This document shows positions 1 through 64,000 of a DNA stretch of 64,000 bases, piece by piece. Position 1 is the stretch's first letter. Every line of letters starts with the position of its first letter. This DNA comes from a virus. The translations under genes were made by a program, and so were the position numbers. The stretch is taken from the IMG/VR virus record IMGVR_UViG_3300044638_008494, positions 32,001-96,000 of that record; one strand, 5' to 3'. The notes under the pieces were generated by a model. It was not told where the DNA came from and made no database searches. It saw nothing but the letters and a program-made list of their open reading frames with translations.

Positions 1-73
1 TGACAATCCATAATTCTTGCCCCCATCCTTTTTGAACAACCCTATCTAACGGTCTTATTTTTATTTGTTTCAT
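1..73 (-). CDS. Cupin-fold (mannose-6-phosphate isomerase-like) protein, 5' part only (runs off the window)
   Basis: Not in the ORF track. My translation from ATG at 73 is MKQIKIRPLDRVVQKGWGQELWIV. The VxKGWGxExWI start is typical of small phage cupins. The start overlaps the stop of 70..459 (ATGA). Confidence 0.6.
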   Translation of the reverse strand, partial: MKQIKIRPLDRVVQKGWGQELWIV

Positions 74-459
74 GTTGTTATTTTTAATCCGGTTTTATTT
101 TCAAGCTTTTTAATTCTTTCTTTTCTTTCTTTTTTAATAACATCAGGATGTTTCGCGCCCTTCCTTTTGCCAGAGTAGTCTTTGTAATACTTCTGCTTGA
201 TTGGGTCATTAAAGCCACCACGCTTGTCGCTTAATTCTTTAGAATAATCTTGTATGTCTCCTATAGTTCCGCGCATTTTTCCAGTTTTTTCGATAAATGC
301 TGTTTCAGAAGATATTTGAGTATCTATTGATGCATTTGGAGCATAAAATATTCTTCTTAATTTTTTTCCATTATGATAATATTCATGAACATCATTCATA
401 CCTTGAACTACATCATGAACTTCGCCACTATCATCATCAATGTAAGAATATATTGGCAT
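70..459 (-). CDS. FmdB-like small protein (degenerate zinc ribbon)
   Basis: N-terminus MPIYSY...SGEVHDVVQGMND resembles the FmdB-type MPIYEYxCxxCG start but has no cysteines; basic C-terminus. Confidence 0.5.
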   Translation of the reverse strand: MPIYSYIDDDSGEVHDVVQGMNDVHEYYHNGKKLRRIFYAPNASIDTQISSETAFIEKTGKMRGTIGDIQDYSKELSDKRGGFNDPIKQKYYKDYSGKRKGAKHPDVIKKERKERIKKLENKTGLKITT

Positions 460-680
460 TACTTATAGTCTTTACTATTTCTTATAACTTCATGTTTTGG
501 AGTAATTCTTCTCCAAGAGCCATCTGGCATAATTTTGTAAGATCTATCAGAATGCTTGATAATATTTCCAGAGTTTTCTTTCAAGAAATCATTCCTAGTA
601 TGATCAGCAAGTTTTTGTTTTAGCTCTTCTTTATACTTATTGTATTTTTGAATTTCTTTATTTTTGCTTTTTGATCCCAT
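459..680 (-). CDS. Hypothetical basic protein
   Basis: 73-aa ORF tightly packed in the minus-strand operon. Confidence 0.6.
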   Translation of the reverse strand: MGSKSKNKEIQKYNKYKEELKQKLADHTRNDFLKENSGNIIKHSDRSYKIMPDGSWRRITPKHEVIRNSKDYK

Positions 681-681
681 A

Positions 682-1758
682 TTATTTAATATTTTCTAGT
701 ATTAGATTGGTTGTTTTTTCCCATGTAAACTGTTCTTGTAGTTTCAAGCCAGCTTTATTTACTGGGTTGGATTTTGCTTTTTCAATAGCAACATCACATG
801 CATCTAAAAATTCATCTACCGAGAAATCAAAAATATTTCCTTGATTAAAGGGCTGCCCTTCTCTGAAGAACATATTGTCATAGGCTGGCGTCTTTCCGTT
901 TGGAGTTATACAAATGGTATTTTCATCAGTCATCCATTCTTTATAACCATGAGCTTTTAATCCAATGCAATGCTTTCCAAGGGCAACAGATGTAAATTCT
1001 GGTAGCCCCCATGTCTCTCCACCAGACATTGCTATCATAACGTGATTGGCATTTAAGAATTTATTATAATCTTCTTGCTTTTCCATCCATGGCAAAAAGT
1101 TTATATTGAAGAATCTCTTACCTTCAAGAGCCTGACCAATCATTGCGCTTTGATCTTCTTGTTTGAGAAAATTGTTATAAATAGCACAGTTTAAAAATAC
1201 ATCATGTCGATTGCCATATTTTTTTGCCCAAGCGTTTAATATTTTTAGATGGTGTTTTCTTTTTTCTAGCTTACCTGCTAGGCCAAAACAAATTCTATTA
1301 TCGGGATAATTAACATTGCTTACACTAAATGAGCTTGCATCGAATCCTAATGGAATAGTTTTGCATTTGATATCAAAGCTAGAAAACAAATCCGTATAAT
1401 GACTAGATGGAACAAAAACCATTTCTTGATTTTTTAATATATTAAGCTCTCTGGATGTCGGACTATCAAGTTCATAGAACGTATACAAATATTGCTTTTC
1501 AGAATAACTTTCCATACTTCCCATAATATGCCAAAGCTTGACAACTGGGGTATTTCTTGAGTGCAACTCTTCAGCCTTTATTGAATTTTCAACAATCCAT
1601 TTTACAAAACCCTGCTCTTTTTCAAGCATGCTATGGTCTGGCTGGCCAATATGAAAAATGTTTGGCTTTATATCTTTTTTATAGATTTCTCTGGCAATAT
1701 TATTTGAGCATTGCCCCAAACTTGTTTTGTTAAATGGAAAATGTAAAGAAAATTTCAT
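682..1758 (-). CDS. Glycosyltransferase, GT-B fold (GT4-like)
   Basis: GKLEKRKHHLKILNAW, GETWGLPEFTSVALGKHCIG (cf. EGFGLPxLEAMAxGKPVI) and C-terminal FTWE motifs. Confidence 0.85.
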   Translation of the reverse strand: MKFSLHFPFNKTSLGQCSNNIAREIYKKDIKPNIFHIGQPDHSMLEKEQGFVKWIVENSIKAEELHSRNTPVVKLWHIMGSMESYSEKQYLYTFYELDSPTSRELNILKNQEMVFVPSSHYTDLFSSFDIKCKTIPLGFDASSFSVSNVNYPDNRICFGLAGKLEKRKHHLKILNAWAKKYGNRHDVFLNCAIYNNFLKQEDQSAMIGQALEGKRFFNINFLPWMEKQEDYNKFLNANHVMIAMSGGETWGLPEFTSVALGKHCIGLKAHGYKEWMTDENTICITPNGKTPAYDNMFFREGQPFNQGNIFDFSVDEFLDACDVAIEKAKSNPVNKAGLKLQEQFTWEKTTNLILENIK

Positions 1759-1763
1759 AAACG

Positions 1764-1792
1764 ATAATATGCTTTGTATAAAAAAAATCTAA
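1764..1792 (-). promoter_or_regulatory. Putative sigma70-type promoter, probably leaderless
   Basis: TTAGAT-N17-TATTAT, then CGTTT and the ATG at 1758. Confidence 0.4.
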
Positions 1793-1821
1793 AAAAAAAT
1801 AGGCCCAAAAGGGCCTATTTT
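1791..1821 (-). terminator. Rho-independent terminator after the SSB-like gene
   Basis: Inverted repeat AAAATAGGCCC-AAAA-GGGCCTATTTT, with a T-run downstream on the minus strand. Confidence 0.8.
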
Positions 1822-1840
1822 CATTAATTTACAACAATAA

Positions 1841-2134
1841 TCAAAACGGAATATCGTCGTTGTTAGACTCAACCTCATCATTTTGAGGTTTAGATGCCTT
1901 GCCTCCACCATCTTTTGCTGAAGAAGGTTTTAATGCCTCTTCTAGCTCAGAAAGAACTAGCCTATAATCTGGTTGATTTGGCTTTGTCTTATTATTCTTG
2001 AAGATAAATGCAGTATAATCATTACTGCCTATCTTTACCTTTCCAGATAGAAAGGTCTTTCCATTTTTTTCTTTTTTCCAGAAAGCTCCAATATCGGTTA
2101 GATCAGAGTTTCTATTTTCTGTATTTGTGCTCAT
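1841..2134 (-). CDS. DUF736-like single-stranded DNA-binding protein
   Basis: IGAFWKK...GKTFLSGKV...NQPDYRL core and an SSB-type acidic tail ending DDIPF. Confidence 0.75.
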   Translation of the reverse strand: MSTNTENRNSDLTDIGAFWKKEKNGKTFLSGKVKIGSNDYTAFIFKNNKTKPNQPDYRLVLSELEEALKPSSAKDGGGKASKPQNDEVESNNDDIPF

Positions 2135-2137
2135 AAA

Positions 2138-2743
2138 TTATAATATATCCATTGTTGTTGATGATTTCAATTTATTTCTTAAAAAGTCTATAAATTTATC
2201 ATGCCAGTTTACGACTGTTTGCGTAGATACTCCAAAATGGTCTGCTATTTGTTTGAATGTTTTTACTTTTTGTCCGCTGGAAAAATATCTCATTTTAATT
2301 ACTTCTTTTGCTGTTTCATCAGATGACAGATCTATAATGTCTTCGATATATTGAAGTATCTCCTTGTCTTTTTGGATGAGATCATTCTGTGCGGCAAAAT
2401 GATTGTCAGTTAAATAGTTTAGGATATCATCATTTAAATTTGTGTATTTCTTATTAGCATTGCATGCGTTTAGGCATGCGTATGTAATAACGTTACCGAG
2501 CCATGTAGAAAATTTTGTCCCACAAGAAGGATCGAATGTTTTTGCTGCATGGTAAATTAAAGAGTCTTTTTGCTCTTCTACATCCCTAGCGATTGTAGAA
2601 GTATTGTTGTAAAAATACTTATTATATATCTTGTAACAAATACCTGAATGTCTAGATATTAGCACGTTTAGCGCATCTGAGTTTTCATCTGATTTTACCT
2701 TAGTTATCAATTCTTGATCGTCTATAAATTTATCTGTTTCCAT
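2138..2743 (-). CDS. Sigma-70 family RNA polymerase sigma factor
   Basis: Region 2 AAKTFDPSCGTKFSTW (cf. AVEKFDPxRGxKFSTY); region 4 HTH KTFKQIADHFGVSTQTV. Confidence 0.85.
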   Translation of the reverse strand: METDKFIDDQELITKVKSDENSDALNVLISRHSGICYKIYNKYFYNNTSTIARDVEEQKDSLIYHAAKTFDPSCGTKFSTWLGNVITYACLNACNANKKYTNLNDDILNYLTDNHFAAQNDLIQKDKEILQYIEDIIDLSSDETAKEVIKMRYFSSGQKVKTFKQIADHFGVSTQTVVNWHDKFIDFLRNKLKSSTTMDIL

Positions 2744-2790
2744 AAGTTGATGTTATACAATATTTTATTCTGAGTCTATTTAAAAAATAT

Positions 2791-2823
2791 AAAAACGCAA
2801 AGCGTTTTTGCGGCTTTGCCGCA
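2791..2823. other. Two abutting hairpins with GC-AAA-GC triloops on opposite strands, in a divergent intergenic region
   Basis: AAAAACGC-AAA-GCGTTTTT (2791-2809) and TGCGGC-TTT-GCCGCA (2809-2823); a T-rich run follows the hairpin pair on each strand. Confidence 0.7.
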
Positions 2824-2866
2824 TTCTTTTTTCTCAATAAACATTATTTATTAATAACATGTTTTT

Positions 2867-2895
2867 TTAGAAAAGTCAATATTATTTTATATAAT
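2867..2895 (+). promoter_or_regulatory. Putative sigma70-type promoter, probably leaderless
   Basis: TTAGAA-N17-TATAAT, then CGGAT and the ATG at 2901. Confidence 0.45.
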
Positions 2896-2900
2896 CGGAT

Positions 2901-3266
2901 ATGTTAGAAAATATAGTAATCACCTGCTTTGTAATATCCATTATACAGTATTATATGTATATGACAAATGTAATTTGGGAATATTTAAACTTGTTATCGA
3001 AAATTATAAAAATTCCTAAATTTTTTGAAGGCACAATGCTTATTAGCGCTGCAAAGCTAGAGCCAAATTATTTAATGTTTATTAATTCAGTATATAATAA
3101 CTTTTTTACAAAATTAATTTCATGCCCTATATGTACAGGGTTTTGGATGTCTGTTATTGCATCATTATTGCTTGGTAATATACTTTTATTCGGGCCAATA
3201 GCTTACGTATCATTATGTCTTTATTTTTCAATAAAACTTTTGACAAATAGATCCTATAGAATATAA
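2901..3266 (+). CDS. Small membrane protein, DUF1360-like
   Basis: Hydrophobic helices and LISCPICTGFW (CPxCxGxW) motif. Confidence 0.6.
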   Translation: MLENIVITCFVISIIQYYMYMTNVIWEYLNLLSKIIKIPKFFEGTMLISAAKLEPNYLMFINSVYNNFFTKLISCPICTGFWMSVIASLLLGNILLFGPIAYVSLCLYFSIKLLTNRSYRI

Positions 3267-3267
3267 T
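3240..3267 (+). promoter_or_regulatory. Consensus sigma70 promoter, probably leaderless
   Basis: TTGACA (3240-3245)-N16-TATAAT (3262-3267), 5 nt before the ATG at 3273. Confidence 0.75.
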
Positions 3268-3272
3268 CGTTC

Positions 3273-3755
3273 ATGCAAAAATCTTTATCTTTTTACAAGC
3301 CAAATAGCTACAATAAAGGATCTGCTGGTCAGTTCCAATATGGAGCAAAAGACGGCGATTTTGGATTATATGTCAGCATAGTTAAACAGGCTGCATGGAA
3401 TACAGATACAAAAAGGGGGTCTTTTTCTGAAAACGCTAAGAATCCATCTAAAAATAAGAAAATAAAACTTAACGCTACAGAAGCTGCGGCTATGTCTAGG
3501 GTTATCTTGTGTGATGTTGACAAGTGGTCTAGCGTTCATAGAAGTGAATCCAAAACAACATCTATAATGTTTTCTCACTATATAAAGGATAATGCCAAAC
3601 TAGGGTATGGATTTTCTATATCAGAAAAGGATGGGGAATCATTCATGCTCAGTTTAAATAATGACGAGGGCTATGTTTTAAAGAATTTTCTTGAAGAATA
3701 TATCAAATTCACATTTAATAAGCAGCAACTTAATACACAACAAGAAAAGTTTTAA
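3273..3755 (+). CDS. Hypothetical protein, possibly Whirly/PC4-like ssDNA-binding
   Basis: LSFYKP...GLYVSIVKQ...KIKLNATE pattern with a similar second half (FMLSLNNDE), resembling the duplicated beta-sheet plus helix of Whirly folds. Confidence 0.4.
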   Translation: MQKSLSFYKPNSYNKGSAGQFQYGAKDGDFGLYVSIVKQAAWNTDTKRGSFSENAKNPSKNKKIKLNATEAAAMSRVILCDVDKWSSVHRSESKTTSIMFSHYIKDNAKLGYGFSISEKDGESFMLSLNNDEGYVLKNFLEEYIKFTFNKQQLNTQQEKF

Positions 3756-5707
3756 TGAGAAAGAAAAGAGTTTTGTTTTTAACTGACTATTCCGGAGTAA
3801 ATACCGGTTTTGGTAAAAATATAAAATTACTATTATCGTATTTATATAAAACCAATAAATACGAATTATTTCACGCCGCATGTGGAGTCGGAGATAATAA
3901 TCCAGAATTTGAACGCTTTCCTTGGAAAACTATTGGAGTCATACCAAATGATCAGGCATTTATTCAAAAAATGCAGCAAGATCAGCATTTCGCTCGAATT
4001 GCCAGCTATGGAGAGCCACAGATAGCAAAGATTGTAGAAGAAACAAAGCCAGATGTGGTATTTGCCATTCAAGATAGTTGGGGGGCGCTATTTGTTGCTG
4101 ACAAGCCATTCTTCAAAAGAATTCCAACAGTTTGCTGGATTACTTTTGATAGCTTGCCATTATTGCAAGATACCATTGATAAAGCAGACAAGATCCAGAA
4201 CTACTGGACATGGTCTGATTTTGCAGAGCATGAATTTCATAGATTGGGATTCAAGCATGTTAAAACGCAATATCCATTAACAAACACTGACCATTTCTAT
4301 CCAATAAGTAACGAAGATAAGTTTAATATTAGAAAAAGGTTTGGAATATCTCAAGATTGCACTATTTTTGGTTTTGTTTTTAGAAATCAATTGCGAAAAT
4401 TAGTTGGCACCTTGATAGCTGGATATGCAGAATTTTTAAAGCATAATCCCGATATGGTAAACAAATCAAAACTACTTCTTCACACCCATTTCGGAGAAGG
4501 ATGGGATATAATGAGATTTGTTAAACAATACAACATACCATTTGAAAATATACTTTGCACATATGTTTGTAAAGAAACAAAACAATATTTTATACATCCG
4601 TATGTAGGCCAAGATGTCGAAAATCCTATTACAAAAAATAAAACTCTCATCACTGCAAACGTTTCAATCGGAGTTACTGATGCTCAATTAAACGAGATTT
4701 ACAACATAATGGATGCATATCTACACCCTGCCACCTCTGGGGCGTGCGAAATTCCTATTGTTGAAGCTGCGCTAACTGAAAAGATAGTATCCACATGTGA
4801 TTATTCTTTTGGGTGGAATGTAGTCAACCATAATAAAGGCTGTATCCCTATGGAGTATTCATTTTACAATGAACCTCCTATGGGATCAAATACGCAGTTT
4901 TTAAAATCTCAACCATTCCCCTCTTCTGTGGCAAAAATAATGAAAAAAATTTGCGAAATGAAAACGCAAAAGAGAAGAGAAATGGAGATGGCGTCTAGAA
5001 AATGGGCTTTAGAAAACTATTCGGTTGATGTAAATGGTAGCAAAATAGAGGCATTTATTGATAGTCAAAATCTTATTGAAGATGAGAATGCATGGCTTGA
5101 TAAAGAAGACAAAAAAATAAATCCAAATGTTCAAATTGAAAATATCCAAGATAACTTGCAATGGATTGTTCAACTTTACAACAAAATATTAGATGCTCAT
5201 CCTGATAATAATGATGACGGCGTAAAACATTGGATGACTCAATTGGAAAGGGGCATGCCTAGAGAAAATATAGAAAAATATTTTAGAGATATTGCCAATA
5301 AGGACATGCAAAAAGAAGAGAAATCTTCTTCCTTAGAAGATCTGTTTGATAAAGATGATAAGGCAAACAAATTGAAAAGATTGCTAATAGTTCAGCCGCA
5401 AAGTGCTGGTGACATATTTTTAGTAACGGCACTTTTGGAATCCTTGAGATTAAAATTTCAATCAGATAAGTGGAAAATTTACTTTGCGTGTGACCCAAAA
5501 TTTGCAGATATTTTATTCGGAAATCAAAATATAGACAAAATTATCCCATATCATCAAATTATGGATAATCAAATTGCAATGGAGGGTCACGGCGATCATC
5601 TTGGTTATGTTGATATATGTTTAAATCCATATTTTTCAACACAAAGACTTTTAAATTATACCCACAATGGATATAGTATTTGTCAATTTGATAATAAACT
5701 TAATTAA
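3755..5707 (+). CDS. Multidomain glycosyltransferase: GT4-like + DUF4214-like + GT9 N-terminal half
   Basis: TGFGK, RNQLRK, MDAYLHPATSGACEIPIVEAA (GT4); LYNKILDAHPD..DGVKHWMTQLERG (DUF4214-like); QSAGDIFLVTALLESL...ILFGNQNIDKII (GT9 N-domain). Confidence 0.8.
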   Translation: MRKKRVLFLTDYSGVNTGFGKNIKLLLSYLYKTNKYELFHAACGVGDNNPEFERFPWKTIGVIPNDQAFIQKMQQDQHFARIASYGEPQIAKIVEETKPDVVFAIQDSWGALFVADKPFFKRIPTVCWITFDSLPLLQDTIDKADKIQNYWTWSDFAEHEFHRLGFKHVKTQYPLTNTDHFYPISNEDKFNIRKRFGISQDCTIFGFVFRNQLRKLVGTLIAGYAEFLKHNPDMVNKSKLLLHTHFGEGWDIMRFVKQYNIPFENILCTYVCKETKQYFIHPYVGQDVENPITKNKTLITANVSIGVTDAQLNEIYNIMDAYLHPATSGACEIPIVEAALTEKIVSTCDYSFGWNVVNHNKGCIPMEYSFYNEPPMGSNTQFLKSQPFPSSVAKIMKKICEMKTQKRREMEMASRKWALENYSVDVNGSKIEAFIDSQNLIEDENAWLDKEDKKINPNVQIENIQDNLQWIVQLYNKILDAHPDNNDDGVKHWMTQLERGMPRENIEKYFRDIANKDMQKEEKSSSLEDLFDKDDKANKLKRLLIVQPQSAGDIFLVTALLESLRLKFQSDKWKIYFACDPKFADILFGNQNIDKIIPYHQIMDNQIAMEGHGDHLGYVDICLNPYFSTQRLLNYTHNGYSICQFDNKLN

Positions 5708-5710
5708 AAT

Positions 5711-6943
5711 ATGTCACACTTGCTTGAATCATACAGCCTTCAAACTGGGGCAAAAATTTCTAAACCCTTCATAGTTAAAAATTTTTACCCTACTCCAGAA
5801 AAATATATAACAATTCATAATTCTAGCGGAATGGGGGCAAAAAATTATGATTATTTTCAAGAAGTAATTGATCATTTGATTCCATTCTTAAAAAAGAAGG
5901 GCATTGATGTGGTGCAAATTGGCGGAGAAGAAGATAGGCCAATAAATGGCTGCATCCATATTCAAGGAAAAACAAGCTATCATCAAACTGCATTCGTAAT
6001 ACAAAACTCATTACTCCATATTGGAAATGATAGCTTTCCTGTTCATATAGCATCTGCTGCTGATATTCCTATAATTTCATTATATAGCGTAACACTACCA
6101 TCTATTGCTGGTCCATGCTTTAATTCTAAAGATGTATTTAATGATAAGGTCTTTTGTTTTACGCCAGATTTTAATGGTAAAAAGCCGTCATTCAATCCAA
6201 ATGAAAGTCCCAAATTAATTAATGATATTAAAATAGAAAGCATAGTTGAGGCTGTAGACAAAGTGCTTGATTTGGGTTACAATAAAAAATTAAAAACAAT
6301 TTTTGTTGGAAATAAATATCAAGCGCAGGGTATAGAAATTGTTCCTGATGCTGTTCTAAGTAGTGACTTTGCTAAAGGATCACCTGCATTATTAAGAATA
6401 GACTTATTAAATTCAGAAGTCGATGATGCTATTATTTATCATAATTTGCAAGCAAGAAAGCTTGGGATTAAAATGTCTAATCTAAAAAAAGTGAAAGACT
6501 TGAATGTTATTTATTCAAACAAAAACAATCTTATAGAGATTGTTTTTGATATAGACCATGGATATGACAAAAAGTATCTAGAGCAGTTATCATCAATATA
6601 CCCAAATGTCATAATTTACTATTCTGGTGATGACGATGTTTTTTTCAATAAAACTAAATTAGACCTAATTGACTTGAATTTAAAATTTTTCCGACAAAAA
6701 AATGAAACAGAAAAAATAACTGATTTGCATTTAAAAATACAATCCGCAATAAAAGACGACTTATGGATTCAAACAAATCGATTAATCCTAGCAAAAAATA
6801 AAGTTTATTTATCTGAAGCACATTTAAGAGAAGACAAGCCATCTAATGATAAAAAAATAAAATTAAATAGTTTGACAAATATATCAAATATGTCTATATC
6901 TGATATAGACTTCTTTTTAATCTATCAAGAAAGTAAAAAATAA
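5711..6943 (+). CDS. GT9 (heptosyltransferase-like) C-terminal half plus an unknown domain
   Basis: YITIH..AKNY..VVQIGG..GKTS...IGNDSFPVHIASA (cf. the GT9 DSGxxHxAxA motif). Confidence 0.8.
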   Translation: MSHLLESYSLQTGAKISKPFIVKNFYPTPEKYITIHNSSGMGAKNYDYFQEVIDHLIPFLKKKGIDVVQIGGEEDRPINGCIHIQGKTSYHQTAFVIQNSLLHIGNDSFPVHIASAADIPIISLYSVTLPSIAGPCFNSKDVFNDKVFCFTPDFNGKKPSFNPNESPKLINDIKIESIVEAVDKVLDLGYNKKLKTIFVGNKYQAQGIEIVPDAVLSSDFAKGSPALLRIDLLNSEVDDAIIYHNLQARKLGIKMSNLKKVKDLNVIYSNKNNLIEIVFDIDHGYDKKYLEQLSSIYPNVIIYYSGDDDVFFNKTKLDLIDLNLKFFRQKNETEKITDLHLKIQSAIKDDLWIQTNRLILAKNKVYLSEAHLREDKPSNDKKIKLNSLTNISNMSISDIDFFLIYQESKK

Positions 6944-6944
6944 A

Positions 6945-7721
6945 ATGCCAAAAAATTCATCGAAAACAGAAACCGTTGTAGTAAATTCAAACGAAACCCA
7001 CGAACTTATTCAGGATCAGCCGTTTGGAAGAAACGAAATCGGGCTACTAAATAACATTACATACAAATACAATGATGATGGCACAATTAATTGGAAATCA
7101 ATGGTTAAGCATGAATTTCTTGTCGCAAATAAAGACAAGTTTCCAGCATCAACAGATTTTAGCGCCATTGATGTAACGCAACTTGATGATGGTCAACTCC
7201 TAATTCTTTTAGGAGGAATTAAAGATATCGCCTGTATTAGGGGATTTACAGAAGTTGGCTACGACGTTATAACCGCCAGACAAGATTATGTAGCTGTTAA
7301 ATGTAACATATCTTGGATTCCAAACTACGAAACTGGAATGCTGGCTGTAAAATTCTCTGCGCTTGCAGATGCTCATTTTGAAAATACTAGTGGTTTTGGA
7401 AATAAATTTTTAATGGCAATTGCTGAAAACCGCGCATTTATTCGTGCAGTTCGTAACTTTTTAAGAATTAATATTGTTGGTCAGGATGAAATCGATCCAA
7501 AAAAGAAAAGTGAAATTATTGAAGAGTCCCAGCCAACAAATCCAGCAAATGTTTTAAACAAGGTAATGTCTGAGGTTGGATTAAATTTTGAAACTATAAA
7601 AGCAAAACTAGTTTCTGAAAATGATCAAGAGGCTAGTGAATGGAATAGTATCAATGATGTTCCTAAAAAAAGAATTTTCGAAATAATCGAAAGAATTAAA
7701 AGAAAAAATAAATCTTCTTAA
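6945..7721 (+). CDS. Putative Rad52/Sak-like single-strand annealing protein
   Basis: ADAH...MAIAENRAFIRAVRNFLRINIVGQDEI resembles the AETRAxxRAL...EE core of Rad52-like annealases. Confidence 0.5.
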   Translation: MPKNSSKTETVVVNSNETHELIQDQPFGRNEIGLLNNITYKYNDDGTINWKSMVKHEFLVANKDKFPASTDFSAIDVTQLDDGQLLILLGGIKDIACIRGFTEVGYDVITARQDYVAVKCNISWIPNYETGMLAVKFSALADAHFENTSGFGNKFLMAIAENRAFIRAVRNFLRINIVGQDEIDPKKKSEIIEESQPTNPANVLNKVMSEVGLNFETIKAKLVSENDQEASEWNSINDVPKKRIFEIIERIKRKNKSS

Positions 7722-9758
7722 TTATAGAAGCCCAGCCTGCTGAAGTAGCGCTATAGTTGCAGAATCAAGCTTTCCAGCGCTTGCTAGTTCTGCTATTGAA
7801 TTTAATATATTAGCACTAAGATTCGAACTTGTAGCTGATACTGGCACTTCTACAGCTGGAGAAATATTTACTTCCAACCTTACAGAACTACCAGCTGGAC
7901 TACCAAGGATCCTAACAGCCTCTCTATACCTTTCCGCCAAATCTAAAATACTATTATCCTTCCCCCTAAACTGGTTTAAATTTAAACTAAAAATTTGCCT
8001 AAACTCTCTCTCTTCTGAAGGTTCGATTTCTATTGTAGACTCATCGACTATTGATGACTGATCTGTATGCTGGAAAAAAGTATCACACTGTACTGGATTT
8101 GGAAAATAATATCTACCAGGGGTTAAATCTTTTAATGTCTCACCAAGCTTGCACGACCTGAAAGATTGTTCTCCGGATTTGACATATAAATTGTATGGGG
8201 CTTTTATTGCTTTTTTAACATATCTTTTATAATATTTTTGTTTATATATTGGACCATCGTAAGTAACTGTACCAGCAGACCACCAAGGCTCATCGCTCAT
8301 ATATGAAGCTCTAATTGCCTTAGGGTATGGCAAAAGTTCTCCATTTTTCTTCGATGTTCTGCAAAAAAGCCTATCTAATTTTAAATCTAAAAAAGTTCTA
8401 GTAAGTTCGCAGCCAAGAGATGGGCATTGTCGCTCAACAACATCACCAAATGATGCACCACCATCAGCAGAAAATTTAACATCAGCATATTCTGGATTTA
8501 TTCCAGATGGAATATCACAATGAATCCACCCAAAATTTCCAATTCCAGAAATTAAATTCTGATTTTTATTTTTAACAGCAACATCGGTAATTGTGATTTT
8601 TCCACCAGAAGATATTGCCCCCTTAAATCCATCAACTACATATTTATTATTTCCATTCCCAGTAGTAAAGGAAGCCTCTGGGATTTTATTGTCCGAACTG
8701 TTATATTCAAATTCATTTATGGTAGGAATTTTTTTACCATAAAGATCTATTCCATAAGATCCCTCTTCGGCGCTAATTGTTCCTAGCATATGATCAGCTT
8801 TGCCACCAATGAAAACGCTCTCATCAGCCAAATGGTTTAATTTTATATCTTTTTCGCCAAAATTAAATTTACTTTGCATTTCACGCCCCCAATCATCTAA
8901 AAATTTTTGGTCGCTATATGGAACTCCACCAATCCTGTCTAATAAAAATATTTTGGCTTCATATTCCCTTACTGCAAACCATCCATCCATACATTGGCGT
9001 AATATGCAAAAAGCCACGCAATGGCAATAATTGCAATTTACCGAATTCAAAATTGTATACTCATACCATCCAATATTTGGCTCAGGGCCTCTGGCTATTC
9101 TACCATACCAGTCCAGAACAAACCCTGTATTAAAATATGGAAAGTGATCTTTATTATTGACATCCCAATAATTATCAATATTATCTGTTAAACTATTCAT
9201 CATTGACCACGGCCATCCGCATTGTACATCTTCATAAGTGCAAGGATAGCACGGCTCTCCGCAACCAAACCAAAATGATAAAAATAGTGGGGAAAATCCA
9301 CCCAAAATTGTACCATCATCTCTCCATTTAACTACTTTACCATTAATTTCATTAATACTTTCACTAACTATTCCATGCATTTTATGCAGTCTAAAAGTAT
9401 CTGTTTTTCCAGCCTGACCAATGTATTGATTTTCAAACCAAAATGGATTGGCAATAGCAAAACTGCTTATACATCTAGGATCTGTTTTAATAATATCTTC
9501 TTGTAAAATAAATCCCTTATCATAAAAAAAACCATTTACATACCATCCTTGCAAATAATCACCAGGATTGTATCCAGCAGTTGCATCATAATCACAAAAA
9601 AACTTTAATCCTCTTGGGGGAAATTGCCAAGGGTCTTTGAACCAATCCACATAGTAAGCATATGTTCTAGAACTCCCTACAAAATAATTGCCTTGATTGC
9701 ATAAGGATGAGTCAATACAATCATTATCAGACAAATCTAGAGTTAAATCGATTGGCAT
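7722..9758 (-). CDS. Cys/Trp-rich hypothetical protein, last gene of the tail operon
   Basis: 678-aa ORF; position only. Confidence 0.6.
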   Translation of the reverse strand: MPIDLTLDLSDNDCIDSSLCNQGNYFVGSSRTYAYYVDWFKDPWQFPPRGLKFFCDYDATAGYNPGDYLQGWYVNGFFYDKGFILQEDIIKTDPRCISSFAIANPFWFENQYIGQAGKTDTFRLHKMHGIVSESINEINGKVVKWRDDGTILGGFSPLFLSFWFGCGEPCYPCTYEDVQCGWPWSMMNSLTDNIDNYWDVNNKDHFPYFNTGFVLDWYGRIARGPEPNIGWYEYTILNSVNCNYCHCVAFCILRQCMDGWFAVREYEAKIFLLDRIGGVPYSDQKFLDDWGREMQSKFNFGEKDIKLNHLADESVFIGGKADHMLGTISAEEGSYGIDLYGKKIPTINEFEYNSSDNKIPEASFTTGNGNNKYVVDGFKGAISSGGKITITDVAVKNKNQNLISGIGNFGWIHCDIPSGINPEYADVKFSADGGASFGDVVERQCPSLGCELTRTFLDLKLDRLFCRTSKKNGELLPYPKAIRASYMSDEPWWSAGTVTYDGPIYKQKYYKRYVKKAIKAPYNLYVKSGEQSFRSCKLGETLKDLTPGRYYFPNPVQCDTFFQHTDQSSIVDESTIEIEPSEEREFRQIFSLNLNQFRGKDNSILDLAERYREAVRILGSPAGSSVRLEVNISPAVEVPVSATSSNLSANILNSIAELASAGKLDSATIALLQQAGLL

Positions 9759-9769
9759 TTTGATTAAAC

Positions 9770-10252
9770 TTACGGCTCCGGCGCAAAAGGCGCAGGCAGT
9801 AAAAAGAAATATTTACATGATTGCATAACCATAACATTGTTATACATATGCCTATAAACGATTAATTCACCGGAGTTTGTGTTTACAAATTTCCCCTGCA
9901 CTTTTTGATTTTTTGTAACAGAAAATATTGGAGCATACAATGCTGTTTGATCTTTTATTTTTTTTGAAGACCCAGAGTAAGATATTGTTTGCGGGTAATC
10001 CTGCCACCATTTATCATCGCTTATAACTTTAACTTCTTGAATCCCCCCATTGTTAAAAGTTAATTTTAAATATACTTTTACACTCTCTGTGATTATATTC
10101 GCAGGCATTGATAATCTTGTCGCAGAAGCCAAATCTGTTCCATCTGCAAAAAGAAAAGAATCATACGACATTCTAAATGAATTTCCAACTATTATTGGCG
10201 CGAATGGTCCGCCTACATTTGATGTACTGAAAATTGGACTTACTGGTCTCAT
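9770..10252 (-). CDS. Hypothetical tail-region protein
   Basis: 160-aa ORF in the operon. Confidence 0.6.
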   Translation of the reverse strand: MRPVSPIFSTSNVGGPFAPIIVGNSFRMSYDSFLFADGTDLASATRLSMPANIITESVKVYLKLTFNNGGIQEVKVISDDKWWQDYPQTISYSGSSKKIKDQTALYAPIFSVTKNQKVQGKFVNTNSGELIVYRHMYNNVMVMQSCKYFFLLPAPFAPEP

Positions 10253-10253
10253 A

Positions 10254-12167
10254 TTAATATTTTTGCTCTGTTATGGTATAATTTGCTCGTAATTGTCTAT
10301 AAATATCTTCATCAGTAAATAATAATCCAGAATACGTTGCTCCATTTGTTCCAGATATAATATACATAGCCTGTCCAAGAAATTCAAAAGAATTATTAAA
10401 TTCAATTTGTTTGCTTATCATTAAATTATAACTTTGGTAATTTAAAAATGGAACAGTTTTGATGTATCCTGTAATTTGATTTTTATCATGCAATTCATCA
10501 CCATTAATTTGCAGAGTTATATTTCTATCGCTATAAATATTAAATCCACTCTCTATGTTTCCGAATATCCCACTTGAAATTAAATTATTATTTTCATTAT
10601 ATAAGCTATTTCCGTTTGATAAGTATATATTATCTTTATAATACACTGGCAACTGCCCAGTTAAGCCATCTCCAGTTATTCCGGTCATTGTTCCTGAAAA
10701 ATACCCAGAAGCACTTCCTGAAAATAAAACTATATATTGTTTATTATAATTAAACTCTATTTCTGGAACATTAAATGTAAAATATTCTCCTGATAAGTAT
10801 TTTCCAGTCAAATTATTGAAATTGCGCCCACTTTCATATATCTTATTAAATCCAGTTAAGCTTCCGGTAAAACCATTTCCTTCATACAAATATAAATACA
10901 ATGAACCGCTTGGATTATTTCTTATAATCCCAGATTTCCATTGAGATGCATTATTTCCTAAAATTATATTGGGTGGCATTACAGCACCACTCAACCCACT
11001 AATTCCAGTAGGCACTATGCCGCTCAATCCTGTTGGTACGCCACTTTTATACAAATTAACAGTAATGCCTGTTATGGTCCAATATTTTTTATGGTACTCT
11101 TGAATTCCGCTCTGTTGAAAAATTCTTCCACCAAATTCACTATTTGTGATATAGCCATTAGATGTATTACTGTATATATTTTGATTATTATTAGTATTGC
11201 TTGATAATATTAAATTATTCTTTACCGGAAGATCAAAATTAAACCATGCAGTTGTATTTGCAGTATTTGGCTTTATAAACCATGATCCAGTAAAACTATC
11301 TTGATATCCATTTAAAAATCTATTATTGTTTTGCAAGCCAGACAAAGTTACAAAAAATCCAGAAGTTTTAGAATAGGTGCTATATAAGTCTAGAATAATA
11401 TTCCAGTTTGAATATAAATCTGAAATATTTAGCGTATCCAAAGATCCAACAACTACATTTCCTACAACGCTTAAAACGCCTGATTCAAGTGGATTTGAAA
11501 ATCTTAATATTGATAATGTTTGATTTATAGTTCCAAAATTTGTATTTAAAACTAACGGAAGATAATAGCTAGAATACGGTTCGCTTTGTAAAATTGTTAA
11601 ATCTACGTAAGACTGTGGATCTATCTGTATATTTTTATTTTGATTTCCAGAAAAAACAAAATAATTAGTAGCGTTACTTGTAGGATTTATATTAATATCA
11701 TGTACAACAAATGGAAATGAATTATTTTGATCGCCAGATATTTTTAAATTTAATGGATTTTTATAATAATCAGCCTGCTTATATATAATATTATATAACG
11801 GCCTGTCTCCATTTATTTTAATATCTAAATCTTTTTCAAAATTCAAACTACCGTTCCAAGATAAATTTATTCCAGAGCAAAATCCATAATCTCCTGTTGT
11901 ATTATAAATAATATTATTGTCAATAGATAAATTAAAATTATTTTTTGATAAATTTCCAGATAGATTAAAAAATTTATTTTTTGGATCAACAAAATATATA
12001 AAATTATCACTTTTATCTTTTATCTTGCCACTTTCTATTGTAATTTTTTCTCGCACATTTTGAGATAAAAAATCAAAATTCGTACTATAAAAATTATCAT
12101 AATTCATATAGCTTATGCTAAATGATATTCCACTTTGAGGATAAAAATTTATACCAGAATATTTCAT
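10254..12167 (-). CDS. Asn- and SG/TG-rich putative tail structural protein
   Basis: Beta-rich composition, internal VPTGLSG/VPTGISG repeat, tail operon position. Confidence 0.55.
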   Translation of the reverse strand: MKYSGINFYPQSGISFSISYMNYDNFYSTNFDFLSQNVREKITIESGKIKDKSDNFIYFVDPKNKFFNLSGNLSKNNFNLSIDNNIIYNTTGDYGFCSGINLSWNGSLNFEKDLDIKINGDRPLYNIIYKQADYYKNPLNLKISGDQNNSFPFVVHDININPTSNATNYFVFSGNQNKNIQIDPQSYVDLTILQSEPYSSYYLPLVLNTNFGTINQTLSILRFSNPLESGVLSVVGNVVVGSLDTLNISDLYSNWNIILDLYSTYSKTSGFFVTLSGLQNNNRFLNGYQDSFTGSWFIKPNTANTTAWFNFDLPVKNNLILSSNTNNNQNIYSNTSNGYITNSEFGGRIFQQSGIQEYHKKYWTITGITVNLYKSGVPTGLSGIVPTGISGLSGAVMPPNIILGNNASQWKSGIIRNNPSGSLYLYLYEGNGFTGSLTGFNKIYESGRNFNNLTGKYLSGEYFTFNVPEIEFNYNKQYIVLFSGSASGYFSGTMTGITGDGLTGQLPVYYKDNIYLSNGNSLYNENNNLISSGIFGNIESGFNIYSDRNITLQINGDELHDKNQITGYIKTVPFLNYQSYNLMISKQIEFNNSFEFLGQAMYIISGTNGATYSGLLFTDEDIYRQLRANYTITEQKY

Positions 12168-14464
12168 GACATTCTATTACTGACGTTTGTTTGAACTGCC
12201 GAGACAAGATTTCTTTGCAGTTTAGGTTTAAATGGTATGTCTTTATAACTATATGAAACTAAAAGACCAGCACTATCTACAGTTGCCGTTAATGACTGTA
12301 AGGTTGGGACAATTGGCAAATAAAATCCATCACATGTTGCACTATAAGTTTTTAATGGCTCCGTTGTGCCCCCAGATTCTGGCGTGTAAAGTTCTTCTCG
12401 AACATCCGTTTCTTGCGGGGTAATATCTGAAATATTTACAGTATGTGATAATGCTGTACTGCTAATTCCTCCACTTTTTGCCCATGTATTGCTTGGCGAA
12501 GTATTTCCATTAGCAATAGTTTTAGAATATTGCGCGGTAGTTCTTCTAACAACTCTATACTTAGAAAAAGATGGATATACAAATAAAACGGTCTGACCAT
12601 TGCAAGAACATACATTTCCAAAACCACGAGCAGATCCCAAACCAGGAAGGGGAGCGCTTTCGGTATCATCATACGAGGTATCGTCATCGAAATCTTTAAT
12701 AACACTTTTACATGGATTATTGTATTCCTTGTCTTTTTCTGCTGCCTCTTCTAGTGCTTTTTCTTGATCTTCATTACTTATTGCATTTGGATCCTCGTAA
12801 CCAATTGTATCAGGAAGATCATTATAGTTAGTAAATTGTGGCATTATTGTAGATCCAGCAGTTACTAGTGGAAAAATTCCACGCTTTGGGTATCTTACAT
12901 ATACTATCCTAAAGCCATCATTTTCAATTGAACTTCTTAAACTTCCAGGAGCTACGACCTGCTTTTCGTTTCCGCCGCCAAGATCAATCCATGAATATCC
13001 ATTATTATTATCGTAAAGACTGCAAAAAATATCATGACTTACTCCGACAAAACAATCCTGCACTGCATCATCAAACTCGGATGAGTCAGAGTTGCCTTCT
13101 ATCCAAGTAGAAACTGACCTCCACAACCCCATTCTTACAAGACCAACCTCATCTTCCCATGTTCCACCTATTGGATTCAATCCTCGCCTAGTTGTTGCTG
13201 GACTATATTCTACGCGCTTTATTTTTAATGACCCGTCTGCCAATGAGCCTAACCGCGAAACATCAGATGTATTGCTATATGGATAAAAAAGTTCCATATT
13301 TTTTGGTGGCTTCTGTATATTCTCCAAATCTTTAACTAAATAAAATGAACCACCCTCTCCAACACCCAAATATTCCAATATGTTAGCTCTCAAACTTTTG
13401 TTAAAATTAAAATTATATTTATAATATAAATTTTCTCTTTCATCCCCAGATGGGGAACCGGGTATACCAATTGATCCATAATTTTTTAGCCCAACTAAGC
13501 TAAAATTTTCTCCCCAAACAGCATATGCAGTTCTGTAGGCTGGTATGGTATCAAATAGTATGTCAAAAGCAGATGGATAATTTGGGTGAGGTATTGGAGA
13601 TACGTCAAACGAATCATGAACTACAGTTGATGCAGATCCATCAATGGCTTCGAAACTTTTATCTCTTTGAAAAAGCCAAGAAGAAAGCGTATATGTCCCT
13701 TCTTTTGTCCATCCTTCGTCTACAGATAAAATTCCGCAACCTTCTTTTGGTAAATCTTCTGGAACAGAAATGCTACCATTGAATTTTTTCAATGCCTGTC
13801 TGGCCGTTGCATATCTCCAATCCCACCAATAATAACATCCAACATCATTATATATGCTAGCAAGAACAGTTCTGTAAGATCCCTCATAAGACACCCTTCC
13901 GCCAGAAATATTTGGAGCGCCAATAATATTCAAAGCTTCATTTGGATCATAATCCACATCACTTGGTTCACAAGGGTTAGTTGTAAATTTTTCTCTTCCC
14001 AATCCGCCCGCACCAGTGCCTTGAAACCTTGACACAACATAATACTCATCCCTTGTTTCTATTCTAAATTCAACACCGCGACTTCCTGCAGAAATTCTTA
14101 ATCTGGTAATTCTTAATGTTTTACCTACTGTTGTGGTAGTAGATGGCAATCCTCTTCTAAATAAAACTATAGAATTCTGATCCAGATATATAGAATTATC
14201 CATATATTGATAAGTTATTAAATTTTTACCTTGCTCATAATGCCTATTATATCCAATGAGCGTTCCGGCAAATTGAATTCCATTAAAATTTAATACCTGA
14301 GCATTTTGATTAAAATTTGATTGAAACGCTCCACCACCAGCTGCAATTTCGCCAGCAGCGAGCGTTGTTACCGATAATTTTGCTGGAGAATCTGTAACTG
14401 AAGCACTTAAAGAAACATTGATAATTCCCTGATTTGCCCCAATCGATCTGATATTTATTGCCAT
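12164..14464 (-). CDS. Putative tail-tip / baseplate hub-like protein
   Basis: 766 aa, downstream of the TMP and the Dit-like genes; assigned by position. Confidence 0.4.
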   Translation of the reverse strand: MAINIRSIGANQGIINVSLSASVTDSPAKLSVTTLAAGEIAAGGGAFQSNFNQNAQVLNFNGIQFAGTLIGYNRHYEQGKNLITYQYMDNSIYLDQNSIVLFRRGLPSTTTTVGKTLRITRLRISAGSRGVEFRIETRDEYYVVSRFQGTGAGGLGREKFTTNPCEPSDVDYDPNEALNIIGAPNISGGRVSYEGSYRTVLASIYNDVGCYYWWDWRYATARQALKKFNGSISVPEDLPKEGCGILSVDEGWTKEGTYTLSSWLFQRDKSFEAIDGSASTVVHDSFDVSPIPHPNYPSAFDILFDTIPAYRTAYAVWGENFSLVGLKNYGSIGIPGSPSGDERENLYYKYNFNFNKSLRANILEYLGVGEGGSFYLVKDLENIQKPPKNMELFYPYSNTSDVSRLGSLADGSLKIKRVEYSPATTRRGLNPIGGTWEDEVGLVRMGLWRSVSTWIEGNSDSSEFDDAVQDCFVGVSHDIFCSLYDNNNGYSWIDLGGGNEKQVVAPGSLRSSIENDGFRIVYVRYPKRGIFPLVTAGSTIMPQFTNYNDLPDTIGYEDPNAISNEDQEKALEEAAEKDKEYNNPCKSVIKDFDDDTSYDDTESAPLPGLGSARGFGNVCSCNGQTVLFVYPSFSKYRVVRRTTAQYSKTIANGNTSPSNTWAKSGGISSTALSHTVNISDITPQETDVREELYTPESGGTTEPLKTYSATCDGFYLPIVPTLQSLTATVDSAGLLVSYSYKDIPFKPKLQRNLVSAVQTNVSNRMS

Positions 14465-14482
14465 TTATTTTATTTAATATTA

Positions 14483-16285
14483 TTATATTTCAAATAATAT
14501 ATTTCCTCCATTTTTTATATAAAAAAGACTACTTGCTAAAAACTCATCTTCTAGCTCAATATAGTCTATATTATTTGTATACCTTACCCCATTAAGCCAA
14601 ACAGATGATGTATTTTTTGCTATACTATTTACATTAAATAATCTTCCAGAATCATTTAATACATATTTTATTTTAAAATTTTTATTAGCAATATTTTGTG
14701 TGGAAATTATATTATAACCAGAAGGAATGTTTCTTAATATTTTATTTGGCAGCTGATAGTCCATACCAGATGCAAGTAATTGTCCATTTAAAAAACATAA
14801 TTTATTACTAAAATTAATATTATTAATATTAGATCCGCTACTTATATTTCCAGTTACTATGTATTCTTGATTTGGCCAAGAATCAATTAAAATATTGCTC
14901 GTAGACAATTCAGAAGATATGCGATTGGTATATATGTATGCTCCGGTTGTAAAATAGTCTCTTGTTGGATTATAAAAAATTTGACCGCTGGAAACAATAG
15001 GATTATATGACTGTTCTTTTATTTGTAATTGGCCGTTATAATAATACCCAGAAACATTTTGCAAATTATTAGAAAGGGTTGGCTTAAGTCGATTTGTATT
15101 ATTTTCAAATATTGCATTTGAATATCCAATATTGTCATCATATAAATTTGAACCAAGAATAAACAGCCTATCGCTATTATCAATTGAATTATTTAAAAAT
15201 ATATAATCTACATATTCTGTTATATATTTATAATTAGAAGCTATAGGCAATTTATTAATAATAGTGTATTCAAGAACATAGCCAGATTCAAATTCAAAAT
15301 TTCTAATTCCTGTTAGTGTTTGACACACATTAACATTTATTGTTTGCGGCGTAAATCCACTTATTCCATTATTTGATACGCCTTGTAGAAATTCATTGTA
15401 TATTTCATTGTTAAAATCATTAAGCTCTATATGGCTAGCAAAATATGTTGACTCATCTGTTAATTGAACAAACGATCCAGTCGTTTCTTGCCTAACGTAA
15501 CACCTAACCAATTCAATAATTTCAGAATCAATAATGCCTGTCGTTCCGCTTATTAATCCAGTCAATATCTGATCTTGCAAATCTATAACGCTACCACTAA
15601 TGAATGACTGCTCGTAATAAGATTTATTAAAAACAGAAAGATCATAAATAAATATATCTGATATTTTTGCCTTCAATAAGTTCTTGCTGTTTTCAAAATT
15701 AATTCCACTGCCTAAAGTATAATTATTAGAATAATTATTATTTATATCTCCGAATTGAACTGTTGATTTGTTAATAGATTTATTAATAGAACTATAACAT
15801 CCAACCGAATAATTTATTGGAGATATTTCACAATAAAAAATACCTGTTTTTGGAGCCTTGGCGTTATGACAATATGTTATTGGTCCAATAATATTATCAT
15901 AATATTCTATATATGGAAAACCAAATGGACTTATTCCAAAATTAACTCCTGAATATGTTGAATTTGTTTTTCCAAAAGAGGAAATGAAAACGTTATTTTG
16001 TCCAGTAAAACTCTCTATTTCATATGTCATTAGAAACGCAACATTTTGAGAATTTAAATTTCTAATTTTTGCAAAATCTTTATCTAAAAATCCAACCCCA
16101 CTATATTTCCAAAAATTATTAGGATTAGCTATTTCTAAATTCAAAGATTGAGCAGACCATGCAGATCCAGATAATATTGACTTGCCGCTAACTCCACTTT
16201 CATTAAAATCAAAATATGCAAAAGCCGTATTTTTATTAAAAAACGGGTCTTTCTCTAAAAAAAACTGTGTAGATTTATTTGACAT
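14483..16285 (-). CDS. Tail-region protein with a possible N-terminal LamG/ConA-like domain
   Basis: AYFDFNE start and KISDIFIY strand; repeated NGQL..G.DY / NGVR...DY motifs near the C-terminus. Confidence 0.45.
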   Translation of the reverse strand: MSNKSTQFFLEKDPFFNKNTAFAYFDFNESGVSGKSILSGSAWSAQSLNLEIANPNNFWKYSGVGFLDKDFAKIRNLNSQNVAFLMTYEIESFTGQNNVFISSFGKTNSTYSGVNFGISPFGFPYIEYYDNIIGPITYCHNAKAPKTGIFYCEISPINYSVGCYSSINKSINKSTVQFGDINNNYSNNYTLGSGINFENSKNLLKAKISDIFIYDLSVFNKSYYEQSFISGSVIDLQDQILTGLISGTTGIIDSEIIELVRCYVRQETTGSFVQLTDESTYFASHIELNDFNNEIYNEFLQGVSNNGISGFTPQTINVNVCQTLTGIRNFEFESGYVLEYTIINKLPIASNYKYITEYVDYIFLNNSIDNSDRLFILGSNLYDDNIGYSNAIFENNTNRLKPTLSNNLQNVSGYYYNGQLQIKEQSYNPIVSSGQIFYNPTRDYFTTGAYIYTNRISSELSTSNILIDSWPNQEYIVTGNISSGSNINNINFSNKLCFLNGQLLASGMDYQLPNKILRNIPSGYNIISTQNIANKNFKIKYVLNDSGRLFNVNSIAKNTSSVWLNGVRYTNNIDYIELEDEFLASSLFYIKNGGNILFEI

Positions 16286-16289
16286 ATTT

Positions 16290-17825
16290 TTATTCAGTAT
16301 ATACGTAAGTAAAACTTACTTTCCTACCATCAAGATCCTCATTTATAGTTTTTGCTGTTAAAATCGAAAGCTTATATTCATTTACAATTTGTTGTATAAA
16401 ATTCAAAGTATCAATATACTTTCCACTTTCAAATGAGGCATTTCCCTGTATTTGTATTGTTTGTGGCTGCTCATGAGTTCCATAAGCGCTCCATTCAGAA
16501 CAAAGTGGCTGTTTAAATTCATATTGCTGCAAAGAGTATGATTTTGTTATCCCATATGTTAAAGATTTTATATAGCACGGTATTACTGTATTTATCTTAT
16601 TAATACTCCAATTACATTTATAAATTATTTTAGATGCAGACTCGCTATATGTAACGTTTTCCTGTGCAAGTTTAAAATATGATAAATTATAATCATTATT
16701 ATTAAATTCATCTATGTTTTTTATAAATTCATTTAGTGGGTTAAATTTAGTATTAAAATAATCAACAACGCGAGTGTATCTTTCGGATTGATTTCCAACT
16801 CTGCATGTTATTTCCGAGACCATTTCTGCCGAATCTTGGTCGGCCTGTATATCGTATCCAAGATTAAAAGATGCCGTAGATTTGACAGCTATTATTGGAC
16901 TATTATCATTATTGAATACTGCGTTGAATTCAATAGTGTTACTTTGCAAGTTCTCATTAACACCAGAAGTTAAATAAAATGAATTAAGATCTCCATTATT
17001 TGTACATCCACTATAAACATCAAAAGCCAAACTCCACAAATCTAAAGTTTTATATTGATTTCTTACATTTTGTATGTTATTTCCCAACCCGCCTTCGATA
17101 CTTCCGTTAATACTAACCGTAGTAAAATTATCAAGATCTTTATTAATTGTATTGCTATATCTTATAATTCCAGTAACAATATTTGCTTGATCAAATATAT
17201 AATCTTCTTTTATTGAATATGTTCCATTCAAACGATCTGAAAATTCTGAAATTGAAACAAGTGTTGGCAAATTATTATCATGAATATTAATAAAAGCAGG
17301 TTTAATAAAATTATTTAATCCAGTCCTTGAGTATACCCAGTTCCTTGCGTTATAAATTGCTGCGTTTTTATTAGTCACACCATTTGCCGAGACTGAGTGG
17401 CTTATATTTACGCTTCTATTATTATTTTCTTCTACAACAAATTCATCTACAGGATTGGTTACAAAATGTTTTCCGCTAAACGATAATGGATCAAAAACTT
17501 CCACATTAACAGTAAATGGCAAAATATACGCATAGTTTGATTCATCAAAAGATATATCTCTAATAATAACATTATCGGCATTATAGATAATATTATTATC
17601 TTCTTTAATTTGAAAATTTTTGAAATTTTGCGCGAAATTACTTACCAACTGCTGCTGTTTTAATAACATGCCACTAAAACCCACACCACAGCCTACAATC
17701 TCCCCCTCTAAATTAAAAGTGTCAATAGATTGCCACCAACCATCACTTTCTCTATTAAAAGAGACAAATGGAGTGTAGCATATTCCACTAAATGCATTTT
17801 TATTATTATACCAAATTTCATTCAT
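16290..17825 (-). CDS. Putative distal-tail (Dit-like) protein
   Basis: Second gene after the TMP; appears paralogous to 17818..19389 (both have an ISHS/YSH strand then a TYS/TFS-x-x-E motif). Confidence 0.45.
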   Translation of the reverse strand: MNEIWYNNKNAFSGICYTPFVSFNRESDGWWQSIDTFNLEGEIVGCGVGFSGMLLKQQQLVSNFAQNFKNFQIKEDNNIIYNADNVIIRDISFDESNYAYILPFTVNVEVFDPLSFSGKHFVTNPVDEFVVEENNNRSVNISHSVSANGVTNKNAAIYNARNWVYSRTGLNNFIKPAFINIHDNNLPTLVSISEFSDRLNGTYSIKEDYIFDQANIVTGIIRYSNTINKDLDNFTTVSINGSIEGGLGNNIQNVRNQYKTLDLWSLAFDVYSGCTNNGDLNSFYLTSGVNENLQSNTIEFNAVFNNDNSPIIAVKSTASFNLGYDIQADQDSAEMVSEITCRVGNQSERYTRVVDYFNTKFNPLNEFIKNIDEFNNNDYNLSYFKLAQENVTYSESASKIIYKCNWSINKINTVIPCYIKSLTYGITKSYSLQQYEFKQPLCSEWSAYGTHEQPQTIQIQGNASFESGKYIDTLNFIQQIVNEYKLSILTAKTINEDLDGRKVSFTYVYTE

Positions 17826-19389
17826 CGTCTATAGAAGTTACAGAGAATTGTGCGGTTCTTTCCATTGGATTTATGGATAATGTAGCGGATGTTGTTATTT
17901 CGCCCTCGCCGCCTTCATACATATCTTCAGGAAAAGTATTTAAAATCGTTTCCTTATTATATTTTCTTATTTTTGTTTTTGTTATTTCCTTAAAAGATTT
18001 TTGTTGGTGAAATTGTCTAACTAATTTATTAGATATTTTATATTCATCAAACAATCTTACTGGATAATTTATTGATTTAGACGATACACTTTCAGTATAT
18101 TCTCCTGATAAGTTTATGTTCCTATCAGAATATATTGCTGTATAATCAAGGTCGCCATTATACTTAGAAACTGTAAGTGATTTGTTTTTTAAATTTAAAA
18201 TTGGCTTTTTAATTTTATTACAAGAAATATTTTTATCTATTAAAGCCTCATAAGCATCATATGCAGCTGGATATAGTAAATTTATTTTTTGCTCATATCC
18301 ATATTTCATATTTTCATATTTTTCTTGCGAATTTAATGGCCCATGTCCTTTTATTTTTAAATTTACTTGCGATGCAGATTCATATGGATCCGCAAAATTC
18401 GTCGTTGCATCTAATATCCAAGAAAATCGTGATGATATAAACTTCTGATCAGAATATTTTGACTCTAATTGAATTCTTCCATCAAACCTATTGGCCTGAT
18501 ATCCTTGCGATACGGCAAATGAATTAAGAGTTCCGCTCGTATAATTCTGATAAAATGACTGGCATCTTGAATATGATAACCCTGAAATGGATTTTAATTT
18601 ATTTTTTGCTCCATCAAATCTTGGATCAGACAATCCCAGAATATCTGCAGTTTCTGTTACTTCTGATACGCCTTCTTCATTTCTTAACAAAGAATATGAA
18701 TAAAATACATCAGCATCATTATCTCCATTTATTGATTTTGAAAAACTTTCTTCAAAAGAAAAAGTTTTATTTATTAAATCATATGTTTCAGAATAATTTT
18801 TTTTAACTGAAAAAAAGTTATTACCACCGCTTAATAAAAAAAATGGAACCTCTTTTCCTATTATTCCAGACGCTATAGATTTAGCTATATTGCTTGCCAA
18901 ATTCCCAACCAAGGCATTATCGAATTCAATATTTAAATTATGACTGTATTCATAAACATTATTTCGATTCAAATTTAAATTAAAATTTTCAGAAAAATTT
19001 GTTATCAAAGACAATCTGTTATCGTTGATAAAATTAGACATACCGGTGAAATATGCACCGGTCATATTATACAAATTACCTGTGGATCTAATAATTATAT
19101 CTGCTGTATATTCTGCAGTTCTAACCCAATTAGAAGAATCTACGCTTATATTAGTTATATATCCAGAACCGAAATTATGGCCATTAATAATTATTTCACT
19201 TGTAGATTTTGATAAGTTAATCAAGTCATTCAGCCCACTAAAAACGCCACTAACACCTTGACTGTTTTGAAGGTCTAATAAGAGTCCTTGTATTTGTAAA
19301 TTTTTTTCTATAGCATAATTCAACCCATAATCTCCAAAGAATTTTGGACTATGCGTGTACGTTAGTAGAGTTGCATTATCAAAAATCAT
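17818..19389 (-). CDS. Putative distal-tail (Dit-like) protein
   Basis: Immediately after the TMP; INGHNFGSGYITNISVD is a tube/Dit-like strand motif. Confidence 0.45.
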   Translation of the reverse strand: MIFDNATLLTYTHSPKFFGDYGLNYAIEKNLQIQGLLLDLQNSQGVSGVFSGLNDLINLSKSTSEIIINGHNFGSGYITNISVDSSNWVRTAEYTADIIIRSTGNLYNMTGAYFTGMSNFINDNRLSLITNFSENFNLNLNRNNVYEYSHNLNIEFDNALVGNLASNIAKSIASGIIGKEVPFFLLSGGNNFFSVKKNYSETYDLINKTFSFEESFSKSINGDNDADVFYSYSLLRNEEGVSEVTETADILGLSDPRFDGAKNKLKSISGLSYSRCQSFYQNYTSGTLNSFAVSQGYQANRFDGRIQLESKYSDQKFISSRFSWILDATTNFADPYESASQVNLKIKGHGPLNSQEKYENMKYGYEQKINLLYPAAYDAYEALIDKNISCNKIKKPILNLKNKSLTVSKYNGDLDYTAIYSDRNINLSGEYTESVSSKSINYPVRLFDEYKISNKLVRQFHQQKSFKEITKTKIRKYNKETILNTFPEDMYEGGEGEITTSATLSINPMERTAQFSVTSIDDE

Positions 19390-19391
19390 AT

Positions 19392-22300
19392 TTATGCAGT
19401 CTGACCATTTTTAGTTTGTAATCCAGCAATTTGCCTATTAACAGCATCAATTGCCGATGCAAGTTCTGCTCTTAACTGCTCTTGAACTTCCGATATTTTT
19501 GCTCCAACCTCAGCAATTGCCTCTTCAGACATTGATACGTCTATTTTAAAATCAGTACTAATATCAACAGGAAAACTAATATCTTGATTTAAAGTCATTT
19601 CTTTTCCACCATCTTCTACTGGCTGCTGAGATACCTCTCTCTGTGGTGACTCTTGAACTTGCTTAGTTTGTTCTTCAACTATTCCACTATTTTTATTAAC
19701 AGCCTCACGACTACCATCTAATGACTTTTTCAATTCCCTTATTTCTTCTTTTCCTTGCTCGATATTTTTAGGAGGGGCCATCGGGGCTTGAGGCTCAACT
19801 CCGATTGGCGGTTTTGATTCTGGGTTAAAATTTGGATCATAATACCCTAATCCCCCATCTGGCTGTGGAAACATTTTCGGAGGAGGAAGCGTTGGTTTAG
19901 GAAATTGAGGAAAAGCTGGGCTTAACAAAGGAGACTGAGGTGTATATGGTCGAGTTAGTGGCCCACCAATTGGCTGCAATGGAGATTGGATTTGTGGATC
20001 CGCAAATTGACCAACCAAAGGATTAACTCCTCGATTTGTAAATGGAGACGCAGTAGGTGGAACATATGGTGAAACTGCGGGGTTATTATAAGGAAAAGGC
20101 TTTGGAGCCTGAAGCGGCATACCCACGCTACCAGCTCCACCCTCTCCGAAATTAGGATCATAAAATCCTTGACTTCCATCAGGCTGAGTAAATGTTTGCG
20201 GCGGAGGAAGCGTTGGTTTAGGAAATTGAGGAAAATTAGGTCTTGGCGTCAATACTTCTCGCATATTTTCCGCTGACCCACCCAACATAACAGATCCTTC
20301 TAGCGCACTTACTATCTTATCTCCATTTAAATCTATAGCACCTATCATTTTTATAGCAAATGGATTAAGAGAATTTTCTAAAACAGACTTTATAATCGGC
20401 ATAACGTCAGTCGCCATTGTTCCATCTATACCCTTGTTTAACATACCATCTCTGGAAGCATTTGGGGCTTGATATGGCATTTGCGACAATAATGATGTTA
20501 CATCATAAGTGTTTCCAGCCTTTAACTCATCTCTTAAATACTGTATTACTGATATCATTTTATCATCTGATATTTTTTGTCCAGCCAGTAATGCGTCAAT
20601 TGAAGATTTTAATTGTTGCTGAAAATCATCGACATTTTTAATTTCAGAATTTGCATTCTGGCTCTTTTGTACGGCGAGCTGATTTACGGACCGACCAGTA
20701 TCGGTCGCCTCCACTTTTAATTCGTTTTTCAAATATTTAGAAAAATTTTCTTTTAAACTATCCGCAAACTCTTTTCCATACTTATTCATAGCATCAACTG
20801 CCAATTTATTATTTGGATCTGCCCTCCATTGGGTTAACTGCTCTTTTGTCATTGATTGAGACCATTGGCCCGACATTCGACCTTCTTCATTAAACATTTG
20901 ATGTGTTTGATATTTATCTCCCCAACTTAACAAATCAGCACCAGGATCATCTGGTCCGTAGTTGTATTTCCTACGAACTACATTTTGATAATTTTTTTCT
21001 TCAATTTCTTTTATTATTTCTTGAAATGATTTTCCTAATGGGCCACTTGATGCTCCTGATATGTTTGTATTCGGAAGTTTATTTAAAATTTGTTTTAGTA
21101 TAGAAATATTTTGAGCTACAGCTTGGTCTTGCTGCGCTTGAGATGCTTCCATTGCTTTAGCGGCCGCTGGGCTTATAATTGTAAAATTTCCGCCACTAGA
21201 GCCGCCAACGCCACTAACACCACCAACGCCGCCAGCACTACCAGCACCACTAACACTGCCAGTAGTAGCTGCTCCCCGCATTGCTGCTTTTATTGCACTT
21301 GCGGCTGCTGTGCTTGTTATTGGGGGATTTGTTGTGGCGCTTCCTCTAGCATTAGACTGCATACTAAATGCACCGCCAGAAGTTGATGGGCATAATGCAT
21401 TAATAGCTGTTTGCGCACAATTTGCCAAATTTAGTAATTTTTCCGCAGCATTATCTGCTTCTTTTTGTAATCCAGTAAAGGCTTGTTGTGAAAATTTATC
21501 CATATTTATTCCCACATATCCAATAGATTTAACCAGATCTTCAGCTGCTTGATTGAATGGGTTAGCAAATTTTTGCCCAGGCTTCATACCGCCAAACTGC
21601 TGATTAACCATATCAACCACATTTGCTCGACCCAATCCCTTTAAATTACCCAAACCAATAGCATCAAGGTATTCATCGGATTGATCTTGCAACATTGCTG
21701 TTAATCTTGATCTTTCTCCTCTTTGGTAATTTTCTGGAATTCCAAGAGCTTCCATAGCTTCTAATCTTCTGATTGACTGTTCGCGCTCGAACTTGTCCAT
21801 TTCTCTTTTATATTTTAATGGCCCAATTTCGCCAGCTTGGTATGCCCTACGAAGCTCAGTTCCCTCCATTTGTGTTGGGTCAAATCCTGATAATCCAGAA
21901 ACCCCACCAGCATATCCTTGCATTTTTTGCATGCGATCATTAAATCTACCAACTGCAATATCGAATGCCTGTTGAACTTTTTGTGCAGCATTGTTAAAAT
22001 CTATATTTTGTAGCGCCTGTTTTAAATTAAAATTTGCATCTTCAAGGCTTTTCTCATATGCGTCCTGCAGCCCTTTAGGCAATTTTGATAAATCAATTTT
22101 TTGTATATCTTCTATAGTTACAGCTTTTGCAATTTGTTCGGATACATTTTGCAAATCTACAACCTCTCCACGGTTAGCAGATGTTGTTAAATCTGCATTT
22201 TTTATATTATCTTGCAATTGCGGAACAAATGATCCCTTTAATGTATCAGCCGCTTCTTTACTTGCTTCTATAAAATCAATATAACTTTGCTGATCAATTC

Positions 22301-25300
22301 TTGCTGCGCCAATTGCCGCTTCTTGTTCAAAAGATGGGGTTCTGTACTGCATAATCGCAGTATCAGTTTGCGTGGCTAAGCCTAAATTAAATTTAGGTAT
22401 ATCTATTTTTAAAATTTTATTTAAGCTTCCTATTAATTTTGCAGAATTATCAAGCGCGTTTTTATTTTTTCTAAAATTATTAATATAATCTTGAACTACT
22501 TGTGGCAATTGTGAAATATTTTTTCTACTCTGTTCTTCAAGTCGAAGAGTATTTTGATTTTCTTCTAAACGCTTTTTCAAATTTTTAGATAAATCTTCTG
22601 ATAATCCTCTTAATTCTGCAGGTGATGCTTTTTTAAATGCTTCTTTTAATTTTTCAAGTTCTTCTGCGGTGCCTTCCCCGCCTTCTTTCAACATGCTTAA
22701 AATATTATCAAATTCTTCTCCAATACGGACCGCGTCAAATCCTTTTAATTTTTCCACCGAAGGAATTACCTTGTTTAACATGTCTATGCGGCCCTTAGTA
22801 TCAACATCTTCTCCACCGGCATAATCAAATGTAGATAAAATAGAATCAGCAATTTTTTTAGATTGATCTTTTCCTATATTGGTCCATGATGTTATAAATT
22901 CTTTACCAATATCTGTAGTTAACGATTCAATATTTGCACCTCTTGTTTGATCTTGTATATATTTAGCTAAAATTTCTTGCTGTTTTGCAACATCATTTGT
23001 CGCAGATATTTGGTTTTGTATGCTTGGTGGCAACTTTGATAATTGTCGCAAGTATTCATTTTCTGCTCTTGTTATATCTTTAATTGGGGCATTGGATTCA
23101 GTTAAATCACTTAATTTTTCTCTAGCTATTAGTAATCCTTGCGTAGACTCTTGTGCTCTTTGTGCATTTTCTGTTGCTTTTTGAACTCTTTGAGATGCAT
23201 CGCCCAATCCATTTATAGATAATGCTAGCGCATCTACAATTGGCTTTGCTGATAATGCAGCTCCAACTATTCCTCCTATTATTGCGCCTGGTGCTCCACC
23301 GCCAACTGCCGCGCCAGCCCCTGCAAAACCACCAATATTGCCTAATCCAGTCAAAAGTGACCCCGCAACTGTTTGATCTCCACCAGCTATCTGAGATCCT
23401 ATTCCGCTTGCTGTTTGAAGGGCGAATCCCAACCCCAAACCTTTATTTTTTGCAAACTCATCAAACCTTTCTCTTTTAGTCAAGCTTCGTTTATTTATAG
23501 CAGATTGAATTGTTGCTGCTCTTTCTTCAGATTTGGCCTGATCTCTCGCTACACGCTCTCTTCTTTTTTCCCTTTCTATTTGACCAGCCATTCCAGTATC
23601 TGTCCATGTCCCTGCTTGGGCATTATATAATGTAGGATTTTGTCTGGCTGTATTTTCCTGAATATCTAATTTTTGCAAAAGCTTGTTTTGCCTATTTATT
23701 CTTTGCTGGTTAGATTCAAATGCTTGATCTAATGTTTGTCCGGTGGATTTTAGTTCTCCTTTTAATTTTCTTAATTCTTTTGCTCCATCATCCAGCTGTC
23801 CTCCAAAAAATGCTAGAGAAAATAGCAATCCAGAAATTGATGCTGAAATTGCTGTAAAATCTGTTGCTCCAGAGGTGAAATTTGTTGCTCCAGAGGTGAA
23901 ATTTGTTTCATTATCTCCTGCGGCAAAATTTGGAATGAATCCAGAAGAGGCCAATAATCCAGCACCTTTCTGCATCTCTGCAGAATCCTTCATGGCGCGA
24001 TTTTTTCCACCATGTTGGCGCATAGCTGAGGCAAACGAAGGCTGACTTTTATTTCTTACGTGCAAGAATGGCTTATCATCTATTACGGCTTTTTTTCCAG
24101 AAATAGATTCTTCTAAAGCAATAACTTCTTTGACATACTGATCTGATTTTGCAAAATTTGGTATAAAACCAGAAGCTGCCATATCAGAAGTTTTGCGTAT
24201 ATTTTGATTATAATTTCTTAATTCTTTTATGGCCATTGGGCTACTAGCCAGCGACTGCAAATCCTTATCTGATAAGCCCAACTCTTTTGCTCCTTGAACA
24301 AGTGGCTTGTATTTTAAATCTCCGATCTTAATTGCGTCCAGATTAAATCCAGCATTAGATTTAGATCCGTACAGCAGTTCTTTAAATTTATTTAACTTGT
24401 CTGGCGTTCCAAGTTTTAACAACGATCCTTGCTGTATTCTTGCCAAGGCAGATTGTGCCGCAGATCTTTCTCCAAGGGTAGCGCCGCGCTTCATCAATTC
24501 TTGAATTGCTTGTATATTTACAAAATTTGGTATAAAACCAGAAGCAAATTTACCAACATTCGGCTGACTTTCAGATGCAATCCTCTTAGCCATATGTCCA
24601 AATACTATTGGGTCAATAAGCCCTACTTTATTTGTTTTTATTAAACCTTCTGGAGAAATTCCACCTTCGCGCGCCTGTATTTGCGCTTCTTTTGGAAGTG
24701 GGCGCATAAATGTAAAATTCGCTGATGAGGCAGTATCTAAAGCTAATGCTTGCAACCAATTTGGCTTTTCGCTTACAGACCTTTTTGCACTCTCAAATCT
24801 TGAATTGACAATAGCAATTAAAGATTTTTCTACCTCATAATCGTTAATTTCATCTTTAAATGTATTACCAGCAAATCTTTGCGATGTTACCAATGAGTTA
24901 CCAGAGACTCTTCTTAAAGGCAATAATTGTAAATTTGAATCAGTTTTTTTTAGTTGCCTTGTAGCTTTTGCCCAATCTATTGAACCAATATCTCTTAATT
25001 TACCTCTTTGTTGCATTGGGGACTTGTAATCTAAAGTCGGTAATTTTAGAACTTTACTTCCGGTTTTAAACGCATGAGATTCTGCCCCACTGCCTAGATA
25101 TTGTAAATCAGGATATTGTTGATATAATTTATTTATACGCTTTTCAACTGCTGGTTTTTGTTTAATCTCCTCAAAATTAAACGAACTCTTATTTCGTATT
25201 TGCTCTAAAATTGGGCTATCTGCAAAATTTGGTATAAACCCACTTGCCATAGCAAACATCCCTTGCTGGTTTGGATATTTTTTTGCAAATATTGCTCCTA

Positions 25301-28300
25301 ATTTTGCTACAATATCAGGATCTCTTAAAGCTTCTTGTGGCAATCTATTCTTTTTGACAAAGTCTTTAATCCATTGTGCTTGAAATTTATTTCTTCCAGC
25401 CATCATTGGATTTGCTGCAAATGCTGGAATAAAACCATCGGCAGCGCCAGAAGATTGTAACGCTGCCATTCTTTTCTCTACTTCTATTTCAAACTGTGAT
25501 CGCGCTCCTCCCCTTCTAAGAACTAGCCCTTCTTTTCTAATACTTTCAATAGCTTTTATTCTAAGAGCCTGAACTTTTCCAAAACCAGGCCCACTTTTTA
25601 CTTGTTTAACTGCACCAGGTTTTGCTTCGTTGAGTAATTTTTGCATTACTTCATTAGTTGCACCCGATGAGCTTTTTGCATCATACATTCCAGGCGCACC
25701 ATGAAATAATTTTCTTAATCTTGGCGTTATTCTTTCTTGTCTAAAATCAATACCAGCATTTTGAGAAGTTTTTTGTAAGCCTTGCTGAAGTAAAGTAATT
25801 AATCCACCCTCGAAGGCAACGCCAACGGCACCCTCTGCTGCTCCATAGTTAGGAAGATCTTTTGGTGATTTTAAAAAGTTTTCACCTCCTAAAACTTGTC
25901 CGAATTGATTCGCCTCACGAACAAGTAGGTCGCCTAAATTTTTTTTCAAATCAGGGAGCTGGCCTTTAATAACATCTTTATTAATTCCAGCAACCGGTAT
26001 TAGCCCTTTGTATTTTTTGCCAAGATACGAACCAGCGCCCGGTGCCATTGTGTAACCTTCAGAAATATTAGGATAAATAAGAGATACAACCTTGCCATTT
26101 AATGCTTTAGATGTTCTCGTATCACCAAGATCAATAATTTCATCGCCTTCCTTTGATGATTTGGCAAAATTTGGTATAAAACCAGAAGCTGCATTTGGAA
26201 CAACCAATTTATAATTGCTTGGCATAAAAATATTATCCTTTTGTGGAGGATTTTGTTTTTTGCTTTTTCCGTAATTAGTTTCAATAACTTTAGAAATTAA
26301 ATTATCGTTGTCTATTGTTCCAAATTTCACCTCGCCCACTGGTTTTCCTTTTGAATTTAATAGGTCCATTCTTGCAGTTTTTGATTCTGCAACTTGCAAA
26401 CCAAGACGATTCGCAGCAAATCTCTCGAAATATTTACCAACAAGATCATTTTTTACCCCAGTGAATTGTCTGTCCTTATTAACTAATTTTGTATTGCCAG
26501 ATAATAAGCTAGGAACCTTTTCTTTATTTGTGAGCAAATTTTGTTTTAACTGGCCAATTTGTTTTATAGAATACCCATTTCTTGTAAAATATTTAACAGC
26601 AGTCTCTGATAGCTTTGAATCTTTGGAATTTAAATTATTTAATTGTTTATCAAATTGATTTTCAAATGAAGATCTACTACCAATCGAAATAATATCAAAT
26701 GAAAATGGAGAATATGTATCTAAACCCTTATTTGCTACTTGAGATGATTGTACTCCAGTTATAGTACCACCTGGCAAAGATTTTTTATTTTTTGGTTGTG
26801 CGAAATTTGGCACAAACCCAGATGCAGATATTTTTTTAGCTCCATCAGGTAGACCATATTTGCTTTTCATTTCCCTATTCCATACAGCAGTTCCATCACC
26901 ACCACCATAATTAGGAACAGCCCATTCTCCAGTATGAGCCACCATTGTCCCCTTTTTATTATTTCCCATTGGGAAATTTTTCATTACAACTGGTCTATCT
27001 TTTGCTGGATTTGCGTCACCAACTCTATTATTAATATTATTTTGCTCTGCTGCTAGATGCGGCAAAAAGCCACCAGCCGCAGTTTTAACCTTAGAACCTC
27101 TTTGTGTTATAAAAGATTTTCCACCCACGTTTTGCACACCAACTTGAGACGCTGTTGTTTTTGCTATCTGTGCTGCTATAGAATTTTGCTTTTGCAACTC
27201 TATGGTTTGCTGCTTTACAATTTCTAAATATGCTTTTGCCCCAGAAGCAACAGAGGCTTGGCCGCTAGATATTGCCTTGTATATACTAGCATTATTTTGT
27301 AAAAATTTTACAACACTTTGCTGTATTACTGCTTGTTCTTTAGCTGCTTGATTTACCCCTAAAATACTTTTAAAAGCTTCAACACCATATCTAGAAAATT
27401 CTGCAAATAGTTTAACTACCGCTGCCGTTACCAAAGCAAGCCCTGGTCCGCCAATAAAATTTCCAATTCCGCTTATTATTCCGCTACCAATTTTTGCACC
27501 AATACTATCAGCATCAACATTGTTCACGGCACCAGTGAGAAATTCAGAAATATTTAAAACATTTTTTGCAGCTGGCTCAAAAAGTCCACCAGCAATATTT
27601 CCTCCAGCTTGCTGTATATTTGCCAAGGCACGCGTACCTCTAGCAGAAAGTGTTTCATTTAATTTTTCATTACGCCTTATGGCCTGATCAGTAGTTCCAA
27701 GTGATGTTTTTAAAGCTTGGTCATATATTGAATATTCCTTACCAAGATCTCCCAGCGCAGCTTTTAATACGTTAATTTGGAATACACCGCCAACCTGCTC
27801 AGCTACATAGTTTTTTTGCGTTGCAGATAATCCATCGTAAACACTAGCAAGTTCTTTCAATAATTGTACTTGCGTTTTTACATTACCCTCGGCATCTGTA
27901 GATTGTATGCCTAGCCCACCCAAAACTTCTTGTGTTTTTTCTCTACCAAGTCTTGTAAATATAGTTTTTAATGAGTTACCTATAACAGCACCGCCTCGAG
28001 CCGTAACTTGTTGCGCGGTGGTTACTAAAGCGATCAACTCATCAAAAGAAATTCCAGCATCATCAGCGGAAGATCCAACGCGGCTAAGTGCGTTTGCTAA
28101 ATCCGCAGAACTAACAGCAAAAGCAGCATCAACGTTAGCTAGTTTATTTACAATTTCAGTTGCTTGTAGCGCAGATCCCCCAAACGAGTTGATTGCGGCT
28201 GTTAATGCAGATACGCTAGCGGCGGCATCCAATCCACTTAAACGTGTTAAGATCAAAGCCGCTTCTGTTCGCTTTAATGTTTCTTCTACCCCAAGACCTT

Positions 28301-28718
28301 GACGAGAAAGTTCCGTAGCAGCTTCGGCAACCACATCAAACGATTGCGCTGTGTTCCCAGCGATATCGAATAATGAAGCTCCAAATTTCGCTAAATTTCT
28401 ATCTGTCAAATTTAACAGAACATTAACATCTGCTAATTTTTTTTCTACATTTACAAATGTATTAAATAAAGAAGTAACAGCGCTTTGTATCGCAAAGATT
28501 GCACCAGCAGATGCAGCAAAGGCAATAACGCGCGCGTTCGCTGCGGCCAAAGACTTGTCGATTTCTTGTATTTGACCGCTAATTTTGCCCAATGGCTGTG
28601 CTGCGCCACCTGCTGTTTGAATATTTAGAGTAACACCTTGCTTGGCAACCTGATCAATTTGCCGCCTAAGTTTCGCGGTATTACCATCAACATCTACTCT
28701 GATATTTGGATTAGCCAT
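19392..28718 (-). CDS. Tail tape measure protein with an internal cargo-cassette array
   Basis: N-terminal phage minor-tail domain (ELSRQG, KLANVDAAFAVSSADLANAL, IGNSLKTIFTRL); long helical Ala/Gln-rich regions; Gly-zipper hydrophobic segments; follows tail tube and chaperones. Confidence 0.92.
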   Translation of the reverse strand: MANPNIRVDVDGNTAKLRRQIDQVAKQGVTLNIQTAGGAAQPLGKISGQIQEIDKSLAAANARVIAFAASAGAIFAIQSAVTSLFNTFVNVEKKLADVNVLLNLTDRNLAKFGASLFDIAGNTAQSFDVVAEAATELSRQGLGVEETLKRTEAALILTRLSGLDAAASVSALTAAINSFGGSALQATEIVNKLANVDAAFAVSSADLANALSRVGSSADDAGISFDELIALVTTAQQVTARGGAVIGNSLKTIFTRLGREKTQEVLGGLGIQSTDAEGNVKTQVQLLKELASVYDGLSATQKNYVAEQVGGVFQINVLKAALGDLGKEYSIYDQALKTSLGTTDQAIRRNEKLNETLSARGTRALANIQQAGGNIAGGLFEPAAKNVLNISEFLTGAVNNVDADSIGAKIGSGIISGIGNFIGGPGLALVTAAVVKLFAEFSRYGVEAFKSILGVNQAAKEQAVIQQSVVKFLQNNASIYKAISSGQASVASGAKAYLEIVKQQTIELQKQNSIAAQIAKTTASQVGVQNVGGKSFITQRGSKVKTAAGGFLPHLAAEQNNINNRVGDANPAKDRPVVMKNFPMGNNKKGTMVAHTGEWAVPNYGGGDGTAVWNREMKSKYGLPDGAKKISASGFVPNFAQPKNKKSLPGGTITGVQSSQVANKGLDTYSPFSFDIISIGSRSSFENQFDKQLNNLNSKDSKLSETAVKYFTRNGYSIKQIGQLKQNLLTNKEKVPSLLSGNTKLVNKDRQFTGVKNDLVGKYFERFAANRLGLQVAESKTARMDLLNSKGKPVGEVKFGTIDNDNLISKVIETNYGKSKKQNPPQKDNIFMPSNYKLVVPNAASGFIPNFAKSSKEGDEIIDLGDTRTSKALNGKVVSLIYPNISEGYTMAPGAGSYLGKKYKGLIPVAGINKDVIKGQLPDLKKNLGDLLVREANQFGQVLGGENFLKSPKDLPNYGAAEGAVGVAFEGGLITLLQQGLQKTSQNAGIDFRQERITPRLRKLFHGAPGMYDAKSSSGATNEVMQKLLNEAKPGAVKQVKSGPGFGKVQALRIKAIESIRKEGLVLRRGGARSQFEIEVEKRMAALQSSGAADGFIPAFAANPMMAGRNKFQAQWIKDFVKKNRLPQEALRDPDIVAKLGAIFAKKYPNQQGMFAMASGFIPNFADSPILEQIRNKSSFNFEEIKQKPAVEKRINKLYQQYPDLQYLGSGAESHAFKTGSKVLKLPTLDYKSPMQQRGKLRDIGSIDWAKATRQLKKTDSNLQLLPLRRVSGNSLVTSQRFAGNTFKDEINDYEVEKSLIAIVNSRFESAKRSVSEKPNWLQALALDTASSANFTFMRPLPKEAQIQAREGGISPEGLIKTNKVGLIDPIVFGHMAKRIASESQPNVGKFASGFIPNFVNIQAIQELMKRGATLGERSAAQSALARIQQGSLLKLGTPDKLNKFKELLYGSKSNAGFNLDAIKIGDLKYKPLVQGAKELGLSDKDLQSLASSPMAIKELRNYNQNIRKTSDMAASGFIPNFAKSDQYVKEVIALEESISGKKAVIDDKPFLHVRNKSQPSFASAMRQHGGKNRAMKDSAEMQKGAGLLASSGFIPNFAAGDNETNFTSGATNFTSGATDFTAISASISGLLFSLAFFGGQLDDGAKELRKLKGELKSTGQTLDQAFESNQQRINRQNKLLQKLDIQENTARQNPTLYNAQAGTWTDTGMAGQIEREKRRERVARDQAKSEERAATIQSAINKRSLTKRERFDEFAKNKGLGLGFALQTASGIGSQIAGGDQTVAGSLLTGLGNIGGFAGAGAAVGGGAPGAIIGGIVGAALSAKPIVDALALSINGLGDASQRVQKATENAQRAQESTQGLLIAREKLSDLTESNAPIKDITRAENEYLRQLSKLPPSIQNQISATNDVAKQQEILAKYIQDQTRGANIESLTTDIGKEFITSWTNIGKDQSKKIADSILSTFDYAGGEDVDTKGRIDMLNKVIPSVEKLKGFDAVRIGEEFDNILSMLKEGGEGTAEELEKLKEAFKKASPAELRGLSEDLSKNLKKRLEENQNTLRLEEQSRKNISQLPQVVQDYINNFRKNKNALDNSAKLIGSLNKILKIDIPKFNLGLATQTDTAIMQYRTPSFEQEAAIGAARIDQQSYIDFIEASKEAADTLKGSFVPQLQDNIKNADLTTSANRGEVVDLQNVSEQIAKAVTIEDIQKIDLSKLPKGLQDAYEKSLEDANFNLKQALQNIDFNNAAQKVQQAFDIAVGRFNDRMQKMQGYAGGVSGLSGFDPTQMEGTELRRAYQAGEIGPLKYKREMDKFEREQSIRRLEAMEALGIPENYQRGERSRLTAMLQDQSDEYLDAIGLGNLKGLGRANVVDMVNQQFGGMKPGQKFANPFNQAAEDLVKSIGYVGINMDKFSQQAFTGLQKEADNAAEKLLNLANCAQTAINALCPSTSGGAFSMQSNARGSATTNPPITSTAAASAIKAAMRGAATTGSVSGAGSAGGVGGVSGVGGSSGGNFTIISPAAAKAMEASQAQQDQAVAQNISILKQILNKLPNTNISGASSGPLGKSFQEIIKEIEEKNYQNVVRRKYNYGPDDPGADLLSWGDKYQTHQMFNEEGRMSGQWSQSMTKEQLTQWRADPNNKLAVDAMNKYGKEFADSLKENFSKYLKNELKVEATDTGRSVNQLAVQKSQNANSEIKNVDDFQQQLKSSIDALLAGQKISDDKMISVIQYLRDELKAGNTYDVTSLLSQMPYQAPNASRDGMLNKGIDGTMATDVMPIIKSVLENSLNPFAIKMIGAIDLNGDKIVSALEGSVMLGGSAENMREVLTPRPNFPQFPKPTLPPPQTFTQPDGSQGFYDPNFGEGGAGSVGMPLQAPKPFPYNNPAVSPYVPPTASPFTNRGVNPLVGQFADPQIQSPLQPIGGPLTRPYTPQSPLLSPAFPQFPKPTLPPPKMFPQPDGGLGYYDPNFNPESKPPIGVEPQAPMAPPKNIEQGKEEIRELKKSLDGSREAVNKNSGIVEEQTKQVQESPQREVSQQPVEDGGKEMTLNQDISFPVDISTDFKIDVSMSEEAIAEVGAKISEVQEQLRAELASAIDAVNRQIAGLQTKNGQTA
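19882..20235 (-). repeat. 33-nt direct repeat in the Pro-rich TMP C-terminus
   Basis: GGAGGAAGCGTTGGTTTAGGAAATTGAGGAAAA at 19882-19914 and 20203-20235 (FPQFPKPTLPP twice). Confidence 0.9.
23862..23907 (-). repeat. 21-nt tandem duplication (NFTSGAT twice) in the TMP
   Basis: TGTTGCTCCAGAGGTGAAATT occurs twice in tandem. Confidence 0.9.
23922..27077 (-). repeat. Eight dispersed in-frame 27-nt repeats with consensus ASGFIPNFA
   Basis: Copies at 27051-27077, 26799-26825, 26163-26189, 25416-25442, 25221-25247, 24519-24545, 24150-24176 and 23922-23948. Confidence 0.93.
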
Positions 28719-28734
28719 ATATTCCGTAATTTGT

Positions 28735-28758
28735 ACCTTTTACCTAAGATAAATTACA
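28735..28758 (-). promoter_or_regulatory. TGTAAT late-promoter motif plus AGGTAAAAGGT leader element upstream of the TMP
   Basis: TGTAAT at 28753-28758 and the 11-mer at 28735-28745; the same pair recurs at 30815-30839. Confidence 0.6.
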
Positions 28759-28788
28759 GATTTTAAATGTAAAAATCGCTGCTTATAA

Positions 28789-29775
28789 TCAGCTCTTGCT
28801 AGCCAATTCGTATATTCCCATGCTTCCCTTTGTTTGGGATTCAGAAATTATTTTATCTCCCAATATATCACCGCCAGCAATGCTTTTAACGTCATCCCTA
28901 TCTCCAAATAAGAAAGTAGATCCCTTATTTCCTTTTTTATTTTTACTGGTAGATTCTACTCGTTTCCTATTCTTTAAAGATTCAAGCCATTGATCTAATT
29001 TATCGGGGTTATCGTAAACCCCATCTGGAATTTCAGCGTCAGAGTTTTTAATTATATTTTGATAATATTTCCCCCAAATTAAAACTTCATGCTGATTTTT
29101 TGTTAGTTTTATTACTGGCTTTCCAAACACTTCCATAGATGTGCTCCCTATATACAAGATATTTTGAAAATGATGAGATATGGCTGTTTTTTTTATTATT
29201 TTAGAAGAGAAATCGGATAAATATTTAAAATAGTAATATGTTGCCCAATCTAAGATATTTTCAGACTCTTCATCTAGATTTTTATTAAATAATAACTCTT
29301 TTAAATCTTCATTTTTAAATAAAAAATTTTGCAAGAAAAAATCAGAAGTTTTTTTTGTGGCCCACTCCTCTGATGTCATTACGATAAAGGATGATCTTTC
29401 TTTATTTAACTTATCTAATTTTTCATGCTCAGAATTAACTTGCTCGTCAATACGCTTTTTATCAGAATCATAGATTAGTTTTGATCTTGTTGTATTTAAT
29501 CTATTAATTGTTGATTTTAATATTCGAATTTGATTCTCTTTTTCTTCACTCCACCACCCATATTTGGATGCAAGCGCCACCTGATCTTCTTCTCCAAGTA
29601 TTCCATTAACGCTGGCTTCATTTAAAAATCTATCATAAATATCTCTTATCTGAAGAGACTCTGATTGGGTTAAATGCTTTAAGTATATTTTTCCGTAATT
29701 TTCTATTTGGTATACGGAATAGCCATTAGATATATCTTCAAAAACGGCCAATACATCAACACTTTGGCCACTCAT
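28789..29775 (-). CDS. Putative tail assembly chaperone
   Basis: Helical and charged; directly upstream of the TMP. Confidence 0.5.
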   Translation of the reverse strand: MSGQSVDVLAVFEDISNGYSVYQIENYGKIYLKHLTQSESLQIRDIYDRFLNEASVNGILGEEDQVALASKYGWWSEEKENQIRILKSTINRLNTTRSKLIYDSDKKRIDEQVNSEHEKLDKLNKERSSFIVMTSEEWATKKTSDFFLQNFLFKNEDLKELLFNKNLDEESENILDWATYYYFKYLSDFSSKIIKKTAISHHFQNILYIGSTSMEVFGKPVIKLTKNQHEVLIWGKYYQNIIKNSDAEIPDGVYDNPDKLDQWLESLKNRKRVESTSKNKKGNKGSTFLFGDRDDVKSIAGGDILGDKIISESQTKGSMGIYELASKS

Positions 29776-29784
29776 AATGTTAGT

Positions 29785-30561
29785 TTATTCCTCGCTTGGC
29801 TTTGTGTCTTCTATTTTATTTTCTTTATTTTCTTCAGTATCAGCGGCAGTACTGTCATCTGCTGATCGATTTGACCCAGAATCGCTATCTTTAAAATCTT
29901 GCCAATTCGAGATTCTGTTTAAAAACCAAAGCGTAATTAAATAATTAAATCTTTGACCAACCTTTATAATAAAGGCTTCATCTTCATTGTCTGGATCAAG
30001 CTGATCATACCAGTCCAGCATTTCATCGTAATTTTCACCATTAAAAAACTGCTCGTCTTCGCTTTTATAAGCTAATTGTGTTAACCACCATTGGATGGTT
30101 GCATTTCTTGCCTTAGCCTCTGCCGTATTTTCAAAAATGTAAATTTGCTCAAGCTCAAATGTTTGAATCTCCCTTTTTGATTCTTCAATTTGCAATTCAA
30201 GTTTTGCTTTTTGAAGTTTTTGTTTATTATCTAATTCGGGCAATTGGTTTAATTTGTTCAACTCGATACTTGATTCAAAAAATGTTCTTTTGGCTTTAGT
30301 ATAATCCTCTGCTTCAGAGTTTGAAATTGTTCCTCCTAAGTTTTCTAAAATAGTATTCCAAGCGGCTTTTGGCAATAGGCCAGCCTTAACAAAGCTCGCT
30401 AACTGTTTTGCGTATTCAACTTCGCCAAGTTGCCGCAAGCTTCTTGATGGTTTTAAAATATAAAATCTTTTCTCTTCATTCTTATTGTTTTTAGCAATGA
30501 ATGAGTAAATCCATTTTTTAGTATCAAAGTCCGGTTTATCCTGCACATCATTATTATTCAT
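29785..30561 (-). CDS. Putative tail assembly chaperone
   Basis: Between tail tube and TMP; coiled-coil with ENTAEAKARN motif. Confidence 0.5.
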   Translation of the reverse strand: MNNNDVQDKPDFDTKKWIYSFIAKNNKNEEKRFYILKPSRSLRQLGEVEYAKQLASFVKAGLLPKAAWNTILENLGGTISNSEAEDYTKAKRTFFESSIELNKLNQLPELDNKQKLQKAKLELQIEESKREIQTFELEQIYIFENTAEAKARNATIQWWLTQLAYKSEDEQFFNGENYDEMLDWYDQLDPDNEDEAFIIKVGQRFNYLITLWFLNRISNWQDFKDSDSGSNRSADDSTAADTEENKENKIEDTKPSEE

Positions 30562-30566
30562 ATTTA

Positions 30567-30806
30567 TTACTTTCTATTATTATCATCATTAATAAACAAA
30601 AAATCAAAATTTTCTAATTCTTTTGTTATATCTCTTATTGTATTATTTCCGTGATCAAGAATTCTCTTTCTAATTTTTTGAAATTCTTCATCTGACATGC
30701 GGCCATCAGCTACAATATCTTCTAATACATAGATAAAAGACAAAAAAAGCCTAGTCACAGACTTTTTAATATATCCGAGTACAAATTCTTTTATATTAAA
30801 TTTCAC
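30567..30806 (-). CDS. Hypothetical protein (GTG start)
   Basis: 79 aa, first gene after the tail-tube terminator; RKRILDHGN motif. Confidence 0.6.
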   Translation of the reverse strand: MKFNIKEFVLGYIKKSVTRLFLSFIYVLEDIVADGRMSDEEFQKIRKRILDHGNNTIRDITKELENFDFLFINDDNNRK

Positions 30807-30814
30807 CTTTAAAA

Positions 30815-30839
30815 ACCTTTTACCTTACATGGTATTACA
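30815..30839 (-). promoter_or_regulatory. TGTAAT motif plus AGGTAAAAGGT leader element
   Basis: TGTAAT at 30834-30839; 11-mer at 30815-30825. Confidence 0.6.
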
Positions 30840-30848
30840 CCATAAAAT

Positions 30849-30880
30849 AAAAAAAGGGGCAGAAACTGCCCCTTTTTTTT
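30849..30880. terminator. Rho-independent (bidirectional-type) terminator after the tail tube gene
   Basis: AAAAAAAGGGGCAG-AAA-CTGCCCCTTTTTTTT. Confidence 0.88.
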
Positions 30881-30899
30881 GAATTTATTTTGTTTATAA

Positions 30900-32009
30900 T
30901 TATACCAAAGCAGCTGCTGGAAAACTTCCAGACAAGAAGATACCACGTTGATTATCTTCTGGGCCACCAATTGGAACTTCAAAACTTGCAGTTAGCGTAG
31001 CATTGTCTCCGATTGATGTTGACAAGCTTTGACTTACAAGCTTAGCACCTTTAAGTGTTGCGCTCATTGCCAAATCTCCTGCACCAGAGCAGTCGATCTT
31101 CTTAAGCTTTAAGGTTAAATCGTATACTCCAGTATCGCAAAGAAGGCTAGAAATATTTCCATCTGAAAGATTTCCAACTTCAGCATCTATATCTAGCGTA
31201 GCTGTAACTGGAAAGTCAATTTCTCTAGCAAATGAGAAGCGGCTTCCCAATTTGTTCAATGGCGTTCTTGCTAAATCAAAACTCATGGTTGCTGATTGAA
31301 CTTTCAAGTCAGAAGCTGAGTACCCAATGATTCCAGTAATATCGATAGTAGCATCGCCTGGAAGAAGTGCTGTTGGTTGTGCGCCATAAGCGTTTGTTTT
31401 GTGCTGAGGCAATCTGAATGCCTGTGACGTAATTGGCAATCCATTTACTGGATTAACAGCAGGAACATCGTTATTACCATCAACTGATGAGTAAATTCTA
31501 GCATTAAGTGCTTCCAAATCAACTGTAGCTGTTGGAATATCGCCCACTGCAACATTCAAGCTATATGAAGTAACATAACTATTTCCAACACCAACAACTC
31601 CGGTTACCCCTGCATAGTTTGATGCGTCACTACCTTCAGATGCGACTAAAAGATATAGATTTTTTTCGTCGGTTGTCTTTTGAAGAATATCTTTTAAGCA
31701 TGAAACTTGTGCTTGGGTTCCTGTAGCAACAGTTAGTCCTAGCAATTTTTCATTTAAACCATCTGTTACATAGTAAGATAAGCTTGCTGAAACTGTTGGG
31801 GCTTCTGTGTCAAGACGATCAATTGCTGCAAGATTTCCAAATTGGTTAATATCTTGTAGATTTCTTGTGAAATCTGAATCAAATGATTGAACACGGGTAA
31901 GCTGTTTGATATCAGCTGATCCGGTTTGCGCCACTCTAGCACCGTTTGTTCCAGTAGTTTGGCTTGCGAATACTCCTAGTGATTGATATATAATGCGATT
32001 TCTGCTCAT
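30900..32009 (-). CDS. Major tail (tube) protein
   Basis: Beta-rich tube-like motifs (RVQS..F.RNLQDINQFG; KVQS..F.L.RTPLNKLG) that appear duplicated; has its own promoter motif and terminator; upstream of chaperones and TMP. Confidence 0.75.
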   Translation of the reverse strand: MSRNRIIYQSLGVFASQTTGTNGARVAQTGSADIKQLTRVQSFDSDFTRNLQDINQFGNLAAIDRLDTEAPTVSASLSYYVTDGLNEKLLGLTVATGTQAQVSCLKDILQKTTDEKNLYLLVASEGSDASNYAGVTGVVGVGNSYVTSYSLNVAVGDIPTATVDLEALNARIYSSVDGNNDVPAVNPVNGLPITSQAFRLPQHKTNAYGAQPTALLPGDATIDITGIIGYSASDLKVQSATMSFDLARTPLNKLGSRFSFAREIDFPVTATLDIDAEVGNLSDGNISSLLCDTGVYDLTLKLKKIDCSGAGDLAMSATLKGAKLVSQSLSTSIGDNATLTASFEVPIGGPEDNQRGIFLSGSFPAAALV

Positions 32010-32050
32010 AATTTTATATTTTATTTAAATAAAGTGTTATTCTTATACTA

Positions 32051-32056
32051 ATTACA
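32051..32056 (-). promoter_or_regulatory. TGTAAT late-promoter motif (tail tube)
   Basis: TGTAATTAGTA, the same 11-mer found upstream of 34540. Confidence 0.6.
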
Positions 32057-32084
32057 TTTAAAAAGCCCAAAAAGCCAATTTTTT

Positions 32085-32957
32085 TTAATTTATTCGCGGC
32101 TCTCTAACGTAACTTAAAGTAAAATCTGCAAATGCCCCATAAGAGTTATTTCCTACTAGTTTATTAACTGAAGGGGCAAATTTAGATATCGTTACGGAAG
32201 AGACTAGTGCCATTAAACTTCCTGTTTGGGAATATTGATGGCATAAATTTAAATAATTATAATTCTGATTTTTATAATCCCCATATATATTAAATGGCAT
32301 ATCTTTAGGGTGCAAAACAGGAAAATATTTCCTAGCCATATCTGTTGCGATTGAAACGCCAGCATCTAGTAAGTATGGTGAATCTGCCAAAAATATAGTT
32401 CTTATATTAACTACGCTTTCATCTAATCCACCGAACGCGAAAGGTTGATTTTCTGTATATTGTGTTTTAACAAAAATAGCCGGATATGTTAACTGGTCAT
32501 AACTTAATGGCGTTTTAGCATCACTTCCAAAAGAGTCATTTGGTCTTACCGGATATTTAGATTCAAATATTAGAGTATCATCTTGAGATTCAGTATAGTA
32601 TACATTATATTCTTTATAGGCATATGAGCATTTTACACTCGATAATGATGTTGATAATGTGTTGTTAAAAATCGCTCTTCCCAATTCATAATCAATGTAA
32701 AGACCACCTGTTGTTTTTGGATTAAAGGTATTGTTTATGTAAACGCCAGATGGTATATTTGCTCCATTTATTGAATAATCAGAAACAAATTGTCTGTACG
32801 GACTGGCATAAATTGTTTTATTAGAAAAATTTGGATCTTGCGTGTTATATAAATTTCCACTATTGACGTTTATATATGCAGACCCTTTTCTTAAAATTTC
32901 ATGGTCAATGAAATGTGTAAAGCTCGGCGCAATTCTATTTAAAAATTGAGGTACCAT
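32085..32957 (-). CDS. Putative tail terminator / neck protein
   Basis: YPAIFV strand motif; last gene before the tail tube. Confidence 0.5.
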   Translation of the reverse strand: MVPQFLNRIAPSFTHFIDHEILRKGSAYINVNSGNLYNTQDPNFSNKTIYASPYRQFVSDYSINGANIPSGVYINNTFNPKTTGGLYIDYELGRAIFNNTLSTSLSSVKCSYAYKEYNVYYTESQDDTLIFESKYPVRPNDSFGSDAKTPLSYDQLTYPAIFVKTQYTENQPFAFGGLDESVVNIRTIFLADSPYLLDAGVSIATDMARKYFPVLHPKDMPFNIYGDYKNQNYNYLNLCHQYSQTGSLMALVSSVTISKFAPSVNKLVGNNSYGAFADFTLSYVREPRIN

Positions 32958-32958
32958 A

Positions 32959-33543
32959 TTATTTCAAATCTATTAAAAATTTTTTCCACATTGATGACCA
33001 GTACTGCTTTCTTTGATATTGTCCAGATCTTACCTTATTATCAGCTTGAATACCGCCGCCAGATCTTCCCAATTTTTTAGAAATATAAAAGGAAAATCCA
33101 GATATTCCTTGCTCAATTGATTTTATCCATGACCTGCCAAGCTCCCAAGGCATTTGGGCATTAGCTGTAAGATCTGCATCTGAAACTCCGTTGACATCAA
33201 ATTCAAATAATATTTTATCTCCACTTTCTGATGTTTTGGGATTTTTATTTTTAATTTGTATTTTATTTTTTAAAAAAGCTATCCACAAATCTACTGGATT
33301 ATTTCCAGCATCAAATCCTATAAAAGAAAAAAGATTTCCATAACCACCTAAAGTTCCAGATATATTTGTCGAGCTTGGACCAGCTTTAATCTCTCTCGAT
33401 ACTGAGTGCGATCCAAAATCATTAATTAGTTCATTTTTAGCTTTTTCTAATTTTGATTGAGCGATTTCAAATGCCTGTTTTTTAATTTGCTTATTACTTA
33501 GAACAGCAATATTCAAATCATTTTGATTAACTCCTTTAGCCAT
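32959..33543 (-). CDS. Putative neck / tail completion protein
   Basis: Basic 194-aa protein in the head-tail joining block. Confidence 0.45.
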   Translation of the reverse strand: MAKGVNQNDLNIAVLSNKQIKKQAFEIAQSKLEKAKNELINDFGSHSVSREIKAGPSSTNISGTLGGYGNLFSFIGFDAGNNPVDLWIAFLKNKIQIKNKNPKTSESGDKILFEFDVNGVSDADLTANAQMPWELGRSWIKSIEQGISGFSFYISKKLGRSGGGIQADNKVRSGQYQRKQYWSSMWKKFLIDLK

Positions 33544-33989
33544 TACTGCATGTCCCTTCTTTTTGCGTATATTGTATAATACTGCACATCAAATAATCCG
33601 TGAAGCCTTGGAACGCCCACAGCTTCACATGCAATATTGTCAACATAAAATGATTGACTGCCGTTTAAAAATTCATAAGCGTCTTGCTTCATTTTTAATC
33701 GGCAAACTTGACCAGGTAATGGATTTTCTATACCAGGTATCAACTCTTCTTCTTTGCCATTTAACCATTTTATTCTCATTAAAAATTGGCCAGTAACGGG
33801 CACTGTATCAAAGTTAAAATTATCGGCCTGTCTATAATTTCTATATGATGAAATATAATCATCGTTAGTAATTACGTCCACTCTTTCTGGATCACGATAA
33901 ATAACAACATTTCTACCAAATGTCTCATGCAAATTATTAAACTGCGAAGACATTTCTGCTTTTTCTGCGGCTGATAAAAAAGATGGCAT
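33543..33989 (-). CDS. Putative head-closure (stopper) protein
   Basis: Likely start MPSFLS at 33989 (the track's upstream start overlaps the previous gene); small beta-rich protein after the adaptor. Confidence 0.45.
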   Translation of the reverse strand: MPSFLSAAEKAEMSSQFNNLHETFGRNVVIYRDPERVDVITNDDYISSYRNYRQADNFNFDTVPVTGQFLMRIKWLNGKEEELIPGIENPLPGQVCRLKMKQDAYEFLNGSQSFYVDNIACEAVGVPRLHGLFDVQYYTIYAKRRDMQ

Positions 33990-33991
33990 AA

Positions 33992-34540
33992 TTATAAACC
34001 TGGTTCGCTTCTTGGATAGTATACACTGCGATTTGCGCCCGCCCAATACCCTCCGTCAATAACATCAGTTCCGTCAACTGATTGTGGTTTAGATTTTGAT
34101 TTTAAATATTGTTTTACTAAATTATTAGCATTGTCCTGAGCGTCTTTACGAAAGCCTTGGTAAGTTCTAGCAAGCTCTGACCTGTTAACTCTTGTTATTG
34201 TCGAGTCGCCCTCTTTTAAAGTAGTCCATGCGCCAATATTATATGCGCCAGAAAGAGCCATTTTAGCCTCCCTGCTGTAGAAAAATGTATCAAAATTAGC
34301 CTTATAAATTGCTTGCTCTTGGTTTTCTAACGGTGGCTCTATTGCAATTCCGGTTACTTTTCCAATAGGGGAATATTTTGGACTAACCTCAAAGCATCCA
34401 TCAATTTGATTATTTAAATATCCCAAGTTGGCAGGATCTAAAAACCATCCGACTAAATAAGTATACGAATAATCGTCTCGATCTCCAAGATCCAGAACTA
34501 CATTATTTACAAAATCATTAAACCATTTAGGGTATTGCAT
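33992..34540 (-). CDS. Putative head-tail adaptor
   Basis: Likely start MQYPKW at 34540, 7 nt after TGTAAT (34548-34553); TLKEGDSTIT beta-hairpin typical of adaptors. Confidence 0.5.
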   Translation of the reverse strand: MQYPKWFNDFVNNVVLDLGDRDDYSYTYLVGWFLDPANLGYLNNQIDGCFEVSPKYSPIGKVTGIAIEPPLENQEQAIYKANFDTFFYSREAKMALSGAYNIGAWTTLKEGDSTITRVNRSELARTYQGFRKDAQDNANNLVKQYLKSKSKPQSVDGTDVIDGGYWAGANRSVYYPRSEPGL

Positions 34541-34582
34541 GTTACTAATTACACGCAATTAGCTCTTAATTAATCTATAAAA

Positions 34583-34948
34583 TTAAGCGCCCTCTCTCAA
34601 TATTTTATGAATGGTTTTTGGTACCGATGACGGTGCAGAAGCTGTGTTAACCTGTCCAGATTTGAACGATGCCACATGCCTCAAGAATTCATTTACCAAT
34701 CTTTCTTTTAAGATATGAGATTCAACATCTGGTCTCAGGCCAATATCTCTAGCATGGTTTTGAAGATCTACTGGCAGCATATCATTCAATTTGGCAGTAT
34801 AGACATCTAAATCCATAGTACCATATTTAGATAAGCCATCTGAGCCCCAAATCTGCTCTAGTGCGGTTGGTTTATTGGCGGCAATTTTACCGTCAATTTC
34901 AACATTTTCATTTAAAATTTCTTTAGATGTGCGTTTTTTTCTTGGCAT
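34583..34948 (-). CDS. Hypothetical protein downstream of the major capsid gene
   Basis: 121-aa ORF. Confidence 0.65.
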   Translation of the reverse strand: MPRKKRTSKEILNENVEIDGKIAANKPTALEQIWGSDGLSKYGTMDLDVYTAKLNDMLPVDLQNHARDIGLRPDVESHILKERLVNEFLRHVASFKSGQVNTASAPSSVPKTIHKILREGA

Positions 34949-35013
34949 AATATTATTTATTCAATTTATTATAACAAGAACAAACTACAATTTCAATTTT
35001 ATATTTAATATAT

Positions 35014-35045
35014 AAAAAAGAAAAAGCCCTGATTTCTCAGGGCTT
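35014..35045 (-). terminator. Rho-independent terminator after the major capsid gene
   Basis: AAGCCCTGA-loop-TCAGGGCTT followed by a T-run on the minus strand. Confidence 0.8.
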
Positions 35046-35073
35046 AATCTTTGATTAACTTCTTGAACTTTGA

Positions 35074-36189
35074 TTAGACAATCAAGCCAACTACTGCGCG
35101 GCTGTCGAGACATACGCGACCTTCGCGTAGTTTCATGTACCAGCCCATTTTGTTTGCGCGAGCTTGGAATTGATCGTCAACAAATGTTTGAACTTGACCA
35201 CCGTTGTCGTCAAATGTTTCGACTGGGCGTAGGAAAGCTCCACGGGCCATGTCGAAGCCAATTAATAGCTCGTCTGTTGCATTGGTGAATGCAGCAGCGT
35301 TTGTTCCGTCTGCTTCTGCGAAGGTTTTGCTTCCGGCAAAGAAGTCGAAGAGTTCATTGTATCTCTTTCCTTCGCCAAGCTCTAGCAATTCATGAATTGT
35401 CACACCGAAGATTTCGGATGTGCCAGCACTACGATAGATTTGGCTGCGAACTTCATCAGGAAGAGCAACGTTACCAGCTGTTGTTCCAGCGCCGCTACGG
35501 GTGTTAACTGGGTTGTAAGCAAAGGAACGAATTTGTCCTTTGATTTCTGGGCTAACATAGATATCTGTAAGTCCAGCAGCTGATGCTGTTGATGTTCCGC
35601 CTAGGTAATCGCTATTGAAGCGGCTTACTAGTGTCCAGAGTGAACTTAGATCATCTGGTGTGAATACGCCAGCTGCTGCTGAGCGAATGGCGTGATTTTT
35701 TCCATTTGAGCTTGCGTCAGCAAGAACTTTCATAATAACAGCCCATGCATTGCGCTCTTGTTTTACTAAGAGTTGGTTTGCTGCGAATTCGATGTAGCGA
35801 GCTACAACATTTAGGCGTGCTCTGCGAGCATAACGCTTGTCGAAGCTGATTGCACTGTCGAGATCATATGTGCGAAGTTTGATTTCGCTTGCTCCTGCAA
35901 CTTCATTTGTTGGGAGACCACCACCGACAGTTTGTGACCAAATGGAGATGTCGCCATATCCTTGACCAAAAAGTGTGTCGATTGGGAATGAAGGAGAATC
36001 ATCCTCATTGTATGCTTCGTCACGGTAGATTTGAGCGGCTGATCCAGCGTGCATCAAAACTTCTTGAACGACTGGGCTTAAGAATGCTGCGAAAGCTTCT
36101 TGAGCTTCAGCGGCTTCGACTTTATTGTTAGAAGCCATGGCCTTGATTAGGGCTACTTGCTCTGGTGTATTTTTGAATTCGATTTTCAT
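35074..36189 (-). CDS. Major capsid protein (HK97 fold)
   Basis: 371 aa after protease-scaffold and decoration genes; distinctive codon bias; C-terminal GWYMKLREGRVCLDSRAVVGL strand pattern; followed by a terminator. Confidence 0.8.
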   Translation of the reverse strand: MKIEFKNTPEQVALIKAMASNNKVEAAEAQEAFAAFLSPVVQEVLMHAGSAAQIYRDEAYNEDDSPSFPIDTLFGQGYGDISIWSQTVGGGLPTNEVAGASEIKLRTYDLDSAISFDKRYARRARLNVVARYIEFAANQLLVKQERNAWAVIMKVLADASSNGKNHAIRSAAAGVFTPDDLSSLWTLVSRFNSDYLGGTSTASAAGLTDIYVSPEIKGQIRSFAYNPVNTRSGAGTTAGNVALPDEVRSQIYRSAGTSEIFGVTIHELLELGEGKRYNELFDFFAGSKTFAEADGTNAAAFTNATDELLIGFDMARGAFLRPVETFDDNGGQVQTFVDDQFQARANKMGWYMKLREGRVCLDSRAVVGLIV

Positions 36190-36221
36190 ATGTTTATATT
36201 TTTATTTATTCTCCTTTTAAA

Positions 36222-36761
36222 TTAGTTAAGATTGAACTCCAATGGAGCGTATCCTTCGTCATTCTTAGGACCTAGGAAACGTCCGATTGAGTTTGCGCTT
36301 GTTGCTGCAACAACTTTGAGTGAGCCGTCACCAGCGTCTGCGATTGCTGCGCCGGAACCAAAAGCTGGTGTTCCGACGATACCACTATAAAGAACAAAGC
36401 CTTTTGTTGCAACTGGAGCGGCTTGTCCGCTTACTGTTACATCCATTTCGGCTGCTTTACGTGGGTCATAAATTAGTGGGTAGCCATTTTCATCAACTGT
36501 GCGAACATCTTTAAGAAGCATTCCAAGAACGCTTGCTTTAGCTGTGCCAGATGGGGCTGCTGTTACGAGCCAAGGAACATTGAATGTTGCTGAAAGCGTA
36601 CCTTCAACAGAAGATAGATTTTCAAGCGTTAGCTCGTTTTTTAGGTTTAGACCTTCGCCAACAGCGGTAACAAATGTACCTTTATTGGCAGCTGCTCCGT
36701 TGTATGAGAAGAACGGAACAATGTCATATTGATTTACTGCACGTAGAGGTTTGATATTCAT
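36222..36761 (-). CDS. Capsid decoration / cement protein
   Basis: Small Gly/Ala-rich beta protein between scaffold and MCP; TGTAAT at 36787-36792. Confidence 0.6.
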   Translation of the reverse strand: MNIKPLRAVNQYDIVPFFSYNGAAANKGTFVTAVGEGLNLKNELTLENLSSVEGTLSATFNVPWLVTAAPSGTAKASVLGMLLKDVRTVDENGYPLIYDPRKAAEMDVTVSGQAAPVATKGFVLYSGIVGTPAFGSGAAIADAGDGSLKVVAATSANSIGRFLGPKNDEGYAPLEFNLN

Positions 36762-36821
36762 AGTGTTTTATTTTTTCTTAGTATATATTACAGTTAATTT
36801 TTATTTTTTACCTAAATATTT

Positions 36822-37520
36822 TTATCTATTTAAATTAATTTTGATGTTGTCTCCGCTAAATGCAGAAGCCATACGATCTTTAAGAGATTCTACTGCACCA
36901 GCAGCATTTACTACATCATTAGTAACAGCAGCCTCTGCAATTGCTTGTGCGGCAGCTACTTCTGCTTTGACTTCTTCTGGCATTTGCGGATCAATTTCAA
37001 CAGTTGCAGCCGTAGCTACAATCTCTTCATTTGATTTGGCCATTTTCATTTTTTCTTCTTCTTTCATCTTTTCGGCCATTGCTTTTTTGGCAGCTTTATT
37101 TTTAGCAGATGCCAATGTTGAAAATTTCTTGAACCATTTTTGAAAATCATCTTCGCTAGCAACTGCTTTTAGATCTTCAGCGATAATTTCACGATCTTCA
37201 TCTGTAAGATCATACTCTGAATCGATAGTTGACATGCGAGCTTGGAATACTTCTTCAGCTTCTTTAGCTGCGATTTGATTTTTAAGTTCATTAAGAGCTG
37301 TTTCTGAATCTTCTTTTGATTTCTTAAGCTCGTCTAATTGTGCTTGCAATTGGGCAATTTGTTCGCCAAGATTTGTTGCAAGTGTTTCTTTTTCATCAGC
37401 TTGTTTTTTCCATGCTTCAGAGTTTTCTGCAATTTTTTCAGCAATAAAGTCTGTTACTGCTGTTGCAGAAAGTTCCTTCATAGAGCTGTCATTGATTTCT
37501 TTGATGTCTGTTATTTTCAT
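36822..37520 (-). CDS. Nested in-frame scaffolding protein (internal start M298)
   Basis: Internal TGTAAT at 37549-37554, followed by an AT-rich leader and ATG (MKITDIKE) at 37520. Confidence 0.55.
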   Translation of the reverse strand: MKITDIKEINDSSMKELSATAVTDFIAEKIAENSEAWKKQADEKETLATNLGEQIAQLQAQLDELKKSKEDSETALNELKNQIAAKEAEEVFQARMSTIDSEYDLTDEDREIIAEDLKAVASEDDFQKWFKKFSTLASAKNKAAKKAMAEKMKEEEKMKMAKSNEEIVATAATVEIDPQMPEEVKAEVAAAQAIAEAAVTNDVVNAAGAVESLKDRMASAFSGDNIKINLNR

Positions 37521-38411
37521 AATTAAATTAATTGATGCTTCCTCATTTATTACATTTTCTAATTGAATTTTATCACATTTTTTTTCATTCTCTTCAGATC
37601 CAACCTTTACAAGTTTTAAATCTACAGGCTCCTCATCAGGATTGTCTGTTGTGATAATGCCCTTAACTTCTGCTGCTGGAGTTTCAGTCAATCCAATACC
37701 AAGGCTCAAAATAGTGTCACCTTGTAGGTTTAAATATACTGGATTGCCCTCTTCGTCAGCGCCATTGCCGCCAAATGTTTTCAATCTGGCTTTTAATTCA
37801 TTAACAGCTTCGCCATCTACAATTTCACATTCTTTAAGATATTTAGATCCTTTAGCAATATTGAATTCTTTAAATGCAACCTCCCAAGACGCAGAAATAG
37901 AACCAAATTTATCAGATGCCAAATCTCCTGATTCAGATACAGCATCAGCAAAGTCAGGATTTACTGCTCTCCAAATAATTCCAGAAAGCACAACATTAAA
38001 TACTTTTCCTTCAGCGGCTAGTTCGCGCGCACTTGCCTCAGCTATTGGTTGGTCATCTGGAAATGAAGAAAATCCATAATCTGTAATGCATCCAACAACA
38101 TTCTGCCTTTCATGTTCGATATTGATATATTTTCCCTTAAAGCTTTTTGCTATTTCTATACCACGCTCGCCAGAAATCATGTGGCCATTTTTATTGCCAA
38201 GATTTGGAGTATAAGCATTGAATGCAACGCCTAGAATATCATAACTAGATTCAAAATCAAAATCTTTTGGAAGTAGATTTTTTAGCTTATCTGCGCTAGC
38301 TTTAGCAATATATTGGAGATCTTCTTTATCCATTGATACCGCTTTGATTTGGATGCTATCAAAACGCGCATGAAATGGATAGTCTTTTAATGAAATTTTT
38401 TTCTTTTTCAT
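36822..38411 (-). CDS. Prohead serine protease fused to scaffolding protein
   Basis: INIEH (His) and SASWEV (Ser) protease motifs; acidic coiled-coil C-terminal half; TGTAAT at 38427-38432. Confidence 0.8.
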   Translation of the reverse strand: MKKKKISLKDYPFHARFDSIQIKAVSMDKEDLQYIAKASADKLKNLLPKDFDFESSYDILGVAFNAYTPNLGNKNGHMISGERGIEIAKSFKGKYINIEHERQNVVGCITDYGFSSFPDDQPIAEASARELAAEGKVFNVVLSGIIWRAVNPDFADAVSESGDLASDKFGSISASWEVAFKEFNIAKGSKYLKECEIVDGEAVNELKARLKTFGGNGADEEGNPVYLNLQGDTILSLGIGLTETPAAEVKGIITTDNPDEEPVDLKLVKVGSEENEKKCDKIQLENVINEEASINLIMKITDIKEINDSSMKELSATAVTDFIAEKIAENSEAWKKQADEKETLATNLGEQIAQLQAQLDELKKSKEDSETALNELKNQIAAKEAEEVFQARMSTIDSEYDLTDEDREIIAEDLKAVASEDDFQKWFKKFSTLASAKNKAAKKAMAEKMKEEEKMKMAKSNEEIVATAATVEIDPQMPEEVKAEVAAAQAIAEAAVTNDVVNAAGAVESLKDRMASAFSGDNIKINLNR

Positions 38412-38472
38412 TTGTATTATTTATCTATTACACTTAAAAAAAACATGAAACACATTTAATAAAATATTAATA

Positions 38473-39267
38473 TTATTGTAATTTTAAATCTGATGCTGGG
38501 CCATTATTAAATAATAAATTAAATAATCCATCCATTTCAGATATATTAGAGAAACTTCTATTTATAAAAAGACCAAGGCGCATGGTTCCAGAAAATCCAT
38601 AAAGTTGGTGCCCAAAGCCAGGAAAGCCATTAAAAGTGGTGCCATTATTAGCTGATACAGTTCCATTTAAATTACCAGATGGCTTTCTTGTTGCATATCT
38701 CACAGTTCCATTATTTAGAAATGAACATGCAAAAAAATACCACTCTGTGCCGTTTGGTAGATATCCTGTTGTTTGATTATCCTGACCATTATAAGGCATC
38801 AACGTCTGGAACGTTCTTGTGAAAATATGTGGCCCTGGAAAACTTGCTTGATTGTATCCATTAGCTGCGGTATTGCAATGCATTAGAACATTTTCACTAG
38901 TAGGAGTTGCAATAGTATTATCTGTAATTGCTACAAAAACCATTGTAAAAGGATATCGAAAAAGAATAGAAGTATTTGAATAGGCCCAACTACCTATAGA
39001 TTTTGAAAACAATAAGCCATCTTTATTGGGTATCACCCCAAAAGTTTGAAGATTGGGGCCTATTTTTGAAAGCAAATTAGGCCCATCAAGATCTCTAAAA
39101 TCATATGCCGCAACAATATTACTAGCAAAATTGCTTTCTAAAATATTTCTCCATAAATTCCTTTTACTTGTAAAAGCTAAAGGTTTTAAAGCGGCGCCAA
39201 GAGGGCCATTATACAATCCGTTATCTAATGGCGCACCCAATGAGGAGCTTCGAGTATCTCCATCCAT
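38473..39267 (-). CDS. Hypothetical LamG-like beta-sandwich virion protein
   Basis: IVAAYDF, PFTMVFV, WYFFACSF strand pattern. Confidence 0.4.
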   Translation of the reverse strand: MDGDTRSSSLGAPLDNGLYNGPLGAALKPLAFTSKRNLWRNILESNFASNIVAAYDFRDLDGPNLLSKIGPNLQTFGVIPNKDGLLFSKSIGSWAYSNTSILFRYPFTMVFVAITDNTIATPTSENVLMHCNTAANGYNQASFPGPHIFTRTFQTLMPYNGQDNQTTGYLPNGTEWYFFACSFLNNGTVRYATRKPSGNLNGTVSANNGTTFNGFPGFGHQLYGFSGTMRLGLFINRSFSNISEMDGLFNLLFNNGPASDLKLQ

Positions 39268-39273
39268 AAGAAA

Positions 39274-39696
39274 TTAATAGTTTTCTATTATTGAAGTAAT
39301 ATTAATTGCACCAATACTGCTTGGATTATTTCTGCACGTTGCGCGTATTTGCGTTCCAGAACCAATAGGGTAATATCTTTTTCCAGCATTATCTAATGGA
39401 AGAGATGGAATGCCAGATGTTGCAAATACATCAACAGATGGCGCAATTCCAGACCCTGCAAATGCACCAACTGGAACTGTTACTATTGGATATCCACTAG
39501 AAGTCTGCTCTGAAAATATTGAAAAAACTATTTGTACTGGTATGCTAGAAGTGCTATGTATATTAATTGATTTTACGATACTATCGTCCATACCGGCTGG
39601 CGCCACAATTTTGTCAACCAAAGCATCTCCACTGACAAATGTTTGGCCGGTATTTATAATTTGTTGAGTTAAAAATAGTGATGTTTGTTTTGACAT
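39274..39696 (-). CDS. Small beta-rich structural protein
   Basis: 140 aa; TGTAAA 9 nt upstream of the ATG. Confidence 0.55.
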   Translation of the reverse strand: MSKQTSLFLTQQIINTGQTFVSGDALVDKIVAPAGMDDSIVKSINIHSTSSIPVQIVFSIFSEQTSSGYPIVTVPVGAFAGSGIAPSVDVFATSGIPSLPLDNAGKRYYPIGSGTQIRATCRNNPSSIGAINITSIIENY

Positions 39697-39711
39697 ATAG
39701 TATCCTTTACA

Positions 39712-41721
39712 TTAAATATATCTTAAAATAGTTAAATTTCTAATTGTTGTATAATTATCTATCTCTTCTTCTGGTTTTATTACAAGTATTTTTCCATCAT
39801 TAGTAGAATTTAAAGCGTATGCAATTTTAATTCTTTTTCCACCAACAGGATCTTTTGTTAAATTTCCAACTAGCACATTGGATAAATATAAAATATCTCC
39901 AGCATTGTAAGTTGATGTGTTTACGCCCCCAACAACACCAAAAGTTGTAATAAGACCCTCCTCATTATTTAAAATATTATGTGTTGCTACTCCAATTAAA
40001 TGAGAAGTGTGGAAATCATTGCTTCCAATTGCTGGCCAAATCCTCGGTCTATTTCCTTGCACTCCTGAAATGTAAACAACCATCCCATTAGATATTGTGC
40101 TATTTGATTTATTAACTCCGCGAACATATTGTTCTTGCCCAATATTTAAAGTAACATCTGGCTTATCTAAATAAGCATTAAATGTTTTTGTATCATCGCT
40201 GTAAAAAATTCTACCCTCTTTATATGGGATATTAGCATCTAAATTTGTAGCAAAATCAATAGTATTAAAATTTCCACTCGTATATTTAACAGTTATATTT
40301 TGTGATGGGTAACCATCCTTACTAATCTCTATCCCGCTTACGCCATCTATATCTACTGCGCCATATGAATTATTTAAACTTGTAATTCCAGAATTTCCCG
40401 CCTCAACAAGTCCTGTCAAAAATCCAGAAAGATAATAAAAATCTCCGGTCATTTGCCCAGAAAAAGAATCAACATATCCAGAAATTTGGTTTATATTATT
40501 TGAATAATTATTTAATGTTCCCGTAACTATACCTGAAAGCGTGTTAAAGTTTCCGGTAATTTGTCCAGATAATTGAATAAATGCGCTTGTCAAATCATTT
40601 TCAAAACCAGAATATTGCGCCCAAACCTGTCCAGAAAATGTTGTATACTGCCCAGTTATTTGTCCAGAAAAAGTATCAAATTGATTTTGTAATCCGCTAG
40701 TAAAAACATCATAAGATCCTGTTTGGAAACCTCCGGAAAATATTTCAAATATATCTTGGGTAACAACATTTTTAAAATAATTAGCCGAAGATATTGACCT
40801 TCCACCAAGAACAATATTTAAATTTCTTAAATCATTAAGGCCATTATAAAGATCTACCCCTACAATTTTTCTAAATGGAACATAAAATGGAGTATCGAAT
40901 CTTTTCCAATTTGCAAAACTACCCGTACTTAAATTAAAAGCCGCTATTGTATATTTTATATCGTCTTTTGGATCTCTATAATAAAATCTCCCACTAAGAG
41001 GAGTGACTGGCGTTAATGGGTCTAGATTTAATGTTCCCCATCCGGTAGTCATCGAATATATTCCCCACCGTGTTGCTACAAACTGATTCGCGCTATAATA
41101 TTCTAAAACTCCTTCTCCGGTAATTGCCCCATATTCTAAAAAGAACGATATAGCAGCATCACCACTTGACATAATTACGCCTTGGCTGACATTTCCTTCA
41201 TAGAGATCATGGTATCTACCTCTTAAAGAAACAGATAAATCTTCAGCATTAGGAAGGCCAGAATAAATATCCCAGCCTAAAATACAATCGCCACTAACTC
41301 TAGTTTCTGGTATAACCCCAGAGCTATAATATTCAGTACCACTAATATAAAACGGTGCAATAATTGTTTTATCTAAAGGATCATATAATGATCTAATATA
41401 TATTGCTCCGCTCAATGTTGATCCGGTAACGCCAGGTATTCTTAAACTACAACTCCATCCAGTAGCTAAATAATTTGATGCATTATATTCTTCGTACAGT
41501 GCTATTCCAGTATATGGATATGATGCAAAAAAATTTGGAGGCTGTAAGCCTATTTCTGATGGCAGTACTACAAATTGATTATTACCAGGCACAACAATAG
41601 GCCTCTCGTCAAGAAGCAATGTCTCCTCCCAATCATCAAGCCTAATATTTACACCGCTTAAATATAGCTGAGCTACACTTAGCGTTGAATCAGACCTTCC
41701 AAATCTTAATTTATTAGTCAT
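39712..41721 (-). CDS. Fibre-like virion protein
   Basis: Two tandem copies of an N-terminal domain; 11-residue (F/L)SGQITG repeats; C-terminal IGQE...GMVVYISG...IGVAT...GDILYLS domain. Confidence 0.6.
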   Translation of the reverse strand: MTNKLRFGRSDSTLSVAQLYLSGVNIRLDDWEETLLLDERPIVVPGNNQFVVLPSEIGLQPPNFFASYPYTGIALYEEYNASNYLATGWSCSLRIPGVTGSTLSGAIYIRSLYDPLDKTIIAPFYISGTEYYSSGVIPETRVSGDCILGWDIYSGLPNAEDLSVSLRGRYHDLYEGNVSQGVIMSSGDAAISFFLEYGAITGEGVLEYYSANQFVATRWGIYSMTTGWGTLNLDPLTPVTPLSGRFYYRDPKDDIKYTIAAFNLSTGSFANWKRFDTPFYVPFRKIVGVDLYNGLNDLRNLNIVLGGRSISSANYFKNVVTQDIFEIFSGGFQTGSYDVFTSGLQNQFDTFSGQITGQYTTFSGQVWAQYSGFENDLTSAFIQLSGQITGNFNTLSGIVTGTLNNYSNNINQISGYVDSFSGQMTGDFYYLSGFLTGLVEAGNSGITSLNNSYGAVDIDGVSGIEISKDGYPSQNITVKYTSGNFNTIDFATNLDANIPYKEGRIFYSDDTKTFNAYLDKPDVTLNIGQEQYVRGVNKSNSTISNGMVVYISGVQGNRPRIWPAIGSNDFHTSHLIGVATHNILNNEEGLITTFGVVGGVNTSTYNAGDILYLSNVLVGNLTKDPVGGKRIKIAYALNSTNDGKILVIKPEEEIDNYTTIRNLTILRYI

Positions 41722-43153
41722 CGGTTAACGTAAGATTAAATTGAGTATAATACAGATTGGCCATAAAAACAGCATCATGCCCAGAAAAACCACTAGCCAA
41801 TATATATAATTTAGTATCATTAGCGCCACTTAAAAATATACTATATTTATCATTTCCACCAAACAAATCGGCTTGATCTTTTATATCAATTTTTAAATTT
41901 GTTCCCCGCTGCACAACGAAATGCTTGCGTCCATATATGCCATCCGAAGCAACATCATAACTGGCATAAAAATCTTGAATATTATATCTTGCAGCTACAT
42001 AATCAATATGGCCCATAATTACAGAGCCTGTTTGAACAAAAATTCCATCGTAATTACTTTTTGGAACGCGCATTTTTTTAATAGGATTAAATCCAGTAAC
42101 GCCAAATCCGCCAGAAATTACCGCTTTCATGTGGATTGAATTGTAGAATGTATTATCTGAAGATGTTCCAACAGCGAAACCATATGGATGATTATAGGTA
42201 GATCCATGAAAATTATTAGCATTTATTAATGTAGCGCCTTTTGTTTCAAAAAACGTTGAGCCTGTAGAATTTATTATGCAAGTATTTTCGCACCGTTGAG
42301 CAACGTTATTGCTGCTTCTTATTAAAGATGAATTTTTATTGCCAGACGTAAAATTGCTAGATCCATGAACGAACAAATCTTGATCTCCGCCAAAATTATT
42401 TGCATTTCCAATAAATGAAGTTCTGTTATCAGAAACGTTAATAAGCGTATTGTTTGCCCCCCAACCACTTCCTATATAGTCTAATATGATTGTTTTTTGC
42501 CCTGTTCCGTTAAATATTCCCATGTCTTTACCTGGCAACAAAAACAGTGGACCACCTTGTATGCCATTAATTGCATTTACTCCAGAAAATGCAGCTTGTC
42601 CAGCATCAATAATTATTGATTGTCCCGTTGGAATTACTTCTACCCCATTTCTTCCAATTAAATTAATGTCTCCTGATCTTGAATTAATTCTATATACCGC
42701 ATCTGCCCTTATTCTTAAATTATTTCCAGAAATATACGTTTGAACCCCTTGTTCACCAACAATTGTATATCCACTAATTGCTATTTGATTTGAATTTAAT
42801 GGCCACACTACAACACTTCCCATTCCAGTAAGGCTTACATTGCCAGACAAAGAATTTAAAGTCCCAACTGTTCCACCACCGCTAGGAAAAATATATAATG
42901 TAGAATTTTGAAAATAAGTGCCAATGCCACTGAATCCAGTAATATTGATAGCGCCTGTTACTCCGTTAATATTATTTAAGATTCCCCTATTTCCATTTTG
43001 AACTGTTAAAATTAAAGAATCTCCACTTTCTATTCCAACCAGCCCAGAAGTAGCATATATATTATTATAATTAGGATATAAAGGAGAAGTATATGCTGTT
43101 ACTAATCCAGAAACATCAGGGTGCAGTTGAGAGGCGCGAATAAGAGTATTCAT
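41714..43153 (-). CDS. Fibre-like virion protein
   Basis: Repeats INGVTGAINITG / LNSLSGNVSLTG / INSRSGDINLIG of trimeric fibre type, then an Asn-rich beta-helix-like stretch. Confidence 0.6.
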   Translation of the reverse strand: MNTLIRASQLHPDVSGLVTAYTSPLYPNYNNIYATSGLVGIESGDSLILTVQNGNRGILNNINGVTGAINITGFSGIGTYFQNSTLYIFPSGGGTVGTLNSLSGNVSLTGMGSVVVWPLNSNQIAISGYTIVGEQGVQTYISGNNLRIRADAVYRINSRSGDINLIGRNGVEVIPTGQSIIIDAGQAAFSGVNAINGIQGGPLFLLPGKDMGIFNGTGQKTIILDYIGSGWGANNTLINVSDNRTSFIGNANNFGGDQDLFVHGSSNFTSGNKNSSLIRSSNNVAQRCENTCIINSTGSTFFETKGATLINANNFHGSTYNHPYGFAVGTSSDNTFYNSIHMKAVISGGFGVTGFNPIKKMRVPKSNYDGIFVQTGSVIMGHIDYVAARYNIQDFYASYDVASDGIYGRKHFVVQRGTNLKIDIKDQADLFGGNDKYSIFLSGANDTKLYILASGFSGHDAVFMANLYYTQFNLTLTDD

Positions 43154-45048
43154 TATTTTTTAGAATGATAAAGTACAGCTGCCTCATCTGGCCCAATTTC
43201 ATGATATGCGGCTATATCAAAAACTTCTTTTGATATTTCATTTTTTGTAACATCAGATATTGGATTTTCAATATAGTTATTAATTGATTTCGTCCAGTTT
43301 GTTTTTTCTTCAGAAGAGACGATAATGTTGGCAACATCTAATGCTATATTTTTTTGTGCTTGGTTTAATTTTTTAATTTTATATTTTTTCTTCAAAGCGT
43401 CACAAATACCCGCTTCCAAAGCGTCTTTATCTTTAAGAGTCTGGCTAATCAATTTTGTACTAAATTTGTATGAAGCTACAGATTTTTGACCAACTGGGGT
43501 GATTTTTTGTGTTGTTTGCGCTGCTGGCGTAGCTGATGGCCTGCCTGCTTGCCCTGCTGGCTGTTTTGGGTTTAAAAGTGGCTCATAAAATCCCTGCTCT
43601 TTTTCCAATATCATTTCTTTTTGCGATTCAGCCAACTCATAAGGTTCCGGCAACACATTTGTATTGATTGCAGAAATTGCATCTTTCGGAGATATTGCTC
43701 CTAACTCAAGAAGTCTTGTATAAACTCTTGACAAAACAGCAGAATCATTTCTAAAATTATGCGTTTTCCATTTTGGTTCTGGTGCCGATTTAAAATTCAT
43801 AGTTTTAGCGATTTCACGAATTTGTGGCCCCAGAAATTTAGTCATAAATTCTTGCCTTGCAAACTCAAGCCTTTTGAAAAATGCATCCATTTTTGCGCTT
43901 GCATTTGCAAATTTATCATCACCAAAAATAATATTATTTAAACCTAAACGAATATCACGATCTACAATTTCATACTTTTTAGGATCTAAAATGTCTCCAA
44001 TTTGCGGTATCACAAATTGTGCCTTTGTTGTATAGTCTGCTATCAAAACTCTTCCAACGCTACCATTTTCAAAAATTTTTCGAAGCACTTCTTGGCTTTT
44101 TTGGCTTGGTGGCCCAAGCTCTTCATCGCCTTGAGTTATTAACAATACAGCTTGCTGTATAGTTCTTGAAATAGCCATGTCTACCTTTTTAAGCTCAAGC
44201 TTCCAATTTATATCTTCCAAAACAGGAAAGCCCATAGGAACAGCAAGTGGTTCATAATCTTGTTTTTTATAAAAAATACTAACCAAACGATCTGAATCTA
44301 ATGATATTTCTAAAGATTGATTTCCATTTTTTATATTTTTAAGCTCTGGGATAGTCGATGCAATTTTTTTATCTTCTTCGCTTGTTGGTTTTAATAAAGC
44401 ACCTATCTCAAATGAATTCAATCGCTTTTTGTAAATTGGCGCGGTAAAACTAGAAGATGCTAATACTTGAATATCATATGGATTCAAAATAATATACTTT
44501 AATGGAATTTTAAGCGCTGCTTCCATAATATTCATTTGCTGCAGCTTGCGTAAACTTTCTCTAGGAAATTCTCCAAATAATTTATAAATGAAAACATTTC
44601 CACTGCGGAAATATTCGCGGAAAAACATATCCGTTAATTGCCATAAATTAATTTTTTCTGCCCAAATATTAAAAAAGTTTCTTGACTCTTTATTTCCGCC
44701 AGAAAATGTAATTTCTGAAATTGCAAATTCTGTCATCAAGTCAATTGTGTTTCTAAAAATTGGCACATTCCAATATGCTTTTTGACACAATAAGATTGTA
44801 TCTTGCAATGAAATATTTGTAGCATATTTGCCGCTATTTTTTTCATATAAAAACGGAGCAACTCCAGCTTCAAGATTTGCAAACCTTTGAATTCTGGTTA
44901 TGCTACCAGCAGAATTCGACCTTGAACCCCTTTCTGGGGTTGTATCGCAAGAGCCAATTAGCTTATCATAATCATCCAAGCTAGCTGTTAGTGGCTCCGA
45001 AATCTCCTTTTTGCTCTTTTTAGACCTTGTACCTTTTTTAGATATCAT
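43153..45048 (-). CDS. Portal protein
   Basis: 631 aa directly after TerL; IFRNTIDLMTEF, FFREYFRSGNVFIY and YIILNP motifs; TGTAAT at 45061-45066. Confidence 0.85.
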   Translation of the reverse strand: MISKKGTRSKKSKKEISEPLTASLDDYDKLIGSCDTTPERGSRSNSAGSITRIQRFANLEAGVAPFLYEKNSGKYATNISLQDTILLCQKAYWNVPIFRNTIDLMTEFAISEITFSGGNKESRNFFNIWAEKINLWQLTDMFFREYFRSGNVFIYKLFGEFPRESLRKLQQMNIMEAALKIPLKYIILNPYDIQVLASSSFTAPIYKKRLNSFEIGALLKPTSEEDKKIASTIPELKNIKNGNQSLEISLDSDRLVSIFYKKQDYEPLAVPMGFPVLEDINWKLELKKVDMAISRTIQQAVLLITQGDEELGPPSQKSQEVLRKIFENGSVGRVLIADYTTKAQFVIPQIGDILDPKKYEIVDRDIRLGLNNIIFGDDKFANASAKMDAFFKRLEFARQEFMTKFLGPQIREIAKTMNFKSAPEPKWKTHNFRNDSAVLSRVYTRLLELGAISPKDAISAINTNVLPEPYELAESQKEMILEKEQGFYEPLLNPKQPAGQAGRPSATPAAQTTQKITPVGQKSVASYKFSTKLISQTLKDKDALEAGICDALKKKYKIKKLNQAQKNIALDVANIIVSSEEKTNWTKSINNYIENPISDVTKNEISKEVFDIAAYHEIGPDEAAVLYHSKK

Positions 45049-45104
45049 ATGCAGTTATTTATTACAGTAATGTATTCTGAAATTCATTTTATTTAAAAAT
45101 TAAA

Positions 45105-47009
45105 TTAAATTAGGGTTGGTATAAACTGTTCTCTTTTAATTTGAACCTGAGTTTTAACCAATTCAAAATAACACTTTACTCCCCAGTTTCCTAATAATAG
45201 CGTGCTGTAGTTATCTTTTCTAGGTTTATTATTGGCGGTTGAAGTTCTAGCTGACCTTGGGAGATCAAAGCTTTGATGACCTCTGGAAGTTGATGTTACC
45301 TCAATATTCGCGCACTGCTCTTTTGTTGAAATAATAATATCGTCTTGAAGTTCAATAAATTCTCTTATTGATAATTTTCTATTATCTTCTTTGGAGTCGC
45401 CCTCTAGAACGCCAGATCCATGAGGAAATACTAATTTTAATGGAATTCTTAAATTAAACATATAGGACATATATTCTGGATGATTGCTCGCGCGAGAAGC
45501 AAACCATATTTTTTTATGATCAATACATGATTGCAAATAAGAATTAGATCTCATAATCCAATCAGTACTTGGTGTTTGCCTGATGCACATGCATCCCATA
45601 TCTGGGCTATATTGCTTTTTTGCTTTAATAAGCATATCCACTTGATCCTGACCATCTTTAGTAGAATCCCATTCTGTTATATATGTTATTTTTTTACTTA
45701 TACCCTTAAATAATTCACTTTCATTACATGCATCAATAATTGTATCCAAGTTCGAAGAGTCGGCAATTATTAAAACAACGTTAAAATGTGTTAGTACATA
45801 ATAAATATATTTTATATGATCTTGAAGATCTGCGCCAACCCTCTGATATCCGTGAACAAGAACTCCTTCTTCTTTTTCCTCATCAAGCTCTATAACTGAC
45901 ATGGCAAAAAAGTCTGATGAGGCACTTTTTGAATAGTTTGGGTCAATTGATAATATATATTTTTTTAATGGGTCTCCAGTAACTTTAGAATGTGGATACT
46001 CACCATCTGGAATGGTACATTCGTTCATTTTACGCATTGAAAAATACCCATCGCCACCATCACGAAATTGCGCGCCATATTCGCGTTGAAATGAATCTTC
46101 TGATATGCTTGCTCTTTGTGATTGGATAAATTCTCGGTTTAATATAGTTGCCGGTATAGCCTCCCATCCCATTTGTGATATAAAATAAGTCGGTCTTTCT
46201 TCTTCCTTATTATTCATCGTCAAAATATCCGGACGTTCTACAAAATCAGTCCAGTCAGAATACATTTTATACAAATGCTGAAATTGATAAGATGCAGATG
46301 ATAAGCAAATCATTTGCGCGGCATTTTCAAAAATCATTTTATTATTGGGATGTAATGTGCCAGCTTTAATTAACTCGTCCTCTAACTTTCTAACTTTAAT
46401 TCTAAATGCTGCATCCCTTGGCGAAGAAAGGAATGGCGCCAATACATCATTAATCATCTGTGGAGATAATAACAACACCTCATCGAGAATAAGAACGTCA
46501 CAGCGCATACCTCGCGTATCTTCGGAAAGCGGAATGGCACATATATATCCGCCATTAACATCCCATTGAAACTTATCGTTTCTTAAATATGGCTTTTTGT
46601 CAAAGCATGACCTTGCAAGCTGAGCCTCTTCCGTGTTTAATAGCCTTACAATTTCTTCAAAAATTCTACGGCTTGTTCTAAAATTTGCTGAAGCAATAAC
46701 AATTCTAGTACCAGGCTCAAATATGCATTTTAATATACAATACCAACCCGCCAAAGTAGATTTTCCACCACCACGACTAAAAATAAGCATGCAATTATTC
46801 TTTTCAAACATTGCATTTATATGCATAACCTGCATAGGCTCCATATTAATTCCAAGAATTAACTGCGATGTAAAGCCAATGTTGTGACGCAAGAATTTTG
46901 CCAAAGTTATTTTAGCCGTTCTATCATCAATCTCGCCATGAAGATTTAGCAGCTCTTTATTTACATCTACTATATCTTTTGCTGGTTGATTTCCTGCCCA
47001 AATTGCCAT
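45105..47009 (-). CDS. terL: Terminase large subunit
   Basis: Walker A SRGGGKS, Walker B VLILDE, FQREYGAQF, RNase H-like ILSIDP and KD near the C-terminus. Confidence 0.93.
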   Translation of the reverse strand: MAIWAGNQPAKDIVDVNKELLNLHGEIDDRTAKITLAKFLRHNIGFTSQLILGINMEPMQVMHINAMFEKNNCMLIFSRGGGKSTLAGWYCILKCIFEPGTRIVIASANFRTSRRIFEEIVRLLNTEEAQLARSCFDKKPYLRNDKFQWDVNGGYICAIPLSEDTRGMRCDVLILDEVLLLSPQMINDVLAPFLSSPRDAAFRIKVRKLEDELIKAGTLHPNNKMIFENAAQMICLSSASYQFQHLYKMYSDWTDFVERPDILTMNNKEEERPTYFISQMGWEAIPATILNREFIQSQRASISEDSFQREYGAQFRDGGDGYFSMRKMNECTIPDGEYPHSKVTGDPLKKYILSIDPNYSKSASSDFFAMSVIELDEEKEEGVLVHGYQRVGADLQDHIKYIYYVLTHFNVVLIIADSSNLDTIIDACNESELFKGISKKITYITEWDSTKDGQDQVDMLIKAKKQYSPDMGCMCIRQTPSTDWIMRSNSYLQSCIDHKKIWFASRASNHPEYMSYMFNLRIPLKLVFPHGSGVLEGDSKEDNRKLSIREFIELQDDIIISTKEQCANIEVTSTSRGHQSFDLPRSARTSTANNKPRKDNYSTLLLGNWGVKCYFELVKTQVQIKREQFIPTLI

Positions 47010-47010
47010 A

Positions 47011-47931
47011 CTATATTATTTCTTTTTCAATGCAATATTGCAAATCTATTTTTTTAACTTCTTCTCCAAGTCCTAAAATTTTTAAAATTAAATCAGTCAT
47101 ATGCTTTCTGCCATCACAATATACAACTTGAAAGCATTCATATTTTTTATATAAATCTCTAACTCTATGAAATATGTATTCTGGGCTTGTTGCAAACCAC
47201 CGTTTTTTATTATAGGCTAAAGAGCTATATGATGCTTCGACCATTATAATAATATATCCGTTATTATTTTGCGCTCTTAATAATTCTTTTTCAAATCTTT
47301 CAAGATTGGCACCAAAAGTTCCAAAAAAATCACTGAAACTTTTACGCTCAATAACGATTCTGGAAGCTGGAGATAAGGCATAGTCGCCATAATCAAGCGC
47401 AACATTTACTTTTCTCAAATCTTTTGCAAATTTTAAAGGTCTCTTTTCGCGCGTGTCAATTACTATTTGCTTTGCAGGTTTTGAATTCGTAGCCCGTACA
47501 TCTAAATTATAATAATCATATTTAGATTCTTTATTGCTTTTGATACATATTTCGTTATAGTTAGCCGAGCATAATTTTTCTATAAAGCGAATTGATGGCA
47601 AGCAGCTTATTGTTTGTACGAAAAATTCTGGCGGTGCATTTTTTAAATTTTTAATATCACAATATTTTTTAATTTTTCCAGATATATAATCTAAAGCCTT
47701 CTCTTGACCAATTTTGGCAAGCCAAGATTTCATAGAAATTTTATCTTCAAAATCTGAAAGAAAATATTGCTCTACTGATTTGAAATGTATTTTTTTGTTA
47801 TTCGACAAATCATGTCTTGGGTAAAATTGTTCGAAATATCTTTTTTGAGATATCTTATGTTGCTTTAAATGCTTTGAAAGCTCTATCACGCCGCTAAATT
47901 TTTTAGCACAAAACTCGCATTTGATTTCCAT
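47011..47931 (-). CDS. C2H2 zinc finger + ERCC4 (XPF/Mus81-like) nuclease
   Basis: CEFC..HLKQH; IVIDTRE, GDY and IERKSFSDF (the ERCC4 GDxnERKx3D signature). Confidence 0.85.
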   Translation of the reverse strand: MEIKCEFCAKKFSGVIELSKHLKQHKISQKRYFEQFYPRHDLSNNKKIHFKSVEQYFLSDFEDKISMKSWLAKIGQEKALDYISGKIKKYCDIKNLKNAPPEFFVQTISCLPSIRFIEKLCSANYNEICIKSNKESKYDYYNLDVRATNSKPAKQIVIDTREKRPLKFAKDLRKVNVALDYGDYALSPASRIVIERKSFSDFFGTFGANLERFEKELLRAQNNNGYIIIMVEASYSSLAYNKKRWFATSPEYIFHRVRDLYKKYECFQVVYCDGRKHMTDLILKILGLGEEVKKIDLQYCIEKEII

Positions 47932-47932
47932 A

Positions 47933-49045
47933 TTAACCTACCAATTCTTCTACAGTTGCTCCACGAAGAAGGGCTTTTATTTCGGTCATAGAATTAATAC
48001 GACCAGCCTCTTCTTTAATTTTCATTTTTTCCAGTTCAGCTAAATGTATTGTTTTTTTTCTAAACTCTTCATCTTTCCAAGCCTGTACTAAATTTATAAG
48101 CTTTTCAAAGCCATCACTTTTTTCTTCTAAACGCTTATTTCTTTTTGTTGTCAAATCATTATATAATTTTGTCTTGATATTTTCACATGAATTTAGTTCT
48201 GTTTGAAGTACGTTAATAGCTTCATTCATCTTCATTGAAATTTCACCAGCGGCCATAGTTGCGCGCAATGACTCTATTCTTCTTTGAATTTCTGCCGCTC
48301 TGACGATTTGATTGCACAAAGTAATAAATTGATCCAAATCTTCCTGTGTTAAATCTGGCTTGTCGTGAGTATACCTAATAAAAGCATCTTCAAAAAGATC
48401 TCGATCTCCTTGAATTTTGTAAGTATTAATTTGATATATAAAGCGAAATATATTAAGATACTTTTTAAGCTGCTGCATTTCAAAAAGCTGTTGTTTTTTC
48501 AACGTCTCTTCATTATATCCATAATTTAAATATTTGTTTACACGCTCAATTGTTTGCTTTAAAGTTTTTGGTGGCTTATATTCAGAATCTATTAACTCTT
48601 CTGGGTTATAATTAATATTAACAATTTCTAGCTCATCTTTTGGCTGCGGTACATTATCTTTTTTAATAGCATCTTTGATTTCTTCAATTTTCGCATTGAT
48701 CGTTCTATATTCTTGGCTTAAGTTTGTAAGATCATCGTTATTAAAAAGCTCTCTTGCTATTTCTAGCGCACTTTTAACTCTGAAATTATTTTTTATATAA
48801 ATAATTTGCTCTTCAGCTAAGCTAATAAAGCCTTTTAAAATAACTGTTCTTGTTTTGAATTTCAACCCACTCTCTTTGCAAAATGCTTTAATTGCCCTAG
48901 CTTCTTTTGTTTTTCCGTCCAGAGCATCATTTTCAAAAACGCTTTTAACAATGTTTGAAAGCTCAGGCTCCAAATCTATAGAAAAAAAATCAAGCACTTT
49001 CTTTTTGTGCTCTTCAGAAAGTTCAAAATTTACTGAATCAGACAT
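47933..49045 (-). CDS. Helical hypothetical protein, possible terminase small subunit
   Basis: HTH-like ALEIARELF and a coiled-coil C-terminus upstream of TerL; assigned by position. Confidence 0.35.
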   Translation of the reverse strand: MSDSVNFELSEEHKKKVLDFFSIDLEPELSNIVKSVFENDALDGKTKEARAIKAFCKESGLKFKTRTVILKGFISLAEEQIIYIKNNFRVKSALEIARELFNNDDLTNLSQEYRTINAKIEEIKDAIKKDNVPQPKDELEIVNINYNPEELIDSEYKPPKTLKQTIERVNKYLNYGYNEETLKKQQLFEMQQLKKYLNIFRFIYQINTYKIQGDRDLFEDAFIRYTHDKPDLTQEDLDQFITLCNQIVRAAEIQRRIESLRATMAAGEISMKMNEAINVLQTELNSCENIKTKLYNDLTTKRNKRLEEKSDGFEKLINLVQAWKDEEFRKKTIHLAELEKMKIKEEAGRINSMTEIKALLRGATVEELVG

Positions 49046-49046
49046 A

Positions 49047-49730
49047 TTATATTATCATTTCTTTGACAATTTTCTTTGCTTTTATTACAATCTGTGCCCT
49101 TATCTTTTTAACAAATTTATAACCAGTTTTTGTAGATCCGTTTTTATAACCAAGCATTGTTATAACTTCTGTTTCTGGATACCCATCTACAAACAAATAT
49201 GTGTAAACCTTTTGCTGAACTGGCGTTAAAGATTTTAACATTTCGCTATGAACTTTTGGAACAAACGATTCAAAATCAAAACCGCTAGAATCTGATGCGC
49301 GAGCATCAAACTCATTGCCTTCACCAAAAATTCTTTCATCATTTACGCTAACTGGCAACTTGACATCATAAGCATGTTTCTTTGTTTTCTCCCATTTTGC
49401 ATAATCAGCACATTTAGAAGATTGAACGTTATATAATTTACAATTATTTCCGCCAGCATTATGTGGGCAATTTAAACACGGTCTGGCATAGTTGGAATAA
49501 TTGTTTCTAACAAGGTTAATAATTTGATTTGTAATAACAGTATTTAACCACGGAAGGAGGGCCATCTCTGGATTCCACTTTTCCCATTTTTTAAAAATAT
49601 GTAGTCTTAATTTTTGTTCTACATCATTAAAGTCCATCCACGCAATGGATGTTAGCTTCCATTGGGAGCGTCTTTTTGCTATTTCCTGATTTATTACATC
49701 CAAGCAGGATTCGAAAGATGGGCGCTCCAT
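49047..49730 (-). CDS. Sigma-factor-like protein with a Cys4 insert
   Basis: Region 2-like DVEQKLRLHIFKKWEKW...PWLNTVITNQIINLVR; CLNC..C..C insert; region 4-like LTPVQQKVY. Confidence 0.65.
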   Translation of the reverse strand: MERPSFESCLDVINQEIAKRRSQWKLTSIAWMDFNDVEQKLRLHIFKKWEKWNPEMALLPWLNTVITNQIINLVRNNYSNYARPCLNCPHNAGGNNCKLYNVQSSKCADYAKWEKTKKHAYDVKLPVSVNDERIFGEGNEFDARASDSSGFDFESFVPKVHSEMLKSLTPVQQKVYTYLFVDGYPETEVITMLGYKNGSTKTGYKFVKKIRAQIVIKAKKIVKEMII

Positions 49731-49732
49731 AT

Positions 49733-50200
49733 TTATTCTTCGTTATCTATTATATTAATATCATTATCATTTTGATAATTTCTACCTGACATTTTAGCTT
49801 CTGAAATAAAACTCGCAGGCAACGACTTCGCTATTTTTTTTCTTCCACGCTTTTGTTTTATAGATTTTTTTATACCAACTCCTTGTTTTTGCACCGGCTC
49901 ATCAGATACCAAGTCGGCAAGTTTGATGCCATCATTTTGATTGTATTTTTCTATATTAACATCTAGTCCGCGCATAGAACTGTAATCAGTAATATAATCA
50001 GCTTCATTTTCAACTTCCTCTACTGTATTGCTTTTATTTAAATTTGGCTTTGCTATATTAACCTCAAATTTATTGCTTTTAATATTGCTAATTGAAGACG
50101 CCTCAATAGAAAAAGATGACCCACAATGAGAGCAAAATTTTGGTTTTTGAAATTGGTAAAGATTTTTACCGCCACATTTTGGACAAAAATAACTTAACAT
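49733..50200 (-). CDS. Zinc-ribbon protein
   Basis: Likely ATG at 50200 (MLSYFCPKCG...FCSHCG). Confidence 0.7.
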   Translation of the reverse strand: MLSYFCPKCGGKNLYQFQKPKFCSHCGSSFSIEASSISNIKSNKFEVNIAKPNLNKSNTVEEVENEADYITDYSSMRGLDVNIEKYNQNDGIKLADLVSDEPVQKQGVGIKKSIKQKRGRKKIAKSLPASFISEAKMSGRNYQNDNDINIIDNEE

Positions 50201-50268
50201 AATTAAAATAAATTTATTATGTAATATTCTACCCAATAAAAGAGTAAAAATCTAATTTTAATTTATTT

Positions 50269-51123
50269 TTATATTTTTTGGCTTGGGCACCAGCTATCCT
50301 GATAAACTTGAGAAATATTTGTGCTATGAGGCTTATTTTTCTTTTCTTTTTCTTTTTCAGCCAGCTTAATAGCCTCTTCTTTTTTATACTCTGTTATTTT
50401 TTTAACAACAAATTTGCAAAGCTCAGATCTTAAAATATCATCTTCTGTAAAATGAAAATGATGTATTCCTTTATTTTTTGACTCTTCGCATGAAAATAAT
50501 TCTACTATTTTTTCAAAAGCGCCCTGCTTGTTGTATGGAAGATCAGATTGTGATGGATCTGCACATATAATCATTTTTGTAAATTTGCCAATTCTCGTAA
50601 GTAGCGTGCCAAATTCAGACAACGTAGCATTTTGCATTTCGTCCATAAGCACAACTCTTGCTGCAAAACTTAATCCGCGACAAAAATTAATAGGCTGATT
50701 AGTAATTCTATTGTCGCCTTTTAATCTTTTAATCTGATCTATTGGCAATAGCTCTTCTAATTTGTCAGCAAACGGCATCATATAAACATCATATTTTGAT
50801 TGCAAATCGCCTGGTAAATAACCAAGTTTTGAATCTGCGCTTTCTACAGCTGCCCTTACGCAAATAATGTCCGAAGCTTTTTTATCATTAAGCATTTGTA
50901 GCGCAGCCCTTACAGCTATTAAAGTTTTTGATGATCCGGCTGGGCCACTTACAAATACAATTCTCGTATCCTTATTACTAATTAATTTAAAAAATTCTTT
51001 TTGCTTGTCAGTCCACTCTAATTCTCTTATTTTAAGCTCAAAGTCGATTTTATCTCTTTGATAAACCTTTGGGCTCTTATCCTCAGCTTTGCGCATACCA
51101 CGCGCTGGTTGCTTTTTAGACAT
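50269..51123 (-). CDS. phoH: PhoH-like ATPase
   Basis: GPAGSSKT, LGYLPG, RGLSF, DEMQN, LTRIG, QSDL motifs; TGTAAT at 51132-51137. Confidence 0.93.
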   Translation of the reverse strand: MSKKQPARGMRKAEDKSPKVYQRDKIDFELKIRELEWTDKQKEFFKLISNKDTRIVFVSGPAGSSKTLIAVRAALQMLNDKKASDIICVRAAVESADSKLGYLPGDLQSKYDVYMMPFADKLEELLPIDQIKRLKGDNRITNQPINFCRGLSFAARVVLMDEMQNATLSEFGTLLTRIGKFTKMIICADPSQSDLPYNKQGAFEKIVELFSCEESKNKGIHHFHFTEDDILRSELCKFVVKKITEYKKEEAIKLAEKEKEKKNKPHSTNISQVYQDSWCPSQKI

Positions 51124-51212
51124 ATATTAATATTACAGTAATTATATTTAGATATTTTTTTAAAAATATTTATTTATTTTTTTATATTTAATAGTGTATA
51201 CTTACATATTTA

Positions 51213-51218
51213 TGTAAT
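51213..51218 (+). promoter_or_regulatory. TGTAAT motif driving the divergent plus-strand cluster
   Basis: 7 nt before the ATG at 51226; overlaps the palindrome TTACATA-TT-TATGTAA (51202-51217). Confidence 0.55.
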
Positions 51219-51225
51219 ATAAGTT

Positions 51226-52443
51226 ATGCAAGTTTATCCGTTAAGAGATGCGTTACACCCATCAGCACTATTTTTTATTGAAAAATGTGACAGCTTAGGG
51301 GTTGAATTAAATGCTCAGGAAGCAGAAGCTGTTAATTTTTTAGTCACCAGATTAATACAAACAAATTTGTGGAATAAATTTAGAGTAATATATCCATTTG
51401 TTGGAAGAAGTGCTAAAACACATAGTTTAAATTTAAGAAATATTTTTAGACATAAAGTAAATTGGTTTGGTGGAATTTGGCATGATAAATTTGGAATAAA
51501 TGCAGATGGTGTTTCCGGATATGGAAATACCTATTTTGCGCCATCTTGGCTTGATGATGAAGACATTCATGTTTCAGTTTATACTGGAACGTACTGGTCG
51601 GACGCAAATGAAAACTGCCCCTTGATAGGTACAAGCAGCAGTTCTGTTAGTGTGCCCAATCGTGGCTTGGGCTGGATGCACGCAATATATTTAAGATCCC
51701 CAACGCCAACCATAGCTTATGAAGAAAATGGAATCACGCATTATAAGTTACCCCCAGTTTTCACATACTCGTGCACGCCACCAGACAGTACAGCTTCATC
51801 TGGAATGTTTGCCGGAGAAGATGCTTCGAATCAAAATCATTGGTTAGCGCACGGTTTAATTGCTGGAACAAATGGAAGAAATTGCTATGTGTGTGGTAAA
51901 AGATTTGGAGTTAGCATGTCTCAAGGAGGATTTAGAAATCCAATCAATCCAGAGTCCGGAAATGACCCCATAGAAGGTAAACGTATTTTATATAGTCAGT
52001 TTCCTTTTTTATTATTTGGCAATGGGCGTTTTGGAAGCAGCGGTCAGGCAAGAGGCAAAGGAAATTTACGATTTGCTAGCATTGGTTATAATTTAACTGA
52101 AAGTGAAAATAAAATTTTTTATGATATAGTTAATGGGTTTCAAACAATTTTAAATAGAAATGTTCCGTGCAATGAAATAAACCCAGTACCGGCTTTGTAT
52201 AAGGAAAAAACAACATTTTATCCATCAATAAATATAACAGGTGGCAAAAGAAAAATTGGTCGGTTAATTAACCAAATGAAGGACTTTACAAGATTAACTC
52301 CAGATAAATCTTCGAGATATAAAAGAGATGCTCTGTCAGCATCAATGACAATAAAATCATGTACAAGAGTTGGTCCAAGAAGAATTTTTTTGGGTGATGG
52401 CGCGATGCCATCTGTTGCAATACTAGATTTAATAGAAAACTAA
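51226..52443 (+). CDS. Putative virion lectin-like protein (paralog of 57306..58148)
   Basis: Shares LWNKF..IYPFVGR, HVS/HIS.Y and FASIGY/FASVGY motifs with 57306. Confidence 0.6.
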   Translation: MQVYPLRDALHPSALFFIEKCDSLGVELNAQEAEAVNFLVTRLIQTNLWNKFRVIYPFVGRSAKTHSLNLRNIFRHKVNWFGGIWHDKFGINADGVSGYGNTYFAPSWLDDEDIHVSVYTGTYWSDANENCPLIGTSSSSVSVPNRGLGWMHAIYLRSPTPTIAYEENGITHYKLPPVFTYSCTPPDSTASSGMFAGEDASNQNHWLAHGLIAGTNGRNCYVCGKRFGVSMSQGGFRNPINPESGNDPIEGKRILYSQFPFLLFGNGRFGSSGQARGKGNLRFASIGYNLTESENKIFYDIVNGFQTILNRNVPCNEINPVPALYKEKTTFYPSINITGGKRKIGRLINQMKDFTRLTPDKSSRYKRDALSASMTIKSCTRVGPRRIFLGDGAMPSVAILDLIEN

Positions 52444-52473
52444 AGATATAATTTTATTATAACTAATCGCTTA

Positions 52474-53604
52474 ATGAATGTTTTTTTAAGAAAATTTAAA
52501 GAATACAATATTTCTCCAAATATTGGTATAGGCGGCTATTGGAATATAGCAATAGTTAACAAAAATGGCCAAGAAAAATTTCCATTTGGTCATCATATGA
52601 AAAAAAATATGATACTTGATCAAGGACTTGACATATTAGCTTCCAATAAATATTATACTAGTTATGGCGGATTGAACTGGAACGCCACTTCTGCATTTCT
52701 ATTAGGCGATGCTGTCCTTGGCGGATCTTCTATACCAGTAAGCCCTTCAGACGTTTCGCTTAACAATGAGTTACAATCGACTAATATTATTAATGATGAT
52801 TCTTGTACAATAAATGATGATTATATAAATGGATCCAGAACTTTTAGAAAAGTTTATGACTTCCAAACCCCCCAATCTCCAATAGCGGTAAGAGAGTTTG
52901 GAATTAGAACTAGATTTAATGCCGTGAACAATCAAAATAAAATGTTTTCAAGATTTGTGTTGCCTGAAAATATTTCTATAGGCACGCAAGAATTTGTAAG
53001 GTTATTTTATGATTTTACAATAAAATGCGATGCAATTGTTAATCCCATAAATGTTACAAGATCTTCCGGAACATTAAACTGTAATGGTGTTTTAAAATTA
53101 TGCGGCAGATTTGATGATATATTCGGAGCATATGATGCTAATGGAAATCCAATTATAAGATACGGAGATTCGCCCCAATCAACATTTATGCCATATTGTG
53201 AAGAATTTTGTGTGCAGGAAAATTGCTTGCATAAATGCATCGGCACTGCCTATTTAATAGCGGACATATTTATACCAACTAGTCCCGGCTCATCAATTAT
53301 TGGCGAGTGGGTTGGTTCAAAACCAACAGAGGATGAAAATACAGTAATAGCATCATCATATATAAATGGCAATTTTTACAGAGACATAACATATATATTT
53401 GAAAGAGGAAATCCTTTTGAAAATAAACCCTTTCAAGGTTTTTTATTTAGTACGGCAAAGTCTGATAGAGAAAATACGGTAGCCGGATGGTTTTGGGAAT
53501 TTAATAATAAACAAATTAAATTAATAGAAAAAGAAATTGTAATACAGATAAGGCAATCTATGTCAAGGATAGATACGCCAGATACCATGTCGTATGCACC
53601 ATAA
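52474..53604 (+). CDS. Putative baseplate/fibre-attachment protein (paralog of the 53594 host domain)
   Basis: KNMILDQGL, FRKVYDF, REFG, FSRF and G.LKL.G motifs shared with 53594. Confidence 0.55.
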   Translation: MNVFLRKFKEYNISPNIGIGGYWNIAIVNKNGQEKFPFGHHMKKNMILDQGLDILASNKYYTSYGGLNWNATSAFLLGDAVLGGSSIPVSPSDVSLNNELQSTNIINDDSCTINDDYINGSRTFRKVYDFQTPQSPIAVREFGIRTRFNAVNNQNKMFSRFVLPENISIGTQEFVRLFYDFTIKCDAIVNPINVTRSSGTLNCNGVLKLCGRFDDIFGAYDANGNPIIRYGDSPQSTFMPYCEEFCVQENCLHKCIGTAYLIADIFIPTSPGSSIIGEWVGSKPTEDENTVIASSYINGNFYRDITYIFERGNPFENKPFQGFLFSTAKSDRENTVAGWFWEFNNKQIKLIEKEIVIQIRQSMSRIDTPDTMSYAP

Positions 53605-56600
53605 TCAAAGCAATAATATTAAAGCAGATGCCAATGCCGATGCTTTTGTATCGGCAAAATGGAATATTCAGATATGCCAATCTGGAGATATTGACGGTTC
53701 TAAAACAATATACCCGTTTGGTAAAAAAATGAGAAAAAATGCCATTTTAGATAACTGGCTTAGATCGGTAATATTACTATTTCAACAAACTCAATCAAAT
53801 GTGAAGACCTTAGATGGGTCTGTAAATATGCGAGAGCTTACTCGTGGATATATACAATTAGGAACCGGAATTAAACCAATATCTTATTCAGATGTTCAAT
53901 TATCATCATTTATAAGAGAGAGTGATTATATAAGGCCCTTTTATGGGTTTGAGACTGGTTATGGAATAATAGAATCAGGCGCAGCAATTTTTAGAAGAAG
54001 TTATGATTTTTTACCAGAAGTTAAAAATATAACATATACAGAGGCTGGTTTCAGGCCATACGCCGCATCTCTTATAAACGATAATAATTTAAAAAATAAA
54101 ATATGGTCTAGATTTTTGTTTACTGCAGAAACAGGAGTGATAGGCTTTTTAAGCGGATATATAGATAATAGTGGTATTTTTAGAATGTTTGATCATGAGA
54201 TTGATCATGTAAGTGGTGTTTTTGTAGCCAATGATAAATATAATATTTCACCATTCAAATCCCGAAGAAATGAAAGAATAATTGGATTTGTAAGCGGATT
54301 TAGATTTCCAAACGGGCAATTCTCTGGGTATGCTCCAGACCCAAGATATAACTTAAGTGGTTACTTTGTAAGCGGTACAAAATATAATTTTAATCCAATT
54401 ACAGAACTTTCCAACCAGCCAATAACAGGTTATATATCTGGATATGCAGATGAGTTTGGTAATTTTTCAGGGTTTAGTAATCGTTCAATATCTGGAGTTA
54501 GTGGTTATTTTATAGATAATAATGCTTACAAATTTAAACCAAATAGATATTTTGAATCGGAAACGATCACTGGCTTTATAAGCGGATCAATTGACAAATA
54601 CAATAATTTTTCAGGAAATATTAACAATCCTTCAAGTGGGTATCTAATAAATAGCGAAAAATATAATTTTCCAACAGGAAATATGTTTTCTGGCTTTTCA
54701 GGTCAAGATTATTTTTATGACGATTGGGGTTATAATTATAGTGGATTTAATAATATTAACAGTGGATTTTCAGGCAATAATAAATTTAATGAAAAAATAA
54801 TTGGATATATAAGTGGATATTTAAATGTATCTGGAGTTTTTTCCGGATTGAATCTTTTGAATACATCATCCGGATCAAGTGGTTATTTTATTGACAATCA
54901 AAGATTTCAATTCCCATCCATTGGATTTAATAAATTTGATAATCAATATTTGTTTAACAAAAACATCGGATATAATTATACTGGGTTTAACTTTGCTGAT
55001 GGTAGTGGATTTTCTGGCGTAGAATTTGGCAATTCTGGCTTATGTATAGTAACTGGATTTATTGGTGATAGAAATTTTTATACAGGAAACGGCATTTATA
55101 CTAATGATATTGGAAATAGAATTTTATTAAAATATAGTGGAGAATTTAGCGGTTTTGATGGAGAAATATTAACTCAAGACATAAAAACATATTCATATTC
55201 AACTGTTAATTTCTTCATTAGCGGAACTAGTGGATTTAGCGGTATCAGTGGAGCGATATCTGGTTATGGAATATTAACAGGAATAATTGGTAGCCGCACA
55301 ATATTTTATAAAAGTGGTCAATTCGAAGCCTTTGAAAATAATCAATTATTTCAAAAATATTTGGATTATAAATATACTGGATTTTCTTTTCCGCAAGGTA
55401 GTGGTTTTTCTGGTACAGATTTTTTAAATTCCGGTCACGGCATAATGACTGGATTTATTGGAGATAGAAATACAGTTAATTTTTCTGGTAGATACAGTGG
55501 CCTGAGCGGAATACCAACTCACGAATATGGATGGTACTATACAGAAGAAGGTTTTTTTGGCTCAGGGCTTCCAAATTTTACAGGAACTTTTACTGGCGGA
55601 AAATTTGATATAGGCCTAACTGGATTTAGCGGAACACCATTTCCTTCTGGAGAAAAAATTATAGGTTTTATAAGTGGATACGTAAATGAATTAAATAGTT
55701 TTGTTAGATTTGACAACGTCAACGTTCCAAATTTTACAGGATATAGTGGTTATTATACAGACAATAGACAAAGATTTTTTCCAACAGGAGATTTATTCTC
55801 TGGATTTTCTGGGCAAAGCGGCTTTGATGCTAATTTGCAATACAGATTTACGGGGTTTAGCTTTCCAGAAGGAAGTGGTTTTTCGGGAAATGCCTGGCCT
55901 ATAATTCAGAAAGAAAACGTTGTTGGATTTATAAGCGGTTTCATGACTGAAGTTCAGCAATTTATACCATTTCAAAACCTATATCCAGAACTATCATCAA
56001 GCGGATATTATATCAGTGGAGCCCAAAGATTTTTTCCAACTGGAAATTTATTCTCTGGATTTTTTGGACAGTCAGGGCTAGATGTGTCAGCATATGAATA
56101 TTCTGGATTTTTCTTATCTGGCCCGAGTGGTTTCAGTGGTGCCAACTTTATTGGATCCGGAACTGGAATATTAACTGGAATTATAGGATATAGAAAATAT
56201 CCAACATACCCATTTTCTGGAAGTGGAGTAATAACTGGATACATTGGCGACCGAAATGTTTTAAAATATAGCAATACTGGCATACTTACAGGACTTATTG
56301 GTTACAAAGATTATATCTCCGGTGTCCAACTTGAATATGGTCAATTTGTTAGAGTTACTTATGAAGTTATGAGCCGTATCCCAATGCTTACTGGAGCAAT
56401 TCAAGTAACAGGGTCTAATTTAGTAGACGGAGGTTTTAATGCAAGTGGACAATTAAAGCTTATTGGTTTATATGAATATATTTTTGGCTACTGGAAAATG
56501 AGAAACAACGGAAGACACACTGAAGGGCCATTTGTTGAAGGCTTTTGGTGGCCATCAAATCCGGTTCATTGCTTTAGAGATTGGAGAGTTCCTAATGTTG

Positions 56601-57304
56601 CCTGCCCATACCCGCTAACACATTTAAGTGCAAACTTAATACAGTCTGGGTATGGAACATTTCCGCCAATAGATCAAGTGCGAAGATTACCAGCAGTTAA
56701 CTTCAATAATGATGAGGCTGGCTGCATGACAGCATCTACTAGAGGCCCTGACTGCTCACAAGGAGCAAATCAATTTATTTTAGATATTAAAAGGCAAGTA
56801 AGGTGGTCTTCAAGGGAGGAAATACCAGATGATGGAGATGATAGAATAGACTCTCGTGTTCCAATCTATCCCGTTGTAAGCAATGGTCTTGTTCAAGAAA
56901 CTTATGACCAAAACACAAAGCCAGCATATGTAGATATAAAAATAATATTTCCAGCAGAATATCCAAATGCAGATGTTGCTATTAATGGTATATATATATC
57001 ACCATCAATAGATGAGTGTGTTTTGTGTCAAGGAGGAAACAGTTGCTTTAATCAATTCTTAAAACCTTACAGTCCAGATCCTGAATGGATAGTCTACCCG
57101 TGCAAATCTGGATGGACACCAGATCAAGGAGACTATCATGTTGTAAAAAATGAAGATATGCCTGACAGTATAAAAGCAAGCTATGGGATAAGCGGCAGGC
57201 AGGGCGTCGGATGGGCATATCTTTTCAACACGCCGCAAATGAAATATGAAGATCAAAAAATAGAAGTAGATTTTAGATTTTCTATGGTTAGAGACATAAT
57301 ATAA
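53594..57304 (+). CDS. Large SG/TG-repeat virion protein: 52474-like domain with a ~730-aa insertion
   Basis: Host-domain motifs flank the repeat block at ~54131-56320. Confidence 0.7.
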   Translation: MHHNQSNNIKADANADAFVSAKWNIQICQSGDIDGSKTIYPFGKKMRKNAILDNWLRSVILLFQQTQSNVKTLDGSVNMRELTRGYIQLGTGIKPISYSDVQLSSFIRESDYIRPFYGFETGYGIIESGAAIFRRSYDFLPEVKNITYTEAGFRPYAASLINDNNLKNKIWSRFLFTAETGVIGFLSGYIDNSGIFRMFDHEIDHVSGVFVANDKYNISPFKSRRNERIIGFVSGFRFPNGQFSGYAPDPRYNLSGYFVSGTKYNFNPITELSNQPITGYISGYADEFGNFSGFSNRSISGVSGYFIDNNAYKFKPNRYFESETITGFISGSIDKYNNFSGNINNPSSGYLINSEKYNFPTGNMFSGFSGQDYFYDDWGYNYSGFNNINSGFSGNNKFNEKIIGYISGYLNVSGVFSGLNLLNTSSGSSGYFIDNQRFQFPSIGFNKFDNQYLFNKNIGYNYTGFNFADGSGFSGVEFGNSGLCIVTGFIGDRNFYTGNGIYTNDIGNRILLKYSGEFSGFDGEILTQDIKTYSYSTVNFFISGTSGFSGISGAISGYGILTGIIGSRTIFYKSGQFEAFENNQLFQKYLDYKYTGFSFPQGSGFSGTDFLNSGHGIMTGFIGDRNTVNFSGRYSGLSGIPTHEYGWYYTEEGFFGSGLPNFTGTFTGGKFDIGLTGFSGTPFPSGEKIIGFISGYVNELNSFVRFDNVNVPNFTGYSGYYTDNRQRFFPTGDLFSGFSGQSGFDANLQYRFTGFSFPEGSGFSGNAWPIIQKENVVGFISGFMTEVQQFIPFQNLYPELSSSGYYISGAQRFFPTGNLFSGFFGQSGLDVSAYEYSGFFLSGPSGFSGANFIGSGTGILTGIIGYRKYPTYPFSGSGVITGYIGDRNVLKYSNTGILTGLIGYKDYISGVQLEYGQFVRVTYEVMSRIPMLTGAIQVTGSNLVDGGFNASGQLKLIGLYEYIFGYWKMRNNGRHTEGPFVEGFWWPSNPVHCFRDWRVPNVACPYPLTHLSANLIQSGYGTFPPIDQVRRLPAVNFNNDEAGCMTASTRGPDCSQGANQFILDIKRQVRWSSREEIPDDGDDRIDSRVPIYPVVSNGLVQETYDQNTKPAYVDIKIIFPAEYPNADVAINGIYISPSIDECVLCQGGNSCFNQFLKPYSPDPEWIVYPCKSGWTPDQGDYHVVKNEDMPDSIKASYGISGRQGVGWAYLFNTPQMKYEDQKIEVDFRFSMVRDII

Positions 57305-57305
57305 T

Positions 57306-58148
57306 ATGTTTAATAGGCAAGGTACAGATTTTGTAAATGGTCTTGTATATCCGCTTATAAATGCAGCGGGTGGTGAAGATAAATTTTTAAGACACGAAAT
57401 CGGAGCACTCTCTGAGCTTGCAGATGCACTAGTTCAATTTAATTTATGGAATAAATTTATAGCCATTTATCCATTTGTGGGAAGAAATATAATCACATCG
57501 TCTTTTAATTTTAAAAACCCACAACAATATAGAATATCATGGTATGGCGGATTACTTTTTGATAAAAATGGCGTTACAAACAATACAAACTCCTCTTATG
57601 GCCAAACAAATATTCCACTGACTTTTTTTCAAAAGAATATTAATAATGTTCATATTTCTGCTTATAACAGAACAGACATAAAAGATGTTATTGGAGATGG
57701 TAGAATGATTGGTGTGAATACATTAGAAATTGAAAGAAATGTAAAAGATATGGGGGCATTTGAACTAAACTTTGGCAATAACAATGGGATTATTGGATAT
57801 GTTTATAACAAAATAAATGATCTGGGAGGCTTTGGTCTTCTAAGAAACGAAATGATAAGTAGTGGTATTTCTGGCAAAGGCCTGATGATAGGTCTTAATA
57901 CAAGCCATTGCTATCTAAATGGCCAAACCTTTGGGCGCTGGTTTCCGGCATTACCAACGGAAATTCACGATACAAATAATAAAACATTATTATTATTTGG
58001 AAATAGATTTTTTACAAGAGTTACTTCGAGTGCAAATATCAACCTGTCATTTGCTAGTGTTGGTTATGGATTAAATAAAATAGATGTATATAATTATACA
58101 AATATTGTAGAAAACTTTCAAAAAGCAATGTTCAGATCAGCACTGTAA
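57306..58148 (+). CDS. Putative virion lectin-like protein (paralog of 51226..52443)
   Basis: LWNKFIAIYPFVGR ... FASVGYGL. Confidence 0.6.
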   Translation: MFNRQGTDFVNGLVYPLINAAGGEDKFLRHEIGALSELADALVQFNLWNKFIAIYPFVGRNIITSSFNFKNPQQYRISWYGGLLFDKNGVTNNTNSSYGQTNIPLTFFQKNINNVHISAYNRTDIKDVIGDGRMIGVNTLEIERNVKDMGAFELNFGNNNGIIGYVYNKINDLGGFGLLRNEMISSGISGKGLMIGLNTSHCYLNGQTFGRWFPALPTEIHDTNNKTLLLFGNRFFTRVTSSANINLSFASVGYGLNKIDVYNYTNIVENFQKAMFRSAL

Positions 58149-58157
58149 TATAAATAT

Positions 58158-61100
58158 ATGCCAAGCGTCTTTTCCATCGAATCTATCAATCTAAATGGCT
58201 CATTATTAACAGCCAATAATGATAGGCTGTACATAAATGGCCAACAAGTAAAAAATACTTCTGGTGTTCAAATAAGCGAAAACTTTTTTATAAAAGGATA
58301 TGCGCCTATTTCTTTTTATAGCCGATGGGCGGTTAGAGGTCAATATTTAAATGAAACATTATTGAATGACCTATTTATGGCCACTGGGTATGTTATTACC
58401 TGCGGATATCCAGCAACAGGATCTATACCTTTGCAGGGAAGATTTTATCAAAGAAAAGTAGATTCAGTCATAGATGTTAAGCCAATAGCTGATTTTGAAC
58501 TGCCACCAAGACAGGTGTATGTGCAAAAAGCTATTTCTGAAAAAATATATCCAGATAGTGTTTTGGGCCTTGATATAGCGCAAGCGCCAAATGAAATGCG
58601 AGCAATATCATGCCATTTGCTCGGATATTTTCCAGCGGCTGGCCACTTTGATAAGATGCCAAGAACTTTTAATTTTTATAGCCAATCTGAGCCAAAAGTT
58701 GGAAATGGAGCATACGAAGAGTACATGCAATATAACGCAACATTTACAGGTGTTTCATTGTATTGTAGCGAAACGGGTCGTGGCCCAACCACATACCGTC
58801 AAGAAATAACAGGATATATAAGCGGATTTTTACAAAACGAACCGTTATATATTCCACTAAGTAGAGAGGCTGTTTATCAAACTTGTGATCCGTGCTATTC
58901 TCCACCAAATATGAGTGACTGGAGTGGATATTTTATAGATGGTAAAAAATATAATTTTAATACAGGAAATCAATTTTCTGGATTCAACGGAATATCTTTA
59001 TTCTCGCAACAGTCTGGTTATGAATATTCTGGTTTTAAATTAAACAGCGGTACGTTTTTCAGCGGCTACTCTGATAGTGAATATGGGTTTGGCGAAATGC
59101 TGGAAACAGTAGGGTGGAGAGTGGCGCCATATCCAGAAACTGTTTCCGGCTTTATAAGCGGATACAGAACATCTGGCGGTAGTTTTATATTGCTTAGTGA
59201 AATAACAGGCTCTCGTGTTAGCAATTTTCCTCTTGATCCTAGCGGATATATAATAGGATCTAGTGGTTACTTTTTGAGTGGACAACAATACTTCTTCCCA
59301 GATATGATGCCAAGAAGGCAAAAAGTGGTTGGCTTTTTAAGTGGGTTTATGAGTAGTAATGGTATATTTACCCCATACCATACAACCAATCCTTTTACAA
59401 GCGGAAACAGCGGTTACTTTATAACAAGACAATATTTTTTCCCAACAGGAAGATTTTTTTCTGGCTTTTCTGGTATGCCAGGCTTTTTAAATAATGCTAC
59501 TGGTTATGGTTTTGTTTATTCTGGATTCGGTTTTCCAGAAGGTAGTGGATTTTCAGGCATGCAATTTACAACATCTGGAAGCGGCATAATGACTGGGATT
59601 ATTGGTACTGGTGTTGTAATTCCAGATACAATATTTACAAGATTCAGCGGAATGTTTGGGTTTCAAGAAAATATGGGGTATGAATACTCTGGAATATTTT
59701 CAGATATATCAAGTAACTTTTTTTCCGGAATATTTCCTGATAGTTCTGGGGGAATTACTGGAATGGTAATTGGAAAAATTGGATATAGAAATGTTCCTAC
59801 AAGGCGAGAAATTTCTGGCTTTACAAAAGCCAAGTCTGTTACCAATTTTAGTGGATTTAATATTACTGGAAATAACATATCTGGCCTTAGCGGATATTTT
59901 ATAGACAACAGGACAGTTTCATTTTTAACAGGCGCCCCAAACCGCGATCTTTTAATAAAAGGCTTTGAAGGTTTTGATAATGAAAGTGGTTTTGATAATT
60001 TTGGATATGAGTATTCTGGGTTTCTTACAATGCCAAGCAGTGGATTTTCTGGACTCGGTATGCCATATCTTTTTTCAGAGCCTGTGACTGGATTTGTTAG
60101 TGGATTTTTAAGCGGACAAAGTAATACATTCATTAGGTTTACTGGATTTTCTGGTTCTAGCGGATATATCCTTGACGGAGACAAATATCATTTTCTACCA
60201 GCAAGATGGAAGAGTGGTCAGAATATAAGCGGCTTTCAAAGTGGCACTGTAGACATATCCACCGAACAATTTGTACCTTTCAGCTTTCCAAATTCATCGA
60301 GTGGTTATTACATAAATGGAGTTCAATACTTTTTTCCAACAGGAACTGGGATAGATAATAGATTTAATGGATTTGATGATTCGCTGTTTGGATTTGACAT
60401 GTCTATTGGATATTCTTATACTGGATTTGCAGGATTTAGCGCGGCTACAAATTTTAATCAACCGCCGAGGTTTCAAAAAGTTATTGGGTATATAAGTGGA
60501 CTCCAAGATACATTCAATAGATTTACCGGATTTCAACTTTTAAATTCAGCGTCTGGCTCAAGCGGATATTTTATAAATGGCAGAAGATATGTTTTTCCAA
60601 TTTCTAATATGAGTGGATTTTCTGGATTAGGCCAGTTCTTTTATAATAATTTGGGCTTTTCATATACTGGATTTAGTTTTCCAGAAGGTAGTGGGTTTTC
60701 CGGTACAGTTGCTCAGCCATATACCCGAGGAATAATGACAGGCTTTATTGGTTTTAGATTGCTGCCCTCAGGTACTGGCATGATTACTGGCATGATAGGC
60801 TCTCGAAATGTTCCGCAAAGTTCTGGAACTTTTAATGGATTTAATGGGCTTAGCGGGTTCAATTTACAACAGGGCTACCAATACAGTATAGATATAAATA
60901 CTTTTAATTATACAAATGCTAATTTTATAGGTGAAAGCGGTCTAACATCTGGTCTTGGAGTTATAACTGGAAATATTGGGTATAGAAACGTGATCAGGCT
61001 TGATAAAAATTTTGGGACAGGAATAATAACTGGAATTATAGGTTATAGAAATGTGCCATACATGAGCGCATTTAGCGGAAAATTTTACCGAAAAGACAAG

Positions 61101-61280
61101 TATGGAAATAAAAATATTCTTTTTCCATTTTCTATAAATTCTGGTGAATTATATAAAGAATATGACTCTAATTCTGTTGGATTTTTTATATCGGGCGGTA
61201 GCAGGCTAGGAATAGATATAGACAATACACTTTCAGGAATTGGTGGTGTTAATATAGTAATGGAAGGTTTTTACGATTAA
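58158..61280 (+). CDS. Large SG/TG-repeat virion protein: 39712-like domains with a ~760-aa insertion
   Basis: PLQGRFYQR..IADFEL matches PLSGRFYYR..IAAFNL of 39712; repeat block at ~58791-61061; TGTAAT at 58144-58149. Confidence 0.7.
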   Translation: MPSVFSIESINLNGSLLTANNDRLYINGQQVKNTSGVQISENFFIKGYAPISFYSRWAVRGQYLNETLLNDLFMATGYVITCGYPATGSIPLQGRFYQRKVDSVIDVKPIADFELPPRQVYVQKAISEKIYPDSVLGLDIAQAPNEMRAISCHLLGYFPAAGHFDKMPRTFNFYSQSEPKVGNGAYEEYMQYNATFTGVSLYCSETGRGPTTYRQEITGYISGFLQNEPLYIPLSREAVYQTCDPCYSPPNMSDWSGYFIDGKKYNFNTGNQFSGFNGISLFSQQSGYEYSGFKLNSGTFFSGYSDSEYGFGEMLETVGWRVAPYPETVSGFISGYRTSGGSFILLSEITGSRVSNFPLDPSGYIIGSSGYFLSGQQYFFPDMMPRRQKVVGFLSGFMSSNGIFTPYHTTNPFTSGNSGYFITRQYFFPTGRFFSGFSGMPGFLNNATGYGFVYSGFGFPEGSGFSGMQFTTSGSGIMTGIIGTGVVIPDTIFTRFSGMFGFQENMGYEYSGIFSDISSNFFSGIFPDSSGGITGMVIGKIGYRNVPTRREISGFTKAKSVTNFSGFNITGNNISGLSGYFIDNRTVSFLTGAPNRDLLIKGFEGFDNESGFDNFGYEYSGFLTMPSSGFSGLGMPYLFSEPVTGFVSGFLSGQSNTFIRFTGFSGSSGYILDGDKYHFLPARWKSGQNISGFQSGTVDISTEQFVPFSFPNSSSGYYINGVQYFFPTGTGIDNRFNGFDDSLFGFDMSIGYSYTGFAGFSAATNFNQPPRFQKVIGYISGLQDTFNRFTGFQLLNSASGSSGYFINGRRYVFPISNMSGFSGLGQFFYNNLGFSYTGFSFPEGSGFSGTVAQPYTRGIMTGFIGFRLLPSGTGMITGMIGSRNVPQSSGTFNGFNGLSGFNLQQGYQYSIDINTFNYTNANFIGESGLTSGLGVITGNIGYRNVIRLDKNFGTGIITGIIGYRNVPYMSAFSGKFYRKDKYGNKNILFPFSINSGELYKEYDSNSVGFFISGGSRLGIDIDNTLSGIGGVNIVMEGFYD

Positions 61281-61289
61281 AAAATAGCA

Positions 61290-64000
61290 ATGTTACATGA
61301 AGATATCATCGATCCGCTTGTTACTGATTACATCGACAGAGTTACTGGCGAAGGACTAAACTATTTTAATGCCAACGCCACCACTAGATTAAATGATTTT
61401 GTAAAATATTTAGTTAGCGTTATTCCGGATAGACAGTTTGGCTTTTACCCGCTCAGAAGTGACCAAAATATCGGTAACGGAAATAAAGCGTTTGGAATAG
61501 GCAGGTTAGCCTCTGGAAGTCCAATGATTTTTCCTGGCTTAGCTCAGTGGACAGAAAGCGGCGTAATGTTTGGTGATAAGGTTAGACCTGGCGGAACGTT
61601 TGGACCAACATATGAAACGGTTGGCATGATAGATTTTTCTGGCAAAGTTGAAGGGGGATTTGCTTTTAGAGAAAATGACTTTTCTATATTTTATTTTTTA
61701 AAACACCAAAGAGCTGGTGAATTTGCAACCTCACTGTATCGTGGCGAAGGTGGCTTATGCCCATATTTTATATGTGATAAATCTCCAGATTGGTTTCAGG
61801 CTATTGCTCCAGAGTTTTCAACAAGCCGTTTTCGTCCAAGAGGTACAACATATATATATGATGAAATATTTGGCGAAGATAAAAAAGGATTACAAATAGA
61901 CTGGAGCCAAAAAGAAACTGAAAAATATTATGCGCCCACCGCAATAAGTTTTTACGATCCTGATAAAGACCAGACAGAGCCGAGATTTTATTGTCTTAAT
62001 TTAAATGGAAATTTAAACCATTATTCCATGAAATTTATCTACGGCAGAGATCCAAACATGCTTTCTGGAAATTTTTTATCACCATACGTTGCTGTTGCTG
62101 GGTTAGAAGGTCAGCCAGTTAGATATGATATGCCGAAAAGATTTGTTGCTGGCGCTGGCGCAACAAACGACAGAGCTACAGAATATAACAGAGATGGGTT
62201 GCCTCATATAGTTCCTGGTATTTTAATTACAAAAGGCAATTATTCATATATTCATGAAGAAATAGCACAAAATATGGCTGAAGCTATTGGCTTGCTATTT
62301 GCAGTAAAACCAGTACAAATTTCAGGTCTTCAAGACCATGCTTCTAATATTTGTAGTCCAAAAATCGTATCATTAGATTATTATAAAACAGAACCAAAAA
62401 TATATGATAAGGTATTACAAGGATTTGCAAATTTTACAGCAAAAATAAGCTCAATAATAATTGAAGATTATGGTAGGTGGTTGACTGATTTTATTGCTAG
62501 CTTATGCGGAACAGATATTGGCGGCGTTGTTAGATGTTTTGGTGGATGGACTGCTAGATCTCCAATTGAAAAAGCAGAAATACGCCCAACGCTAAATTCT
62601 GGATTGTATATTACTGGCAACCAAATAACAGGAACATATGGAAATTTAAAATTGGGAGAATTTCACAATAACGGAATAGTAGGTTTTGTTAGTGGATATA
62701 TGGACGTTTCTGGAAACTTTAGCGGGTTCCAATCACGTACAATTTCAGGACACAGTGGATTTTACTATACAGGATCTTATAATGTTTTCCCCCCATATCA
62801 ATTTTTTGAAGTACAAAAAATTACCGGATACGTTAGTGGGTTTTTAAACAATAGCGGATCATTCGATATATTTAATTCCACACATCCATATTACAATAGT
62901 GGATATTTTTTAAGTGGCCAGATTACAGATTTTACATATTCATTAATTGAACAAGAAGATATATCTGGATTTCAATATGGTTTTTTAAATAATTTATTAA
63001 ATTCTTGGGAGCCATTTGCTTCAACAAATAAATTATCATCAAGCGGATACCTATTAAATGGACAATTTATTGAATTTTTACCAGAAAAAATAATCGAAAA
63101 AACTCCAGTTACTGGATTTCGTGTTGGTTTTATGAACGGCCTTGGTATTTTTTCTGGATACTCAACTGGAGAAGGTGGTACAAGCGGTATATTATTAACT
63201 GGTGACGTTTTTTCTGACGATCCAAATTCAAGAATATTTTTTCCACTCGATGGCAATTTTGTAGGATTTGATGGCATTTCTGGATTTGATCCCGAAATTG
63301 GGTATGAGTATAGCGGATTTGATTTTTTTGATTCTAGCGGATTTATTTCTTTTGATCAAGCTAATCCGTTTTTTGGAACCGGAGAAATGACGGGGCTTAT
63401 TGGTTATAAATACATTGTTTATTTATCTGGGGAATTTTCTGGGGAAAATAGCATTACTGGCGTCAATGAAGGCTTTGGGCTAGATTTCAATGGATTTTTT
63501 GATGGAGACACTTATTTTTCGGGAGTTGAATTTGACCCACTAACAAATAGTTTTTTGAATTATGGAACTGGATATTTAATAGGCAAAATAGGTACAAAAA
63601 ATGTTCAAAACTTTTATGGTGATCCTGGTTTTGATAATAGACCAGGGTTTGATCCGCTTGCTGGTTATAGCTATACTGGCTTTTCATTTCCAGAAGGTAG
63701 TGGCTTTGCTGGTATAAACGGAAATACTTTCGGAACAGGGTACATGTCAGGATTTATTGGTTCAAGAAATTTTATTGACTATACTGGCATATATTCTGGA
63801 TTTACTGGTTTACTAGATAAATACAACCAGTATTTACCATGGGTTATATTTCCAAACTTTGAATTTACTCGAGGAAGTGGATTTATTGGATCAGTTCCTG
63901 GTTATGGTTTATTAACTGGAGTAATAAGTACTGGAGATGTGAGCGGCGATGCAGCGTTTGTTGTAAGCAATATTGGATCAGGCCTTTATCTAACTGGCCT
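61290..64000 (+). CDS. Third SG/TG-repeat protein, 3'-truncated (>900 aa)
   Basis: Not in the ORF track, consistent with no stop inside the window. Starts MLHEDIIDPLVTDYIDRV...RLNDFVKYL...FYPLRSDQNIG, and the same frame reads GYGLLTGVISTG...IGSGLYLTG at the window end. Confidence 0.8.
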   Translation, partial: MLHEDIIDPLVTDYIDRVTGEGLNYFNANATTRLNDFVKYLVSVIPDRQFGFYPLRSDQNIGNGNKAFGIGRLASGSPMIFPGLAQWTESGVMFGDKVRPGGTFGPTYETVGMIDFSGKVEGGFAFRENDFSIFYFLKHQRAGEFATSLYRGEGGLCPYFICDKSPDWFQAIAPEFSTSRFRPRGTTYIYDEIFGEDKKGLQIDWSQKETEKYYAPTAISFYDPDKDQTEPRFYCLNLNGNLNHYSMKFIYGRDPNMLSGNFLSPYVAVAGLEGQPVRYDMPKRFVAGAGATNDRATEYNRDGLPHIVPGILITKGNYSYIHEEIAQNMAEAIGLLFAVKPVQISGLQDHASNICSPKIVSLDYYKTEPKIYDKVLQGFANFTAKISSIIIEDYGRWLTDFIASLCGTDIGGVVRCFGGWTARSPIEKAEIRPTLNSGLYITGNQITGTYGNLKLGEFHNNGIVGFVSGYMDVSGNFSGFQSRTISGHSGFYYTGSYNVFPPYQFFEVQKITGYVSGFLNNSGSFDIFNSTHPYYNSGYFLSGQITDFTYSLIEQEDISGFQYGFLNNLLNSWEPFASTNKLSSSGYLLNGQFIEFLPEKIIEKTPVTGFRVGFMNGLGIFSGYSTGEGGTSGILLTGDVFSDDPNSRIFFPLDGNFVGFDGISGFDPEIGYEYSGFDFFDSSGFISFDQANPFFGTGEMTGLIGYKYIVYLSGEFSGENSITGVNEGFGLDFNGFFDGDTYFSGVEFDPLTNSFLNYGTGYLIGKIGTKNVQNFYGDPGFDNRPGFDPLAGYSYTGFSFPEGSGFAGINGNTFGTGYMSGFIGSRNFIDYTGIYSGFTGLLDKYNQYLPWVIFPNFEFTRGSGFIGSVPGYGLLTGVISTGDVSGDAAFVVSNIGSGLYLTG

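Follow-up and report, generated by a model that had tools for sequence, protein, structure and literature searches.

A tape measure protein family of uncultivated phages in which a conserved nine-residue peptide separates exchangeable domains

Tape measure proteins (TMPs) pass from the phage tail into the host envelope before the DNA does. Those of lambda (gpH), SPbeta (YomI) and mycobacteriophage TM4 belong to the kind with an embedded muralytic domain or a maturation cleavage. In T5, the TMP pb2 is a trimer whose muralytic domain is cut from the remainder of the protein during morphogenesis, and both parts remain in the tail (PMC10038345). The N-terminal part of the giant TMP gp96 of Thermus phage P23-45 is a virion RNA polymerase that transcribes the pre-early genes (Chaban et al. 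2024, PMC10770324). Effector-type domains such as REase-fold nucleases and GNAT are also combined in polyvalent proteins, giant mosaics predicted to enter together with the DNA and to come apart once deployed; these pervasively carry a metallopeptidase domain, and TMPs are mentioned nowhere in the paper that describes them (Iyer et al. 2017, PMC5512222). Finally, Sle1-type effectors of actinobacterial contractile injection systems place a TMP-derived scaffold with an exchangeable functional domain in a tail-like tube (Nagakubo et al. 2026, PMC13277306).

Here, we analyzed a window of 64,000 nucleotides of viral DNA (positions 32,001 to 96,000 of IMG/VR record IMGVR_UViG_3300044638_008494), in which the open reading frame 19392..28718 on the minus strand encodes a protein of 3108 aa (ORF list and translation). 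An earlier note on this DNA had named the product a tape measure protein, and the Pfam search bears this out: PF10145 (PhageMin_Tail) matches aa 121-311 at 101.6 bits against a curated cut-off of 33.2 (E 6.7e-29). Nine PHROG tape-measure families are matched as well, and hydropathy and composition reveal hydrophobic and glycine-zipper segments together with a long low-complexity ruler region. On these matches, the product is assigned to the TP901-type (TP901-1-type) TMPs. Hydropathy peaks lie at aa 57-85, 417-439, 1620-1640 and 1804-1835. The first two fall in the N-terminal domain, which contains 0 His, Cys or Trp; the ruler part holds the hydrophobic segment at aa 1620-1640, the glycine zipper at aa 1804-1835, the low-complexity region and two Pro-rich repeats, each ending in G[FY]YDPNF. 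Between these two parts lies an array of segments, here called cassettes, bordered by a short repeated motif. In the order of the protein, the features are as follows.

27078..28718, minus strand: conserved N-terminal TMP domain, aa 1-547 (one family in 116 of 119 homologues)
27051..27077, minus strand: motif copy 1, AGGFLPHLA (degenerate), aa 548
26826..27050, minus strand: cassette 1, 75 aa, short "opening" module with an internal VPNY half-motif (family position and alignment)
26799..26825, minus strand: motif copy 2, ASGFVPNFA, aa 632
26190..26798, minus strand: cassette 2, 203 aa (aa 641-843), probable PD-(D/E)xK nuclease (signature residues)
26163..26189, minus strand: motif copy 3, ASGFIPNFA, aa 844
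25443..26162, minus strand: cassette 3, 240 aa (aa 853-1092), near-universal family core with an orphan fold (profile search, alignment, AF2)
25416..25442, minus strand: motif copy 4, ADGFIPAFA, aa 1093
25248..25415, minus strand: cassette 4, 56 aa, small accessory module (missing from the closest relative)
25221..25247, minus strand: motif copy 5, ASGFIPNFA, aa 1158
24546..25220, minus strand: cassette 5, 225 aa (aa 1167-1391), minimal protein-kinase-like domain (AF2, Foldseek, VIA, residues)
24519..24545, minus strand: motif copy 6, ASGFIPNFV, aa 1392
24177..24518, minus strand: cassette 6, 114 aa (aa 1401-1514), accessory module (family of 13, variable array positions)
24150..24176, minus strand: motif copy 7, ASGFIPNFA, aa 1515
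23949..24149, minus strand: cassette 7, 67 aa, short "closing" module (family position)
23922..23948, minus strand: motif copy 8, SSGFIPNFA, aa 1591
19395..23921, minus strand: C-terminal ruler part, aa 1600-3108 (translation, composition, hydropathy)

A regular expression search returned eight copies of the motif [AS]xGF[ILV]PxFA in the TMP and none further, with the positions and sequences that had been reported, and the seven intervening segments were recomputed at identical lengths (75, 203, 240, 56, 225, 114 and 67 aa). The segments had been described as mutually unrelated, and hhalign profile-profile comparison found no relation among the four large ones. The strict form of the motif, G[FY][IVL]PN[FY], is present six times in the TMP against 0.00055 copies expected from composition, and six-frame translation of the whole 107-kb record restricts it to the TMP ORF; likewise, all 297 strict copies found in 1.6 Mb of sequence from related loci fall within TMP genes. 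Since the motif is absent from every other ORF, it is not a general prohead-protease site. Among 754 copies in 119 homologues, G and P are invariant, N is conserved in 93% and F in 91%. Within one gene, compared motif positions use the same codon at a frequency of 0.63, against 0.57 expected from codon usage (102 genes). Because the amino acids are near-invariant although the N-terminal domains are only about 50% identical, and because codon sharing is barely above expectation, we conclude from these alignments that the motif peptide is maintained by selection on the protein.

The earlier note had proposed the motif as an exchange point, with cassette number and identity varying between constant flanks, and the comparison of homologues is in agreement with this. 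The segments of homologous TMPs fall into 173 families whose order and number change from one TMP to another, with 1-11 cassettes per TMP, and 80% of BLAST alignment ends lie 12 aa or less from a motif centre (16% expected). The closest relative, P0003, is about 92% identical and lacks exactly cassettes 4 and 5; its deletion junction lies inside the motif, where one P0003 copy aligns to both flanking copies of the window. Module identities are incongruent, as P0005 is 53% identical in the N-terminal domain but 76% in the kinase cassette, while P0003 is 94-99% identical to the window TMP in the flanks and 74% in the core. Recombination between near-identical patches of motif DNA could add, delete or swap whole cassettes and would leave the domains unbroken, because the peptide also yields a short near-identical stretch of DNA. 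It might be argued that the repeat is a recombination scar only, mattering as a homology patch while the peptide is functionless; the P0003 junction fits this, as do the 26 identical bases that three window copies have in common. Nevertheless, the codon sharing and the near-invariance of the residues given above had already told against such a scar, and we consider it very improbable.

The family is large, widespread, uncultivated and aquatic, and a search of 50,697 phage records found no relative beyond the generic N-terminal domain. In 64 of the 68 TMPs with a recognisable first motif, the array opens with a member of families 5/10/11/25/27/61; in 103 of 116 TMPs it closes with one of families 1/4/19/32, and the core cassette is present in 67 of 80 IMG/VR loci by profile search. 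Read from these family positions, the array follows a grammar: it starts with a short opening module and ends with a short closing one, and between them come the near-universal 240-aa core and the optional cassettes. In its basal architecture, the family has four motifs, set around short modules that are not enzymatic and around the orphan core. Most cassettes, the near-universal core included, match no enzyme family, and an extra precomputed Pfam match is found in only 5 of 120 homologues. Two GNAT cassettes lie inside the array of the relative P0082, and SLT or lysozyme domains are found in the C-terminal part of the TMP in relatives. There is an abrupt upper bound on cassette size at about 250-300 aa (95th percentile 299), compatible with a limit such as the lumen of the tube.

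Several segments had been described as globular and unlike TMP helices, and the AF2 models of cassettes 3 and 5 (pLDDT 87.5 and 92) are consistent with this. For cassette 5, modeled with a pTM of 0.85, the Foldseek matches listed at E up to 0.001 are all kinases (prob 0.98-1.00), headed by PRPK/Bud32 (3.4e-5), APH(2''), CDC7, OspG, Rio and NleH. In VIA, every row is a kinase fold over 125-168 residues, with middling Z values of 6.4-7.8, and we call the fold because the matches are unanimous and the motifs are present. In 4- and 10-sequence alignments, G1211 and E1213 in the loop, K1225, D1328, N1334 and D1369 are invariant or nearly so, and these residues fill the roles of the Gly-rich loop, beta-3 Lys, catalytic Asp and Asn, and metal-binding Asp. 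The kinase-like segment of the earlier note can therefore be identified with confidence as a catalytically complete minimal protein kinase by predicted fold and residues, with predicted activity. Its relatives number only four in 1.8 billion representative proteins, three of them within giant proteins and one a 178-aa sequence; as a lead only, 17% of the members of one cluster of language-model look-alikes carry Phage_T7_kinase. T7 Gp0.7 is a delivered minimal kinase, and the type III effectors OspG (4bvu) and NleH (4lrj, 4lrk) share the same stripped-down fold in Foldseek, but cassette 5 has no sequence-level family membership with any of the three.

Two segments had been taken as PD-(D/E)xK-like; this is plausible for the shorter and gained no support for the 240-aa one. 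For cassette 2, at least 90% of the 20 family members carry the E..D..ExK signature (E765, D785, E796, K798), and the sister family 17 shows the same pattern. Its language-model look-alikes are Tox-REase-9/7/3 (0.86-0.89); the top PDB sequence match, REase Eco15I, aligns on the signature but is not significant (E=1), and Pfam DUF6998 stays under cut-off (E 0.007). Cassette 2 is thus a probable PD-(D/E)xK nuclease, judged from its signature. In the 240-aa cassette 3, residues E970, D991 and D1013-x-K1015 follow an E..D..DxK order, with D1013 read from sequence alone, and G966, F969, E970, D991, K1015 and K1027 are invariant in the alignment. Set against the alpha-beta-beta-beta-alpha-beta core of restriction-endonuclease-like nucleases, the model places one short strand only at this region, and no nuclease is among its Foldseek and VIA matches. 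No match to it was found in PDB (Foldseek, VIA-wide) or in BFVD, and the predicted fold is a confident one without a solved relative. The suggestion that the 114-aa cassette 6 is DUF2786-like was not upheld, as no Pfam family came up in hmmscan with E up to 10; no PDB match was found either.

Overall, we lean toward a reading in which the TMP is a carrier of exchangeable folding domains, most likely virion-delivered enzymes, that are released or hinged at the motif. The conserved N-terminal domain and the ruler flank the exchangeable array, whose optional cassettes include the kinase and the probable nuclease in this phage and GNAT in relatives. Because TMPs precede the DNA into the envelope, the cassettes are most likely enzymes delivered by the virion; the phage probably brings finished enzymes into the host with its tail, and these would act before phage genes are expressed. 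The junction peptide, [AS]-x-G-[FY]-[IV]-P-N-F-A, would most likely be a release (cleavage) site or a flexible joint, with each domain acting or being threaded alone.

The motif could instead be a structural joint, either an uncut hinge or a short oligomer-forming collar that holds three TMP chains in register between folded layers within the tail tube. The main role of the cassettes would then lie in tail assembly, in tail length or in penetrating the envelope, and not in effector action in the cytoplasm. Such a role is suggested by the basal architecture, by the fixed opening and closing modules, by the cap near 300 aa on cassette size and by the trimer that the T5 TMP forms in the lumen (PMC10038345). 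In some relatives, the motif also borders long helical segments of 600-950 aa, and it is therefore a general junction, more than a fence for cargo. Yet it is difficult to see why spacers would carry a complete kinase active site, the signature of a nuclease or GNAT domains, and the motifs on both sides of cassette 3 are disordered in the AF2 monomer model (pLDDT about 50). Cassettes moreover come and go between near-identical phages, which argues that they are dispensable for building the tail. We regard the joint as unlikely.

The earlier note had also read the motif as a cleavage site and pointed to a protease at 36822..38411, but that ORF gives no protease signal in PHROGs or Pfam. The only recognisable protease is ClpP-like and sits in the replication module. 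The TMP itself has no HExxH and no peptidase Pfam match, and HExxH is found in only 4 of 120 homologues. If every copy were cut ahead of assembly, the ruler would be severed. A more specific proposal is that the motif is a dedicated release or hand-over signal, through cleavage triggered by assembly or ejection or through docking of a host chaperone, and that the TMP is a plug-in magazine whose cassettes are freed ahead of the DNA as anti-defence or takeover enzymes and traded at the peptide; this is possible but rather doubtful.

A docking site must also be weighed, with the motif as a linear peptide bound by the phage's tail assembly chaperones during assembly, or by a host periplasmic chaperone or prolyl isomerase that holds the unfolded TMP at ejection and passes it on. 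Two conserved genes lie in a chaperone position.

28789..29775, minus strand: 328-aa conserved gene immediately upstream of the TMP gene (tblastn match just upstream of the TMP in 149 of 164 related loci)
29785..30561, minus strand: second conserved upstream gene, 258 aa (match in 141 of 164 related loci)

Neither product matched a PHROG or Pfam family, and by position only the first is a tail assembly chaperone candidate and the second a chaperone candidate. A conserved, disordered linear motif with an invariant Pro would suit such binding, and genome entry of HK97 needs its TMP and the periplasmic chaperone FkpA. Escherichia coli SurA binds aromatic-rich peptides with Ar-X-Ar-X-Pro, and the selected peptide WEYIPNV is a ligand of its P1 domain with micromolar affinity (PMC11401910). 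The YIPN core of that peptide is shared by G[FY][IV]PNF, but the likeness amounts to four residues, and where Ar-X-Ar has its first aromatic, the TMP motif has Gly or a small residue. We consider a docking site of this kind decidedly improbable.

Compared with the described systems, the TMP resembles P23-45 gp96 as a giant TMP with a folded enzyme in the N-terminal half, ahead of the ruler; gp96, however, has one fixed enzyme and neither a repeated junction peptide nor an exchangeable array, and the two have no sequence relation beyond being TMPs. With T5 pb2-type TMPs it has in common an enzyme domain inside the TMP. Whereas those hold one or two cell-wall enzymes at fixed places, this family has up to 11 shuffled cassettes with one fencing peptide, mostly orphan or of cytoplasmic type (predicted kinase, nuclease-like, GNAT). 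As in polyvalent proteins, unrelated effector-type domains (kinase, nuclease-like and orphan, with GNAT in relatives) stand in one giant polypeptide, but the HExxH peptidase is absent and a short peptide is repeated at every junction. Sle1-type effectors differ in having a single variable domain in a non-phage injection system, and the abstract describes no repeated junction motif.

To our knowledge, no publication describes a motif-fenced, exchangeable cassette array in a TMP. TMPs with one embedded enzyme are already known; here, as read from the sequences, a conserved peptide marks slots for interchangeable domains in hundreds of environmental phages. With the motif as a simple sequence rule, hundreds of candidates for virion-delivered proteins can be collected, most without a known fold, and the family offers a testable case for the evolution of host-takeover or anti-defence functions that precede gene expression. 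It may also be a natural blueprint for packing foreign proteins into phage tails. If the magazine reading is true, the array would be the phage equivalent, inside the tail, of polymorphic toxin systems.

The source record of the tape measure protein (TMP) spans 107 kb and is estimated to be 70% complete; its bases 32001-96000 make up the window. The gene lies as follows.

19392..28718, minus strand: TMP gene, an ORF of 3108 aa

Residues 121-311 of the product constitute a PhageMin_Tail domain (PF10145, 101.6 bits), and nine PHROG tape-measure families match its first 400-700 residues. A sub-threshold CLP_protease match within that domain (residues ~142-204; window 28107-28295, minus strand; 15.8 bits, E 5.5e-4) is probably compositional. 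Using the regular expression [AS]xGF[ILV]Px[FL][AV], we recovered eight motif copies, at residues 548, 632, 844, 1093, 1158, 1392, 1515, and 1591, which delimit segments, here called cassettes 1 to 7, of 75, 203, 240, 56, 225, 114, and 67 aa, in full agreement with the earlier note. The composition of the window TMP predicts 0.00055 strict copies, and a six-frame survey of the 107-kb record found none outside the TMP ORF. Two further repeats were seen in the same protein. A 7-aa tandem repeat, NFTSGAT x2, follows straight after the last motif (residues 1606-1619; window ~23859-23903, minus strand) and is present as a single copy in P0003, the closest relative, which is 92% identical. Near the C terminus, a Pro-rich 35-aa repeat (FPQFPKPTLPPP...) occurs twice (window 19809-19913 and 20130-20234, minus strand); each copy ends in G[FY]YDPNF, resembling the junction motif with an Asp inserted, and among 120 homologues this repeat is confined to the window TMP.

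A search with residues 540-1610 returned 292 giant proteins (1.9-4.1 thousand aa). Almost all of these bear a TP901-family TMP annotation, and in most the query is covered only in part. In 119 homologues, 754 motif copies were counted, 3 to 12 per protein, with the consensus [AS]-x-G-[FY]-[IV]-P-N-F-A, in which G and P do not vary, N is kept in 93%, and the last F in 91%. The motif is confined to TMPs: in a six-frame scan of 80 IMG/VR loci and their 10-kb flanks (1.6 Mb), all 297 strict copies fell inside the TMP gene. When IMG/VR and JGI metagenomes were scanned for the pattern, at least 562 and at least 518 relatives, respectively, emerged, from freshwater and marine samples. A search among shorter proteins yielded only TMP fragments on short contigs. 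Among 50,697 phage records, tblastn with the array gave no match, the conserved N-domain (residues 1-547) matched generic PhageMin_Tail regions only, at ~28% identity, and no cultured phage carrying this TMP family was found; a locus search with a single-sequence query likewise returned no match. Relatives in GTDB genomes (loci L166-L183) were solely MAGs or bins of mixed phyla, 6 of the 18 being Flavobacterium, Flavobacteriaceae, or Flavobacteriales, a weak host hint in line with the 33% G+C.

Cassette number and identity, whose variation among homologous TMPs had been put forward for checking, proved variable. Grouped at a mutual coverage of at least 70%, inter-motif segments made up 173 families, which every TMP strings together differently. 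Families 5/10/11/25/27/61 start the array in 64 of the 68 TMPs with a recognizable first motif, and families 1/4/19/32 end it in 103 of 116; the number of cassettes between these short opening and closing modules ranges from 1 to 11 (mode, 4) and is 7 in the window. The size distribution of cassettes is bimodal (50-100 aa and 150-250 aa), and its 95th percentile is 299 aa. Exchange takes place at the junction peptide: of the 280 ends of BLAST alignments located in the array, 80% are no more than 12 aa from a motif center, against 16% expected. P0003 lacks exactly cassettes 4 and 5, is ~92% identical to the window TMP before the gap and ~90% after it, and has one motif copy that aligns with motif 4 of the window as well as with motif 6. 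Identities are also incongruent along single proteins, with 94-99% in the flanks and 74% in the core of P0003, and 53% in the N-domain and 76% in the kinase cassette of the homologue P0005. The second motif copy of P0003 (residues 632-640) reads ASGHIPNFA, with His at a position otherwise occupied by F/Y and surroundings 97-99% identical; it reflects either tolerated variation or an error in assembly.

Motif copies within one gene use the same codon at a frequency of 0.63, compared with 0.57 expected from codon usage (102 genes); conservation therefore acts on the peptide. Three window copies do have 26 identical bases in common, which would fit a repeat acting only as a DNA recombination patch, a reading that we consider highly improbable. 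The near-identity of the motif DNA is largely a by-product, which can still serve recombination.

Kinds of cassette were then assigned from structure prediction on single cassettes and from sequence comparison. Cassette 5 (residues 1167-1391) was modeled by AF2 from a 10-row alignment with a pLDDT of 92 and a pTM of 0.85. Among the Foldseek matches listed with E at or below 0.001, all are kinases, headed by PRPK/Bud32 (3.4e-5) and followed by APH(2''), CDC7, OspG, Rio1/2, CK1, and NleH. VIA-align gave a kinase fold in all rows, with Z of 6.4-7.8 across 125-168 residues; since these values are middling, the call rests on the unanimity of the matches together with the sequence, in whose alignments the Gly-rich loop (G1211, E1213), K1225, D1328, N1334, and D1369 show no variation or almost none. 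Cassette 5 is thus predicted to be a kinase fold with a complete kinase site, which bears out the kinase-like segment of the earlier note. Its relatives are rare: among 1.8 billion representative proteins there were four matches, three in giant proteins and one of 178 aa; none at this sensitivity was clearly a free-standing protein.

Two PD-(D/E)xK-like segments had also been claimed, of which cassette 2 is plausible and cassette 3 lacks support. The signature E765...D785...E796-x-K798 of cassette 2 (residues 641-843) is present in at least 90% of 20 family members, and sister family 17 has the same pattern. Three sub-threshold leads, namely, Tox-REase-9/7/3 look-alikes (0.86-0.89), Eco15I as the top PDB sequence match (aligned on the signature, E=1), and DUF6998 (E 0.007), commonly point to a restriction-endonuclease fold, and on this signature cassette 2 probably has a nuclease fold. 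Cassette 3 (residues 853-1092), a near-universal core present in 67 of 80 loci, was given by AF2 a fold in which helices follow a four-stranded meander (pLDDT, 87.5); the flanking motifs score ~50, a sign of disorder. G966, F969, E970, D991, K1015, and K1027 are invariant across 64 sequences, and no sequence relative in PDB and no fold match via Foldseek PDB, VIA-wide, or BFVD was found, so that the PD-(D/E)xK reading is not supported.

For the seven segments, nothing significant was returned by Pfam or PHROGs, and cassettes 1, 4, 6, and 7 had no match in the searches run, cassette 6 included, so the proposed DUF2786-like segment is not supported. Profile-profile comparison found no relation among the four large cassettes, in agreement with their description as mutually unrelated. 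Cassette 1 (window 26826-27050, minus strand) is a short opening module with a VPNY half-motif in its interior. Across loci, the family shows the well-conserved consensus YN.AE.VK.FPG..QPAIMPP ... GFNPYA, and it recurs after a long helical segment in some relatives. Among homologues, P0082 has two GNAT cassettes within the array, and in P0100 and P0119 SLT and lysozyme domains sit in the C-terminal part, outside it. An extra precomputed Pfam match occurs in just 5 of 120 homologues, and the kind of most cassettes is therefore not recognized.

The genes surrounding the TMP were surveyed as 20 large ORFs (window 7722-43153, minus strand), which had no PHROG match at E of 0.001 or below and gave only sub-threshold hints in Pfam.

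28789..29775, minus strand: gene immediately upstream of the TMP gene, position kept in 149 of 164 loci
29785..30561, minus strand: second gene upstream, position kept in 141 of 164 loci
35074..36189, minus strand: capsid-like, sub-threshold Pfam
36822..38411, minus strand: proposed protease
39712..41721, minus strand: cement-like, sub-threshold Pfam

Beyond these two, conservation extends to the following three genes upstream (119-126 of 164 loci), and the upstream gene order is kept in more than 100 environmental loci; the window phage belongs to a large, coherent but unannotated lineage. By position, the upstream genes are chaperone and tail tube candidates. Escherichia coli SurA favors aromatic-rich sequences in which an Ar-X-Ar-X-Pro motif occurs; WEYIPNV, a peptide bound by the SurA P1 domain (PMC11401910), has YIPN in common with the TMP motif. 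This four-residue resemblance would suit a chaperone docking site, which we judge improbable; a complex prediction for the two upstream proteins with motif1-cassette1-motif2 scored 0.01 and carries no weight either way.

The ORF at 36822..38411, which had been suggested as a protease, resembles nothing protease-like in PHROGs or Pfam, and prohead protease families S78, S77, and S49 are absent from the phage's own genome. Only one protease gene is recognizable in the record, a ClpP-like one (record 4287-4781; PF00574, 89 bits), which is flanked by PHP-domain, RNase T-like exonuclease, and DNA polymerase III alpha genes and is therefore part of a replication module (G000 record 2787-6281, locus L184, outside the window). 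The arrangement resembles a replicative polymerase module that is split and encloses a protease. The absence of a protease linked to the motif counts against reading the cassettes as a store of injected host-acting effectors, as do the long helical segments that the motif also bounds in some relatives and a basal four-motif architecture without a recognizable enzyme. Cutting of all motif copies before assembly would, moreover, destroy the ruler. An uncut structural collar would call for no cleavage; we regard it as rather unlikely. We slightly favor a junction peptide that would be either a cleavage release site or a free joint needed for threading.

TMPs with embedded enzymes are known; here they take the form of a motif-fenced, exchangeable array. 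A literature search for the text string 'GFIPNF' found no paper, and polyvalent proteins were described without mention of tape measure proteins (PMC5512222). TMPs form an oligomer in the tail tube, exit at infection, and enter the host envelope. As precedents for enzymes within TMPs, T5 pb2 is a trimer cut between its enzyme domain and the remainder (PMC10038345), and in P23-45 the TMP has as its N-terminal part a virion RNA polymerase responsible for transcribing pre-early genes (PMC10770324). Sle1-type effectors, which belong to a contractile injection system, are TMP-related and have exchangeable functional domains (PMC13277306). By analogy with these precedents and with known TMP behavior, delivery of the cassettes together with the TMP is most likely: they would travel into the host with the ejected protein and act ahead of phage gene expression. 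The kinase cassette would then act on host proteins, as the T7 Gp0.7 kinase does, and the putative nuclease cassette may act on host or rival DNA.

Follow-up and report, generated by a model that had tools for sequence, protein, structure and literature searches.

In integrons and shufflons, repeats bound exchangeable units. The integron has an IntI-type tyrosine recombinase, attC sites made of imperfect inverted repeats that fold as single-strand hairpins, and free circular cassettes; the shufflon has an Rci-type recombinase and inverted sfx-type repeats that give rise to inversions. Exchange at short conserved motifs is described for the gp37/gp38 adhesins of T-even phages, in which natural and laboratory recombinants exchange within or near such motifs (Tetart et al. 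1996, 1998, cited in Trojet et al. 2011, PMC3157838). Phage recombinases are reported to recombine short, diverged sequences efficiently (De Paepe et al. 2014, PMC3945230). Among tape measure proteins, T5 pb2 is cut after R1127 and lambda gpH undergoes a maturation cleavage (Linares et al. 2023, PMC10038345). Polyvalent proteins include kinase, GNAT and ADP-ribosyltransferase domains (Iyer et al. 2017, PMC5512222).

The locus analyzed here lies in a 64,000-nucleotide stretch of virus DNA (positions 32,001 to 96,000 of IMG/VR record IMGVR_UViG_3300044638_008494; hereafter the window) and encodes a tape measure protein with an array of modules separated by a recurrent peptide. Its likeness to the T-even adhesins, as far as these are covered in the account cited, lies in short conserved peptide motifs between variable segments, with the joints of natural relatives placed at the motif, and in a modular shuffling apparently due to general phage recombination. 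It differs from what that account describes in being a tape measure protein, in exchanging whole folded modules (65-250 aa and larger) instead of hypervariable loops, in reusing a single motif up to 11 times, and in being known from natural sequences, not from crosses. As in the relaxed homologous recombination of De Paepe et al., short diverged homology appears to suffice between related phages and the resulting mosaic has sharp joints; there, however, exchange is gene-scale and carried out by identified Rad52-like recombinases, whereas here a patch of 18-27 nt inside a single ORF holds the joints, and the 107-kb record yielded no recombinase. T5 pb2 and lambda gpH are likewise tape measure proteins with extra functional domains and a defined inter-domain junction, but they have one cleavage site and one enzyme domain, as against an array of up to about 10 modules fenced by one repeated peptide, itself no more than a putative cleavage site. 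Like the polyvalent proteins of phages and conjugative elements, the protein is giant, multi-domain, variable in domain content and presumably delivered into the host together with the DNA; unlike them, it is a tape measure protein with a repeated delimiter, neither of which is mentioned by Iyer et al., and most of its modules have no recognisable family in Pfam. Finally, repeats bound exchangeable units here as in integrons and shufflons, but no site-specific recombinase, attC-like hairpin or inverted sfx-type repeat was found, each unit is an in-frame section of a single ORF, and it is the peptide, not the DNA, that is conserved.

The protein was recognized as a TP901-type tape measure by a PhageMin_Tail domain (PF10145, aa 121-311, E 6.7e-29) and by matches to tape-measure families in PHROG (E down to 1.6e-42). 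Genes for terminase and portal and a weak capsid match lie upstream; Pfam and PHROG searches gave no match for the immediate neighbours. The array is no assembly chimera, since its protein recurs on an independent 13.6-kb contig with 3102 of 3108 residues unchanged and no gaps. The two assemblies are colinear with each other and with a fragment from a third contig. Relatives of the protein number more than 560 in IMG/VR alone. Among cultured phages, blastn found no match to the array, and the tblastn matches, at about 28% identity, were confined to the generic tape-measure domain of Bacillus and Enterococcus phages. A metagenome scan for DNA of relatives returned only relatives at 62-74% identity.

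Table 1. Features of the tape measure gene (window coordinates).
Feature	Residues	Position	Strand	Motif end (position)	Remarks
Tape measure protein gene	3108 aa	19392..28718	(-)		PF10145 and PHROG matches
F0, conserved N-terminal part	1-556	27051..28718	(-)	AGGFLPHLA, degenerate (27051-27077)	shared by 113 of 120 relatives
F26	557-640	26799..27050	(-)	ASGFVPNFA (26799-26825)	
F7	641-852	26163..26798	(-)	ASGFIPNFA (26163-26189)	25-mer copy 1 (26165-26189)
F1	853-1101	25416..26162	(-)	ADGFIPAFA, variant (25416-25442)	
F27	1102-1166	25221..25415	(-)	ASGFIPNFA (25221-25247)	
F43	1167-1400	24519..25220	(-)	ASGFIPNFV (24519-24545)	25-mer copy 2 (24521-24545)
F8	1401-1523	24150..24518	(-)	ASGFIPNFA (24150-24176)	25-mer copy 3 (24152-24176)
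F4	1524-1599	23922..24149	(-)	SSGFIPNFA (23922-23948)	
C-terminal part	1600-3108	19395..23921	(-)		hydrophobic stretch, long low-complexity and coiled regions

The modules bear no relation to one another in sequence, and their set and order vary among 120 relatives (Table 1). F0 is common to 113 of the 120 and is 99.4% identical to that of relative P0003. F1 is near-universal (76 family members), as is F4, the last small module, beyond which no further motif copies occur in the C-terminal part. F27 is missing from P0003, P0004 and L001, and F43 is rare, with four relatives among 1.84 billion representatives (three in long tape-measure-like proteins, one a 178-aa fragment). In the AF2 model, F1 has an alpha/beta fold (pLDDT 85 on average, for the most part 88-97 in the core blocks and near 50 at the motif ends), the motif flanks forming low-confidence linkers that adjoin a confident domain. 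The F1 fold has no match in the PDB; Foldseek/VIA-align gave a best Z of 5.4, to a helical hairpin only, Pfam and the ESM Atlas gave nothing, and no stand-alone homologue of 136-436 aa was found at word-search sensitivity. A PD-(D/E)xK assignment of F1, considered on account of conserved E132, D153 and K177 of the modelled stretch, was dropped for want of a domain-level match. A homotrimer prediction for F4 with its two motifs scored 0.00 and has no bearing either way.

Three of the eight copies of the peptide, [AS]xG[FY][IV]PNFA, are encoded by an identical 25-mer, as had been noticed in an earlier, sequence-only reading of the window, whose positions 24150, 24519 and 26163 count these copies from the codon-phase start. 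Neither the window nor the whole 107-kb record has a fourth occurrence, and shuffles predict no match. All eight copies (G residue at aa 550, 634, 846, 1095, 1160, 1394, 1517 and 1593) are direct and in a single frame of one ORF; that their spacings (228, 369, 702, 195, 747 and 636) are multiples of 3, also pointed out in that reading, is therefore true but trivial. The copies at 24150 and 26163 have 29 consecutive bases in common, exactly as claimed, and agree at 35 of 36 positions over 12 codons. The copy at 25221 does have a long run in common with the one at 24150, of 18 nt and not 17, and the outer copies are indeed more diverged (15-23 of 27 nt).

Across the family, 791 distinct instances of the motif show conservation from position -3 to +6 with a sharp stop after Ala, preceded by a Lys/Arg/Gly-rich flank. 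Synonymous identity between motif copies is 0.562 within genes, compared with 0.544 between genes and 0.506 expected, and two copies with identical 24 nt occur in none of 73 related genes. The unit of conservation is therefore the peptide, and not a DNA site; hundreds of uncultured phages have kept it as protein sequence. A literature search for the motif string returned no relevant paper. The 25-mer itself is carried by no other contig in IMG/VR. Conservation of the delimiters at the DNA level, as initially proposed, thus holds for three of the copies within this phage; family-wide only the peptide is kept. Because the identity of the copies is restricted to this lineage, it looks less like a designed site than like the outcome of recent recombination or conversion, or else a state favoured by chance. 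The three copies appear to have undergone a lineage-specific homogenisation, either gene conversion or the footprint of a recent exchange; a double crossover alone fails to account for three copies turning identical.

Alignment of relatives located recombination joints at the motif. Among the 131 identity change-points that 34 independent close pairs show in the array, 55 lie no more than 3 aa from a motif, where 11.7 are expected (P ~6e-24), and 25 of the pairs have at least one change-point at a motif. As the other 76 array change-points, and all those in the C-terminal part, are away from motifs, the alignments suggest that the motifs are preferred and not exclusive exchange sites. In DNA alignments of the joints, identity switches within the GFIPNF codons. 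At the protein level, in a comparison with P0003, the closest relative, aa 1-601 contain three mismatches; mismatches become dense for the first time at aa 853, directly after the motif at 846-852, and identity returns to about 98% at the motif at 1394-1400. Between flanks that are 99% identical, the block aa 853-1400 has been replaced, its left and right bounds (the motif ends of F7 and F43) being two of the three identical 25-mer copies. The mosaic patches that separate the C-terminal parts of the two proteins are not motif-bounded. Relative to L001, the window protein has a motif-bounded insertion of 299 aa. Modules also change place: F14, F8, F18 and F21 are found on either side of F1 among relatives, and in P0125 F43 is placed after an F4-like module. 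The suggestions that recombination adds, deletes or swaps whole modules in frame, and that the same module should be seen at different array positions in relatives, are both borne out by these data, which support the conclusion that related phages swapped, gained and lost modules at the peptide's coding sequence by ordinary recombination.

Probably, the junction peptide [AS]-x-G-[FY]-[IV]-P-N-F-A doubles as a recombination patch at which general recombination resolves. The nine-residue peptide would separate unrelated modules mid-way in the giant tape measure protein and presumably be kept for its role in the protein, as a flexible inter-module joint that may also be a processing or docking site. 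Since its codons are few and AT-rich, any two copies would be alike at some 14-18 of 18 core bases, the identity found in the motif core of 32 joints. This patch would be the only homology between otherwise unrelated modules, so that relaxed, homology-dependent recombination, whether it joins copies of one genome or those of two relatives in a co-infection, would resolve there, the outcome being in-frame gain, loss, replacement or re-ordering of whole modules. In this phage, three copies would have become homogenised over 25 nt, and two of them bound the recently replaced block. The joints fall in the motif codons; the enzymes and the timing we infer.

Alternatively, joints at motifs could stem from selection for intact modules after random breakage. 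Illegitimate breaks and joins would then occur anywhere, the survivors would be those with joints at module boundaries, and the motif DNA would play no mechanical part. Joints here are domain boundaries by definition, and a homology of 14-18 in 18 nt is short, imperfect and marginal for homologous recombination, which speaks for such a scenario. It is nonetheless unlikely, as joints are found inside the 18-27 nt of motif codons and not anywhere in a linker of about 20 low-confidence residues, illegitimate in-frame joints would scatter in linkers and leave indels, and the three identical copies point to DNA-level copying. A dual-purpose reading, which we deem decidedly doubtful, would make the peptide a cut or release site that frees the modules as separate ejected proteins, with low-degeneracy codons kept because they allow modules to be plugged in and out; this phage, given its three identical 25-nt direct repeats, would then produce in-frame deletion and duplication variants within single populations; Asn-dependent self-cleavage at P-N/F-A, or recognition by an unknown tail protease, would be examples. 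Very improbable is a dedicated, programmed cassette shuffling that uses the repeat as its DNA site, like the integron or shufflon with which the sequence-only reading had drawn a comparison. Every module is bounded by in-frame direct repeats and identity in the window is above codon bias, as such a system would have it, but synonymous sites are free family-wide, the 25-mer is confined to this record, and the copies are all direct in an array that is colinear between assemblies. The 61-nt stretches at the three identical copies fold like shuffles (z -1.5 to +0.2), thus showing no attC-type hairpin. Searches of the whole 107-kb record (about 70% complete) returned no match to Phage_integrase (PF00589, tyrosine recombinases) or Resolvase (serine recombinases), and neither an IntI-type enzyme next to the array nor an Rci-type recombinase with inverted repeats was found. 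The Rad52-like annealase thought to reside in the window and to mediate the shuffling did not materialize: Pfam Rad52, RecT and ERF had no match in the record, and PHROGs named no annealase among the ORFs scanned. In the preferred explanation, a dedicated site-specific recombination system would not be involved.

The identity of the three copies might be ascribed to chance and codon bias, with a genome of 34% GC in which TTT, AAT and CCA dominate their codon families; the earlier reading had allowed AT-biased codon usage a share in it. From the window's own codon usage, however, three copies with identical codons have a probability of about 1e-5 per triple (four triples being possible), and the three identical 24-nt pairs observed were reached in 0 of 2000 simulations. 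Pooling 74 genes gave a simulated mean of 0.08 identical pairs against 3 observed, all three in this window. Nor do all eight shared codons use the commonest synonym: three, GCT, GGT and ATA, are exceptions. Synonymous identity is thus in excess of the codon-usage expectation, and an origin by chance and bias is extremely improbable. We give still less credence to a function of the sequence in its own right, as a -1 frameshift site or an RNA structure. CCA AAT TTT does hold an in-frame X XXY YYZ heptamer (A AAT TTT), but the motif Pro codon in relatives is mostly CCT (154 CCT vs 116 CCA), which destroys it. A programmed frameshift was rejected because the heptamer is not conserved in relatives, and no folding signal speaks for an RNA structure.

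With the exotic reading of a dedicated shuffling machine removed, the locus gives a nucleotide-resolution view of whole-module exchange in a phage tail protein family that is very large and uncultured. Exchange of modules at the peptide junction would be the reason why module content differs between phages otherwise 99% identical, and it provides a testable rule for natural chimera sites in a protein whose entry into the host precedes that of the DNA.

Separately, homology was seen to extend downstream of copies 846 and 1517 (23 of 36 nt, above the 99.9th percentile of background). The extension is borderline and probably does not reflect conversion, given that L089, a related allele of F1, has the same K-A-S-K-E start. 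As to what the modules contain, F43 gave weak matches to kinase-like folds. Some relatives carry lysozyme, VanY and GNAT domains, and in relative P0071 a GNAT domain lies within a motif-fenced module.

The 25-mer singled out by the sequence-only reading recurs exactly at window positions 24152, 24521 and 26165. The record, a 107-kb virus contig from IMG/VR that is about 70% complete, contains no further copy. The reverse complement of the 25-mer (GCT TCT GGT TTT ATA CCA AAT TTT G) codes for A-S-G-F-I-P-N-F-(A/V), a version of a junction peptide present eight times in the tape measure protein (G residue at aa 550, 634, 846, 1095, 1160, 1394, 1517 and 1593). Between these motifs, the central part of the protein consists of seven segments (65-249 aa), and comparing the segments with each other revealed no similarity. 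Two copies have 29 nt in common, as reported earlier (35/36 over 12 codons); a fourth does share a run with one of them, of 18 nt rather than 17, and the spacings are multiples of three because all copies lie in one reading frame. The identity exceeds what codon bias predicts. With the window's own codon usage, the probability of three copies of the peptide having all codons identical is about 1e-5 (four triples being possible), and the three identical pairs observed were reached in none of 2000 simulations in which synonymous codons were redrawn. At three of the eight codons in common, the synonym used is not the preferred one. The protein encoded by a second contig, from an independent assembly, aligns without gaps and agrees at 3102 of 3108 positions, and a third fragment is colinear with the array; the array is therefore real.

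The suggestion that the repeats are conserved at the DNA level did not hold beyond the window. A protein search identified 163 relatives and an IMG/VR scan more than 560; 119 of the best 120 of the 163 carry two to ten motif copies. Among 74 non-redundant genes with DNA available, synonymous codon identity is 0.562 for motif copies within one gene (0.506 expected) and 0.544 for copies from different genes (0.505 expected). Copy pairs identical over 24 nt were found in none of these genes but the window's, which holds all three observed against a simulated total of 0.08 for the whole set. No other IMG/VR contig contains the 25-mer, and the closest relative with DNA (L001, 76% amino acid identity) uses a distinct codon set at each of its five copies. 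Thus the DNA identity is peculiar to this lineage, and it is the peptide, not a DNA site, that is conserved. Information in 791 distinct motif instances spans positions -3 to +6 and drops off sharply past Ala; Lys, Arg and Gly are abundant in the preceding flank. Tape measure ORFs contain 427 occurrences of the strict motif; in the 2.2 Mb of phage DNA around them, no other frame has one. An in-frame heptamer, A AAT TTT, was ruled out as a conserved feature because relatives more often use CCT for the Pro.

Alignments with relatives show that the motifs act as recombination joints on an evolutionary scale. P0003, the closest relative at the protein level, matches the window protein at 99.4% of its first 500 aa and differs at 3 positions in aa 1-601. 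Mismatches become dense from aa 853, the first residue past motif 846-852, and identity returns to about 98% at motif 1394-1400. Both of these motifs belong to the identical 25-mer set of three; the block they enclose is a diverged F1 module alone (241 aa) in P0003 and F1, F27 and F43 (548 aa) in the window. Compared with L001, the window protein carries a motif-bounded insertion of 299 aa. A two-state model of alignment identity, applied to 34 close pairs (each protein used once, N-terminal identity at least 95%), placed 131 change-points in the array region, 55 of them within 3 aa of a motif versus 11.7 expected (P = 6e-24); 25 of the 34 pairs have at least one motif-located change-point. 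In pairs for which DNA is available, identity rises from background to at least 95% within the GFIPNF codons, for example at aa 894 in L033/L046 and at aa 621, 884 and 958 in L049/L056. At 32 motif joints, not all independent, 14-18 of the 18 core bases are identical between the two genomes. Recombination is not limited to motifs: the other 76 array change-points lie away from them, as does every one in the motif-free C-terminal part. There, patches at aa 1939-2060 and 2452-3042 (within window 19395-23921) diverge from the otherwise 99%-identical P0003, so mosaicism in this gene extends past the module array.

Clustering of inter-motif segments from the best 120 relatives yielded module families in varying sets and orders. 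As anticipated for mobile cassettes, families F14, F8, F18 and F21 are found on both sides of the near-universal F1, and the rare F43 precedes F4 here and follows an F4-like module in relative P0125. In 30 F1 sequences, G121, G128, D153 and K177 are invariant and E132 nearly so (numbering along the modelled stretch 25404-26204); no PDB fold match for F1 was found and, at word-search sensitivity, no stand-alone homologue. In an AlphaFold model of F1 with both motifs the domain is confident and both motif ends score about 50, so that the motifs behave as linkers beside the folded domain. With a low-confidence model of F43 (pLDDT 56), almost all of the best Foldseek matches were enzymes of the kinase fold, at E 0.05-0.3 only, including aminoglycoside and macrolide phosphotransferases, PRPK, CaMKII and NleH1. 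Neither Pfam nor HMMER identified a kinase in F43. The module may be a small cargo domain of a kinase-like type.

The alignments show the joints themselves; the enzymes, timing and protein-level role of the peptide are what we infer. General, homology-tolerant recombination at the peptide-coding patch is the most likely process. The peptide would be retained for a role in the protein. Since the genome is AT-rich and few codons exist for Phe, Asn and Ile, each copy provides a stretch of 18-27 nt that is 80-100% identical, and unrelated modules share no other homology. General phage recombination, which tolerates short and diverged homology (PMC3945230), would resolve within this patch, producing in-frame replacement, gain, loss and re-ordering of modules, much as the earlier reading had proposed. 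Work on T-even tail-fibre adhesins reports segments swapped at conserved motifs (PMC3157838), in the manner proposed here. That reading had also likened the repeats to an integron or shufflon, with a Rad52-like annealase as mediator. However, all motif copies are in direct orientation, the 61-nt stretches that surround the three identical copies show no notable single-strand folding (z -1.5 to +0.2), and no Pfam model for tyrosine or serine recombinases, Rad52, RecT or ERF matched in the record; PHROGs named no annealase among the ORFs scanned either. The sole recombination-related match is an ERCC4-type nuclease. These results thus give no support to an integron- or shufflon-like machine, and the annealase is unconfirmed. 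The original observation stands, and its interpretation does so in part. The three identical copies are best read as recent local homogenisation, either by conversion between copies or as the footprint of an exchange that brought in aa 853-1400. They would make unusually good putative substrates for in-frame deletion between copies.

As to the peptide itself, we favour a processing or hinge site, by analogy with T5 pb2 and lambda gpH, whose cleavage at a domain junction accompanies tail assembly (PMC10038345); a docking element is our second choice. No published description of the motif was found in the literature. Modular exchange at conserved motifs is a known principle, and the tape measure family in which it is seen here is widespread but undescribed. 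New are the codon-level test assigning the DNA identity to one lineage, the statistics and nucleotide views of motif joints, a nearly identical relative in which the block between two of the identical copies has been replaced, and tests for a dedicated recombination system, all of them negative.

Features of the tape measure gene and its surroundings (window coordinates)
Feature	Position	Strand	Description
Tape measure ORF	19392-28718	minus	3108 aa; single ORF holding the repeat region
Module F1	25416-26162	minus	near-universal; 235-250 aa; confident fold, mean pLDDT 85
Module F43	24519-25220	minus	recently acquired; G-S-G-A-E-S ... V-L-K, D-x5-N and I-D-P stretches
Module F26	26799-27050	minus	motif-like remnants between two full motifs
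Short tandem peptide	about 23865-23915		NFTSGAT x2, then DFT; immediately after last motif
Tandem array	21191-21261		9-nt units; Gly/Ser/Val run
C-terminal direct repeat	19828-19923, 20149-20244		96 nt, 80% identity; near 3' end of gene
ERCC4-type nuclease domain	47011-47931	minus	adjoins large terminase gene; weak N-terminal C2H2 zinc-finger match
Large flanking ORFs	10254-19389, 28789-34558		about fifteen; zero Pfam or PHROG match
Small ORFs	2138-2743, 49047-49730	minus	weak sigma-factor-like matches
Glycosyltransferase-like ORFs	682-1758, 5711-6943		match of the first sub-threshold

The gene assignment comes from a tail tape measure match (PF10145, aa 121-311, E 6.7e-29) and from PHROG tape-measure families (E down to 1.6e-42). 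Terminase, portal and a weak capsid match lie upstream; nearly all remaining neighbours are without an assignable family, and this phage lineage has an essentially unannotated tail module. The 96-nt repeat codes twice for a proline-rich unit, PQFPKPTLPPP ... QPDG ... YDPNF. The remnants in F26, K-N-F-P-M-G and A-V-P-N-Y-G-G-G, look as if they were older junction copies decayed within a module.
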